Shown here piece after piece: positions 1-32,000 of a stretch of 32,000 nt of DNA. Source of the stretch: Nostoc punctiforme PCC 73102. GTDB lineage: Bacteria > Cyanobacteriota > Cyanobacteriia > Cyanobacteriales > Nostocaceae. Numbering within the stretch: the first letter of the stretch is position 1; each line of letters starts with the position of its first letter. The notes below the pieces were generated by a model. That model ran no database searches. It saw only the letters and a list, made by a program, of their open reading frames with translations, and was not told the origin of the DNA. A program made the translations under genes and the position numbers. The stretch is from positions 3,180,001-3,212,000 of the forward strand of contig NC_010628.1 of NCBI RefSeq assembly GCF_000020025.1. The letters run 5' to 3'.

Positions 1-111
1 CAGGAATAACCTGAATTTATATAGTATGACTCCAGGTTTCGGGTGTCTTGACAGAGTAGGGCAGAAATCCCCCCAACAGCAATCAAGGGCGGGGGAAAAT
101 AATACCATCTT

Positions 112-150
112 GGAAAAAGCGTTGCGAATTAACTTCGCAACGCTTTTTCC
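112..150. terminator. Perfect 17-bp-stem hairpin flanked by A and T runs; candidate bidirectional intrinsic terminator
   Basis: The sequence ggaaaaagcgttgcgaa-ttaac-ttcgcaacgctttttcc was read directly. It has an A5 run inside the left arm and a T5 run in the right arm, and is followed by attttttag. Confidence 0.6.
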
Positions 151-406
151 ATTTTTTAGAGCAGTGGGGAGATGAGGAGGACAAGGGAGACGAAGAATTA
201 TTGAACAATTCTCTTTCCAATGGCCCATACTTCTCTACGAGAGGCTGCGCCCTAAGCGTAGCTATGCCGCAGGCTTTACGACTGCGCTCAGTACAAGTTC
301 CCAATTCCCAATTCCCCATCAGAGATCCATATTGCCCTAAAATTCTACACGGGGAGCGAAGCTGACTGAGTGCCCCCATGATTCACTGTTATCAGAGGAC
401 TTTTTT

Positions 407-919
407 GTGGATTTATCTCGTATTCCTGCCCAACCGAAACCCGGTTTAATCAACGTTCTGATTGAAATTACTGGCGGAAGTAAAAATAAATACGAATACG
501 ACAAGGAACTAGAAGCTTTTGCTCTAGACCGAGTACTTTATTCCTCGGTAAAATATCCTTATGACTATGGCTTTGTACCCAATACTTTGGCAGATGATGG
601 CGATCCCCTCGATGGGATGGTCATAATTGATGAGCCAACCTTCCCAGGCTGTATTATTGCTGCACGACCGATTGGCTTCTTGGAAATGATTGACGGTGGC
701 GATCGCGATGAAAAAATCCTTTGTGTTCCTGACAAAGATCCCCGTTACACTCAGGTTAAATCCCTGAAAGATGTAGCGCCACACCGCTTAGATGAAATCG
801 CTGAATTTTTCCGTAGTTATAAAAATTTGGAAAAAAAGGTGACTGAAATTCTCGGTTGGCAAGATGTGGACAAGGTTGCAGCTTTAGTAGAAAAATCCGT
901 CAAAGCTTATAGAGGATAA
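407..919 (+). CDS. ppa: Soluble inorganic pyrophosphatase (family I)
   Basis: 170-aa ORF with a GTG start. The family I PPase blocks [19 protein letters not shown] and GGDRDEKIL are present in the expected order, and the length is full. Confidence 0.95.
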
Positions 920-924
920 TAGAA

Positions 925-979
925 GAGTTAGGAGTTAGGAGTTAAGAGTTATAAATTTTTATTCCTCAATCCTAACTCC
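925..979. repeat. STRR-like heptamer tandem repeat (GAGTTAG x4) with a downstream complementary arm, forming a hairpin after ppa
   Basis: gagttag gagttag gagttaa gagttat lies at 925-952. cctaactcc at 971-979 is the reverse complement of ggagttagg. Confidence 0.7.
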
Positions 980-984
980 TTTAC

Positions 985-1008
985 AGACGCGATTAATCGC
1001 GTCTCTAC
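985..1008. repeat. Dispersed palindromic element, copy 1 (AGACGCGATTAATCGCGTCT plus CTAC)
   Basis: A 20-bp perfect palindrome lies at 985-1004. The 24-nt string is the exact reverse complement of 12753-12776. Confidence 0.8.
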
Positions 1009-1063
1009 TCATAAATTTCGCTTGTTACGGATCGCAAAAACTGCCACCAAATCCTAAACCAAA

Positions 1064-1447
1064 ATGCAGCGTACTCTCCTTTTGGCAAAAATTCATAATT
1101 GCACCCTTACAGGGGCGAATATCAACTACGTGGGTAGTATCAGCATCGATGAAATCCTTTTGGAAAAGGCTGGGATCTTACCTTATGAACAAGTGCAAGT
1201 AGTTAATAGTGCCAATGGTCAGCGTTTTATTACTTATGCGATCCCGGCTCCAGCCCATTCAGGAGTAATTGAGCTAAATGGGGGTGCAGCACGTTTAGGC
1301 ATTATTGGCGATCGCTTGATTATAATGACTTACGGGCAGTTCACTCCAGAAGAGTTAAAAAATTACTCTCCTACGGTAGTCATTGTGGACGAAAAAAACA
1401 GGCTGTTGGAAGTTCGGCGCTACGATGACCTGCTCGTTAAGGTCTAA
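1064..1447 (+). CDS. panD: Aspartate 1-decarboxylase proenzyme
   Basis: 127 aa. It has the pyruvoyl self-cleavage context YVGSISID (Gly-Ser) and PanD-typical length and sequence ([16 protein letters not shown]...). Confidence 0.93.
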
Positions 1448-1458
1448 TTTGAAGGAAA

Positions 1459-2361
1459 ATGTCAAATTTTGAGTTGTCGGATTCCCAGAGCTACGTACCT
1501 GAAAAGTCTGCTATCCTGCCAAGTAGCCCAGCAGATGAATTTATTGTGCAATTTTGGGGTGTAAGGGGTTTGATTCCCACCCCAGACACCAGCACCAACC
1601 GCTATGGTGGTAATACTGCTTGTGTAGAAATATATGTAGGTGGGAAACGCCTGATTTTTGATGGCGGTACTGGCTTACGCATACTGGGTAAAACTTGGCA
1701 AGAACTACAACAGCCAATACAAGCCCATTTATTTTTTACCAACTGTCAATCAAATCGGATTCAAGGGTTTCCCTTTTTTGCTCCCGCATTTATTGTAGAA
1801 AATTGCTTTCATATTTACGGCACAGCTGCCTCAAATGGAGCCTCAATCAAACAATGTTTGTACGATCAGATGCTCCAGCCCCACTTTCCTTATCCTTTAC
1901 AGGTAATGCAGTCGGAATTGCAGTTTTACAATCTGACTCCAGACAGTGATGTAAAGCTAGATGATGTTATCATTACAACCGCATTAATCAATCAAACTCA
2001 GCGCTCAGTTGGCTACCGAGTTAGTTGGCAAGATTATAGTGTTGCCTACGTCACGGATTTGCACCAGAATGCCGAGCAAGTGGAGCAAGAGCGGATTTTA
2101 GAGTTTATTAAAGGCGCTGATTTGCTGATTGCCAATGCCACTTACACTCCCCCTACGTCTCACAACCATGACTCTGCTGATTTACTCTGGCAAGCTGCGG
2201 TGAATGCAGCTCTGAATGCTGGTGTACAACGGCTAGCTATTTCTCATCATCACCCAGATGACCATGATGATTTTCTCGATCGGGTTCAAGTCGATGTTAA
2301 ATCTGCTTTTTCTCAAGCAGTATTAGCCCATGAAGGTCTAGTTTTAACTGTTAGTAAGTGA
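1459..2361 (+). CDS. MBL-fold (Lactamase_B_2-like) protein with a degenerate HxHxDH motif
   Basis: 300 aa. The blocks FWGVRG, RYGGNTACVE, FDGGTG and IQGFPFF match a conserved cyanobacterial MBL-fold family. The metal-ligand position reads TNCQSNR. Confidence 0.8.
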   Translation: MSNFELSDSQSYVPEKSAILPSSPADEFIVQFWGVRGLIPTPDTSTNRYGGNTACVEIYVGGKRLIFDGGTGLRILGKTWQELQQPIQAHLFFTNCQSNRIQGFPFFAPAFIVENCFHIYGTAASNGASIKQCLYDQMLQPHFPYPLQVMQSELQFYNLTPDSDVKLDDVIITTALINQTQRSVGYRVSWQDYSVAYVTDLHQNAEQVEQERILEFIKGADLLIANATYTPPTSHNHDSADLLWQAAVNAALNAGVQRLAISHHHPDDHDDFLDRVQVDVKSAFSQAVLAHEGLVLTVSK

Positions 2362-2419
2362 TTTAGACTCCTTTGTAATGTGTTTGTTATCGCAGTGAGA
2401 CCGAGAATCATTGTGACCA

Positions 2420-2441
2420 TTCCCAGCCATCTGGCTGGGAA
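2420..2441 (+). terminator. Hairpin between the convergent MBL-fold and HtrA genes
   Basis: ttcccagcc-atct-ggctgggaa forms a 9-bp stem. A T6 run follows, but only about 14 nt downstream. Confidence 0.35.
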
Positions 2442-2504
2442 CGAGAGAAAGCTTTTTTAAACTTTGTTTCAACTTAAGTTGCCACCAGTAACAGATGTGC
2501 GGCT

Positions 2505-3725
2505 CTATGAAGCATTTTGCAACTCAGCTGTGCGGACTGAAAGCTGCTGTGTCTGATTACCTCGTTGCACTTTCACCTGCAATACTTGACCAAGACGACT
2601 ATCTTCTACAACGTTCTGCAATTGTTCAGCACTGGTAATAGCTTTACCATCAACTTGCAGAATTACATCCCCGCGCCGAATACCAGCAGATGCAGCGGGA
2701 GAATTGGGGACTACTCGCATGACAAAAACACCATTAATTTCTGGTATCTGAATAGGAGAGTTGGGATCGGTGTTATTTTGCTTGGCAAGATCGGGTGTTA
2801 AAGTTAGCATTTGCACACCTAAATAGGGGTGAGCAACTTTGCCATCACGTTGCAGTTGCGCTGCGATCGCTTTCGCTTTATCAATAGGAATGGCAAACCC
2901 AATACCCATCGCGTCGGGACGAATCGCTGTGTTAATGCCAATCACTTCACCTTGGCCATTTAATAGCGGCCCGCCAGAGTTACCTGGGTTAATGGCGGCA
3001 TCGGTTTGAATGAAGTCTAAGCGTTTGTCGCTAATGCCAACTTGGGCGCTGGAACGTTTGAGCGTACTGACAATTCCCAAAGTAACGGTATTATCAAATC
3101 CTAAAGGATTACCAACTGCGATCGCCCAATCTCCGACTTGGACATTAGTGGAAGAACCCAAGGGTGCGACTGGTAAATCGTTACCAGCGTTAATCTTGAC
3201 TACTGCCAAATCTGTAACTTCATCAATACCTTGAACTTTTCCTTCAAAGGTACGGCCATCTTTGAGCCGGACTGTTACCTTATCAGCCTTATCGACCACA
3301 TGAGCGTTAGTCATAACTAAGCCGCTCTTGTCAATAATGAAACCTGAACCTAAACCGCGTAACTGCTCAGAAGGAACCTGTTGGGAGAAACCGTCACCAA
3401 AGAACCGACGGAAAAATGGGTCTTCCATAAATGGATCGACGCGACGAGTAATTGTCCGCTCAGTATCAATGCGAACAACTGCTGAACCAACACGATTCAC
3501 TGCTGCTGTGACAAAGCTACTAGTACCGATCGCAGCCGTGGCTGGTGATTGCCGTTGAGCAATCAGTTGTGGAGTATCTCCACCTGTAACTTGGGGTGCA
3601 GGTTCGGCTTGGGAAGGCAACACCTGCAATGTGCTAACCGTTAACACAACTCCAAGCGCGAGCGCTAAAACATAACTACTGAGTTGACGTATGGATCTGG
3701 GTAATTTGGGAAATCGCATAATCAC
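2505..3725 (-). CDS. HtrA/DegP-family periplasmic serine protease with a PDZ domain
   Basis: 406 aa with a hydrophobic signal-anchor. Trypsin-fold triad contexts TNAHVV, DLAVVK and GNSGGPL are present. The C-terminal PDZ-like region contains GIRRGDVILQVDG. Confidence 0.93.
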   Translation of the reverse strand: MIMRFPKLPRSIRQLSSYVLALALGVVLTVSTLQVLPSQAEPAPQVTGGDTPQLIAQRQSPATAAIGTSSFVTAAVNRVGSAVVRIDTERTITRRVDPFMEDPFFRRFFGDGFSQQVPSEQLRGLGSGFIIDKSGLVMTNAHVVDKADKVTVRLKDGRTFEGKVQGIDEVTDLAVVKINAGNDLPVAPLGSSTNVQVGDWAIAVGNPLGFDNTVTLGIVSTLKRSSAQVGISDKRLDFIQTDAAINPGNSGGPLLNGQGEVIGINTAIRPDAMGIGFAIPIDKAKAIAAQLQRDGKVAHPYLGVQMLTLTPDLAKQNNTDPNSPIQIPEINGVFVMRVVPNSPAASAGIRRGDVILQVDGKAITSAEQLQNVVEDSRLGQVLQVKVQRGNQTQQLSVRTAELQNAS

Positions 3726-4035
3726 AACCTAATTTATAAGCTTAATTTTTGCTTAGTCGTGACAAATCTATTTACAGTTATTTTTACTTCAGGTTTCGCC
3801 TGCTCTTCCCAATAGTGTGGTTAGGGCATTTTACGATTTACCTATAATCAAGTTAATGGAAAATTTAACCCAAAAGCTATTATGGACATTCACCCTTTAC
3901 AAGTTCGGTTTTTACCCATCAATAAAACTTTTGGATTGCTAATAAAACTAGAAGTTTCAAAGTAGTGACACCGATAAAAAGGAGATGTGGGACACCCATG
4001 CTCACTTTTGGTTCAAAAACCGATCGGATAATGAA

Positions 4036-5358
4036 CTAACTTTTGAATAAAATTTCATTCCGACTGATTGCACCTAGCTGGGGTAAAGAGTTGATTGCTG
4101 AGTGGGGAATCAGGGCGGTAGGAACGGTTAGAGGTAGTTGTAACTGTTTTACAACACTTTGTAGTAGTTGGTCTTGTCCAGTCCGCAAACCCCAAACATT
4201 TGTCCCACGATTGATAATAGCAAACCAAACCAAACCGCGATCGCGTGTGGGCATAACTCCTGCTAAAGCACTCACATCTCGAAGAGTGCCAGTTTTGATC
4301 ACAGTAGCAAGGGGAATGTGTCTGCTGTGTACTGTTCCTCGGTGATCAAACCCAGACATGGGGAACAAATCACTCAGATTTAGCTGATGGGCAGATGCCT
4401 CACTTTGAATAGCCATAAACATCGCACAAACAGCCCTGGGGGAAATGCGATTTTCGGGGCCTAGCCCAGAACCATTAATTAACTGAATTTCCACTTGTGG
4501 CACCCTGGCAAGATTAGCAGCAGTGGATTGGACTACAGCTGCTCCTCCCACTGAATCTGCTAGCATCTCTGCCATATCGTTGTTACTGTAAACATTCATT
4601 TCCTTGAGCAGTTGCTTCAAGGGTAACGAGCGATGACGCAGTAACAAAGTTTGTTGAGGGTTTGGTTGTGCTTCAACTTTCACCGTACCCGAAATGACAA
4701 CTTGAGGCTTGGGTGTTCCCTTAGCCATGATTGAGTGTGTGTAAATAGCGGGGCGGCCCCAAGTTGCACGATTTAGTGTTTGCTTGAGCATCATACCTGC
4801 CAGCATCGGCTGCCGTTGGAAATTCATGGCAAAAGTGCCATTAACGATCAAATTTCCCTTTACCTGCTTGATGCCCATTTTATTAAGAGTATTACCAAGA
4901 GCGATCGCTTCTTCCCAAACAAACAAAGGATCGCCACCGCCTGTAATCACCAAATCGCCCTGCACAACTCCATTTACCACTGGTCCGGTGATACTCACCA
5001 AAGTATCAAATTGGTAATCTGGGCCCCAAGTTTTCAAAGCAACAAGTGAAGTGGCAATTTTGGTTAAAGAGGCAGCAGGGAGAGGTGTCGTTCCTTGGTG
5101 GTTTGCCATCAGCATTGGTCCCGACTGCATCCAAATGCCCTGACTCTCAGCCAGATTTTGCGCCACCACTTTTGATGTGATGAGCTTTTTCAGATATTCC
5201 TGCACCGTAGTTGCCCCAGTTGGATTGGGATCGGGGGCAATAACTAAGCCAGGACTACTTTGCCAAGTTAAAGCATCTAAGGCATCTAGAGGCTTGATTT
5301 GTACCCCGGCCATTTCCAGCCAGAGTGACACCAAACCTGAACCCAATAATTCCAGCAT
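4036..5358 (-). CDS. dacB: D-alanyl-D-alanine carboxypeptidase/endopeptidase (PBP4, peptidase S13)
   Basis: 440 aa. The SxxK (ASLTK), SxN (YSNN) and KTG (KTGT) boxes occur in PBP4 order and spacing. Confidence 0.88.
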   Translation of the reverse strand: MLELLGSGLVSLWLEMAGVQIKPLDALDALTWQSSPGLVIAPDPNPTGATTVQEYLKKLITSKVVAQNLAESQGIWMQSGPMLMANHQGTTPLPAASLTKIATSLVALKTWGPDYQFDTLVSITGPVVNGVVQGDLVITGGGDPLFVWEEAIALGNTLNKMGIKQVKGNLIVNGTFAMNFQRQPMLAGMMLKQTLNRATWGRPAIYTHSIMAKGTPKPQVVISGTVKVEAQPNPQQTLLLRHRSLPLKQLLKEMNVYSNNDMAEMLADSVGGAAVVQSTAANLARVPQVEIQLINGSGLGPENRISPRAVCAMFMAIQSEASAHQLNLSDLFPMSGFDHRGTVHSRHIPLATVIKTGTLRDVSALAGVMPTRDRGLVWFAIINRGTNVWGLRTGQDQLLQSVVKQLQLPLTVPTALIPHSAINSLPQLGAISRNEILFKS

Positions 5359-6184
5359 ATTTTATTCCTCTATATGTGTTTAGGATGTTCTATATTATTT
5401 CCTGTGCTAATATACACGCTTTTTTAAGCAGATCAGCATTGAGTCACAATAACTGGTGCATTAGGCATCTGAAAGTAAGGTGAATTACATGATTTTCGTT
5501 ATACTTTTGACAAAAAAAGACTGACTCTGAGAGCCACGTCTCTTGAAAGCCAGTATAAAGGAGGCAAAGCGAATTGACTTTTCATATTTCATCATTTTTT
5601 ATTAAAAAAATGATAATAATTTATATACATTGTAAATTTCTCTTCAATACCTGTTTCAAAGTCATCCTAAAACAGACATATCAGCTAAGTTAAATTATGA
5701 AGATATCAAAATCATCCAACATTTTTTTCGTTGATCTAGCCGATCTAAACTGTGAATATAGAAATCCTATCTGAGTTGTGAAAATTATTTTGTTTAACGT
5801 AGATGCAGAGCGGCTGTCCGCAGGCTACCACAAAGTACGCATAAACACTTAACTACTGAAAAAAGACATAATAGTAAACTAATTGCTTGTGATATTGGGG
5901 AACTATACGCCTGATTGATTTGGATGGTAATTTAATTTTTCAACCACTTACAGGGCATTGAAAATCACTATATTCATTGAATTTCAGTCCAGATGGGGAA
6001 TCTAATTCTAGTGCTAGTGAAGCTAGTACTATTCGGTTGCGGAGAGCTAGCTATTGGAGATGGTGGGAAGTTTGTTGCGATCGCCTGCGTTATCATATCG
6101 CTTTCATAGAGTCAAATCTTTAGCGATCCAAAAGATATTAAACTGGCAATAAGCCTGTGAAGCCTGTCAAAAATATTGGGATGC

Positions 6185-6202
6185 GGGTGGAAAAATCCAC
6201 CC
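6185..6202 (-). terminator. Hairpin immediately downstream of the LOG-family gene stop
   Basis: gggtgga-aaaa-tccaccc forms a 7-bp GC-rich stem 8 nt past the stop codon on the minus strand. No contiguous U-run follows directly. Confidence 0.35.
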
Positions 6203-6209
6203 CTAAACT

Positions 6210-7280
6210 CTACTTTCTTTCTGGGTGTACTTCATCAGAAGATGTAGCAGTACCCATTTGGTTAATTGTGGCAATCATCTGATACAAACGCCCCAAGTCC
6301 CGTTGATTGAAGTACAAAATGAGGCGGGGTAATTCAACCGTTTCATCTTGTGCTTCTTGAGGTAATGCCTGACTTTTTTCAATCCGTCCTTTAACAATAA
6401 TGTCACTGAAATCAGCATTGAGTTGCTCTACAAGATAGTCTGATATATCTGTCTTCAGGCGGATGACTAATTGCTCGCCTACATATCGACAGGAGTGATA
6501 AACCTGGTAAAAACGAGTAATAGCGTCACAAGCCACATCCAGGTTGTCTGTCACCGTGTAAAGGCTGGGGTCTTCAGGACTGACAAGACCATTTTGGACT
6601 AATTGCTTATCAATATATTCGCTCCAAGACCGCCAGTAATCACCACCAGGGTGGTCAATTAAAACTAGAGGTACTGGGCCAAACTTACCATTCTGGCTTA
6701 ATGTCATACATTCAAAAGCTTCATCTTGAGTGCCAAAGCCTCCCGGAAATAAGGCTACAGCATCACTTTCTTTGAGGAGAAAAAGCTTGCGAGTAAAGAA
6801 ATATTTGAAAATAATTAGCTTGGGATCGCCCTCTATAAAAGGGTTTGCTTCTTGTTCAAAAGGTAATTGAATATTTAATCCAAAGGAATTTTCTCGTCCA
6901 GCACCTTCGTGACCCGCCTGCATGATTCCACCGCCACCGCCGGTCATCACCATAAATCCTAATTGAGAAACAGCGCGAGCAAACTCAAGGGCCATTTGGT
7001 ACTCTGGCGTATCTGGCGCTAGACGAGCAGAACCGAAGATGGTGACTTTGCGAACGTGTCGGTAATCATAAAAGAGCTGGAAACCGCGTTCCATATCTGC
7101 TAACGCAGCCGACAATATTTTCCAATCGAGACGCTCAATTTCTGTATCAGCTAGACGGACAATAGTAGCAAGTGCTTGCTGAATAAGTTGCCGATTTTTT
7201 AATGTCGGTAAACGAGCGATCAATTCAGCGATATCCGCCTGTAAAGACTCTAATGTGTCAAACGACGCAGATGAAGTCAT
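6210..7280 (-). CDS. LOG-family (TIGR00730) Rossmann-fold protein, extended PpnN-like form
   Basis: 356 aa. It has the GGGxGxM motif (GGGGGIMQAG) and the PGGxGTxxE motif (PGGFGTQDE), with extra N- and C-terminal regions beyond a minimal LOG domain. Confidence 0.88.
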   Translation of the reverse strand: MTSSASFDTLESLQADIAELIARLPTLKNRQLIQQALATIVRLADTEIERLDWKILSAALADMERGFQLFYDYRHVRKVTIFGSARLAPDTPEYQMALEFARAVSQLGFMVMTGGGGGIMQAGHEGAGRENSFGLNIQLPFEQEANPFIEGDPKLIIFKYFFTRKLFLLKESDAVALFPGGFGTQDEAFECMTLSQNGKFGPVPLVLIDHPGGDYWRSWSEYIDKQLVQNGLVSPEDPSLYTVTDNLDVACDAITRFYQVYHSCRYVGEQLVIRLKTDISDYLVEQLNADFSDIIVKGRIEKSQALPQEAQDETVELPRLILYFNQRDLGRLYQMIATINQMGTATSSDEVHPERK

Positions 7281-7445
7281 GAGAACTGCCGCAACAATGG
7301 CATTATATTCTACGTGAATGACTTACACTCTAGCAAGCGGGATATAGCCCCCTGAATATCAATATCCGGTAGCATCTGAATACTTTAAAAACGACAGAGA
7401 TGCCGAGGACGTAAAGGACATAAATAAAGATATCACCACCTTCCC

Positions 7446-9317
7446 TCAATTCAACCCCAATTCTTCTTTCAATGCCACCGGGATATTAACTGCTGTCTCT
7501 AATCCCCGCACACCTTCCCACTGCTGTTTTTTACCCCAGGTCATTTTTTCCATATTGGCATCGCTGAGATCTGCACCACTGAGGATGGCGTAACTTAAGT
7601 TACTGTGGCTGAGATTCGCGCCATTGAGGATCGCACCACTCAGATTACTGCCACTGAGGTTAGCACTGTTAAGGTTGGCATAGCTGAAGTCTGTACCGAA
7701 AAGGATCGCGTCGGTGAGGTCGGCACCACTGAGGTCGGCTTCGCTGAGAATCACCCCACTGAGGTCAGCTTCGTTGAGGCTTACCCGACTCAGGTCTACG
7801 CCGCTAAGGTCTGCGCCTAAGAACATTGCACCGTTAAGTCTTGCATTGTTAAGTTTGGCACCGTTAAGTTTGGCATAGCTAAGGTCAGCAGCCATGAGGA
7901 TGGCATCACTAAGGTTGGTGCTGAAAAGAATTGTATCGCTGAGGTTAGTACCGTTGAGGATGGCGTGACTTAAATCAGCACCACTGAGGTCGGCGCGGCA
8001 GAGGTCAGCATGGTTAAGGCTGACGTTGCTGAGGTTGGCTTCACTTAGATTCGCACCAAAAAGGATAGCGTTGCTGAGGTCGGCTCGGCTGAAATTGGTG
8101 CTGCTGAGGTCGGCGCGGCTGAGGTTGGTGTTGCTGAGGTCGGCGCGGTTGAGGTTGGTGCTGCTGAGGTCGGCGCGATTCAGGTCGGCGCGGCTAAGGT
8201 TGGCACGGCTAAGGTTAGCACCACTAAGGTTAGTGCTGCTGAGGTCGGCACCACTGAGGTTAGCCCCACTGAGGTTAGCACCACTGAGGTTGGCATCGCC
8301 GAAGTTGGCACCGCTAAGGTTGGCACCTATGAAGTTTACACCAGTTAAGTTGGCATCGCCGAGATAGGCAAGGCTGAGGTCAGCACCGCTAAAATCTGCC
8401 CCGGTAAGGTTGGCATCGCCCAAGTAAGCACTACGAAAGTTACCGCCTTTGAGAAATTGCCCGACTATACTGCTAAAGTTGCCAATTTCTAAGGCATCGC
8501 TATAGTTAATGATCCGCAGCAGTTGGGATGTGAAAAAATTGTCTGTATCTGGTTGGGCTGATGGATAGAAGGTAATTTTTTCTTTGAGTTCATCTTGCTC
8601 TTGGGCGTAGCGGTGTAACTCTAACAGTAAAATCAGTACGTTCAATCCTGTATAGATGTCTAACTGTCTCAGCCCGATCGCAATATTTTGAGTTGCTAGC
8701 TTTAATTTTGTTTTCTGAGGCAGGTTATCATCTGGTGTGGCATCAATAAATTCTCCCTGACACCAGCGACGATAAAAATCTTCTAGCCGCCAGAAAAGCA
8801 CTTCTGGGTCAATCTTTTGACTACTCACAACCAATTCTATTATTTGGTTGACTATTTCTGATTTCAGCGCTCTATTGCCTAGTAAATCATAAATCTCTTC
8901 ATGCATCTGGCGATCGCACACTCTTAAGCATAACTCTGATGGTAGCGGGCCCGATATGCGATCGCCTATCTTAGAAGTCAAACTGCTCTTTGATATTGTC
9001 CATTTTTCTAAGCTTTCTTGCAGTCTTTGAGACCATGAATCTTCCTGTAAATTACCTTGAGCAAATTTAACGCTTTTGTTTAGTTCTTTAATACTTTTTC
9101 CTAGAGATAAACCGACTTTAGTTTCCACCAATCTGGTCTTTGGCATCTCTTGTAAGCTTATATCCCTCACATAATTTCTCAGCAGTTGCCAAACTTGAGA
9201 TAAATATGTTGACATTTCTGTGTCCGTTGTTACATTTAAATTACTGTTTTGATAATCTGGAACTAAAATTTTTTCTCTGTTACTTTGTTTATCATTGCCA
9301 AAAATAAATAGTATCAA
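7446..9317 (-). CDS. Pentapeptide-repeat protein with a non-repetitive N-terminal domain
   Basis: 623 aa. About 330 C-terminal residues are uninterrupted A(D/N)LSx pentapeptides. The N-terminal ~290 aa have no motif I recognise. Confidence 0.9.
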   Translation of the reverse strand: MILFIFGNDKQSNREKILVPDYQNSNLNVTTDTEMSTYLSQVWQLLRNYVRDISLQEMPKTRLVETKVGLSLGKSIKELNKSVKFAQGNLQEDSWSQRLQESLEKWTISKSSLTSKIGDRISGPLPSELCLRVCDRQMHEEIYDLLGNRALKSEIVNQIIELVVSSQKIDPEVLFWRLEDFYRRWCQGEFIDATPDDNLPQKTKLKLATQNIAIGLRQLDIYTGLNVLILLLELHRYAQEQDELKEKITFYPSAQPDTDNFFTSQLLRIINYSDALEIGNFSSIVGQFLKGGNFRSAYLGDANLTGADFSGADLSLAYLGDANLTGVNFIGANLSGANFGDANLSGANLSGANLSGADLSSTNLSGANLSRANLSRADLNRADLSSTNLNRADLSNTNLSRADLSSTNFSRADLSNAILFGANLSEANLSNVSLNHADLCRADLSGADLSHAILNGTNLSDTILFSTNLSDAILMAADLSYAKLNGAKLNNARLNGAMFLGADLSGVDLSRVSLNEADLSGVILSEADLSGADLTDAILFGTDFSYANLNSANLSGSNLSGAILNGANLSHSNLSYAILSGADLSDANMEKMTWGKKQQWEGVRGLETAVNIPVALKEELGLN

Positions 9318-9748
9318 TAAATACTACACGAAAAATATCATGTGTTGTCGATATCTATGATGGGCTGCACTGGCGGCGTTTTTTGAGGGTGGCTTCTCGC
9401 TAACCCTAAGTCACATCAAGCTTCTTCTCTTGATGTAAATAAGTGCGATCGGAAAAATTCTTTCAAAAATTAAGTAATTTCCCGACTTTGGTTAATTTGT
9501 TATACTTTTTTTCCAAGATATTTACTAGTCTAATGTAAAAATAATACTTACTCATTGTAAAAGACGCAATTGTTAGGAAAAATCCATCTGTACAACAGCG
9601 TGAACATTGCGGAAAAATGGCAACTAAAATTGAAGTCTAAACTTTACTGCTTTATATAAAGCAGCTGAAAGAATTAGCAAAAAGCAGGCTACATAACTTT
9701 GCAAAAGTTAAAAATTAACTACCGAATCGTTATTGGGGGATTGATGCG

Positions 9749-12745
9749 ATGAAGAACAGATTAACTTTTTATATGATTTTGTTACATAGTTTATTTTTAG
9801 GAATAACAACAGCTAACGCCAAGTCACCGTTTGTCAATGGAGTTGATCCAGATTTTTCAGCGAACCATAAGGCTGTGCGGGCTGTAAAAGCAATAGTTAC
9901 AGCCAATAGTCAGTTAACGACAGAAACTTCTTCAACTAAAATCTCAGCATTATCGCTAAATAATATCAATATTTCTCAAAAACAGAGGCTACCATCAGGG
10001 CAAGTTTGGGTGGTTAATCAAAATAAACACGTACAGCCTCAACCGTTTATTTGGGTAGTAAAAGATTCTAAAAAAGCAGGACAGCAACCATTTTTGCAAG
10101 TTGCAAAACCCGCAGAAAAGCCTAAGCCTGCCAAAACACCAGCAGCAAAGGATGATTTAGAGGTTTTTGATGAAGTAGTGAAAGACACGCAAAAGTCAGG
10201 GGGACTGTTCACCCTTTATCGCAATAAAGAAAAGAATAAAATTTATCTAGAAATTAAGCCAGAGCAACTCAATAAAAATTACCTCGCTACAGCAACCCTA
10301 GAATCGGGCATTGGCGAACGGGGTATTTACAGTGGTATGCCTCTGCAAGATTTTTTGTTTTATTTCCAACGGGTAGATGATAAATTAAACTTTGTCATCC
10401 GCAATGTTAATTTTCGCACTCGTGAGGGAGATCCTCAAGTGCGATCGCTAGCTCGGTCTTTTAGTGATTCTGTACTCTACAGCATTTCTATAAAAAGCAT
10501 TCATCCCCAACGCAAAACTCTTCTCATCGATTTAGGCGATTTATTACTGACAGATTTAGGCGGATTATCTGCAAATTTAGGAGTCCCAGCAACTACAGAC
10601 CAGTCCTATTTTGGTACTGCTAAAGCTTTTCCTCAAAACTTAGAAATTGAGTCAGTTTTAAATTTCTCTGGTACCAGCGATCGTGACAGCGAAACACCAA
10701 GTTTTGGTTCGCTAGCTGATAACCGTGGCTATACCTTGCGCGTCCACTATAGTCTCTCCCAGCTACCTGAAAAAGATTATCGACCGCGCCTTGCTGACGA
10801 TCGCATTGGCTATTTCATCACCGCTTACCAAGATTTATCCAAAGACGATCAGGGCGATTCTTTTGTCCGTTACATAAATCGCTGGGATTTAGAAAAACAA
10901 GACCCAAAAGCATTAATTTCTCGCCCCAAAAAACCGATTGTCTTCTGGATTGATAACGCTGTGCCCTTAGAGTACCGCGATGCGATGAAAGAAGGCATCC
11001 TAATGTGGAACAAAGCCTTTCTCAAAGCGGGATTCAAGGATGCAATTGAAGTCCGCCAGATGCCAGATGATGCAACATGGGACCCAGCAGATATTCGTTA
11101 CAACACAATTCGCTGGATTAACACAGTCGATGGTTATTTTGCAATGGGGCCATCCCGCGTTAATCCCTTGACAGGTGAAATTTTAGATGCAGACATTCTC
11201 GTAGATGCCAGCTTTGTCCGGGCGCTTAAGAATGAGTATCGCAAAATTGTCCAACCCAGCCAAACCCAAAGCCAGACGACCTTATCAGCTTTGATGCAAA
11301 ATCGTCTACTTTGCGCCAATGGTTTAGATGGCAAAAACAATGCTGTACCCAAGCAGATGCCAGGGCAACAAGAGTTGTTGAATCGTTTATCTAAAATGGC
11401 AGGCGAGTACGATTTATGCTATGGGATGGAAGCTGCTAACCAGTTTGCCCTTGGTTCCCTGGCGATGTCACTATTGCCAGATACCATGGCCACTCCAGAT
11501 CAGGTGAAAGAATATATCAATCAATATTTACGTTTAATCATTGCTCACGAAGTTGGACATACTCTTGGTTTACGTCATAACTTTCGTGGTAGTACTCTGC
11601 TAGCACCAGAGGAAATGAATAATACGGAAATTACCAAAAATAAAGGTCTGACAACTTCCGTAATGGACTACATTCCCCCAAATATTGCCCCTCAAGGGAC
11701 AAAACAGGGAGATTATTTTCCTAGTATGGTAGGGCCTTATGATGAATGGGCGATTAAATATGGCTACATCCCAATTAAGACATCAACTCCCATAGCAGAA
11801 AAGCCAATTTTGGAGGAAATTGCCACACAATCTTATAAACCAGAGTTGAGTTATTCTACAGATGAAGATGTCTATGACCTTGACCCAACTGCTGATGCTT
11901 GGGATAACAGTGGCAATGTGTTGCTTTATTCTCAGTGGCAGTTGAATAATTCGCGGGTGATGTGGGAGCGTCTCGATAAACGTTATCCATTAGCTGGTGA
12001 TAGTTACAGCGATGTCAGCGAACGTTTTAGTACAGTATTGGGTAACTATTTTCAACAAATATATTACACCACTAAATACATCGGGGGACAGTCTTTTTAT
12101 CGCATTCACCCTAGCGAAATCCCCTCCGGAGTTGGGCAGCACCGATTACCATTTGAAGCAGTACCAGTTAAAGAACAACGACAAGCTTTAGAAACCCTGC
12201 AAAAGTATTTGTTTGCAGAAGATGCTCTGAGCTTTTCACCAGAACTACTGAATAAATTAGCACCTTCCCGTTGGCGACATTGGGGTAGTTCTCCCCAAGT
12301 TGGTCGTTTGGATTTTCCGATTCATGACTTGGTGCTGCTCATGCAGGGTTCTGTATTGCGAGATTTACTCTCAGGCGATCGCCTCTCTCGCCTCAAGGAT
12401 ATTGAACTTAAAACTAAGCCAGAAAATGCATTGACTCTACCGGAACTATTTGACACTTTGCAATCAGGTATCTGGACAGAAGTAATCAAACCAAAAGGTA
12501 AGCCAATGAAGATTGCCAGTTTACGGCGAGGCTTGCAGCGCCAATACCTGGACATTTTGACTAATATGGTGTTGAGAAAAGAATATGTCCCAGAAGATGC
12601 TCGGACTCTAGCTTGGTATAAACTCAAACAACTAGATGAGAAACTCAAGGGGGTTAATTCTGAGGATGAATACACCAAAGCGCATTTATTAGAAACACGC
12701 GATCGCATCGAGAAAGTCTTGAATGCACCGTTGCAAGGGAATTAA
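9749..12745 (+). CDS. Secreted zinc-dependent metalloprotease (zincin; DUF5117/DUF4953-like layout)
   Basis: 998 aa with an N-terminal signal peptide (ITTANAKSP). It carries the HEVGHTLGLRHNF (HExxHxxGxxH) motif, and an upstream out-of-frame ATG at 9744 terminates immediately. Confidence 0.88.
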   Translation: MKNRLTFYMILLHSLFLGITTANAKSPFVNGVDPDFSANHKAVRAVKAIVTANSQLTTETSSTKISALSLNNINISQKQRLPSGQVWVVNQNKHVQPQPFIWVVKDSKKAGQQPFLQVAKPAEKPKPAKTPAAKDDLEVFDEVVKDTQKSGGLFTLYRNKEKNKIYLEIKPEQLNKNYLATATLESGIGERGIYSGMPLQDFLFYFQRVDDKLNFVIRNVNFRTREGDPQVRSLARSFSDSVLYSISIKSIHPQRKTLLIDLGDLLLTDLGGLSANLGVPATTDQSYFGTAKAFPQNLEIESVLNFSGTSDRDSETPSFGSLADNRGYTLRVHYSLSQLPEKDYRPRLADDRIGYFITAYQDLSKDDQGDSFVRYINRWDLEKQDPKALISRPKKPIVFWIDNAVPLEYRDAMKEGILMWNKAFLKAGFKDAIEVRQMPDDATWDPADIRYNTIRWINTVDGYFAMGPSRVNPLTGEILDADILVDASFVRALKNEYRKIVQPSQTQSQTTLSALMQNRLLCANGLDGKNNAVPKQMPGQQELLNRLSKMAGEYDLCYGMEAANQFALGSLAMSLLPDTMATPDQVKEYINQYLRLIIAHEVGHTLGLRHNFRGSTLLAPEEMNNTEITKNKGLTTSVMDYIPPNIAPQGTKQGDYFPSMVGPYDEWAIKYGYIPIKTSTPIAEKPILEEIATQSYKPELSYSTDEDVYDLDPTADAWDNSGNVLLYSQWQLNNSRVMWERLDKRYPLAGDSYSDVSERFSTVLGNYFQQIYYTTKYIGGQSFYRIHPSEIPSGVGQHRLPFEAVPVKEQRQALETLQKYLFAEDALSFSPELLNKLAPSRWRHWGSSPQVGRLDFPIHDLVLLMQGSVLRDLLSGDRLSRLKDIELKTKPENALTLPELFDTLQSGIWTEVIKPKGKPMKIASLRRGLQRQYLDILTNMVLRKEYVPEDARTLAWYKLKQLDEKLKGVNSEDEYTKAHLLETRDRIEKVLNAPLQGN

Positions 12746-12752
12746 ACAAGTT

Positions 12753-12780
12753 GTAGAGACGCGATTAATCGCGTCTTTTT
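12753..12780 (+). terminator. Dispersed palindromic element, copy 2, followed by a T-run; likely intrinsic terminator of the metalloprotease gene
   Basis: The sequence reads gtagAGACGCGATTAATCGCGTCTttttt. The 20-bp perfect palindrome at 12757-12776 is directly followed by T5, starting 8 nt past the stop codon. Confidence 0.7.
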
Positions 12781-12871
12781 GGCAAAATATATCAAGTTTC
12801 TGTTTTAGAAATAAAAAACTCAAAATGAGGCAGCAGATGAGCGAGTTTCCTCCTGCTACCTCTGCTTTCTC

Positions 12872-13606
12872 CTAACTACTCAACGCCTTTAAGAACCGTT
12901 GCAAACTCCTAAATACATTGGGCTTTCTCGCAGGTGCAGCGTCCGTTGTTGTTTGCGGTTGTCCTTTTAAAAGGATCTGATCCAAATCATCACCCGATGG
13001 TTTTGTGGGTAATTCAGCAATTCTTTGATATTCGCCGTCGGTTTCCAGCCAAACTTCCCACTGTCCGGGATAGCAGCGAGATAGGGCGCTTTGCTCGTCT
13101 ATGGGGCGCAGGTAATAACAGGATTCAATGGTATTAGTGAAACGCAGACGAGTTTGCCTTGCTGCATAACCAATGCCCACAGTTCCAGAATCTTCTAAAC
13201 GGGGATTTAAAAAGACTACAGGGCGATCGCCTATTTCTTGACATAGCTTTTCCACCTGCGGTACTTCTACGGAAGTGGGGGCAATGAATAAGAAAATTTC
13301 ATCCTCTGGCTGAATTTTTGTTTGTAAGGAAGCAGTCCTTCCCGTACCAATATCCAAAATTTGAAATGGTGCATCTGTCCAATTGCGACGGGCTAAAGCC
13401 GCAGCACCCGCGTCAGCAAAGAAAATCTTCAAACGGGAATCATATTCTGTAAACAGTGGCAGAAATTGTTCCGCCACCGGCATAAACTTGAGTTCTGGAA
13501 ACAGGAACTCAACCTGTATGCGAGTACAACCATCTGCAAGGGCAGCTTGGACGGCTGTACGAGATTGGGCGATCGCATCTTCAAGGGTATTAGGAAGTTC
13601 ACTCAT
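12872..13606 (-). CDS. DUF1995-domain protein
   Basis: 244 aa. The sequence pattern (RIQVEFLFPELK, FFADAGAAALARR, VVFLNPRLED) is remembered as the cyanobacterial/plastid DUF1995 family. Confidence 0.8.
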   Translation of the reverse strand: MSELPNTLEDAIAQSRTAVQAALADGCTRIQVEFLFPELKFMPVAEQFLPLFTEYDSRLKIFFADAGAAALARRNWTDAPFQILDIGTGRTASLQTKIQPEDEIFLFIAPTSVEVPQVEKLCQEIGDRPVVFLNPRLEDSGTVGIGYAARQTRLRFTNTIESCYYLRPIDEQSALSRCYPGQWEVWLETDGEYQRIAELPTKPSGDDLDQILLKGQPQTTTDAAPARKPNVFRSLQRFLKALSS

Positions 13607-13790
13607 AATTTTTTGTGTCGCTTTAGCATTACTTCCATTGTTCCAGTATTGGCTATGATTGAGGGAGTAAACACAAAGCTGTTTTACATCCCAAATTTAG
13701 AGTGCGATCGCATAGAAGACACACTCAAAATTTTACCTGTTGGAAAAAGACTCGTTTAAAACTTTCAGCGATAACGGCATAGAGCGCCGA

Positions 13791-13967
13791 TCAGATAAAA
13801 CCTAGATATTTTGATACGCGATACGCAAGCAAAATTCCTGCAATACCACCGATAACGCTAAAGAAGATTGAGGCGAACGATAGCAAACTTCCACCCCACA
13901 AGACTGGGATGTAGCTGCCAATCGTAGAGCCAATGAACACCCCAATCCCAATGATGAATTTATTCAT
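13791..13967 (-). CDS. Small two-helix membrane protein (58 aa), below the ORF-track size cut-off
   Basis: Hand translation gives MNKFIIGIGVFIGSTIGSYIPVLWGGSLLSFASIFFSVIGGIAGILLAYRVSKYLGFI with an ATG start and TGA stop. It has two Gly-rich hydrophobic segments. Confidence 0.55.
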   Translation of the reverse strand: MNKFIIGIGVFIGSTIGSYIPVLWGGSLLSFASIFFSVIGGIAGILLAYRVSKYLGFI

Positions 13968-14031
13968 TCAAGAAAAGCCTCAACAGTCATAAAAATTAAG
14001 TCATGCTTGAACTCCTTTATGACTCAAAATA

Positions 14032-14250
14032 TTACCTTTTGGGAAAAACTCGTTTAACAATACGAAGCTGGGATAACTTGAAATATCCTGAATGTTCCAG
14101 ATTATCACCCAGATATAGAGCAACGCTTTCATCATTCCACGCAGAAAAATTTAAGTTGGTGTTGAGGTTGACCACTTTTCCACGACCAACTGTGCTGGGA
14201 GCCTTGCGTTTTAAAGTCTTGAAGGAAATGGGTTCTGAGTTAGCTGTCAT
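14032..14250 (-). CDS. Small hypothetical ORF directly downstream of, and overlapping, the endonuclease stop
   Basis: The minus-strand ORF reads MTANSEPISFKTLKRKAPSTVGRGKVV... (72 aa from the ATG at 14250; further in-frame ATGs lie at 14259 and 14265). It overlaps the stop of the upstream gene. No motif was recognised. Confidence 0.3.
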   Translation of the reverse strand: MTANSEPISFKTLKRKAPSTVGRGKVVNLNTNLNFSAWNDESVALYLGDNLEHSGYFKLSQLRIVKRVFPKR

Positions 14251-15127
14251 CAGTAACATCTTCATGTGTAGAAACGGGTAATGGCTGTCCAACAAACAAT
14301 AAGCTGCTTTGTTGTAACTTCTCCTCAATTTGCCTTAACATTACTTCTAGCTCCACTCTTGGGCTGGTTTGTAAACCAAGACACTGTGCGATTCCATTTG
14401 CATTTGTACTCCAACGCTTTGTAAGTTGAATACGATAACCTGAAGCTTCAGTAAGCAACTCGTAGGAGTGAAAATGCATAGGATTTCCAAGACGAGCATC
14501 TTGAATATGTTCAAAGGAAAATTCTCGTTGCATGTAATCAATAAGGCAATCTTGAACTACCAAAACAAGATGTTTGCTGAGATGTTCAAACGTGTGAATT
14601 TTGTGATGGAGTTGCATCAAGATTGTCTTTGCAGTCATTTTCCAGTTCATACCAAAACCTTTCCCCGATGCGACATCCACATCTCTTACTGAAACACCAT
14701 GACGCTGGAGAAAACGTTGTCGTTCTGGCCAGACTGTTCCAGTAGTATCAAGAGTTTGCAGTTCAATGCTAATAAAATCGATGACTTTTCCTGAACGTAC
14801 AGAAGCAAGACAGTAATCTATACTACCTCCTGGTACTGCAATTTCAGGAACAATCCGAAGTTCGTTACCAGGCTCATGAAGTGTCAATAAATGAATACAA
14901 TCTGTAAAGATTTGACTACGTTCAAGAAGTCGAAACGGACAGATAATAATATTCCGGGCTTCCCTACCGTAAGAAACTGTACATGAGCCGATAGTAAGAT
15001 CAGGCTCACTTTTCCTATTCTTAAGACATTTGCGAGATAGGAAAGGACAGTTTTGACTAGAGGCAATATCACTCCAGATAAGTGATTGGTTTGTAGGATT
15101 ACCGTACAATTCGACAACTTTAGTCAT
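14240..15127 (-). CDS. Type II restriction endonuclease, NotI family (Cys4 metal site plus PD-(D/E)xK core)
   Basis: CPFLSRKC...GSCTV...ICPFR matches the remembered NotI N-terminal Cys4 cluster (CPFL, C-x-K, G-x-C-x-V, CPxR). IELQTLD matches NotI LEIQTMD. The ATG at 15127 overlaps the methylase stop as ATGA. The track's longer version begins at a GTG at 15142. Confidence 0.75.
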   Translation of the reverse strand: MTKVVELYGNPTNQSLIWSDIASSQNCPFLSRKCLKNRKSEPDLTIGSCTVSYGREARNIIICPFRLLERSQIFTDCIHLLTLHEPGNELRIVPEIAVPGGSIDYCLASVRSGKVIDFISIELQTLDTTGTVWPERQRFLQRHGVSVRDVDVASGKGFGMNWKMTAKTILMQLHHKIHTFEHLSKHLVLVVQDCLIDYMQREFSFEHIQDARLGNPMHFHSYELLTEASGYRIQLTKRWSTNANGIAQCLGLQTSPRVELEVMLRQIEEKLQQSSLLFVGQPLPVSTHEDVTDDS

Positions 15128-16212
15128 AACAGTAGTCCACACCTTTCATGAGCAGCAGTAATGTATTCGCCTGAAATATCAATTCCAATCGAGCTTCGTC
15201 CCAGTTGAAATGCAACCAAATTTGTTGTACCTGTTCCTGTAAATGGGTCTAGTACAACACCAGATTGTGGACAGGTAGCAAGAATCGGAAGTTTACAGAT
15301 ATCTTCAGGGTAGGGTGCAAAATGAAGTTTCCGTTTTTGAGTATCTTCTGGCAAAATATCCCAGACATCGCTAGGTTTACTACCATTTGGGTGATATTTG
15401 AGAAAATAGAAGCCGCGTTCAGTAAGTTCACGCGCTCGTCCAGAAACCTTTGCTGAATCGGAGTGCGTAGTTCGTTGCTGACCACGAATAATCATGCGAA
15501 AGTCAGATAATTTACCTAGTCGCACTTCCTGTAATATTTCACCAAGAGCCTTCAGAGCATTTGTACGTTCTAAATCACTAAGCGCTGTAGATAATTCAAT
15601 TTGCCGACGATAGCGTACACCAGAAACGCCTGTTGCAGAAACTACGGAACCATTGACAACCTTGGCTTGTCTTGGCTTCGAGCGAATTGCATCAACATCG
15701 TAAAAATAGCGGTCTGTCTTTACAAAATGGAAAACAGGTTCATACACATTTCGGAGTTTGTCTTTTGCATTATCAGGTGCGCCTTTTACTTTATTCCAAA
15801 TGACGCTATTGCGAAGAATCCAACCTTGTTTATCGCTCATTGCTAGTGCAACTCGCCAGGGTATACCAATCAGAGATTTACGCTGATATGTATCTCCGAG
15901 ATTTAACCAAAAAGATCCACTGGGTTTAAGAATTCGCTTTACTTCACAGAAGATTCCAAGCAAGTTATTGATATAGTCTTCCCACTTTTCCTCAAGACCA
16001 ATTCCTCCATTAATGTAAGCCCTTTGTCCCCAATAGGGGGGAGATGTGATTACACAATCGATACAATCAGCAGGAAATAACTTTAGTAGGGCATAACTGT
16101 CAGCCTGTAAGAACAGTGGTGTGCTGTTTGATGAAGTGAGGTAATCCTTAACAGAACCTATATTCTTCAGAAGCTCGTTCTCCTCAATCATCGGAACACC
16201 TAGCGAATTCAT
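15124..16212 (-). CDS. Beta-class N4-cytosine/N6-adenine DNA methyltransferase (PF01555-type), SPPY variant
   Basis: 362 aa. Motif IV (TSPPYWGQR) lies near the N-terminus and AdoMet motif I (LDPFTGTGTT) near the C-terminus, which is the beta permutation. It is adjacent to the endonuclease. Confidence 0.9.
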   Translation of the reverse strand: MNSLGVPMIEENELLKNIGSVKDYLTSSNSTPLFLQADSYALLKLFPADCIDCVITSPPYWGQRAYINGGIGLEEKWEDYINNLLGIFCEVKRILKPSGSFWLNLGDTYQRKSLIGIPWRVALAMSDKQGWILRNSVIWNKVKGAPDNAKDKLRNVYEPVFHFVKTDRYFYDVDAIRSKPRQAKVVNGSVVSATGVSGVRYRRQIELSTALSDLERTNALKALGEILQEVRLGKLSDFRMIIRGQQRTTHSDSAKVSGRARELTERGFYFLKYHPNGSKPSDVWDILPEDTQKRKLHFAPYPEDICKLPILATCPQSGVVLDPFTGTGTTNLVAFQLGRSSIGIDISGEYITAAHERCGLLL

Positions 16213-16216
16213 CCTA

Positions 16217-17425
16217 TTACTTTACTTGAATTTGAAGGAGCTGTTGCTTTAATGATTCGCCTGTCAGCCTTTGCAAAACTTGCTTCAATACCATTACCGT
16301 CCAATCTATATCAGCTTCAGTGCTATCACGCCCCAATGTGATGCGAATTCCACCCAAGGCGGCTTTTTCGGAATAACCCATTGCTAACAATATTGGGCTA
16401 GGACTAAGTTTACCACTGTGACAGGCAGCACCAGCACTGATGCCGATGCCAGCAAGGTTTAGCTGTCGTACCAAGGCTTTACCGCTAAGTTTTTTCCCGT
16501 CGGCGTTTTCTAAGCACATACTGACATGGTGAGGTAAACGATCGCAGCCATCCCCTGTAGGAATTAAACCAGGAATCTCAGCTAATTGGGCAAAGGCGCG
16601 ATCGCGTAACTCAATTAATCGTGGTGTTTCTATAGCCAATTCTTGCGCTGCTAATTCTGCTGCTACACCAAATCCGGCAATTATCGGTACTGCTTGCGTA
16701 CCAGAACGCAGCCCCATTTCTTGCCCACCACCACTCAGTAAGGGCATCAATTCCACACCAGGACGCACATACAACGCCCCTGCACCTTGCGGCCCATATA
16801 TTTTATGACTAGAAAGGCTAAGTAAATCTACGTCTAGTTGTTGCACATCTATGGGTAAACGTCCCGCAGCTTGCACCGCATCTGTATGGAACAAAGTACC
16901 ATGCGATGGCTCCGCTCGCCGCAGGCATCGCACAATCTTACCCAGTTCTGCGATCGGTTGCACTGTCCCTACTTCACTTTGACCATAAATTATGGAAACT
17001 AAAACTGTGTTATGTCGCAACGCAGCCTTTAAATCTAGGGGATTGACTCTACCTTTAATATCTACAGACAAGCGCGTAACTTCCCAACCCCACATTTCTA
17101 GCAACTTTACTGTTTCCGAAATTGCGGAATGCTCGACGCTGGAAATAATTAGATGTTGAGGAACAGCATACAACCGAGCCACACCCATGATCGCTAAATT
17201 ATTTGCCTCAGTGCCACCAGAGGTAAAAACGATTGATTCAGGATTGGCAGCGTTAATTAAACTAGCAACTTGAACTCTGGCTTGTTCAACAACCGTTGCA
17301 GCCCGTTGTCCCCACTCATGTAAGCTGGAAGGATTGCCCCACTGTTGAGTCAGGACTGTTTGTATAACTGCGATCGCTTCTTTTCGAGTGGGAGTAGTAG
17401 CGCTGTAATCTAGATAAATTTGCAT
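16217..17425 (-). CDS. Class I (NifS/IscS-like) cysteine desulfurase
   Basis: 402 aa. It has the PLD-lysine context SSHKIYGPQGAGALY (PLP-binding lysine), the catalytic-loop cysteine in SAGAACHSG, and the N-terminal IYLDYSATTP. Confidence 0.92.
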   Translation of the reverse strand: MQIYLDYSATTPTRKEAIAVIQTVLTQQWGNPSSLHEWGQRAATVVEQARVQVASLINAANPESIVFTSGGTEANNLAIMGVARLYAVPQHLIISSVEHSAISETVKLLEMWGWEVTRLSVDIKGRVNPLDLKAALRHNTVLVSIIYGQSEVGTVQPIAELGKIVRCLRRAEPSHGTLFHTDAVQAAGRLPIDVQQLDVDLLSLSSHKIYGPQGAGALYVRPGVELMPLLSGGGQEMGLRSGTQAVPIIAGFGVAAELAAQELAIETPRLIELRDRAFAQLAEIPGLIPTGDGCDRLPHHVSMCLENADGKKLSGKALVRQLNLAGIGISAGAACHSGKLSPSPILLAMGYSEKAALGGIRITLGRDSTEADIDWTVMVLKQVLQRLTGESLKQQLLQIQVK

Positions 17426-17643
17426 ATAGCCGATAATGGTGAGAACACACTTTGGTAATAAGCTGGTGATCTTTTCAGAAGATGCAGTTTACGTGGATAA
17501 ATCCTGAAAAAAATCTTGGTAATTCTGCATCTAGGAGTGGATTTTTCCCTTTGTTTGGAAAGTTATTTTTCTAATTAATTTAGAACACAAAATTTTGGGA
17601 ATGATAAATCTGTCCACTCCCAATCCACTTTTAACAGATTACA

Positions 17644-18711
17644 GTGCAACTTATCTCTAGACAAAGATATTTTTCATATATCTTTTTACTGATATTCTCC
17701 CTCGCTGGTTGTCAACGAGTCCAGTCTTTCAATCAGCGTCCAGCACCTTTACCACAAGACCCTTTAGTTCAAGTTTACTTTAACCATTCTGAGTCTTCAG
17801 AATACAAAGAAGCTTACCGTCAGCAAACTCGCTTGGGGGATGATTTAGAAAAAGAAATTGTCAATGCTATTACGCACGCTAAATCTACGATTGATGTGGC
17901 GGTGCAAGAATTACGTTTACCCAAAGTTGCCCAAGCACTGGTTGATAGACAAAAAGCTGGGGTAAAAGTCAGGATAATTTTAGAAAATACCTACAGCAGA
18001 CCTTGGAGTAGTTTAACATCTGCTGAAGTAAGTAAGTTAGATAAAAGGGAACAAGAACGCTACAACGAATTTCGCAAATTTATCGATATTAACCAAGATA
18101 ATCAACTCAGCCCAGCAGAAATCAATCAAAGAGATGCTTTAATAATTTTGCAGAATGCTAAAATTCCCTGGATAGACGATCGAGCAGATGGTTCAGCAGG
18201 TAGCAGCTTGATGCACCACAAATTTGTGATTGTAGATAATCGCATTGTCATTATCACTTCGGCCAATTTTACTTTAAGTGATACTTATGGTGATTTCACA
18301 AATTCCAATACTTTAGGCAATGCCAATAACTTATTGGAGATTGACAGCCCAGAATTAGCATCTTTATTTACAGAAGAGTTTAATATTATGTGGGGAGATG
18401 GGCCAGGAGGTAAGCCAGATAGTCGATTTGGGTTAGAAAAACCGATAAGATCGCCTAAAAAAATTACATTAAATCAAACTACAATTACTGTGCAATTTTC
18501 ACCAACTTCTCCGACTGAACCCTGGAGTAATAGTAGTAATGGTTTAATTGGTAAAACTTTAGATTCAGCAACCAAATCTGTTGATATGGCGTTATTTGTC
18601 CTTTCCGATCAGCGACTTGCTAATATCTTAGAAAATCGCCATCAACAAAATGTACAAATTCGCGCTTTAATTGAACCACAATTTGCATATCGTCCCTACA
18701 AGGACGGTTAA
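17644..18711 (+). CDS. Phospholipase D/HKD-superfamily lipoprotein, apparently 3'-truncated (second HKD motif missing)
   Basis: 355 aa with a GTG start and a lipobox (LAGC). The first HKD motif is HHKFVIVDNRIVIITSANFT. The second lobe begins (ATKSVDMALFVLSDQRLANILE...VQIRALIE mirrors AKSTIDVAVQELRLPKVAQALV...VKVRIILE), but the ORF ends about 12 aa later. Confidence 0.8.
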   Translation: MQLISRQRYFSYIFLLIFSLAGCQRVQSFNQRPAPLPQDPLVQVYFNHSESSEYKEAYRQQTRLGDDLEKEIVNAITHAKSTIDVAVQELRLPKVAQALVDRQKAGVKVRIILENTYSRPWSSLTSAEVSKLDKREQERYNEFRKFIDINQDNQLSPAEINQRDALIILQNAKIPWIDDRADGSAGSSLMHHKFVIVDNRIVIITSANFTLSDTYGDFTNSNTLGNANNLLEIDSPELASLFTEEFNIMWGDGPGGKPDSRFGLEKPIRSPKKITLNQTTITVQFSPTSPTEPWSNSSNGLIGKTLDSATKSVDMALFVLSDQRLANILENRHQQNVQIRALIEPQFAYRPYKDG

Positions 18712-18722
18712 GGCGGCAAATC

Positions 18723-18795
18723 AATGAAGGAAGCAGGAAGACGAAAGAAGGATGAAGTTAAGTCATCCCTCTTCCTACGAACTTCTTCCTTCATT
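18723..18795. repeat. MITE-like purine/pyrimidine hairpin element, copy A (11-bp terminal inverted repeats AATGAAGGAAG/CTTCCTTCATT)
   Basis: Read directly. The internal sequence gaaggatgaagtt...tcatccctcttcctacgaacttc is shared with copy B at 26690-26808. The right terminus contains the stop codon of the XRE gene. Confidence 0.7.
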
Positions 18796-19264
18796 CTTTT
18801 TCAACCCGCGTGGCGATCGCCCTTAGTAAATCCGCCAAATCAACCTGAGACATCAACTCAAGGTGGAAGGATACCCCTTCACCTTTGACACCATTGAGGG
18901 AAACTTTAGGTTGGGATAACCGGGCAATGATGTGCTGTGCCACCCTTGCGGCTTCTCTATCTGGCAATTGATCCACTACTGGAATTACGTCTTCAGCAAA
19001 CTTGTACTCTCTCACTGGTTGCGGCGCATTCTCACTGGCGCAAATGGCTATTAGTTCATCTCTGGTATAACCTAAGTGCGGCGCTAGCTTCTCAAGGGTT
19101 TTAAGTTCTGGCTCTTTCACCTCACCTTTTAAAATTCGCTCAATAGCTGGAGGTGATAAACCGACTTTTTTAGCAAAAGCCCTTTTTGATAGATGCCCTC
19201 TTGCCTTCTCAATAATTTCTGCCAGTTTTTCTATGCCCTCGTAGGTGTACACAGTTTTTGCCAT
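18791..19264 (-). CDS. XRE-family helix-turn-helix regulator (CI-like repressor candidate)
   Basis: 157 aa. The HTH segment LSKRAFAKKVGLSPPAIERILKGE is present. The gene is divergent from the rightward gene block. Confidence 0.85.
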   Translation of the reverse strand: MAKTVYTYEGIEKLAEIIEKARGHLSKRAFAKKVGLSPPAIERILKGEVKEPELKTLEKLAPHLGYTRDELIAICASENAPQPVREYKFAEDVIPVVDQLPDREAARVAQHIIARLSQPKVSLNGVKGEGVSFHLELMSQVDLADLLRAIATRVEKE

Positions 19265-19287
19265 ACACCCAGAATTACTGTTATACG

Positions 19288-19354
19288 TGAAACTTTACAA
19301 GATAGCATTGCAACACTATGTGTTTCATGATAAAGTGCAACATATAGTGTTTCA
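19288..19354. promoter_or_regulatory. Divergent promoter/operator region with two 19-bp direct repeats and a candidate rightward promoter
   Basis: TGCAACACTATGTGTTTCA (19309-19327) and TGCAACATATAGTGTTTCA (19336-19354) share 15/19 identity. An inverted TGAAAC half-site lies at 19288. TTGCAA (19308-19313), a 17-nt spacer and TAAAGT (19331-19336) overlap the repeats. Confidence 0.55.
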
Positions 19355-19364
19355 AAGAAGGTTT

Positions 19365-19838
19365 ATGCGCGTTAGAAAAAAGGAAATAGATGATTTTGTT
19401 AGTGAAAAAATCATCTATTCACCCACTAATGAATATCGTCATTGCTTGCATATCTTTGCTGCAATCGGCAAAGAGTTAATTTCTATTTACGCTTTGAAGT
19501 CTTGCAAAAAACAGATTGCTGGACTTTCACCATTACATTTCAAAATTAAACAGTCTATAGGAAAAAGAGAAAATCCGGTAACTATTTATATAGATAGGGA
19601 ACTAGATGAACTTTTGAAAAAGTTTGAAGGGATTCCCCGCTCTCATGTTTTAGAAAGATGTTTAATTTTGGAGGTTGATGAACGAATTTCTAAATGGAGA
19701 TGTGAAACTCCACTGCAATTTATTGGTTTAATGTCGTCAGAAACGCCTTTGAAAGACCTTAAGGGCGAGGTTTCATTAGGCAATGAAAGCCCCGCACCTA
19801 TTGGGCGGGGAAATAAGTACGCGCAGGTAGCGGCATGA
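19365..19838 (+). CDS. Hypothetical regulator with a ribbon-helix-helix-like segment (Cro/antirepressor position)
   Basis: The ATG at 19365 (MRVRKKEIDD...) is preferred to the track start at 19245, which would overlap the XRE start and the promoter region. The segment NPVTIYIDRELDELLKKFEGIPRSHVLERCL resembles RHH proteins. Confidence 0.6.
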   Translation: MRVRKKEIDDFVSEKIIYSPTNEYRHCLHIFAAIGKELISIYALKSCKKQIAGLSPLHFKIKQSIGKRENPVTIYIDRELDELLKKFEGIPRSHVLERCLILEVDERISKWRCETPLQFIGLMSSETPLKDLKGEVSLGNESPAPIGRGNKYAQVAA

Positions 19839-20020
19839 TAACACCTGCACAGCTTCTCAATTCATCAGCAACCAGATATCAACAGGCTCTTAACAACCTG
19901 CTTAAGTTTTGGCACATCAACGGGCAGTGCAAAACCTGCCCATATCGCACAAATTGCAGGGTACTGATTGAGCAGCAGATAGCTATTAAGGAGGAGGTTA
20001 AAGTCCTAATAAAAAAATAA
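19835..20020 (+). CDS. Small hypothetical protein (61 aa, Cys-containing)
   Basis: It has an ATGA start/stop overlap with the upstream gene and contains CKTCPYRTNC. Confidence 0.55.
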   Translation: MITPAQLLNSSATRYQQALNNLLKFWHINGQCKTCPYRTNCRVLIEQQIAIKEEVKVLIKK

Positions 20021-20042
20021 GTTGCGAATCTCACCTCGCAAC
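20021..20042. terminator. Hairpin after the early regulatory module
   Basis: gttgcga-atctcacc-tcgcaac is preceded by an A7-containing run (a strong terminator when read on the minus strand). On the plus strand only an interrupted T-rich tail follows. Confidence 0.4.
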
Positions 20043-20280
20043 CTGAATAATTTATTCCTTTGTTTACAAACCAAATAAGAATCTAACAACTTGATATTTA
20101 GCAAGCGCTAAATACGGGATTGTTGTTACCTGATTGCATATTGGGTCTTTATTAGGTTTTTATTATCGCACAAAAACCCTTAGATTTCTAGGCTTCCAAC
20201 GACATATTTGATAATGCGATTTTTTATTAAAATCGCGTGTTTACGTATATACTTACATACTTTACAAGGAGAGTATACCA

Positions 20281-20604
20281 GTGTCCAATATCACGATTTT
20301 ATCTGGTTCTGAATTAGATAAAAAGCACCAGCTAGAGCAATCAATATTAGAGGGCATTGAAGCGGGTAAAAAAGGCTTTCAGCAAGCCGCCCAAGCTTTA
20401 TTAAGAATTGATGAACTTGCACTATGGAGGGGCGAGGCAGTTTCATTTGATGCCTATCGCCAAAAATTCAAGGCGGTGCTAGAAGATTTAGATATCACAG
20501 ACAGACACTTAAACAGGTTACTTGCTGCTGAGAAGTGTGTACAAATGTTAAGACCAATTGGTCTTAACATTTGTACACACAAAGAAGTCATATCCGACCG
20601 TTGA
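20281..20604 (+). CDS. N-terminal part of a ParB/KorB-like DNA-binding protein (possibly split by a frameshift)
   Basis: GTG start 7 nt after AAGGAGAG. The pattern ...SFDAYRQKFKAVLEDLDITDRHLNRLLAAEKCVQMLRPIG continues logically into the next ORF in another frame. Confidence 0.6.
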   Translation: MSNITILSGSELDKKHQLEQSILEGIEAGKKGFQQAAQALLRIDELALWRGEAVSFDAYRQKFKAVLEDLDITDRHLNRLLAAEKCVQMLRPIGLNICTHKEVISDR

Positions 20605-21179
20605 CCCAACTTAAGGAGCCGCTTCAGGTACAGCAGGCTTACAAACGAGCGCTAGACATGGCTGAGAAGGAAGGGTGCAATCTCAAAGCCGAACACGTAC
20701 AAAAGGCTGTAGAAGAGATAAAACCGCCCAAGGTGAGGCTTGGGAAGTCACCACGCCCCCCAATTGGGGCAACAGTGCGGATACTTCCCCACTATGCCGA
20801 AGAGGAGTTTCACGGTGCAGAAGGTGTAATTGCCCAGCATCCATCAGTCGATCGGTGCATTGTCAGATTTGGAGATGAAACCAGCAAGCTGATTCCTGAC
20901 AACATGCTTGTGTGGGTAGAAGAAGTTAGGGAAGTAACCTCAACCAAACAGGAAGCTAAGGAACAAGCGATCGCCCTTGGGGTAAGAGTCGGATTACAAG
21001 CATTGCCAGATATCGAGCGTAATGAGGGAATTGCCAGCGAGAGGGAGCAGATTGAAGTGGAGGTGGCGATCGCTTCTTTCTTGCGATTGCTACCCAAGTT
21101 TTCGTACCAGCAGAAAGGTTTGGTGTATGAGCAATTGATGAAAAGTGGGTTTGCGCCAAAGAGGTCACAAGCAGCATGA
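20571..21179 (+). CDS. C-terminal part of a ParB/KorB-like protein with an SH3/KOW-like module
   Basis: The frame opens after a stop at 20565-20567, and the first possible start is a TTG. SHIRPLTQLKEPLQVQQAYKRAL...AEHVQKAVEEIK is typical of the segment that follows the HTH in such proteins. The true start is uncertain. Confidence 0.55.
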   Translation: MYTQRSHIRPLTQLKEPLQVQQAYKRALDMAEKEGCNLKAEHVQKAVEEIKPPKVRLGKSPRPPIGATVRILPHYAEEEFHGAEGVIAQHPSVDRCIVRFGDETSKLIPDNMLVWVEEVREVTSTKQEAKEQAIALGVRVGLQALPDIERNEGIASEREQIEVEVAIASFLRLLPKFSYQQKGLVYEQLMKSGFAPKRSQAA

Positions 21180-21508
21180 AATATACCAATTTACCCCAAC
21201 CAATTCCAAAACGAATATTGGGGATAGCTATTAACCGTCAACCTGGGGCGACTGGGCTTTGGGTAACGAGTAAGTACGATGTCTGGCATCTGCCAAACGG
21301 ATTGATATTCAAGCTAGGCGATCCCCTAAGAGTGAGTTGGTTCAAAGAAGGTAGAGAAGCGACAAGGGAAGAAGTACTTGAATCAATCAACAGTGGCTAC
21401 CCAATCCTTCTAGAAGCCGCTCAAATCGATGGTGCTGGGGCTGTTAAGAAATTGGAAGAAATGCGCGATCGGGCTTTGGAATTATTACCAGTGACGGTGA
21501 CGGTATGA
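21176..21508 (+). CDS. Hypothetical protein (110 aa)
   Basis: ATGA overlaps occur at both ends, indicating translational coupling within the operon. Confidence 0.65.
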   Translation: MKYTNLPQPIPKRILGIAINRQPGATGLWVTSKYDVWHLPNGLIFKLGDPLRVSWFKEGREATREEVLESINSGYPILLEAAQIDGAGAVKKLEEMRDRALELLPVTVTV

Positions 21509-22653
21509 GAGAAAGCTGTATATCGCACAAACCCAAATCACTGCTACTGGTTATCCGTGAAGACTATTTTAGGTTAGCAAAGTGTGACAAAGTACTATCC
21601 GCTTTACTTTCAGTTTTTGAATATTGGGCCAATGGTGAAATCTCCAAAAATCCCTCTTTAGCAGAAGAATCAATAGATTTAGGGATTCGCACAATATCAG
21701 AAATTGAAAAACTGACCTTGTGGATTGCGACAGACAAACAGATCCGCACCAAGCTTAAGGAGCTTGAAGAATTAGGCTTCGTATCATCTTGTAAAGGAGT
21801 AGGCAATCACACCGCATACAGCCTTCACGTTCCCTACTTGCAGCAAGCCTTAGATGCACTTGATTGGTCTCTATCTTTATCAGAATTACGAAAACAAAAC
21901 CCTTCTCGATGCACCCATACCTCCGGTTTATTAACCGAACCCCCTCCGGTTAATAAACCGCACCCCTCCGGTTTATTAACCGAACCCCCTCCGGTTAATA
22001 AACCGCACCCCTCCGGTTTATTAACCGAACCACTATATATAGAAGAATTTAAGAATTTAATTAAAGAATGTGTAAGAAGCGCTGACGCACAAAACACACA
22101 CACTGACGACGAGGACGAGGTTGATTTTGCTAGTGCAACCTCTCGTAGAGAAGAAAACCAATCACCTGTAGATCCTTTTCTTGCCACCAATCCCAAAGAA
22201 GAACCTGCGCTTTTGCCCCACGTCTTACCGCTTGAATCGAATATTCCGGCGAATGAGAATAACAATCATTTTCATAAAACAGCAGATAGAGTGCGATCGC
22301 AGTGGGAGCAAACAGGGGTATTGCCAAAAATCCCAATGGAAATAGATGCATGGGCGGCGATTGATTTAGGGCAAGAGGTGATTAATGCTTACCGTTTGAG
22401 TGGCAGGATAACCACTATCAAGCGGGGTGATATTGTGCCTGAATTTGCCTTATACGTGAGCGGTCAAAACAAAGGTAAAGATGTTGATTACGGCTACGCA
22501 TATATCAAAAAACTGGAATTAGATCCGCGCCAATGGGAGACTCTAGCCGCATTGGTTTTGAAGTGGCAAACATCACATCAGACGGGTAATCGCAGTATCA
22601 GCATTGTCCGTGAGGTCAAACGTAGACCGCTAATTGAGCTTAATTTGAGGTAA
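21505..22653 (+). CDS. Replication-initiator-like protein (lambda O-like organisation) containing an internal iteron array
   Basis: 382 aa. The N-terminal winged-helix-like segment is ISEIEKLTLWIATDKQIRTKLKELEELGFVS. A Pro-rich repeated linker (SGLLTEPPPVNKPHP, about 2.4 copies) is encoded by the iterons. The gene is followed by a loader-like gene. Confidence 0.6.
   Translation: MRESCISHKPKSLLLVIREDYFRLAKCDKVLSALLSVFEYWANGEISKNPSLAEESIDLGIRTISEIEKLTLWIATDKQIRTKLKELEELGFVSSCKGVGNHTAYSLHVPYLQQALDALDWSLSLSELRKQNPSRCTHTSGLLTEPPPVNKPHPSGLLTEPPPVNKPHPSGLLTEPLYIEEFKNLIKECVRSADAQNTHTDDEDEVDFASATSRREENQSPVDPFLATNPKEEPALLPHVLPLESNIPANENNNHFHKTADRVRSQWEQTGVLPKIPMEIDAWAAIDLGQEVINAYRLSGRITTIKRGDIVPEFALYVSGQNKGKDVDYGYAYIKKLELDPRQWETLAALVLKWQTSHQTGNRSISIVREVKRRPLIELNLR
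21921..22075. repeat. Candidate replication origin: 45-bp tandem repeat (2.4 copies) carrying five CGGTT-N4-AACCG palindromes, then an AT-rich tract
   Basis: Perfect 45-mers lie at 21921-21965 and 21966-22010, with a partial copy to 22031. The palindromes start at 21924, 21947, 21969, 21992 and 22014 (spacing 22-23 bp), with cores alternating TATT/AATA. 22032-22075 is actatatatagaagaatttaagaatttaattaaagaatgtgtaag. Confidence 0.6.
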
Positions 22654-22656
22654 ATC

Positions 22657-23295
22657 ATGCTAACTCGTGAAAATTTTGAAGCCTGCATTCAGGAATTAGA
22701 AAGTTTTTATAACGGCACTATTCTTAACGGAGGAATTTTAGAATCTGTTTGGTACAAGACTTTAAAGCACTTACCTTTGGAAAAATTACAAAGTGCGATC
22801 GCGGGATGTTTTAAGAAGCATCCACGCCAGTACAATTTTTTCCCCTCAGCCGGACAGATTTTAGATTTTGCAAATTTTGTAGGGGGCGAGTATAGGGAGC
22901 CAGGGGAATCCATATTAGGGGATTTCAGCTTACCTATATTGCCTTCTGTTGAAGAAAGGCTTACGCCTGAGCAAAAGGCTGAATTAAATAAGCGCGGGAG
23001 ACTCCAAGCGCGGATTATAGTGAATGCTCAAAGCTGGATGACACCAGAACAAAAAGACGCTCTTGTAGAGCAACTAAAGCTTAAAGAAACTCACGAGTTA
23101 GAGGCGATCGCTTCTACGTCTGCGCGATTACCACGTCGTCCTAAATTCAACAATCTTTCTTTGACGATTAAAAATTTAGAGCAGGAGTTGGGCATACAAT
23201 GCGACTACGAAGAAGAGGAAGTCACGAGTGAGGTAAAAGCCTCAAGCTATGACACAAGAGCAATTGCTCGTCAGTGGTTGGAGGGATCTCGATGA
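22657..23295 (+). CDS. Hypothetical protein, possibly a helicase loader/replisome organiser (G39P-like pattern)
   Basis: 212 aa. The N-terminal pattern SVWYKTLKHLPLEKLQSAIAGCFKKHPRQYNFFPSAGQILDFA resembles remembered loader proteins. It lies immediately after the initiator-like gene. Confidence 0.4.
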   Translation: MLTRENFEACIQELESFYNGTILNGGILESVWYKTLKHLPLEKLQSAIAGCFKKHPRQYNFFPSAGQILDFANFVGGEYREPGESILGDFSLPILPSVEERLTPEQKAELNKRGRLQARIIVNAQSWMTPEQKDALVEQLKLKETHELEAIASTSARLPRRPKFNNLSLTIKNLEQELGIQCDYEEEEVTSEVKASSYDTRAIARQWLEGSR

Positions 23296-23744
23296 CTAAA
23301 ATTGACTTCATCCTCCGGCAATCCGCAACCAACAGAGATCAACTCACAACCCTAAGCGACACCCAATTAGAAATGGCGTGGAGCATCGCTCGCTATGACG
23401 TAAAAGCGGCTTACAGGTACTGCGTGATGATGGATGCCAAAAACCAGATGAAATGCCCATCCTGTGGCAAGGAATTTGTAAATTCCTACGAACAACATGA
23501 TGGAAGTATGGCTTTTGTTTGTGCGTCGTGTAGTCCAAGAAGGAAGAAGAATTCGGAATTCCCTCTGCCTTCATTGACACTAAACCCATCCGACTATCAC
23601 ACCGTATGCACTGGGAAACCAATTTGCATTGATGCCCAAACCGCCAAGCATCAAGCTAAGAAATGCAAAATCATCAACAAAGTTACGGGAGCTTGTGTGG
23701 TGCGAACTTTGGTTATGGTGGGCGATCGCGGGTACTGGCAATAA
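23292..23744 (+). CDS. Zinc-ribbon hypothetical protein
   Basis: The ATG at 23292 follows GGAGG and overlaps the upstream stop as ATGA. CPSCGKEF...CASCSP forms a CxxC...CxxC pair. Confidence 0.65.
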   Translation: MTKIDFILRQSATNRDQLTTLSDTQLEMAWSIARYDVKAAYRYCVMMDAKNQMKCPSCGKEFVNSYEQHDGSMAFVCASCSPRRKKNSEFPLPSLTLNPSDYHTVCTGKPICIDAQTAKHQAKKCKIINKVTGACVVRTLVMVGDRGYWQ

Positions 23745-23765
23745 AAACATAAAGGTATTGTAAAA

Positions 23766-24422
23766 ATGATTGATAGAGAAACTCTTGGTAAAACTGTTCG
23801 CCGTGCCTTGGTCAATTGGGCAAAAGAGCAAGAAAACCCTCCTACTTTTTGGAATGACTCGGATGAGTATCAAGAAGTAAACGAACATATTGGCGAAGCC
23901 GTGCAACGAGCAATATTGAGAGAGTTTGCCGACCATGTTGTTTGGTTCAGTGGTGACGACGAGCGCCATGCCATACCCTCAGAAGGGATGGTAAAACTAA
24001 TCAACTACGTAGAAAAAGAACTAAACCAAAGCAACGTTAATCTTGCCAATTTGCACAGTTCAATTGTTTGGGGTATCCGTAAAGTTAAATCTGATGAACG
24101 TGATATTGCAGTCAGATTTTTAGCTTTTAAGGATGACACTTTAGCTTACTTACGAGCACTGGTTTTAATTACCGAGATGGCCAACGGCGACCAAACCCAC
24201 GCTGAGAAAAGAATTCTGCTTAATCATCTAATCAAGCAATTAGAAGGGGCGATCGTTAAAATTCGCAACGTTGAAAACTATCTCCTTACCAATTATTGGG
24301 AAAGGGAGGATGTTTTTAAATCCGATTATCCGAACCGATATTGGCGAGAAAAGGTTGCTCAGTTAGAAGAAGAAATTAAAAGTTTGAAATCTGGTAAGCC
24401 GCCAAATGAATCACCATTTTAA
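23766..24422 (+). CDS. Hypothetical protein (218 aa)
   Basis: Long ORF in the operon with coding-like composition. No motif was recognised. Confidence 0.65.
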   Translation: MIDRETLGKTVRRALVNWAKEQENPPTFWNDSDEYQEVNEHIGEAVQRAILREFADHVVWFSGDDERHAIPSEGMVKLINYVEKELNQSNVNLANLHSSIVWGIRKVKSDERDIAVRFLAFKDDTLAYLRALVLITEMANGDQTHAEKRILLNHLIKQLEGAIVKIRNVENYLLTNYWEREDVFKSDYPNRYWREKVAQLEEEIKSLKSGKPPNESPF

Positions 24423-27400
24423 AATTGGCTCAATCGCCTCTGGTATGGGAATGCACCTGCATGGATTGAAGCAAATTGGTGGTGTCCCTGTGTGGGCAAT
24501 CGAATGTGATGAGGCGATCGCCCACTGCTACCACCAAAATCACAAAAGCGAAGTCTACATCAAAAAAGTTCAAGACGTTGCCCCATCTGATTTGGCAGAT
24601 ATTGATTTGTTAATAACTACCCTCAGCTGTAAAAATGCATCCATTGCCAACGCTAACCGGGGCGAATTGCCAGAAGATGCAGCAGCCGGGATAGCCACCG
24701 GTGACATCATCAAAGCCTTAAAGCCCCAGTACTTCATGCTTGAGAACGTCTGGGGATACCGCAAATTCGAGTCTTTTAAACAAATTCAAGCGGCGCTGGA
24801 TGAGTGTGGCTACTATTCCCGCTTTTACAAATTCAATTGCCGTAATTGGGGTATTGCTCAAAGCCGCGATCGCCTTTATCTTTTGGCAAGCAAGGATGGT
24901 ACTTTCGCTGATCCTGTACCTCCACAAATCTCAGAGGTTGGGTGGTATGAGGTGATCGCTGACTTGATTGATGAGCTACCAGAAACAACACTTGCACCTT
25001 GGCAGTTGCGTAAGTTTCCAGAGTTAGCCCGTGAAGCTAATTCTTGTTTAATCCCAGACCACTCTAATTGGACAAATTTGATTCCTCAGTCTGCCCCTTG
25101 CTCAACAGTTAGAGAAGGACACCAAACCTTTAAAGCTTTAATCAAACGTGCCGGTGGGGGAAGAGATAGCGATCGCCTTTACCAAAGTGATGAACCATCT
25201 TTCACTATCCGAGCGATGGGTAGAAAGTCTGATAATCACTCTCGCATAGCCGACGCGATCGTGGGTGACAGAATTGTTGCGGTGACTCCTCGCGCTTGTC
25301 TGCGGTTTTTTGGCGATAAAGAAACAGCAGATAATATCTGGCTTCCTCCTACCAAGTCGCTAGCGAATGAGGTAGTAGGCAATGGCGCTAGTTGGGTGAT
25401 GTTCAAAAGCCTATTTGAGCATTTATCCCAGTCTGTGCCGACGTTGCTTTCCATCGAATCAAACTCCTTGAGGGATATTTCGACTTCGCTCAATACAAGT
25501 GGTGGCGAAATGGTTGAGAACTTTTTTCAGATAGGCGATCGCGTTGAACTTGTATGCGATGTTTTATTTGGTGATATAAACCTCAAAGCTAAAAACCCCA
25601 ATGCCAAACTAGCCATTGCTGGAGAGTGCGCCGAAGTATGCGGCGTTCGAGGTACAAGACTTGCTCTTAGTGTTGGCGGTGAGCCATTTGATTGTCCCAT
25701 TAGGTTAGTGAAAAAAAATTTAGATGTTCCTACCGCCGATACCGCAATGTTTACGTCAGAGCAGGGTATAGGGACTCAGGTAGAGAATAATTCTCATTCT
25801 GAACCTTGCCCCCCTCCACCCAAAGAATCAGATAAGTGGTATACACCACCCAATATTCAGGATTTACTCACGCAGGTACTCGGCGCAGTTGACCTTGACC
25901 CTTGCGCCGATGACGGTAAACATATCAAAGCGGCAAACCATTACACCGCATCTGATGACGGACTTGCTCAGGAGTGGTACGGACGGGTGTTTATGAACCC
26001 TCCCTATTCATGCCCTGGCAAGTGGATGGCGAAATTGCAAGCAGAGATAGAGGCTGGAAGGGTAACGGAGGCGATCGCCCTGGTTCCGGCAGCGACAGAT
26101 ACCAATTGGTTGCACCCGCTCCTTGACACTCAACCCATCTGCTTTTGGAAAGGCCGCATCAAATTTTTAGATACGAACTATCAACCAAAACTCTCGGCTA
26201 GGCAATCACACTGCCTGCTGTATTGGGGTACTAATGCACAGAAATTCAAACAAGTTTTTGACGAAGTTGGAACTGTGAAAAATATAAGCCAGTCTGCTCT
26301 TCTCTGCGAGACGCTGCGCGATGGGGTTTCCCCAAGTGGAAGAACTGGCGTTGAATCTGAAACTGCTTGGAATCCTGCTGATTTTGGAGAAGTACCACGC
26401 ATTGCTGATGGCGATCAACTAACGATTTTTTATGACACCCATGAGCCACCAGACCCCGACAATTACCCGTCTATCGCGGCGTATGAACAGGCATGGCAGG
26501 AATGGGAGAAAAAGCTGACTAGGAGCAACGTAAAACAGGGAGTTCACGTTGTTGACCAGCTTGGATCGTTGGGGATTATCAAAGAAAACTTGGGGTTTGG
26601 GTTTGTCGTTGATTGGTTGGGTGACGCTGTTGCTTACAACTGGGAGCGAGACAGCGATCGCATTGATACTTTTAAGATCGCAAATCAAGGAAGGATGAAG
26701 GAGGAAGGAGGAAGAAGTGATGAAGTTGAATCTGAATCATCATCCCTCTTCCCGACGCTCGCAGACTCGCTACCGCTACGCTATCTCCCCTCTTCCTGCG
26801 AACTTCCCAATCAAGTTTTTAAAAACAAGGAGCAAAATACTGTGACAACTTTCCAATTTTCTGGCACACAGGCGATCGCCTCTCAAATTGCCCAATTACA
26901 AGAGCAATTGAACAAACTCACCGCCTCTTTAGAGCCATACCAAGAGTGCGAACAAAAAGCTGAGGAATTGCGCCAAGAAGTGGCGCAATTTGGGCGGGAA
27001 ATGGTAGATAAGGGAATTCCCCAGAATGACATTTTAAGTTGGGCGCGATCGCTTTATAGCGCGGCTAGTGGTGTGGAGTTAGTGGAGAGTGATAGTAGTG
27101 TAATTGCTGCTCAAAATGAAATTATTAGTGAATTGAAAGCCGGAAATCATGTATTGCGTGAGCAATATAGCGAAGTCATAAGACAAAGAGATTTACTAAT
27201 AAAGCAGGTTGAAGACAATGATAATGATATGGATGTGCAACTAGCGGAACAACAATTAATACCAGAAGTGGAAGCTTCAAACAAAGAACTTACCGAAGGC
27301 GTAGCAAGCTTTACTGAAGGCGATCGCGTTTGTGTAAATGCTATACACGAATTAGAACACTTACTCGAAAGACTTGGTACAGTAGTTGGAATAAAAGGTA

Positions 27401-27948
27401 ACTCTATTGCCGTACTTTTTGACGCAACAGATAATGAAGGTCAGCACGAAATAATTACCGATAGAAGTAATTTGGTGCTACTTTTGAAAGCTACTCCAGA
27501 CAATCACGCACACATTAAAGCTTCTAACTTTATAGCTACTATTCGTACCAAAGCCGGAGCAAATAACATTAATTGGCAGAATATCAGCGAACTGTGCCAA
27601 GGCAATCATCTTATTTTAAAAGAATTGCTTTTAACGACCACTACAAAAATTCAAAAAGAACTGATTCAAAAGCTACCTCAACTGATGGCTGATTACATTG
27701 CTGAAACTGGTGACATTACAGATATGCAGCTTGTTGGCGATAAATTTAAGTCTGAAGTTGAGGCGTTGTTAGAAGTAAAAAAGTCTCTGGTGTATCAAGC
27801 TGGTGATTGGGTAAAAAGTACAGAATCGGGTGAAATCTGGCAAGTACGAAATTTTGACGGTGAGTGGTTGTCGGTGAAACGAGACAACAAGATTGGCTCA
27901 CTGCATAAATCAGAAGTTGAGTTGATTCAACAAGAAATCGCTGCTTGA
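24406..27948 (+). CDS. Fusion protein: C5-cytosine DNA methyltransferase + Dam-type (PF05869-like) N6-adenine methyltransferase + long SH3-like/coiled-coil tail
   Basis: In aa 1-340 I read motif I (IASGMG), motif IV variant (TLSCKNAS), ENV (MLENVWG), QSRDRLYLL, VTPRACLRFFG and GNGAS. In aa ~476-615 I read DKWYTPP, DLDPCA, FMNPPYS, LVPAATDTNW and KGRIKF. The remainder has heptad-like and GD(R/W)V modules. Confidence 0.85.
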   Translation: MNHHFKIGSIASGMGMHLHGLKQIGGVPVWAIECDEAIAHCYHQNHKSEVYIKKVQDVAPSDLADIDLLITTLSCKNASIANANRGELPEDAAAGIATGDIIKALKPQYFMLENVWGYRKFESFKQIQAALDECGYYSRFYKFNCRNWGIAQSRDRLYLLASKDGTFADPVPPQISEVGWYEVIADLIDELPETTLAPWQLRKFPELAREANSCLIPDHSNWTNLIPQSAPCSTVREGHQTFKALIKRAGGGRDSDRLYQSDEPSFTIRAMGRKSDNHSRIADAIVGDRIVAVTPRACLRFFGDKETADNIWLPPTKSLANEVVGNGASWVMFKSLFEHLSQSVPTLLSIESNSLRDISTSLNTSGGEMVENFFQIGDRVELVCDVLFGDINLKAKNPNAKLAIAGECAEVCGVRGTRLALSVGGEPFDCPIRLVKKNLDVPTADTAMFTSEQGIGTQVENNSHSEPCPPPPKESDKWYTPPNIQDLLTQVLGAVDLDPCADDGKHIKAANHYTASDDGLAQEWYGRVFMNPPYSCPGKWMAKLQAEIEAGRVTEAIALVPAATDTNWLHPLLDTQPICFWKGRIKFLDTNYQPKLSARQSHCLLYWGTNAQKFKQVFDEVGTVKNISQSALLCETLRDGVSPSGRTGVESETAWNPADFGEVPRIADGDQLTIFYDTHEPPDPDNYPSIAAYEQAWQEWEKKLTRSNVKQGVHVVDQLGSLGIIKENLGFGFVVDWLGDAVAYNWERDSDRIDTFKIANQGRMKEEGGRSDEVESESSSLFPTLADSLPLRYLPSSCELPNQVFKNKEQNTVTTFQFSGTQAIASQIAQLQEQLNKLTASLEPYQECEQKAEELRQEVAQFGREMVDKGIPQNDILSWARSLYSAASGVELVESDSSVIAAQNEIISELKAGNHVLREQYSEVIRQRDLLIKQVEDNDNDMDVQLAEQQLIPEVEASNKELTEGVASFTEGDRVCVNAIHELEHLLERLGTVVGIKGNSIAVLFDATDNEGQHEIITDRSNLVLLLKATPDNHAHIKASNFIATIRTKAGANNINWQNISELCQGNHLILKELLLTTTTKIQKELIQKLPQLMADYIAETGDITDMQLVGDKFKSEVEALLEVKKSLVYQAGDWVKSTESGEIWQVRNFDGEWLSVKRDNKIGSLHKSEVELIQQEIAA
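26690..26808. mobile_element. MITE-like hairpin element, copy B, inserted in frame inside the methyltransferase fusion gene
   Basis: A 119-bp insert lies between direct repeats AATCAAG (26683-26689 and 26809-26815). 119+7=126 nt, which is 42 codons with no stop. The internal sequence is related to copy A. Confidence 0.65.
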
Positions 27949-27951
27949 ACC

Positions 27952-28003
27952 AGAAGGAAGAAGGAAGAATTCTTCTCTACCTTCTTCTCTCTTCCTTCTT
28001 CCT
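27952..28003. repeat. Polypurine/polypyrimidine hairpin, copy C, 4 nt after the fusion-gene stop; terminator candidate
   Basis: An 18-nt pure purine arm (agaaggaagaaggaagaa) is followed by a ~33-nt pyrimidine arm. It contains the 12-bp palindrome GAAGAATTCTTC (27964-27975) plus 8-9 bp outer pairings in several registers. Confidence 0.6.
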
Positions 28004-28025
28004 TTGTTAAATCAAAGGGGATATT

Positions 28026-28157
28026 TTGTCTATTTGTCCATACTGCCAAACTCAATTTGACTTAATTGATGGCTTTGGTAATCACTGCTCTCGCCGTTGC
28101 GCGGTTCGCCACGGCAATAAAAATTTGTGGTCTGAAGAAGAGAACTTGAACACTTAA
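28026..28157 (+). CDS. Possible 43-aa zinc-ribbon peptide (TTG start), below the ORF-track cut-off
   Basis: Hand translation gives (M)SICPYCQTQFDLIDGFGNHCSRRCAVRHGNKNLWSEEENLNT. AAAGGGG lies 7 nt upstream. It has a CxxC...CxxxC pattern. Confidence 0.3.
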   Translation: MSICPYCQTQFDLIDGFGNHCSRRCAVRHGNKNLWSEEENLNT

Positions 28158-28166
28158 AATCAATGA

Positions 28167-28433
28167 TTGGCTCAAGCCCAGGCAGGCATCGCCCAGATGT
28201 GGAATAGGCTTTACGAGCCAGAATACCAAGAGCGCGGCATTAATCAAATATTCATTTTTACTGCACAATTTGGGGAATTGATAATAAGATTAGAAGTTAA
28301 TCCTTTTGAAGACGAACTTGCCAAAAAGTTGGTAGCACCTGAACCACAAGCTTTTCAAAATTGGCAAAAGAAAGTTGAGGAGCAATTCAAGAAATTGTAC
28401 GGAATTAGCATTAAACAGTGGCAAAAGCGGTAA
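28167..28433 (+). CDS. Hypothetical protein (88 aa; start uncertain)
   Basis: The ORF starts with TTG in the track, and an internal ATG at 28197 is an alternative start. No motif was recognised. Confidence 0.5.
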   Translation: MAQAQAGIAQMWNRLYEPEYQERGINQIFIFTAQFGELIIRLEVNPFEDELAKKLVAPEPQAFQNWQKKVEEQFKKLYGISIKQWQKR

Positions 28434-28711
28434 AATACCAGTATTTTTACCACTGCGCTTTTATGTGCATCCTGTTGTCAAACGACCATCTAAGAGAACT
28501 TACGGAGATATATCACGTACAAGACGGTACAAAGATTCCTGTGCTAATTGAATTTCTTTGGTCGCTCCGACATTTACAAGATAAGCTGGAAGACTTGCCG
28601 CCAATGGAGAATAAAACCCACTTAGTGGATCGGGCGCAAGAGATGGATTGCGCGATCGCGTCTGAAATTATAGAATCTGTTGAAAAATGCTTACAATCGA
28701 TTCCCCCCTAG
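28418..28711 (+). CDS. Hypothetical protein (97 aa; start uncertain)
   Basis: GTG start overlapping the upstream stop, with an alternative ATG at 28463. It overlaps the next gene by 25 nt. Confidence 0.5.
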   Translation: MAKAVKYQYFYHCAFMCILLSNDHLRELTEIYHVQDGTKIPVLIEFLWSLRHLQDKLEDLPPMENKTHLVDRAQEMDCAIASEIIESVEKCLQSIPP

Positions 28712-31404
28712 CCACAGATACCGCCGCACGCTACACCGCCGCCCATTTAATTGAAGTGGCAAAACAGGAAAACAACTTTGCGCCTTTAGTAACTGTGGAT
28801 TTTGGGAAAGCAGAAAGCATAGTTGTTGAATACCAAGAAACAATCACTCTTCCTGAAAGCTGGGAAAGTGTAAGGGCGATCACTTCCAACGGACAAACTT
28901 ACACCCCAGCAATTGATCCCGAATCGCCTCAAGCGGGGGAATTTGTCTACAATCCCTACACCAACACAGTGCAAGTTTATGGGACAGTAGGGCGGAGTCT
29001 TCAAATTTACGGTAATACCCAAACAATTAAATTCTTCCCTCCCCTGCTTCCCCCTCCCTACCCTCAACTTTTTACCAATTTGCCATTAGAGGGGGCTATT
29101 CAATTTACTCGCCAATTTGAACAACAACCATCTGCCCAATTTGAATTAGAGCTAAGGCTATCTAAAGCGCAAATACAAAGTATTTTTGCACCGGGGACAG
29201 AATTGGATTTGTACGGGTTGCCGTTGAGAATTAACAGTTTAAATATTAAAGAATTACCCCGATCGATATACCCAGATGGACGTTGTAAAATAAGCGCCTC
29301 ACTGGGTTCGCGCTGGGAAAATTATCTTGATGAGCCGTGCTTCTTGCGGTCGGATGGGGGAAATAGTACATCAATCAGTGAGCCATTTCAAGACACCGAA
29401 TGCACCGCGCCCACGCCATCACTAACCGATCCCAACTTCAACACGACCATACAGCAGTTGCTTGCCAAGATAGGTATTGCCTACACTGGGCCCAACCTTG
29501 CGTCTGTACCAATACCTCAAGGTACAGCAAGGGATACAGTGGTGAATCCGTTGCAGCTACTGAGCGATCGCTTGTTAGTCGCAAATTCTTTTGTGAGGTG
29601 GAGTAACGCATCTGCGGTTGAGGTGGTTCCGATTGGTAGCGGAAGGGTGTGGAATTATCAAGAATCTGATATTAAAGGAGAGGATGGAGTTGATACGAGT
29701 TTTGAGGCGATCGCCAAACTCAGCAAGCGCCGACTGACAGCAATTCCTAACTTAAATCCCCCGCCCCCCGACTTAGTGAATTTTCCAAGCGAGGTGCAGT
29801 TGCCACCAGTGCCACAACTACGGGGCGAGTTACCAACAGCGCTGGCGTTTGAATACCCAAATAGCGAACTAACTGGGGAATTTAGCGAGATTCGATCTGA
29901 CCAGCAAGAGCGCACCCAAGGGCAAAAACCTAGATATACAAGAAAGCCAAGAAAAATAGAAGAACGGATCGACGGCGATAAAAATGCTCATATTCCTTTA
30001 GAGGGTGTGCAGTCCATCCAAAATATGAGCTTGATTTTTGATATTGGCGGACAAACTAAAACCCGCTCAACTACCACTACTGAGGATGGGGCGACGGTTA
30101 AAGTTGTTGACGAGATTTGGGGTTTCGTTTGCTATGCCGCTCAAATTTATGATGATAGCCGCGATCGCCTTAATGGCAATCCTAATGATTATTGGGTGTG
30201 CTTGAAGCGGACAACCACAGATTACACCTACGACGAAGATACTGGCTACTTACTTTCTACTGCAACATCTGGCTATAATACTGTACGCTTCCGCCAAGAA
30301 TCAGCGGACAATCCCGAAACACTGGGGATGGATTCAGGCGATCCAGAACTCGATTTGTATAAATTTATTCAAATACCAGTTCTTGGGCGCACTAGCTACT
30401 ACCTCAAATTGATGCCTGAATACAGTAGCGAGGGGTTATTTGAATTAGTAAAAGTGTGCAACAGAGACGGTACTAGTACACTTCAGCCGCTAATTAATCC
30501 AGACTACGCGCCGCCGTACTATGTGGAGTATGAGCGCACGGAATCAGTCGCGTTTGCAAGTCGCCCCAACCCAGATAATGAAGGTAGAACCGGAAGTGAA
30601 GACGACCCCCTTGCGCCTGATTTAACTGCAGGGGAAGAATCAAAATTTGAAGCTTTCACTCAAGTGACTGTTGCTACATACCAACAAAAGTTAATAGGGT
30701 TTGAGGGTGGCTACCCAACTTACGAGCGCGGGGAAGAAAATACACCCCAAAAGTTCACCAAGTACATCAAACAATTCAAGGCTCAAGGCCCCGCGATCGC
30801 CACTGCCCTAGAAGAAATCTCAATTGAAGAGGGCACTGGAGAACTGCCCACAGCCACTAGAAGTCCACCACAATTTACCAAAGAACAACCTGCTGAAAAA
30901 CCTAATAAAACCGAAGAGGAGAAACAGAAATATCGGTATTTTCTGCAAACTGCGGGGTATACGGCGGCCGCCCCGATTAATGGCAGTGAAAGCTTCCCCT
31001 TAGCTAAAACTTTTGAGCAAGCGCTGACTGCTGCTCGGTGTAAATTGGCTATTGAAAATTGGAGAAATGGATTTACAGAGACGTTGCAAGTTGGGGGGAA
31101 TTTGGGGATTCGAGAGGGCGATCGCTTTAACTACACTTGCAATGGTGAATTTCGCCAAAGGATAGTACTAGGAGCGCAAACTACACTCAATATTTTGGGC
31201 GCGGTTGACGGTGTGCCTAAGGTGACTTCTGTTACTTCCCTCACATTGGGGCGATGGATGTTGCCAGAGTTGACTTATAGTAAAGTGCCAGTGCCCAAGG
31301 AGCCGAAAGCGCCTAGATTTAATATCACCGTAACTGATGTGGTAAGCGCCGAACTAGGCAGTATTATTGATTGGGCGAAGATTAGAAGTAGAAGAAATCC
31401 TTAG
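28687..31404 (+). CDS. Large hypothetical protein (905 aa), possibly a virion/tail-associated structural protein
   Basis: Uninterrupted 2.7-kb ORF with beta-rich, Pro-rich segments (FFPPLLPPPYPQLF, NLNPPPPDLVNFPSEVQLPPVPQL). The structural role is assigned only from size, composition and position in a phage-like element. Confidence 0.7.
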   Translation: MLTIDSPLATDTAARYTAAHLIEVAKQENNFAPLVTVDFGKAESIVVEYQETITLPESWESVRAITSNGQTYTPAIDPESPQAGEFVYNPYTNTVQVYGTVGRSLQIYGNTQTIKFFPPLLPPPYPQLFTNLPLEGAIQFTRQFEQQPSAQFELELRLSKAQIQSIFAPGTELDLYGLPLRINSLNIKELPRSIYPDGRCKISASLGSRWENYLDEPCFLRSDGGNSTSISEPFQDTECTAPTPSLTDPNFNTTIQQLLAKIGIAYTGPNLASVPIPQGTARDTVVNPLQLLSDRLLVANSFVRWSNASAVEVVPIGSGRVWNYQESDIKGEDGVDTSFEAIAKLSKRRLTAIPNLNPPPPDLVNFPSEVQLPPVPQLRGELPTALAFEYPNSELTGEFSEIRSDQQERTQGQKPRYTRKPRKIEERIDGDKNAHIPLEGVQSIQNMSLIFDIGGQTKTRSTTTTEDGATVKVVDEIWGFVCYAAQIYDDSRDRLNGNPNDYWVCLKRTTTDYTYDEDTGYLLSTATSGYNTVRFRQESADNPETLGMDSGDPELDLYKFIQIPVLGRTSYYLKLMPEYSSEGLFELVKVCNRDGTSTLQPLINPDYAPPYYVEYERTESVAFASRPNPDNEGRTGSEDDPLAPDLTAGEESKFEAFTQVTVATYQQKLIGFEGGYPTYERGEENTPQKFTKYIKQFKAQGPAIATALEEISIEEGTGELPTATRSPPQFTKEQPAEKPNKTEEEKQKYRYFLQTAGYTAAAPINGSESFPLAKTFEQALTAARCKLAIENWRNGFTETLQVGGNLGIREGDRFNYTCNGEFRQRIVLGAQTTLNILGAVDGVPKVTSVTSLTLGRWMLPELTYSKVPVPKEPKAPRFNITVTDVVSAELGSIIDWAKIRSRRNP

Positions 31405-31415
31405 TTATTTTTATT

Positions 31416-31580
31416 ATGTACACCACTGCTAAAGTAGCCGAACCTTGGCGATCGCTATTCCCCAAAATCAAAGAATCTACTACCAGTATTGAAGTTACGG
31501 TGCGCGGTCAAAGTTTCACAATTGAGATTCCCAAGAGGCGATCGCAGGTCACTACCAACAGAAATTTACAATTTCGCTAG
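31416..31580 (+). CDS. Possible 54-aa hypothetical protein, below the ORF-track cut-off
   Basis: Hand translation gives MYTTAKVAEPWRSLFPKIKESTTSIEVTVRGQSFTIEIPKRRSQVTTNRNLQFR. Its TAG stop shares the tetranucleotide CTAG with the stop of the convergent gene. Confidence 0.35.
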   Translation: MYTTAKVAEPWRSLFPKIKESTTSIEVTVRGQSFTIEIPKRRSQVTTNRNLQFR

Positions 31581-31993
31581 CCTGAAAATGTCTTTTTCTT
31601 TTTATCTTCATTGAAAATTGTTGGCTGCGCTAATCGCTTGACAATTGTAAATTCTTCATTTACGACATCTTTGAAATCACCAACTCTTTTAAGTTTACTG
31701 TAGGGCACAAATAAATCCTTGTTTTCCAAAGGTGGCGGCATTTCACCCACGTTCACGGGCTGGTAATTAACATCTGGGAAAACGCTTGCATTTATTGGTG
31801 AAGAGAATATTGCATCGTTTGGCGTTAAAGTGGTATTTTCTTCGCCTTCCAAAAACTCTTCTTTGATAAAGATAAAAACTTGTTGCCTGTAGGGATAATC
31901 TAATGCAATATCATAAGTACCGGGGATATCTACTTTCAAAACAATGCCGCCAACAGAACCATAAGCTGTAAATGGTTTGTCTCCACTTGGCAT
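31577..31993 (-). CDS. Hypothetical protein (138 aa), convergent with the rightward block
   Basis: ORF with an ATG at 31993, 7 nt from the window edge. No motif was recognised, and the start could lie outside the window. Confidence 0.55.
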   Translation of the reverse strand: MPSGDKPFTAYGSVGGIVLKVDIPGTYDIALDYPYRQQVFIFIKEEFLEGEENTTLTPNDAIFSSPINASVFPDVNYQPVNVGEMPPPLENKDLFVPYSKLKRVGDFKDVVNEEFTIVKRLAQPTIFNEDKKKKTFSG

Positions 31994-32000
31994 TGGTTTT

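Follow-up and report, generated by a model that had tools for sequence, protein, structure and literature searches.

The window analysed here is the whole stretch of 32,000 nucleotides taken from the chromosome of Nostoc punctiforme PCC 73102 (contig NC_010628.1, positions 3,180,001 to 3,212,000 of the forward strand). In window coordinates, the genes and features that bear on the present analysis are the following:

18791-19264, reverse strand: XRE/CI-type HTH repressor-like gene (Pfam HTH_3, 1e-08; PHROG transcriptional regulator/repressor families).
21505-22653, forward strand: initiator-like gene of 382 aa, an ORF encoding a predicted N-terminal DNA-binding domain, a disordered repeat linker and a C-terminal domain here termed C1.
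21550-21915, forward strand: coding region of the N-terminal domain (residues ~16-137), predicted to be winged-helix-like (AF2, Foldseek).
21920-22031, no strand assigned: iteron array, five units of 22/23 bp that each contain a 14-bp dyad CGGTT-N4-AACCG.
22032-22075, no strand assigned: AT-rich, purine-rich tract, a candidate DNA-unwinding element by its low GC content and its position after the array.
22246-22653, forward strand: coding region of the C-terminal C1 domain, which is common to proteins with other N-terminal domains.
22657-23295, forward strand: downstream partner gene, 212 aa, all-helical, a candidate helicase recruiter/loader.

Tandem Repeats Finder reports the array at 21920-22031 with a period of 45, 2.5 copies and 100 % matches, and also scores the same tract as five copies of a 22-23 period. 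The perfect 45-bp tandem repeat described in an earlier note on this DNA thus stands, with its copy number corrected from 2.4 to 2.5. That note had also described five 14-bp palindromes of the form CGGTT-N4-AACCG at 22-23 bp spacing, and exact counting agrees: CGGTTNNNNAACCG occurs exactly five times, at 21924-21937, 21947-21960, 21969-21982, 21992-22005 and 22014-22027 (starts 23, 22, 23 and 22 bp apart), with no further exact copy in the window. Allowing for up to one mismatch, the window contains 6 matches against 0.58 expected, a number reached in 0 of 100 shuffles; the iteron repeat is far beyond chance. The dyad cores alternate between TATT and AATA, and the inversion of successive sites claimed previously is literal, each even site being the exact reverse complement of an odd site. 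With the flanks included, the units read as direct 22/23-bp repeats, CCTCCGGTT-WAWW-AACCG-MACC. Directly after the array, where an AT-rich stretch of ~44 bp had been proposed, the GC content of positions 22032-22075 falls to 16 % against a window mean of 43 %, within the lowest 0.15 % of 44-bp windows, and this tract opens with a ACTATATATA box lying 4 nt beyond the last dyad.

The array begins at nt 416 of the 1149-nt gene and its five dyads span nt 420-523, within a linker that is predicted to be disordered (pLDDT <30, AF2). Its translation in frame is a perfect 15-aa repeat (SGLLTEPPPVNKPHP repeats), which confirms the description of the array as a repeat linker read from inside the 382-aa ORF at 21505-22653. 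The partner ORF at 22657-23295 begins 4 nt past the stop codon of the 382-aa ORF, and is followed by ORFs for a 150-aa zinc-ribbon protein, a 218-aa protein of unknown function and a methyltransferase.

On a wider scale, the reverse-strand repressor-like gene is divergent from a tight forward-strand early operon, running from 19245 to 27948, that contains the array. The same repressor/operon arrangement is seen in related prophage loci, which carry portal and XisA/C-type recombinase genes, and the C1 domain is present in Cylindrospermopsis phages. The XisA/XisC-type recombinase family excises DNA elements during heterocyst development, and genes of this type adjoin the candidate origins of the relatives. 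No integrase was found in the window, and the element may therefore be a non-replicating remnant; that the window copy is still active is a presumption. The window likewise contained no tRNA gene marking an attachment site and no helicase, primase or DnaA-box evidence, no partition NTPase was present among the neighbouring genes, and the promoter and terminator scan remained at background level. The divergent repressor-like gene, the operon and the phage genes of the relatives mark the locus as prophage-like, an element inserted into a Nostoc-type chromosome.

The 382-aa protein has 18 homologues in Nostoc and metagenomes, and belongs to a family of 787 representatives (clusters) at E<=1e-3 whose members appear in public records as 'hypothetical', 'helix-turn-helix' or 'MarR'. 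The window protein matches no Pfam family, Phage_rep_O and Rep_3-type families included, and has no significant PHROG match, with O-like and replication-initiation families taking the top two places at E 0.06-0.09 (phrog_391, E 0.06). Alignment of the family with hhalign to lambda O (probability 0.1 %) and to SPP1 G38P gave no significant homology (<1 %), and the C1 domain matched no known family in sequence searches of PDB, Pfam and PHROGs. Relatives that share the C1 domain (57-65 % identity) and carry other N-terminal domains (N-domains) match the PHROG families 'replication initiation protein', 'O-like' and 'DnaD-like' at E 3e-9 to 3.5e-25, and the sister proteins P0012 and P0013, with the same C-domain, match O-like PHROGs at E 3e-9 to 7e-8. 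An HMM match placing the protein outside replication, which the earlier note regarded as fatal to its reading, was not encountered, and the C1 relatives fall in replication-initiator families with E-values down to 3.5e-25.

In the AF2 model of the 382-aa protein, built from a shallow alignment of 10 sequences, residues 16-137 have the topology H-H-E-H-H-E-E at a pLDDT of 75-90. Among the top 50 Foldseek matches of this domain in PDB, nearly all are winged-helix DNA-binding proteins or domains (best E 0.086, probability 0.9-0.98), and they include ArsR, MarR, TubR, ORC and pNOB8 AspA. The IATDKxxR helix, invariant in the N-domain, is a candidate recognition helix in this model.

The conservation of the sites was examined in 25 related loci, 17 of them with an A-type N-domain like that of the window; the related loci are not phylogenetically independent. 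An A-type alignment served to find related loci; a mixed 18-sequence alignment contained no conserved stretch. The 17 A-type loci range from Nostoc to Phormidesmis and marine MAGs, and exact CGGT-N6-ACCG sites occur 66 times in 19.9 kb of their genes vs 0 times in 185 kb of flanks. In loci of types A2 (with site CGGTCAAATGACCG) and A3, the 14-bp dyad recurs every 23 bp and falls successively in frames 2, 1, 0, 2, 1, 0, yielding differing peptides, and the dyad consensus and its 23-bp phasing are retained across cyanobacterial orders at 36-56 % protein identity. The earlier note had asked whether relatives keep the peptide repeat or the palindromes, and it is the dyads that are kept where the peptide differs, with CGGT-N6-ACCG found in three frames at a 23-bp period. 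At closer range, 83 consecutive nt comprising the iterons and ACTATATATAGAAGAA, i.e. the ACTATATATA box, are 100 % identical in the window and two relatives (L003 and L011), while in the N-domain coding sequence next to them the three agree in only 40-77 % of columns. The array itself is 100 % identical in L003, L011 and L015 despite diverged flanks, and in close relatives even its synonymous positions are invariant. Because the dyads are conserved across frames and the 83-nt block is invariant beside diverged coding sequence, the array can be credited with a DNA-level function, and the comparison supports selection that would act on its DNA and not on the encoded peptide. The number of sites varies between 5 and 3 among relatives, equivalent to a difference of 15 aa in protein length. 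In 20 of 22 loci, some of them in genomes of 50-55 % GC, the 40-mer with the lowest GC content in the gene begins directly behind the array, and the 4-nt offset of the ACTATATATA box from the last dyad is conserved in types A1, A2 and A4.

As single-stranded DNA the array folds strongly (z -8.9). A role as an RNA or ssDNA hairpin was dismissed, because the strong folding follows from the alternating orientation of the sites, which is absent in the A2 and A3 relatives. Methylation control through the CCGG present in each window iteron was dropped because the A2 and A3 iterons lack CCGG.

Eight N-domain subtypes could be distinguished, each with its own repeat. In types B, C, D and E the corresponding part of the gene (~nt 335-525) is occupied by repeats of other kinds, CCGTNACGG at 14 bp, a C-rich unit of 24 bp and two units of 15 bp, each followed by an AT-rich stretch, and these repeats are confined to the gene in four of the five loci tested, L013 having one site outside. 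The A1 N-domain and its iterons are paired with two different C-domains, C1 and C2, and similarity between the window (A1/C1) and L003, L011 and L015 (A1/C2) stops just past the AT-rich tract. The C1 domain also occurs in proteins with five other N-domain types, in a Cylindrospermopsis phage protein and in Nostoc megaplasmid proteins. Which type of downstream gene is present goes with the C-domain and not with the N-domain of the upstream protein: all C1 loci encode a homologue of the 212-aa ORF, mostly a strong one (E 1e-24 to 8e-80), with the L013 partner matching the window ORF weakly (E 8e-4) but matching the L005 and L009 partners more strongly (E 1e-11 to 1e-14), and the A1/C2 loci carry a different downstream protein. 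As judged from these sequence pairings, repeat type and N-domain type together constitute a putative specificity module, and the C-domain and downstream gene would form an O-P-like pair.

The 212-aa partner had no match in sequence searches of PDB and Pfam, its sole PHROG match was to a family of unknown function (phrog_10105), and Foldseek against PDB returned nothing below E 2.5. Its N-terminal 75 residues bear a weak resemblance (Foldseek, E 4.5e-3 to 0.2) to viral models labelled 'replisome organizer', 'G39P' and 'protein P', with superpositions at an rmsd of 2-3 A, and hhalign of the partner family gave E 0.039 (probability 1.3 %) for G39P and E 0.018 for lambda P, both with probabilities <3 %. 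These faint resemblances, taken with the pairing of the downstream gene to the C-domain type, hint that the 212-aa protein may be a helicase recruiter/loader analogous to lambda P or SPP1 G39P.

We consider it likely that positions 21920-22075 constitute the vegetative, theta-type replication origin of the prophage-like element, placed inside its own initiator gene. In the mechanism that analogy with lambda suggests, transcription of the early operon would start in the repressor-controlled region near 19.3 kb, and dimers of the 382-aa protein would bind the five CGGTT-N4-AACCG dyads through their winged-helix-like N-terminal domain. With half-sites separated by one helical turn and successive sites by about two, all sites face one side of the DNA. 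The resulting nucleoprotein complex would stress, and then open, the adjacent AT-/purine-rich tract that begins with the ACTATATATA box, and the C-terminal domain, carried on the iteron-encoded disordered linker, would contact the 212-aa product, which may in turn bring in the host replicative helicase. Helicase recruitment is assigned here by analogy because both the C1 domain and the 212-aa partner lack a known family. In broader terms, the balance of evidence leans slightly towards a large, unannotated, cyanobacteria-wide family of phage/prophage initiators (787 clusters) in which N-domain/iteron and C-domain/partner cassettes would be shuffled independently, with the origin overprinted on the linker in three frames.

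The array could alternatively serve as a set of N-domain binding sites with no origin role, involved in autoregulation or block of the early operon, in titration for incompatibility or copy number, or as a partition centromere. We regard this as unlikely. In its favour, DNA conservation and co-variation with the N-domain show a DNA-protein specificity module only, the fold matches of the N-domain include the centromere-binding TubR and pNOB8 AspA as well as MarR/ArsR repressors, and one relative is named 'MarR family transcriptional regulator' by JGI. An unwinding element requires an AT-rich tract, whereas an operator or a centromere does not, and such a tract follows the last site in 20 of 22 loci, with its 4-nt offset kept in three subtypes. 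Moreover, a partition NTPase is absent among the neighbours, the relatives match replication-initiator rather than repressor families, and the layout agrees with the lambda ori feature for feature. Autoregulation and origin function often coexist in iteron replicons, so this explanation overlaps in part with the origin reading.

Less probable still is a reading in which recombination at a module boundary, or a recent transfer of the segment, accounts for the conserved block, kept by exchange and not by selection for initiator binding. Similarity between A1/C1 and A1/C2 loci does end after the AT-rich tract, which places the mosaic breakpoint here, but a recent transfer would also make the adjoining N-domain identical, and only 40-77 % of its columns are; the dyad consensus and 23-bp phasing, furthermore, persist across orders where the proteins are 36-56 % identical. 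In lambdoid phages one would in any case expect a breakpoint at the origin, because N-domain/iterons and C-domain/partner are separate functional modules. Least probable is a repeat that would be a protein feature only, expanding a Pro-rich flexible linker with palindromes and AT stretch as by-products of codon choice: the perfect in-frame 15-aa repeat, its predicted disorder (pLDDT <30) and copy-number shifts in whole 15-aa steps fit it, but the DNA period of 22-23 bp is no multiple of 3, A2 and A3 dyads fall in all three frames and encode unrelated peptides, synonymous sites are invariant over 83 nt where flanking codons drift, 185 kb of flanks contain no such dyad and each of the unrelated N-domain types has a DNA repeat of its own at this place, a set of comparisons by which this explanation appears in effect refuted.

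Taken as a replication origin, the locus represents an already known layout, that of lambda-type origins, in an unannotated protein family widespread in cyanobacteria; current understanding of how such origins work is unchanged. The assignment would give this family a function and show where replication begins in a common class of Nostocales prophages. To our knowledge, cyanobacterial prophage replication modules are essentially uncharacterised, and a literature search on cyanobacterial prophage origins and on this initiator family found nothing relevant. The unit of initiator, origin and partner provides compact candidate replicons of ~1.8 kb for organisms with few genetic tools, and the retention of one 14-bp site in three frames shows clearly, in a natural sequence, how DNA and protein constraints can overlap. 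The pairings described above also extend modular swapping of origin specificity beyond the enterobacterial lambdoid phages. If active, these origins would be the first to be defined for temperate phages of filamentous cyanobacteria, and Nostoc and Anabaena genetics could draw on them for orthogonal replicons of programmable specificity.

Three known systems invite comparison. Iteron plasmids of the RepA/pi/TrfA type combine a winged-helix Rep protein with direct ~22-bp iterons beside an AT-rich unwinding element, a layout like that of the window, where the fold is predicted, and the handcuffing or autoregulation seen in them is possible for the window element too. Plasmid iterons normally lie outside the rep gene, however, whereas those of the window lie inside the gene, in a chromosomally integrated element with phage genes and with no Rep_3-type Pfam match. 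Bacillus phage SPP1 has oriL within gene 38 (encoding the initiator G38P), the loader G39P and the helicase G40P. The repeats bound by the SPP1 initiator are part of the initiator gene, and the gene of a small helical loader comes next, the same layout as in the window, where binding is predicted and the loader is a candidate. SPP1 gene 38 carries the PHROG label 'DnaD-like helicase loader', a family matched by the sister proteins of the window protein; unlike SPP1, the window has no DnaB-type helicase gene after the partner.

The arrangement of phage lambda, whose origin lies within the O gene, had been proposed for this locus in the earlier note. Every check named there that could be made by computation favours the proposal, and gene position, spacing and AT-/purine-rich tract all agree with the lambda ori annotated in NC_001416. 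The two differ in iteron sequence (TCCCTC-N6-GAGGGA in lambda, CGGTT-N4-AACCG in the window), in the alternating orientation of the central 4 bp in the window, in the filamentous cyanobacterial host and XisA/C-type recombinases of the related elements, and in that the window proteins have no detectable sequence homology to O or P (Pfam; hhalign probability <3 %). The origin of lambdoid phages, made up of iterons and an AT-rich tract, occupies the central part of O; lambda has 4 iterons and Stx phages have 6, the additional iterons adding residues to O (PMC7466680). Iterons occupy nt 349-433 of lambda O at 20-24 bp spacing and start at nt 416 in the window at 22-23 bp; they are followed in lambda by an A-rich tract of 32 % GC, and in the window by a tract of 16 % GC directly after the last iteron. 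Both systems have 4-6 iterons with dyad symmetry and a spacing of about two helical turns midway along the initiator gene, where they encode a flexible linker between a DNA-binding N-domain (predicted for the window) and a C-domain that binds the partner (putatively so here). In lambda and in the window family alike, relatives differ in iteron number and with it in protein length, the type of the C-domain goes with that of the following gene, and the origin, a candidate one in the window, lies within a repressor-controlled early rightward operon.

The tandem repeat read by the earlier note inside the initiator-like gene, with five dyads of alternating core, was recovered in full. Tandem Repeats Finder reports a 45-bp unit at 21920-22031 (2.5 copies, 100 % matches), alternatively scored as five 22/23-bp units. 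The CGGTT-N4-AACCG dyad starts at 21924, 21947, 21969, 21992 and 22014, a spacing of 23, 22, 23 and 22 bp, and its TATT/AATA cores alternate, so that adjacent dyads are exact reverse complements. These are the only exact dyads in the window; allowing one mismatch there are six, versus 0.58 expected, a count reached by no shuffle. The array is translated as SGLLTEPPPVNKPHP repeats. Its surroundings are:

1-13.6 kb: host housekeeping genes (pyrophosphatase, PanD, HtrA-like protease, pentapeptide-repeat protein, Met-zincin)
7446-9317, minus strand: pentapeptide-repeat protein gene (623 aa), holding 15/30/45/60-bp arrays (Tandem Repeats Finder) at 7711-8387
14240-16212, minus strand: NotI-like restriction endonuclease and N4/N6 DNA methylase, forming a type II R-M pair immediately to the left of the prophage-like region
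17644-18711: PLD-family nuclease-like gene, past the R-M pair together with a NifS-like aminotransferase gene
18791-19264, minus strand: CI/XRE-type HTH gene, facing the plus-strand operon from the 18.8 kb region
19245 to 27948, plus strand: tightly packed operon, including the initiator-like ORF and the methyltransferase fusion
21505-22653, plus strand: initiator-like ORF (382 aa), containing the repeat tract
22657-23295, plus strand: partner ORF (212 aa), starting 4 nt past the initiator ORF
24406-27948, plus strand: methyltransferase fusion (1180 aa; C5-cytosine, Dam-like N6-adenine and a long C-terminal extension of unknown function)
28687-31404, plus strand: 905-aa protein with no Pfam domain, matching the viral family phrog_15468 (unknown function, E 1.7e-169) and conserved in the related locus L001

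The arrays at 7711-8387 are an ordinary cyanobacterial feature, and the window contains 41 HIP1 octamers (GCGATCGC), a count that points to a cyanobacterial source. The methyltransferase fusion corresponds to two separate genes in L003 and L011. Related loci share the early region, with a XisA/XisC-family recombinase on its flank and a portal gene (phrog_145) after it, and are therefore prophages. The recombinase (PF27551/PF27132; L003 5356-6480, L005 4417-5499, L009 3308-4390, L011 4525-5598, L012 1272-2471) belongs to a family known from heterocyst-specific excision elements; in these prophages it adjoins the divergent repressor gene and is apparently the integrase. No gene of this type is visible in the window. 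The element is chromosomal, since the same downstream protein has been recorded from a contig of 8.2 Mb.

The window protein has 18 close homologues and 787 representative clusters at E ≤ 1e-3, all homologues coming from Nostoc or other cyanobacteria. The family is modular, combining N-domain types, each with its own repeat, with at least three C-domain types (C1 to C3).

N-domain types (members) and their DNA repeats
A1 (window, L001, L003, L011, L015): CGGTTTATTAACCG, period 22/23 bp
A2 (L005, L012) and A3 (Phormidesmis and marine MAGs): CGGTCAAATGACCG, period 23 bp, at most 7 copies
A4 (Nostoc linckia): CGGTAAAAAYACCG alternating with CGGTCAAATGRCCG
B (unrelated N-domain): CCGTNACGG, period 14 bp
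C (unrelated N-domain): 24-bp C-rich unit
D and E (unrelated N-domains): 15-bp units

The A1 N-domain is paired with C1 in the window and with C2 in L003, L011 and L015, while C1 is found with A1, A2, B, C, D and E; an IATDKxxR helix is invariant across the A-types. C1 is not confined to these loci: Cylindrospermopsis phages Cr-LKS4 and RM-2018a carry it, as do Nostoc megaplasmids. In Cr-LKS4, g58 (L025 2489-4477) encodes a 663-aa 'hypothetical protein' with a C1 domain, and its gene contains a PEAK-type 12-bp repeat and a 7 %-GC 40-mer; the following g57 (L025 4467-5174) may be a partner homologue, and the two may form the phage's unannotated replication module. Plasmid unnamed5 of Nostoc sp. 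UHCC 0302 (L026 5407-6573) and four other plasmids from the same search (three Nostoc, one Halotia), 250-450 kb in size, encode C1 proteins annotated as 'helix-turn-helix domain-containing protein'. The genes of these proteins adjoin AlkB and methyltransferase genes, and may be either prophage modules that have integrated or genes for plasmid replication.

All loci carry a tandem DNA repeat directly past the N-domain (roughly nt 335-525 of the gene), and its unit varies with N-domain type. All A-types have CGGT-N6-ACCG in common, with half-sites one helical turn apart; exact copies number 66 within 17 A-type genes versus 0 in 185 kb of flanks, and with up to one mismatch the density is 4.7 per kb inside these genes versus 0.22 per kb outside. 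The repeat period is not divisible by three. Window sites occupy two reading frames, and A2/A3 sites cycle through frames 2, 1 and 0, one DNA site thus encoding GQMT, TVKQP and ERSND; the palindromes are accordingly conserved in relatives while the encoded peptide differs, the reverse of the outcome that the earlier note named as refuting. A stretch of 83 consecutive nt (three iterons and ACTATATATAGAAGAA) is identical in the window, L003 and L011, where just 40-77 % of columns are identical in the adjoining N-domain coding sequence. Site number changes by two-site steps (45 bp, 15 aa), from five in the window and L015 to three in L001 (a 96 % identical protein), L003 and L011, counts in which short-read assemblies could have collapsed repeats.

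The AT-rich stretch proposed to follow the array is equally clear: 22032-22075 has a GC content of 16 % versus 43 % for the window, among the lowest 0.15 % of 44-bp windows. In 20 of 22 loci, some of them in genomes of 50-55 % GC, the gene's lowest-GC 40-mer starts right behind the last repeat. A ACTATATATA box lies exactly 4 nt past the last dyad in A1, A2 and A4 loci; at this position A3 loci have AGCT followed by TTAAAGAA.

Neighbouring inverted sites may instead act through a hairpin or cruciform, for which the paired iterons give the window array strong potential: as single-stranded DNA, 21915-22035 forms two 14-bp hairpins from adjacent iterons (dG -32.7 kcal/mol, z -8.9). This potential is, however, not conserved across the family, sites in A2 and A3 relatives being mostly in one orientation and without the hairpin property. 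The tract may also be a recombination junction, which would fit the mosaic breakpoint directly past the AT-rich tract but leaves unexplained why dyad and phasing are kept across cyanobacterial orders. The sites may alternatively serve regulation, incompatibility or partition alone, but such a role does not account for the conserved adjoining AT-rich tract, and a partition NTPase is absent near the window initiator gene. A purely protein-level linker repeat is ruled out by the N-domain-tied repeats, frame cycling, 83-nt identity and gene-confined sites taken together.

Pfam returned no hit for the window protein; the two PHROG families that it matches best, 'replication initiation O-like' and 'replication initiation protein', fall short of significance (E 0.06-0.09). 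In relatives that share C1 (57-65 % identity) but have a B, C or D N-domain, the N-domain and linker match replication-initiation, O-like and DnaD-like families of PHROG (E 3e-9 to 3.5e-25). In the AF2 model, the N-domain (residues 16-137) is confident (pLDDT 75-90), the linker (138-260) disordered and the C-domain helical. The winged-helix-like N-terminus previously proposed is a candidate fold, the best PDB matches being nearly all winged-helix DNA-binding proteins or domains (ArsR, MarR, TubR, ORC WH), though at E of only ~0.09.

The type of the downstream gene tracks that of the C-domain. Homologues of the 212-aa ORF occur in all C1 loci regardless of N-domain, mostly at E 1e-24 to 8e-80; L013 matches it weakly (E 8e-4) and matches L005 and L009 at E 1e-11 to 1e-14. 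A1/C2 loci carry a different 190-aa protein. Pfam and PDB gave no match for the 212-aa protein, and PHROG nothing informative. Its AF2 model (pLDDT 73) has weak but thematically coherent viral-model matches (E 4.5e-3 to 0.2), to 'replisome organizer', 'replicative helicase inhibitor G39P N-terminal', 'loader and inhibitor of G40P' and 'replication protein P', on which its N-terminal 75 residues superpose at rmsd 2-3 Å. With hhalign, its FP motif region aligns at negligible probability to SPP1 G39P (residues 11-74, E 0.039) and to lambda P (residues 98-113, E 0.018). The invariant motif 'NFFPSAGQILDFA' (F62, P63) aligns with 'PFLPSPGQFVAWC' of lambda P (L027 1583-2284) and 'kFPPTVSDLL' of SPP1 G39P (L028 8346-8726), and may be a short motif, statistically weak, common to otherwise unrelated-looking helicase loaders. 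The helicase-loader reading of this gene thus draws on its position and co-variation rather than on demonstrated homology, and the protein is a candidate helicase recruiter.

Independent comparative evidence supports an interpretation of the window tract as an origin of the lambda ori-in-O type, whose mechanism would follow by analogy. The design itself will not surprise a specialist, but the evidence across the family is unusually clean, the proteins form a large unannotated family, and the initiator/origin module could serve cyanobacterial genetics. In lambdoid phages the origin, made up of iterons and an AT-rich tract, sits midway along O; lambda has four iterons and Stx phages six, which makes O longer (PMC7466680). 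In lambda NC_001416, gene O has four iterons between nt 349 and 433 (20, 24 and 23 bp apart), ahead of a 32 %-GC A-rich tract and then gene P, and the proposed layout of in-gene iterons, AT-rich tract and next gene corresponds to this. The window locus agrees with the lambda functional architecture on every computationally testable point, including a tract purine-rich on the coding strand, but fails sequence membership in the O and P families. SPP1, whose oriL lies within gene 38 and has G39P next to it, likewise combines in-gene repeats with a small next gene, whereas the window locus is without an adjacent phage helicase. The locus most likely belongs to the well-known class of origins inside the initiator gene; its protein sequence families are new.

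Follow-up and report, generated by a model that had tools for sequence, protein, structure and literature searches.

An orphan fusion of two DNA methyltransferase modules and an acidic tail in a siphovirus-like element of Nostoc punctiforme

Our analysis of a 32 000-nt stretch of Nostoc punctiforme PCC 73102 DNA (the window) revealed one gene that joins a C5-cytosine methyltransferase (MTase) to a phage Dam-type N6-adenine MTase, both with intact catalytic motifs, and to a long non-catalytic tail. The gene lies in a prophage context with no nuclease gene beside it, and its tail is coupled to methylases in related loci. With moderate confidence, we infer that the product is an orphan bifunctional MTase of a siphovirus-like element, serving self-methylation against restriction, with the tail as a scaffold or tether. 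On this reading it represents a lineage-specific version of a well-known kind of self-protection enzyme of phages; the coupling of tail and methylase is the new point of the analysis.

Domain organization

The gene is a single unbroken ORF of 1180 aa, and its ATG opens a 17-nt overlap with the end of the preceding gene. Its layout is as follows.

24406..27948, + strand: whole ORF (C5-MTase, barrel, Dam-type MTase, acidic tail)
24406..25440, + strand: C5-cytosine DNA MTase module, aa 1-345 (Pfam, PHROG, NCBIfam, alignment)
25525..25764, + strand: small module between the methylases, aa 374-453, probably a further SH3-like barrel
25813..26295, + strand: phage 'Dam'-type N6-adenine MTase module, aa 470-630 (Pfam, PHROG, NCBIfam, AF2 model)
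26296..26511, + strand: conserved, strongly acidic segment, aa 631-702, net charge -11
26512..26685, + strand: tail beta-barrel 1, aa 703-760, SH3-like/KOW-like fold class (predicted structure)
aa 761-817, + strand: disordered linker, preceding the helical hairpin of the tail
26857..27243, + strand: long helical hairpin or coiled coil, aa 818-946, net charge -12 (predicted structure)
27322..27489, + strand: tail beta-barrel 2, aa 973-1028, pLDDT ~90 (predicted structure)
27490..27786, + strand: all-alpha domain of the tail, aa 1029-1127 (predicted structure)
27787..27945, + strand: tail beta-barrel 3, aa 1128-1180, pLDDT ~90 (predicted structure)

A sequence-only reading of this DNA had proposed two MTases fused in one ORF, and this was upheld: the ORF was found again, HMM searches with PF00145 and PF05869 both matched above the gathering cut-offs, and every motif that had been quoted was present at its given position in the translation. 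The protein also matched two methyltransferase families, PHROG 116 (E 1e-38) and PHROG 111 (E 6e-38). The tail had been described as SH3-like modules with a predicted coiled coil, and the structural model indeed contains three small beta-barrels and a long helical hairpin, although that account lacked the confidently modelled all-alpha domain.

The C5-cytosine methyltransferase module

The C5 module scored 101.7 bits against PF00145 (gathering cut-off 22, E 7e-29) and fell below the cut-off of the NCBIfam model TIGR00675 'dcm' (86.8 vs 100.65 bits). Its motifs are listed below.

24433-24453, + strand: motif I, IASGMGM, aa 10-16
24619-24642, + strand: motif IV, TLSCKNAS, aa 72-79
24625-24633, + strand: S74-C75-K76 of motif IV, with the Cys75 codon at 24628-24630
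24739-24750, + strand: motif VI, LENV, aa 112-115
24859-24873, + strand: motif VIII, QSRDR, aa 152-156
aa 157-293: variable target-recognition region
25285-25317, + strand: motif IX, TPRACLRFFGD
25378-25392, + strand: motif X, GNGAS, aa 325-329

Alignment placed Cys75 in register with the catalytic Cys of M.HaeIII (PPCQ) and M.HhaI (FPCQ), with which the ENV and QxRxR motifs also lined up. The canonical Pro-Cys dipeptide and the Gln are absent from motif IV, which reads L-S-C-K. We surveyed this motif in the 153 nearest cluster representatives, each standing for one cluster. The catalytic Cys was invariant (153/153) and ENV nearly so (152/153), whereas the Pro at -1 was replaced in about half; residues -2, -1 and Cys read PPC in 71, PVC in 40, PSC in 19, LSC in 7 and PEC in 5. 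The earlier observation that TLSCK stands in place of the usual PCQ, with the Cys kept and the Pro lost, was correct, but the trait is not peculiar to this gene, and its sharing by half of the representatives marks a Pro-less motif IV as a conserved feature of the clade rather than as decay. The LSC form, in which both prolines before the Cys are gone, was confined to a Nostoc sub-clade, and this loss could lower activity.

These data bear on whether the C5 module is a dead pseudo-enzyme, retained as a DNA-binding or structural domain beside a Dam module that alone is active. The substitutions in motif IV, which remove its Gln and both prolines, and the missed dcm cut-off would fit such a loss, and inactivation does occur in this clade, as the related protein gp071 of Aphanizomenon phage vB_AphaS-CL131 reads GNV in place of ENV. 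We nevertheless consider it decidedly improbable: besides the Cys, the module keeps ENV, QxRxR and motifs I, IX and X, and these are conserved across the clade, and the -1 replacement is shared by about half of the representatives. Substitutions of Pro185 in EcoRII reduce activity without abolishing it. An active N-terminal module would produce 5-methylcytosine, using Cys75 as the nucleophile together with the glutamate of ENV and the arginines of QxRxR.

Among isolated phages, the closest relative is the C5-MTase gp071 of CL131, at 46.6 % identity across aa 1-342. It shares an origin in a Nostocales siphovirus and a Ser-Cys type of motif IV (ATPSCYNAS), but it is a stand-alone protein of 302 aa without a Dam module or tail, its motif VI is GNV and an ASCH-domain gene adjoins it.

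The Dam-type N6-adenine methyltransferase module

The second module matched PF05869 with 64.8 bits (gathering cut-off 28.1, E 1e-17) and fell below the cut-off of the NCBIfam equivalog TIGR01712 (phage_N6A_met; 61.2 vs 97.05). It carries the following motifs.

aa 476-482: DKWYTPP
25891-25908, + strand: SAM-binding motif DLDPCA, aa 496-501
25996-26010, + strand: catalytic motif NPPYS, aa 531-535
aa 563-568: ATDTNW
aa 583-587: GRIKF

NPPY and DLDP were invariant or nearly so among 60 homologues of the module. An AF2 model (pLDDT 91.8) was used to examine its fold, and the best Foldseek matches in the PDB were almost all SAM MTases (KsgA/Dim1, Erm, METTL5/16 and RlmJ), mostly adenine-N6 enzymes. 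Although these matches were weak (E ~1e-3, TM 0.4-0.48), they agree with a class-I SAM-dependent MTase fold. The best PADLOC match was the 'orphan methyltransferase' model, and the module would be expected to form N6-methyladenine through NPPY. Pfam returned no PF02086 match in the protein, and sequence searches found no solved structure for the family. No characterised close relative of the module was found, and specificity cannot be inferred for the 1180-aa protein because no characterised relative is close enough.

Genomic context

The methylase gene is the last large gene of a rightward operon of early/replication type. Three neighbouring features frame it.

18791..19264, - strand: repressor-like HTH gene of Cro/CI type, at the element's left edge
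19245..24422, + strand: early/replication-type operon, upstream of the methylase gene
28687..31404, + strand: 905-aa phage protein (phrog_15468, E 2e-169)

The repressor-like gene is 78 % identical to its counterpart in the related element L006, and the operon shares synteny with L004 and L006 and, in part, with L002. The 905-aa protein is homologous to gp043 of Nodularia siphovirus 2AV2, which borders a tail-gene module; its gene is kept 3' of the methylase in L002, and convergent genes to the right of the methylase match phage families. The right end of the element falls beyond the 32 000-nt window. Judged by gene content and order, the element is best explained as a temperate, siphovirus-like Nostocales prophage or prophage remnant.

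The neighbours from 22657 to 31404 gave no match to a nuclease or defence model, which bears out the claim that the methylase is an orphan. A Type II restriction–modification system was considered and rejected, as no cognate endonuclease gene is adjacent among these neighbours. The closest restriction–modification pair (14243-16212) lies 8 kb away, with host-type genes in between.

The closest known systems are orphan MTases of phages and prophages, such as the multispecific C5-MTases of Bacillus SPR/phi3T, P1 Dmt and the phage Dam of T1/VT2 type. P1 Dmt is a two-domain methylase, and more than one methylating capacity per polypeptide is a feature that the Nostoc protein shares with these enzymes. 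It differs from them in that its C5 and PF05869 modules are joined by an extra barrel and followed by a lineage-specific tail of 550 aa, and in having LSCK rather than PCQ in motif IV. Like them it is phage-borne, lacks a nuclease and lies in an early/replication region, and self-methylation against restriction is presumed (PMC12707154 section 65). Protection of exported DNA by orphan and multi-domain phage methylases is an established theme (PMC12707154 section 65; PMC5512222). By this model, the gene would be expressed when the element replicates and both modules would methylate the element's own DNA; carrying both marks, progeny genomes would therefore be shielded from restriction in the current and the next host. 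Methylation could additionally time replication or packaging.

We also weighed delivery of the protein in the virion, in the manner of P1 DarB or polyvalent proteins, with the tail acting as a capsid-targeting or structural part and the methylases injected together with the DNA. Polyvalent proteins and DarB are likewise large multi-domain phage proteins with a counter-restriction methylase and domain shuffling (PMC5512222), and packaged proteins that contain methylases are documented (PMC5512222; PMC12707154). The size and multi-domain build of the Nostoc protein would suit such a role, as would the position of its gene at the border with tail-structural genes, and a 1650-aa relative has GNAT and DUF6610 domains as well, in a polyvalent-like architecture. 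However, the gene is co-oriented and overlapping with the early/replication operon, rather than belonging to the convergent structural block, and linkage to portal, terminase or MuF genes was not seen. The methylases are also not of the EcoKI/TaqI-like methylase–helicase type typical of DarB-like proteins, in which the adenine methylase is joined to an SF2 helicase and the protein is packaged in the virion (PMC5512222); Pfam, PHROG and NCBIfam revealed no helicase, LPD or other effector domain in the 1180-aa protein, and no packaging linkage was found. Tail homologues were, moreover, absent from 50,697 phage records and from an IMG/VR pattern scan. Virion delivery is thus quite unlikely.

Restriction-site avoidance and HIP1

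Related elements, totalling 148 kb, have GGCC at 0.20 of expectation and wholly lack eight 6-bp palindromes, a sign of restriction pressure that favours the proposed self-methylation. This strong avoidance also points to continued horizontal transmission, and it counts against a decayed prophage whose methylase has been domesticated as an epigenetic regulator in the service of its Nostoc host, for instance in regulation linked to differentiation. Domestication would accord with the identical protein found in many independent sequencing runs, with the XisA/XisC-type recombinases that adjoin sister elements and with a host-like HIP1 density and GC content. Yet a full syntenic phage operon and phage structural-type genes are still present and the distribution is patchy and cassette-like, and we regard domestication as very improbable, the least probable of the readings weighed here.

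The element had been described as packed with HIP1, and the counts agree: the window contains 41 copies of the octamer GCGATCGC where 0.24 would be expected, and its density is 1.82/kb in the element, 1.3-3.5/kb in sister elements and 0.90/kb in the flanking chromosome. An association of HIP1 with GATC and CGATCG has been proposed before for the host enzymes DmtA and DmtC (PMC4390886), and the sequence-only reading had extended it to the fusion, with the C5 module methylating CGATCG and the Dam module GATC, so that both marks would fall on HIP1. The higher density in the element than in the adjoining chromosome is consistent with this. So is the survival of both sites where many palindromes are purged, as methyl-protection would predict: within the 148 kb of related elements CGATCG is not avoided (O/E 1.26), and GATC (O/E 0.79) is close to the host's 0.74. 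Endonucleases specific for GATC and CGATCG occur in some cyanobacteria (PMC4390886).

Unavoided CGATCG and GATC sites need no phage enzyme, however, since host enzymes would methylate them anyway. The host pair of orphan methylases, DmtA (GATC) and DmtC/M.Ssp6803I (CGATCG), resembles the fusion in combining m6A and m5C in HIP1-rich cyanobacteria (PMC4390886, PMC6105098), but the two are encoded apart in the chromosome. DmtA falls within the alpha-class Dam enzymes and DmtC within the M.XorII group (PMC4390886), whereas the Dam module here is PF05869 without a PF02086 match, so no specificity can be carried over from DmtA by orthology. Motif transfer between methylases usually needs ~80 % identity (bioRxiv 10.1101/2024.04.29.591623), far above that of CL131 gp071, which is itself uncharacterised. 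Finally, three C5 lineages (LSCK/PSCK, PVCS and short FPCT) take one slot across the related elements, which suggests varied specificities rather than one fixed HIP1-related specificity. A link between the methylase and the repeat is thus hypothetical, and double marking of HIP1 by this protein is unlikely.

The C-terminal tail and its homologues

The tail comprises ~550 aa of SH3-like barrels, helical hairpin and all-alpha domain, with a pI of 4.61 and a net charge of -40, too acidic to suit it to clamping DNA. Its barrels appear to belong to the five-stranded small-barrel fold class of KOW/Tudor/SH3-like adaptors (NusG/Spt5 KOW, L21e, Agenet/MBT and integrase CTD), although the tail modules are acidic, not basic, and Foldseek matches to KOW, Tudor and integrase CTD were weak (E 2e-3 or weaker). 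Pfam found no KOW HMM match in the protein itself; such matches were found in the relatives P0183 and P0003. The all-alpha domain is the best conserved part of the tail, with invariant W, K, Q, K, L and D residues in the segment ..NINW..TTKxQKEL..ETGDITD.., and neither structure nor sequence searches found a relative of it. In L002 the homologue of the acidic segment (aa 631-702) is encoded on its own, by a 64-aa ORF directly before the methylase gene.

About 35 tail homologues were found, all in heterocystous cyanobacteria. The tail follows heads of several kinds: C5, Dam, both, GNAT+DUF6610+Dam or unrecognised. Of 11 loci examined, 10 have a C5-MTase, either in one protein with the tail or as the product of a preceding gene that overlaps the tail gene, and Dam occurs as well in five; the exception, L010, is a tail-only gene without an adjoining methylase. 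A search for the three-part architecture in other Nostocales prophages had been suggested, and in related elements the parts were found divided between a C5 gene and a Dam+tail gene that overlap. Sister elements encode this tail as a protein of its own, from a gene that overlaps a short C5 methylase gene, so that fusion and translational coupling appear to be two routes to one unit. Across these loci, the C5-Dam-tail fusion is one state of a recurrent unit.

From charge, fold class and gene linkage alone, the tail is most likely a protein–protein scaffold. The helical hairpin would oligomerise, while the SH3-like barrels and the alpha domain would dock proteins, and such a scaffold would keep the methylases close to each other or anchor them to a protein complex of phage or host origin. 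The inter-methylase module was also found in five other Nostocales proteins (P0014-P0018), one of which (P0014) has a Dam domain, while P0015-P0018 have no recognised MTase domain.

Architecture of the double methylase

Our analysis showed that positions 24406–27948 on the forward strand form a single uninterrupted ORF of 1180 aa. Its ATG lies inside the upstream 218-aa gene, and the two genes share 17 nt. Pfam placed a C5-cytosine methylase at aa 5–303 (PF00145, E 6.9e-29, 101.7 bits, cut-off 22) and a phage 'Dam' module at aa 473–602 (PF05869, E 1e-17, 64.8 bits, cut-off 28.1). PHROGs concurred (phrog_116, E 1e-38; phrog_111, E 6e-38), and stricter NCBIfam models were also matched, yet with scores under their cut-offs. 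This bears out the fusion of two methylases proposed by the sequence-only reading, all of whose quoted motifs were found in place, with nt 24625–24633 encoding S74-C75-K76.

The Dam module spans ~160 aa and is essentially a catalytic core. A PDB sequence search with this module returned no match. Its 60-sequence alignment, in which NPPY and DLDP vary little if at all, yielded a confident AlphaFold model (pLDDT 91.8, pTM 0.84). The best PDB matches of this model were weak (E ~1e-3, TM 0.4–0.48) and were almost without exception class-I SAM methyltransferases, adenine-N6 enzymes for the most part (KsgA/Dim1, Erm, METTL5, METTL16 and RlmJ); the methyltransferase fold, on which the earlier claim had been made to depend, is therefore not contradicted. 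Membership of the non-specific adenine methylases Hia5/Hin1523 in PF05869, which might have implied relaxed specificity, was considered and dropped, as the relevant paper groups these enzymes with the classical alpha-class Dam.

An acidic tail restricted to Nostocales

The ~550 aa that follow the Dam module are shared by only ~35 proteins in a search of 5.8 billion, all from Nostoc, Fischerella, Aulosira, Richelia or related metagenomes. One of these, P0001, is represented by 1099 aa on a short contig, and over that length it is 100 % identical to our protein. In species-representative genomes, a pattern scan picked up three tail loci, all in Nostoc; this count is a lower bound because the scan was pattern-based. 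The tail had no tblastn match in 50,697 phage records and is absent from isolated phages, and an IMG/VR pattern scan of viral contigs likewise gave no match.

AlphaFold modelling of the tail (mean pLDDT 71.6, ~90 for the C-terminal 200 aa) agrees with the earlier description of non-catalytic SH3-like modules and a predicted coiled coil, and also shows a disordered linker.

Modules of the tail in the AlphaFold model
aa 714–758: barrel
aa 819–945: helical hairpin
aa 974–1027: barrel
aa 1031–1126: all-alpha domain
aa 1135–1173: barrel

Foldseek searches of PDB and BFVD yielded only weak hits of a generic small-barrel kind, to KOW, L21e, Tudor/Agenet/MBT and integrase-CTD barrels and to uncharacterised phage proteins. 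With a pI of 4.61, a net charge of -40 and each module acidic or neutral, the tail is unlikely to act as a DNA clamp, and a protein–protein role is favoured.

Methylase exchange in front of the tail

The tail is preceded by a slot occupied by differing heads. Both C5 and Dam modules are found in our protein and in two homologues (P0005 and P0010), C5 alone in four proteins, Dam alone in about 14 and no recognised head in about 10. At locus level, a C5 methylase is coupled to the tail in 10 of 11 loci, five of which include Dam; L010 is the sole locus whose tail gene has no adjoining methylase. This coupling takes the form of gene overlap in several related elements. In L006 and L015, a short C5-methylase gene (256–272 aa) overlaps the start of the Dam-plus-tail gene by 8 nt, and in L009, L011, L012 and L013 a short C5 gene overlaps the start of a tail-protein gene with an unrecognised head (4–8 nt, measured in L009, L011 and L012, where gene calls existed).

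Short C5-methylase genes overlapping the start of a tail-protein gene
L006, 9238–10008, with the tail gene at 10001–12679
L009, 7190–8008
L011, 561–1379
L012, 7234–8004

None of these short genes is orthologous to our C5 module; they gave no tblastn match to it and carry canonical FPC/SPC and ENP motifs. The split C5 gene of L006, with its canonical FPC motif, was thus ruled out as an orthologue, and the history is therefore one of cassette replacement rather than simple gene fusion or fission. P0010, carried by the syntenic sister element L004, is only 29 % identical to our protein over its C5 module (PVCS type), compared to 43 % over Dam and tail. These differing genes and identities indicate that different methylases have been swapped into a fixed slot preceding a conserved tail.

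The C5-methylases of L006, L009, L011 and L012 are unusual in their shortness; they carry ENP, not ENV, and (H/Q)xRER takes the position of QxRxR, and their target-recognition region can have no more than about 50 aa. Given this limited room and the overlap with the tail-protein gene, they may need the tail protein as a partner for DNA recognition. Elsewhere among the homologues, P0003 (1650 aa) joins a GNAT acetyltransferase, DUF6610 and Dam to the same tail in a polyvalent-like architecture. In the sister element L002, a separate 64-aa ORF directly upstream of the methylase gene is homologous to an acidic segment of our protein (aa 655–702, window 26368–26511, matching L002 9844–9993 at 62 % identity), a further sign of module shuffling.

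A proline-less motif IV shared by a phage-rich clade

HMMER alignments to solved enzymes placed TTLSCKNAS exactly against GGPPCQSWS of M.HaeIII and GFPCQAFS of M.HhaI, with ENV and QxRxR likewise in register, and Cys75 is therefore the catalytic cysteine. An exhaustive phmmer search of 1.84 billion cluster representatives with the C5 module gave 4638 matches (196 at E≤1e-30), and motif IV was counted in the 153 best matches that align through it. The cysteine was invariant among these and 152 had ENV. Up to and including the cysteine, the triplet read PPC in 71, PVC in 40, PSC in 19, LSC in 7, PEC in 5 and PIC in 3, with a few others; the residue that follows was K in 40, P in 39, T in 37 and Q in only 24. 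Loss of the 'invariant' proline and glutamine is, by these counts, a common and conserved trait of a phage-rich clade. The motif had been described as non-canonical, with the proline lost and the cysteine kept; that description stands, although the change is not peculiar to this protein. The -2 proline is also gone only in a Nostoc sub-clade comprising our protein, P0002, P0008, P0009, P0019 and P0020.

This conservation indicates a tolerated variant rather than a decaying gene, as judged from the aligned sequences. A search of the available literature for mutagenesis of the motif IV proline returned nothing. The natural LSCK, PSCK and PVC variants provide a ready-made series for probing the part of this proline in C5-methylase catalysis.

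The closest C5-methylase of an isolated phage is gp071 of Aphanizomenon phage CL131 (L001, 6010–6918), in which GNV replaces the catalytic ENV and which may consequently be inactive. An ASCH-domain gene precedes it.

Restriction pressure, HIP1 and function

Restriction systems are very numerous in filamentous cyanobacteria, whose temperate phages have been little studied. Palindromes were counted in 148 kb of related elements (window 18791–32000 together with L002, L004, L006, L009 and L012–L015). GGCC occurred at an observed/expected ratio of 0.20, with 0 sites across the 23 kb of L004, and CCGCGG, CTCGAG, GACGTC, GAGCTC, GCATGC, GGCGCC, GTGCAC and TTCGAA were absent, where 5–18 of each were expected. 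Strong restriction pressure on these elements is directly visible in this extreme palindrome loss.

The element is also rich in the HIP1 octamer, as the sequence-only reading had noted, at 1.82/kb compared to 0.90/kb in the flanking chromosome and 1.3–3.5/kb in sister elements (highest in L004, 3.5/kb). A link between HIP1 and methylation has already been proposed for the host enzymes DmtA (alpha-class Dam) and DmtC (M.XorII group) (PMC4390886). The dense HIP1 and the lack of avoidance of CGATCG and GATC in related elements would fit methylation of both sites by the two modules, which would tie mobile elements to the long-standing HIP1 puzzle, although nothing here shows this. However, the N6A module (PF05869) is of another family than DmtA and the C5 module probably of another lineage than DmtC, and no relative of known specificity is near enough for motif transfer. 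One conserved target is also hard to reconcile with the exchange of C5 lineages at this position, and the host enzymes by themselves would account for the non-avoidance. We therefore regard double marking of HIP1 as possible but unsupported, and quite improbable.

The best-supported reading is instead a phage orphan double methylase that protects the element's own DNA from restriction. The methylase would be made together with replication genes, and the element's DNA, methylated at cytosine-C5 and adenine-N6, would escape restriction. Such self-methylation is a well-documented 'Trojan horse' strategy (PMC12707154, section 65). The neighbours of the methylase gene match no nuclease or defence effector, so the 'orphan' label holds, and the protein is not part of an R-M system. 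Lacking a helicase and packaging linkage, it is not a polyvalent protein of the DarB type either. One phage lineage would thereby combine two anti-restriction strategies, having shed restriction sites on a large scale and encoding a double methylase of its own.

Going only by its linkage, charge and fold class, the most likely role of the tail is to scaffold or tether the methylases. We put forward more tentatively, and as a rather doubtful extension, that the tail, with its SH3-like barrels, helical hairpin and novel alpha domain, is a previously undescribed Nostocales-specific scaffold that organises methylases. C5 and N6A methylases, either fused or translationally coupled, would be assembled into one complex and tethered to a phage or host machine (the replisome, packaging motor or virion being candidates), which would tie methylation of phage DNA to a specific life-cycle step; the TRD-poor short C5-methylases, encoded in overlapping upstream genes, would depend on the tail.

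Phage orphan methylases, multispecific and multi-domain methylases and polyvalent counter-restriction proteins are already known (PMC12707154, PMC5512222). New here are the C5–barrel–PF05869–tail architecture, the clade-wide proline-less motif IV and the Nostocales-restricted tail that is almost always coupled to a methylase. The locus reveals a conserved non-catalytic partner module with a testable role.

Genomic context of the element

The window is ordinary chromosome from 1 to ~13.7 kb (pyrophosphatase, HtrA, DD-carboxypeptidase, a pentapeptide protein and others).

Features around the element
14243–16212, reverse strand: probable type II R-M pair, close to the element on its left
17644–18711, forward strand: PLD-family protein (PF13091), adjoining the element's repressor
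18791–19264, reverse strand: HTH repressor-like gene, at the left edge of the element
21505–22653, forward strand: 382-aa early-operon protein
27999–28020: hairpin

The R-M pair comprises a NotI-like endonuclease of 300 aa (PF12183, E 7e-5; PADLOC REase_II, 2e-8) and an N6_N4 methylase of 362 aa, and is separated from the element by an aminotransferase gene and the PLD gene. The latter has weak DrmC-like (DISARM nuclease) matches and could be a nuclease or defence gene acting on its own.

Rightward of the repressor-like gene, the genes as far as the methylase form a co-oriented operon, and most of them defy annotation. The operon's 382-aa protein contains about 3 copies of a near-perfect 15-aa tandem repeat, SGLLTEPPPVNKPHP, and its N-terminal part resembles a 523-aa gene upstream of the tail-only gene of L010. 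Promoter and terminator scans found sites no more numerous than in shuffled sequence, and the hairpin is only suggestive. Downstream, a 905-aa gene (phrog_15468, E 2e-169) is 46.8 % identical to gp043 of Nodularia siphoviruses, where gp043 abuts the tail-gene block, and a longer record with the identical methylase protein shows a convergent block matching phage families (phrog_31840, E 1e-208). Synteny in related contigs takes in the repressor, several early genes and the methylase slot, and in L002 also the 905-aa gene.

An XisA/XisC-type recombinase (PF27551/PF27132), of the family that excises heterocyst-specific DNA elements, lies ~1 kb left of the repressor in L006 (2600–3724) and L009 (1045–2172), and is absent from the element's left edge in the window. 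In L004, the P0010 methylase is followed downstream by a 1086-aa protein with an intein and a LAGLIDADG homing endonuclease (16890–20150). Public assemblies hold the identical 1180-aa protein in 60 indexed blocks, in every case on a contig <50 kb. The NCBI copy is cut to 1099 aa by the end of its contig, and assemblies thus tend to break in this region.

Follow-up and report, generated by a model that had tools for sequence, protein, structure and literature searches.

Two nested small repeats probably account for a 42-codon in-frame insert in a Nostoc prophage methyltransferase gene

A prophage DNA methyltransferase gene in the window, the 32,000-nucleotide stretch of Nostoc punctiforme PCC 73102 DNA analysed here, carries 126 extra bases that we attribute, with a probability of roughly 0.6, to two successive small-repeat insertions in a variable inter-domain linker. 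We infer that a hairpin of about 75 nt, in which a degenerate GGAAGGA heptamer array faces its complement, would first have entered the linker after codon Q761 and duplicated AATCAAG. In the second step, which is well supported, a 32-nt Nostocaceae repeat would have entered the pyrimidine arm of this hairpin, duplicating CCCTCTTCC and adding 44 nt. The two additions would come to 82 + 44 = 126 nt, a multiple of three, and the sole stop-free frame of the composite is the one in use, so that the gene reads through and gains a 42-aa spacer. The length of the 82-nt intermediate is uncertain, because of heptamer slippage and of several gaps in the alignment of the insert with its nearest relative. 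The features are collected in Table 1, where the outer hairpin of the insert is called copy B and related hairpins in the window are called A and C.

Table 1. Positions, within the window, of the methyltransferase gene, its insert and related hairpins
Feature	Start	End	Strand	Description
Host ORF	24406	27948	+	1180 aa; prophage DNA methyltransferase
Host ORF domains				C5 cytosine methylase, aa 5-303; Dam-type N6-adenine methylase, aa 473-602; long C-terminal region
Left AATCAAG copy	26683	26689	+	native coding sequence: codons N760-Q761 and G of the next codon
Outer element (copy B), purine arm and loop	26690	26743	+	degenerate GGAAGGA heptamer array
First CCCTCTTCC copy	26744	26752	+	9-nt duplication flanking the nested element
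Nested small dispersed repeat	26753	26787	+	32-nt core GACGCTCGCAGACTCGCTACCGCTACGCTATC at 26754-26785
Second CCCTCTTCC copy	26788	26796	+	
Rest of outer pyrimidine arm	26797	26808	+	TGCGAACTTCCC
Right AATCAAG copy	26809	26815	+	second copy of the 7-nt direct repeat
GRSDEVESESSSLFPTLADSLPLR				stretch within the 42-aa insert
Possible internal start	26827	26844	+	Shine-Dalgarno-like AAGGAG 26827-26832, then GTG 26842-26844 (V813)
Copy A, GA/CT heptamer hairpin	18701	18800	+	arms 18718-18755 and 18763-18800
Copy C, third GA/CT heptamer hairpin	27951	28005	+	directly 3' of the methyltransferase stop codon

The two AATCAAG copies (26683-26689 and 26809-26815) bracket 119 nt, which together with one copy of the heptamer make 126 nt, or 42 stop-free codons in frame with the host ORF; the translation is GRMKEEGGRSDEVESESSSLFPTLADSLPLRYLPSSCELPNQ. 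The repeat, the spacing and the peptide are all as the original prediction gave them, and a phage-like element does surround the methyltransferase ORF, as expected of a gene that had been placed in a mobile element. Of the three forward frames in the 126-nt segment a single one is open, so its open reading is not purely compositional. In this window, and within the slack allowed, the chance of a 7-mer direct repeat around a segment of 70-125 nt is about 1.2%. The assembly collection records the exact 1180-aa protein in 60 blocks; 58 contigs are named in the cluster entry of the protein.

Alignment showed that the 42 residues are an insertion relative to every homologue with the same flanking modules (P0001, P0003, P0015, P0017 and P0020), and a codon-level comparison with two homologous loci (L132 and L133) showed that the insert is likewise absent at the DNA level. 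The segment RIDTFKIANQ of the host protein aligns with RINTFSIAPQ/R of the homologues, after which their linker runs for about 15-16 aa up to a conserved Met before FQFS and in none contains the 42 aa. The insert lies in a variable inter-domain linker, and its deletion leaves a seamless reading as had been proposed. Simple repeats occur in the same linker of two homologues, (CCAATGC)x8 in L255 and (CCGATGC)x4 in L256, and to judge from these sequences the linker appears to tolerate repeats. The 42-aa insert itself is probably a disordered and neutral low-complexity spacer. The nearest homologues covering the linker module are 53% identical to the query fragment in the best BLASTP alignments. 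We found no orthologue with an empty site or with the outer element only that was close enough for DNA-level comparison; the recorded alleles of the gene are all identical, and a search for an empty-site allele in the 90% cluster of the protein returned an identical truncated copy only. BLAST of the gene against a phage collection gave one 206-nt match, 69% identical, to the C5 methylase of an Aphanizomenon phage.

Nested in the pyrimidine arm of the outer hairpin is a 32-nt core that, with its taxon range taken from plasmid records, appears to be a high-copy dispersed repeat of the Nostocaceae. When the insert was compared by BLAST with a plasmid collection that did not contain the N. punctiforme plasmid NC_010631, cyanobacterial matches fell solely at query positions 78-118 and came from 19 Nostoc and 4 Trichormus records; the remaining 4 of the 27 records were non-cyanobacterial and weak, two of them elsewhere in the query. 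A 20-nt part of the core occurs at no fewer than 120 metagenome loci, and 109 unique instances among the matches listed gave the family consensus gACGCTCGcgGACTCGCTAcCGCTACGCTAaC. From this the copy in the window differs at 2 of 32 positions, with an expected number of chance matches of 0. Text searches of the literature did not find the sequence string of the core.

The surroundings of the core are informative as to how it may move. Its family often has flanking direct repeats of 5-14 nt; among 65 full-core instances, 28 have a direct repeat of 5 nt or more immediately next to the core, whereas shuffled pairings of flanks averaged 4.3 such cases and never exceeded 10. Period 7 was the best lag in 29 of the 65 left flanks and in 25 of the 65 right flanks, and strong heptamer arrays were present at 14% of core instances versus 0.6% of random sites. 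These frequencies suggest that the family prefers heptamer arrays. Movement of the 32-nt repeat would then leave flanking repeats of variable length (5-14 nt) at preferred heptamer-array sites, with no transposase implicated.

In copy B the core stands between two copies of CCCTCTTCC; copy A has CCCTCTTCC once (18767-18775) and no core. Since A aligns with B from which 26753-26796 have been removed, leaving the single CCCTCTTCC, copy A represents an empty site for the inner repeat. The alignment scored 102.5, compared with about 33 for shuffled sequences, and over the aligned stretch B is about 80% identical to A, with several gaps once the inner element is taken out. The proposed kinship of the insert to the element at 18723-18795 is therefore real, but it is clean only after removal of the 44 nt. 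The 119 bp, first described as a single MITE-like unit, proved to be a composite of a heptamer hairpin and a nested 32-nt repeat with a 9-nt duplication of its own.

Insertion in one step, of a pre-formed 119-bp MITE-like element that already included the core and made a 7-bp target-site duplication, would account for the exact 7-nt direct repeat around the whole composite and, the total being divisible by three, would require no frameshifted intermediate. We nevertheless consider it unlikely: there is no core in the related copy A, where CCCTCTTCC stands once, the core forms an independent family in many other contexts, B is without terminal inverted repeats and the other hairpins are without duplication. 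Nor was a donor copy found. The hairpin core common to A and B, scanned as GATGAAGT..TCATCCCTCTTCC, had no cyanobacterial match in 185,579 species-representative genomes, a result that applies to the exact pattern, which is too strict for relatives of the L257 type, and that assumes the source genome was included with the window alone masked. The scan gave just five chance matches, all non-cyanobacterial.

The outer part of the insert, about 75 nt long, is a degenerate GGAAGGA-heptamer hairpin. TRF reported period-7 arrays in B (26688-26714, 3.9 copies, 90% matches), in A (18726-18757, 4.6 copies) and in C (27952-27969 and 27976-28004). As RNA, copies A and C fold far better than shuffled sequences, with z-scores of -3.48 and -3.18; B reaches only -0.50 as a whole, no better than shuffles, and -1.68 without the inner 44 nt, and its ends (GGAAGGATG... 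/ ...GAACTTCCC) pair across 5 nt only. The label of hairpin, applied to the insert from the outset, thus describes B weakly. Two further hairpins of this type were found in related loci, L254 (2165-2260, between the stop of a C5-methylase gene and the start of a Dam gene) and L257 (15990-16075, intergenic). By eye there is no flanking duplication at A, C, L254 or L257, and target-site duplication is therefore not a property of the class.

Searches for further copies of the outer element gave little. A BLAST comparison of the outer hairpin with 917 kb of Nostoc-rich DNA gave no convincing homologue (best E 0.002 over 29 nt), and loosely similar GA/CT heptamer hairpins numbered 4 there as against 3 in the 32-kb window. 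An exact scan of viral contigs did not find the core of the pyrimidine arm, and the left junction GCAAATCAANGAAGGA had at least 120 matches there, all unrelated and non-cyanobacterial; the matches listed resemble ribosome-binding-site regions just 5' of ATG starts, and none contains HIP1. No Rfam family was detected anywhere in the window at the gathering threshold, and BLAST of copy A against plasmids gave no match, the query probably having been masked by the low-complexity filter. In these comparisons the outer hairpin lacks the conserved sequence and defined ends of a multi-copy family, and of the marks of a MITE looked for in the sequence (inverted ends, a duplication around each copy, a conserved family) it shows the single 7-bp repeat alone.

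The heptamer structure raises the possibility that the hairpin grew in place, by heptamer slippage from the linker and an inverted duplication, with no mobile step. The period-7 array of the purine arm keeps phase with the left AATCAAG, and there are the simple heptamer arrays in the same linker of L255 and L256. Slippage, however, yields tandem arrays and not a complementary arm with a copy of the starting heptamer at its far end. Moreover, B agrees with copy A and L257 in its loop and pyrimidine arm (GAYGA...TCATCCYTCTTCC), which argues for common descent rather than independent growth. Growth in place is thus very unlikely, the least probable of the readings we weighed.

Hairpins of this class appear to be normally intergenic in this group of Nostoc phage-like elements, and A and C in the window, like L254 and L257 in the related loci, lie at gene ends or between genes. 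Copy B could accordingly be imagined as a former intergenic spacer of terminator type that was drawn into a single ORF by loss of a stop codon, with no hairpin insertion at all; the nested 44 nt could have caused the stop loss, and the AATCAAG repeat would be coincidental. Several observations fit such a history. Six bases downstream of B is a run of five T, followed by AAGGAG and a GTG at 26842 (V813), and this GTG aligns with a Met found in at least 90% of homologues, some of which (P0007) start there. When the inner 44 nt were removed in silico, the upstream ORF ended at TAA 26820-26822, 19 nt before the GTG, which makes a two-gene intermediate plausible on the preferred two-step reading as well. 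From its position and alignment the GTG is a possible internal start of a 368-aa C-terminal module. A simple terminator scanner restricted to loops of up to 8 flagged none of hairpins A, B and C, its sole call nearby (27999-28020) being a distinct small stem-loop that shares only the final bases of C. Against the spacer origin, most homologues, including all five with the upstream NLGFGFVVDWL module, are fused and hairpin-free at this point, so the fusion is likely ancestral, and the 7-nt repeat would have to be a product of chance (about 1%). We hold this origin to be quite unlikely, slightly more so than insertion in one step.

One feature is not predicted by simple insertion of a hairpin with precise ends. 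The left flanks of A (18704-18724) and B match at 16 of 21 bases, TTAAGNNNGCAAATCAA occurs exactly in these two flanks only, and in B the 21 nt are native coding sequence. The likeness noticed earlier in the sequence preceding copy A thus extends further than had been stated. As to AATCAAG being internal to the repeat, these comparisons point neither way: the string is common to copy A only, and there on one side. The right flanks are also alike in A and B (TTTTTnAA); that this stretch belonged to a copied unit was considered and rejected, the sequence in A being the native 3' end of an HTH gene that is orthologous in L257.

Copy A sits at the left end of the phage-like element that contains the host gene, between a truncated PLD-like ORF and a convergent HTH repressor gene, and is followed by TTCTTTTTC. 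Its 11-nt inverted ends are a component of the heptamer hairpin and extend over the HTH stop codon. A PLD/ComEA-like gene, which would encode 543 aa if restored, is split by the phage-like element, whose left junction is at 18700/18701. Copy A and the common flank start 3-4 nt inside this end and, the flank in B being native methylase coding sequence, the terminal 100 nt or so of the element may duplicate the methylase linker and hairpin. It is conceivable on these grounds that the hairpin and flank are a recombination or boundary sequence of the element, with B as its internal copy, or, as a separate matter, that the nested 44 nt re-fused a gene which the hairpin had split. We regard these ideas as improbable, a shade more so than the spacer origin. 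Copy B was rejected as an attP-like site that had been used, since it is located midway within the integrated element. P0153, the best match to the C-terminal half of the interrupted gene, was rejected as a right junction because neighbouring genes on its contig are also called in short pieces, apparently through frameshifts. The right end of the element was not reached in a Logan contig extended to about 41.4 kb in window coordinates.

The reading that we prefer, two successive insertions, has partial parallels among known repeats. With the tandem heptanucleotide repeats of the STRR type, reportedly described in heterocystous cyanobacteria by Mazel and colleagues in 1990, the outer element shares arms that are period-7 arrays, an occurrence in the Nostocales and a usual location between genes. 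It differs in that array and complement together make a hairpin and in that one copy lies inside an ORF. GGAAGGA is, to our knowledge, not among the classical STRR units.

The inner 32-nt core resembles the small dispersed repeats (SDRs): it is a short sequence, strongly conserved among its many copies, its significant matches in the plasmid collection are all from Nostoc or Trichormus, it is seen in filled and empty versions of a related sequence (B and A), and it favours a particular sequence context with no associated transposase. SDRs have a length of 21-27 nt, and the conserved stretch here is about 32 nt. Passages of PMC3116915, PMC4390886 and PMC5861425 that cite Elhai et al. (2008) place SDRs in N. 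punctiforme and its relatives; SDR5 inserts within HIP1 according to passages of this literature, whereas the core is found in heptamer arrays. The core is SDR-like by these class traits, with no assignment among SDR1-SDR8 implied.

With the cyanobacterial MITE Nezha (Zhou et al. 2008, as summarised in PMC3184786) the outer element has in common that it is small, non-coding and capable of forming a hairpin, and copy B has a short flanking direct repeat and is visible as an insertion relative to homologous genes. As that summary describes it, the terminal inverted repeats of Nezha match those of ISNpu3, its copies share direct repeats throughout the family, its fold is highly stable, and close relatives show both filled and empty sites. 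In B, by contrast, the ends pair over those 5 nt, the fold is weak and a duplication is seen at this one copy alone. Fusions of repeats with genes in frame are known from the Rickettsia palindromic elements (Ogata et al. 2000) and from MITE-ORF fusions in Anabaena (Wolk et al. 2010; Fewer et al. 2011), both of which are covered by the review PMC3184786. There, as here, a small palindromic repeat is read as an extra surface or linker peptide and the gene stays intact; those cases involve single well-defined families, whereas here one repeat lies within another of an unrelated type, and only their combined length preserves the frame.

No new kind of element is revealed by the insert, and two nested small repeats in a gene are an ordinary event for this group of genomes. 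The original prediction had also taken the insertion to be recent and datable. This has no support, given the divergence of B from A, the degraded hairpin, the second invasion, the identity of the recorded alleles and the distance of the homologues, and on present data the insert is not usable as a dated marker. If the nested 44 nt had indeed re-fused the gene, two selfish repeats would first have split and then rejoined it. As it stands, the locus offers a worked example of the very small repeats of Nostoc: a 32-nt core inside another repeat has left a 9-nt duplication, the empty site for that core survives in a related copy 8 kb away, and the two repeats jointly give a protein a 42-aa spacer with its gene unbroken. 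The 9-nt footprint, together with the excess of 5-14-nt flanking repeats and the apparent preference for heptamer arrays, constrains models of how such elements move.

Two copies of AATCAAG bracket 119 nt within the methylase ORF (see table), and the insert plus one repeat copy amounts to 126 nt, that is, 42 codons without a stop, both as the original prediction had stated. Only one of the three forward frames is open across the 126 nt, so that read-through requires both the correct length and the correct phase; for a random landing in the present orientation, the odds of read-through are roughly 1 in 9. The chance of a 7-mer direct repeat arising in the window with comparable slack is about 1.2%. 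The 42-aa peptide is of low complexity and lies between modules, and would be expected to act as a tolerated spacer.

A search with the C-terminal 561 aa of the methylase found 30 relatives, the named ones being mostly from Nostoc and also from Fischerella and Aulosira. Five of these share the upstream module (...NLGFGFVVDWL...YNWERD...) in a protein alignment, and all five lack the 42 aa, confirming that the peptide is an insertion relative to homologues. Measured between IAP(Q/R) and the conserved Met preceding FQFS, the linker of these five relatives varies in length from roughly 15 aa to far more than 100 aa. The codons ACT TTT AAG ATC GCA AAT CAA of the window correspond to ACC TTC TCA ATT GCT CCA CAG in one related locus (L132) and to ACT TTC TCA ATT GCA CCT CGT in another (L133), which shows that the gene sequence is native through the left AATCAA, inclusive. 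Plain in-frame heptamer arrays occupy the same linker in two other homologues of the methylase, at loci L255 (2442-2609, (CCAATGC)x8) and L256 (8634-8765, (CCGATGC)x4), where they translate to QCPMPNA-type peptide repeats. The methylase linker is thus repeatedly tolerant of small repeats.

In two related loci (L254, 2117-2260; L132, 3001-3100), the called start of a Dam-type or other methylase reaches upstream through a purine/pyrimidine hairpin lying directly 3' of the C5-methylase stop; the N-termini predicted there (e.g. GGSEGRRKEEGGRRTKEKE...SSPFPLPSS) probably result from translating the hairpin and are not genuine protein sequence. A run of N, either a gap or masked sequence, separates two called genes at 15383-15479 of L256, a public contig of Nostoc sp. 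CHAB 5836.

The insert had been taken for a single 119-bp unit, a view that did not hold: the hairpin carries a nested 32-nt repeat with its own duplication of CCCTCTTCC, present on both sides of the core. Plasmid BLAST of the region gave matches confined to query positions 78-118 (approximately 26747-26787 of the window), in 19 Nostoc and 4 Trichormus records, and a scan placed the 20-nt centre of the core at no fewer than 120 metagenome loci. The family consensus, from 109 unique instances, is gACGCTCGcgGACTCGCTAcCGCTACGCTAaC; the window core differs from it at 2 of 32 positions, with 0 such matches expected by chance. When 26753-26796 is removed, the composite insertion (B) aligns with copy A, the hairpin at the left end of the phage-like element (18704-18805), where CCCTCTTCC is single. 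Copy A therefore represents an empty site for the inner core. Flanking direct repeats are a trait of the core family: a repeat of at least 5 nt abuts the core in 28 of 65 full-core instances, whereas shuffled flank pairings averaged 4.3 and never exceeded 10, and the repeats reach 14 nt if an offset of a few bases is allowed at either end. The flanks are typically heptamer arrays (e.g. TAATTCG, GGAAGTC, AACCTTC, CCAAAAT), period 7 being the best lag in 29/65 left and 25/65 right flanks. Among the plasmid records, the core lies beneath annotated coding sequence in four cases; at locus L010, for instance, a single hypothetical gene has two copies.

Features of the phage-like element, the methylase ORF and the hairpins
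Feature	Position	Description
Element genes	right of 18700/18701	cI/Cro-type HTH gene; unknown genes with iteron-like repeats; methylase
905-aa protein	phage-like element	matches phrog_15468, E 1.7e-169
Copy A array	18726-18757	TRF period 7
Methylase ORF	24406..27948	1180 aa: C5 cytosine methylase aa 5-303 and Dam-type N6-adenine methylase aa 473-602
AATCAAG copies	26683-26689 and 26809-26815	bracket the 119 nt
B purine arm	26688-26714	TRF period 7, AGGAAGG, 3.9 copies, 90% matches
CCCTCTTCC copies	26744-26752 and 26788-26796	either side of inner core
Inner core	26754-26785	32-nt dispersed repeat
Hairpin C	27952-27969 and 27976-28004	directly after methylase stop codon; TRF period 7

The outer part of B is a heptamer hairpin. 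Copies A and C fold far better as RNA than their shuffles (z -3.48 and -3.18, respectively); B does not, giving z -1.68 without the inner core and -0.50 with it. Like hairpins occur in two related phage-like loci: that of L254 (2165-2260) separates the stop of the C5 methylase from the Dam start, and that of L257 (15990-16075) is intergenic. The hairpin centre is loosely conserved as GAYGA...TCATCCYTCTTCC. BLAST of A, B and C against 917 kb of Nostoc-rich DNA returned no convincing homologue (best E 0.002, over 29 nt, for C), and exact scanning of the genome collection with the core common to A and B matched no cyanobacterium. Comparable hairpins number 4 in the 917 kb as against 3 in the 32-kb window. 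Judged by eye, no flanking duplication surrounds the A, C, L254 or L257 hairpins. This rarity, together with the lack of conserved copies and of family-wide duplication, argues against a MITE family with defined termini; the MITE label originally proposed breaks down on three counts, namely terminal inverted repeats, target duplication throughout the family, and conservation as a multi-copy family. The outer element is instead one of a loose class of heptamer hairpins normally found at gene ends, B being the only ORF-internal copy found.

A and B also resemble each other over the 21 nt that precede the hairpin on its left (ACGGTTAAGGCGGCAAATCAA versus ACTTTTAAGATCGCAAATCAA, 16/21 matching), and TTAAGNNNGCAAATCAA is exact at these two window sites only. 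Since the left flank of B is native coding sequence (TFKIANQ, homologous to TFSIAPQ), it cannot have come with the hairpin. This leaves two readings: A was copied from the B region ahead of the 32-nt insertion, or the insertion process favours an extended target. Right-hand likeness between A and B (TTTTTnAA) was considered as part of a copied unit and rejected: in A the stretch forms the HTH gene's own, native 3' end, and it is orthologous in L257 with no hairpin there.

From the single direct repeat at B, and because distant homologues lack the hairpin, we infer that a heptamer-class hairpin would first have entered the methylase linker, duplicating 7 nt. The 32-nt repeat then inserted into the pyrimidine arm of the hairpin, duplicating 9 nt, a step that is well supported. 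In today's sequence, the hairpin step alone would add 82 nt and shift the frame, and the ORF would stop after 790 aa at a TAA (26820-26822) four bases before AAGGAG (26827-26832) and 19 before GTG 26842; the second insertion would add 44 nt and regain the frame. Because the TAA is followed by AAGGAG and, nine bases on, by the GTG (together 26827-26844, within the present ORF), and because the 44 nt mend the frame, a two-gene intermediate, later re-fused, is plausible. V813, encoded by the GTG, aligns with a position that is Met in at least 90% of homologues and is the first residue in some of them (e.g. protein P0007); separate translation of the 368-aa C-terminal module is possible as well. 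The ancestral length of the hairpin is uncertain, since heptamer arrays slip and the A/B alignment contains several gaps. The event had been regarded as recent and datable, which the data do not bear out: the only allele on record is the exact 1180-aa protein (60 blocks of the assembly collection and 58 contigs in the cluster entry), the one other record being an identical truncated copy, while B has diverged from A, its hairpin is degraded and it has been invaded a second time.

A PLD-like ORF of 355 aa at 17644-18711 represents the 5' portion of a gene that is truncated here; most of the 120 orthologues listed, from Nostoc and related genera, have 543 aa, with PLD and a ComEA-like helix-hairpin-helix C-terminus. 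Positions 1-4057 of locus L258 match window 14644-18700 at 100.000% identity across all 4057 nt, and the remainder of its intact gene follows from 4058. The window departs from it exactly at 18700/18701, showing that a phage-like element is inserted in the PLD/ComEA-like gene; everything to the right looks like this integrated element, which goes on for at least 9 kb past the window, a stretch that includes a 2085-aa ORF. A cured or excised version with an identical flank was found in five contigs from public reads. A survey of gene-interrupting elements in heterocystous cyanobacteria (Hilton et al. 2016, PMC4874684) includes one located in a phospholipase D gene. Both copy A and the flank it shares start 3-4 nt inside the left end, and the cI/Cro-type HTH gene is 90 nt from it. 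No recombinase was found near this end; the right end of the element and any recombinase fall outside the sequence covered, namely window 18701-32000 and L261 (which extends to about 41.4 kb in the coordinates of the window). In the related loci L256 and L257, an XisA/XisC-type recombinase gene is 0.5-1.2 kb away from the matching early genes; in L257 its distance to the HTH orthologue is about 1.1 kb.

Within the ORF at 21505-22653, a tandem 22/23-nt (45-nt) repeat (CCTCCGGTTTATTAACCGAACC; 21920-22054) carries a short palindrome per unit and looks like iterons within a gene, as in phage replication origins. L261, a Logan assembly of the same sequence, is 44-45 nt shorter there, either because the copy number varies or because the repeat collapsed in assembly. 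The palindrome at 20535-20580 (GTGTGTACAAATGTTAAGACCAAT / ATTGGTCTTAACATTTGTACACAC) is perfect over 48 nt, and the Logan contig of L001 and L261 begins within it, at about 20551. Elsewhere in the window, the 24-nt AGACGCGATTAATCGCGTCTCTAC occurs in inverted relative orientation at 985-1008 and 12753-12776, 11.7 kb apart; it is palindrome-based and resembles GTAG/CGTC-tagged REP-type repeats, and a hairpin of GAGTTAG heptamers (920-983) lies directly upstream of the first copy. A 623-aa ORF on the minus strand (7446-9317) has a strong 15-nt periodicity over approximately 7560-8430, the pattern expected of a putative pentapeptide-repeat protein.

In its behaviour, the inner core is similar to the small dispersed repeats reportedly described in N. 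punctiforme by Elhai et al. in 2008. According to published statements SDR5 inserts in HIP1, whereas the core here is not in that context. The outer part is reminiscent of STRR-type heptamer repeats arranged as a hairpin. Small repeats read through in frame are well known, e.g. the Rickettsia palindromic elements and the Anabaena MITE fusions (PMC3184786). The insertion is real, but of an already known kind; its value is modest, in that it supplies a clear footprint, nested and with filled and empty versions, for small repeats of this sort.
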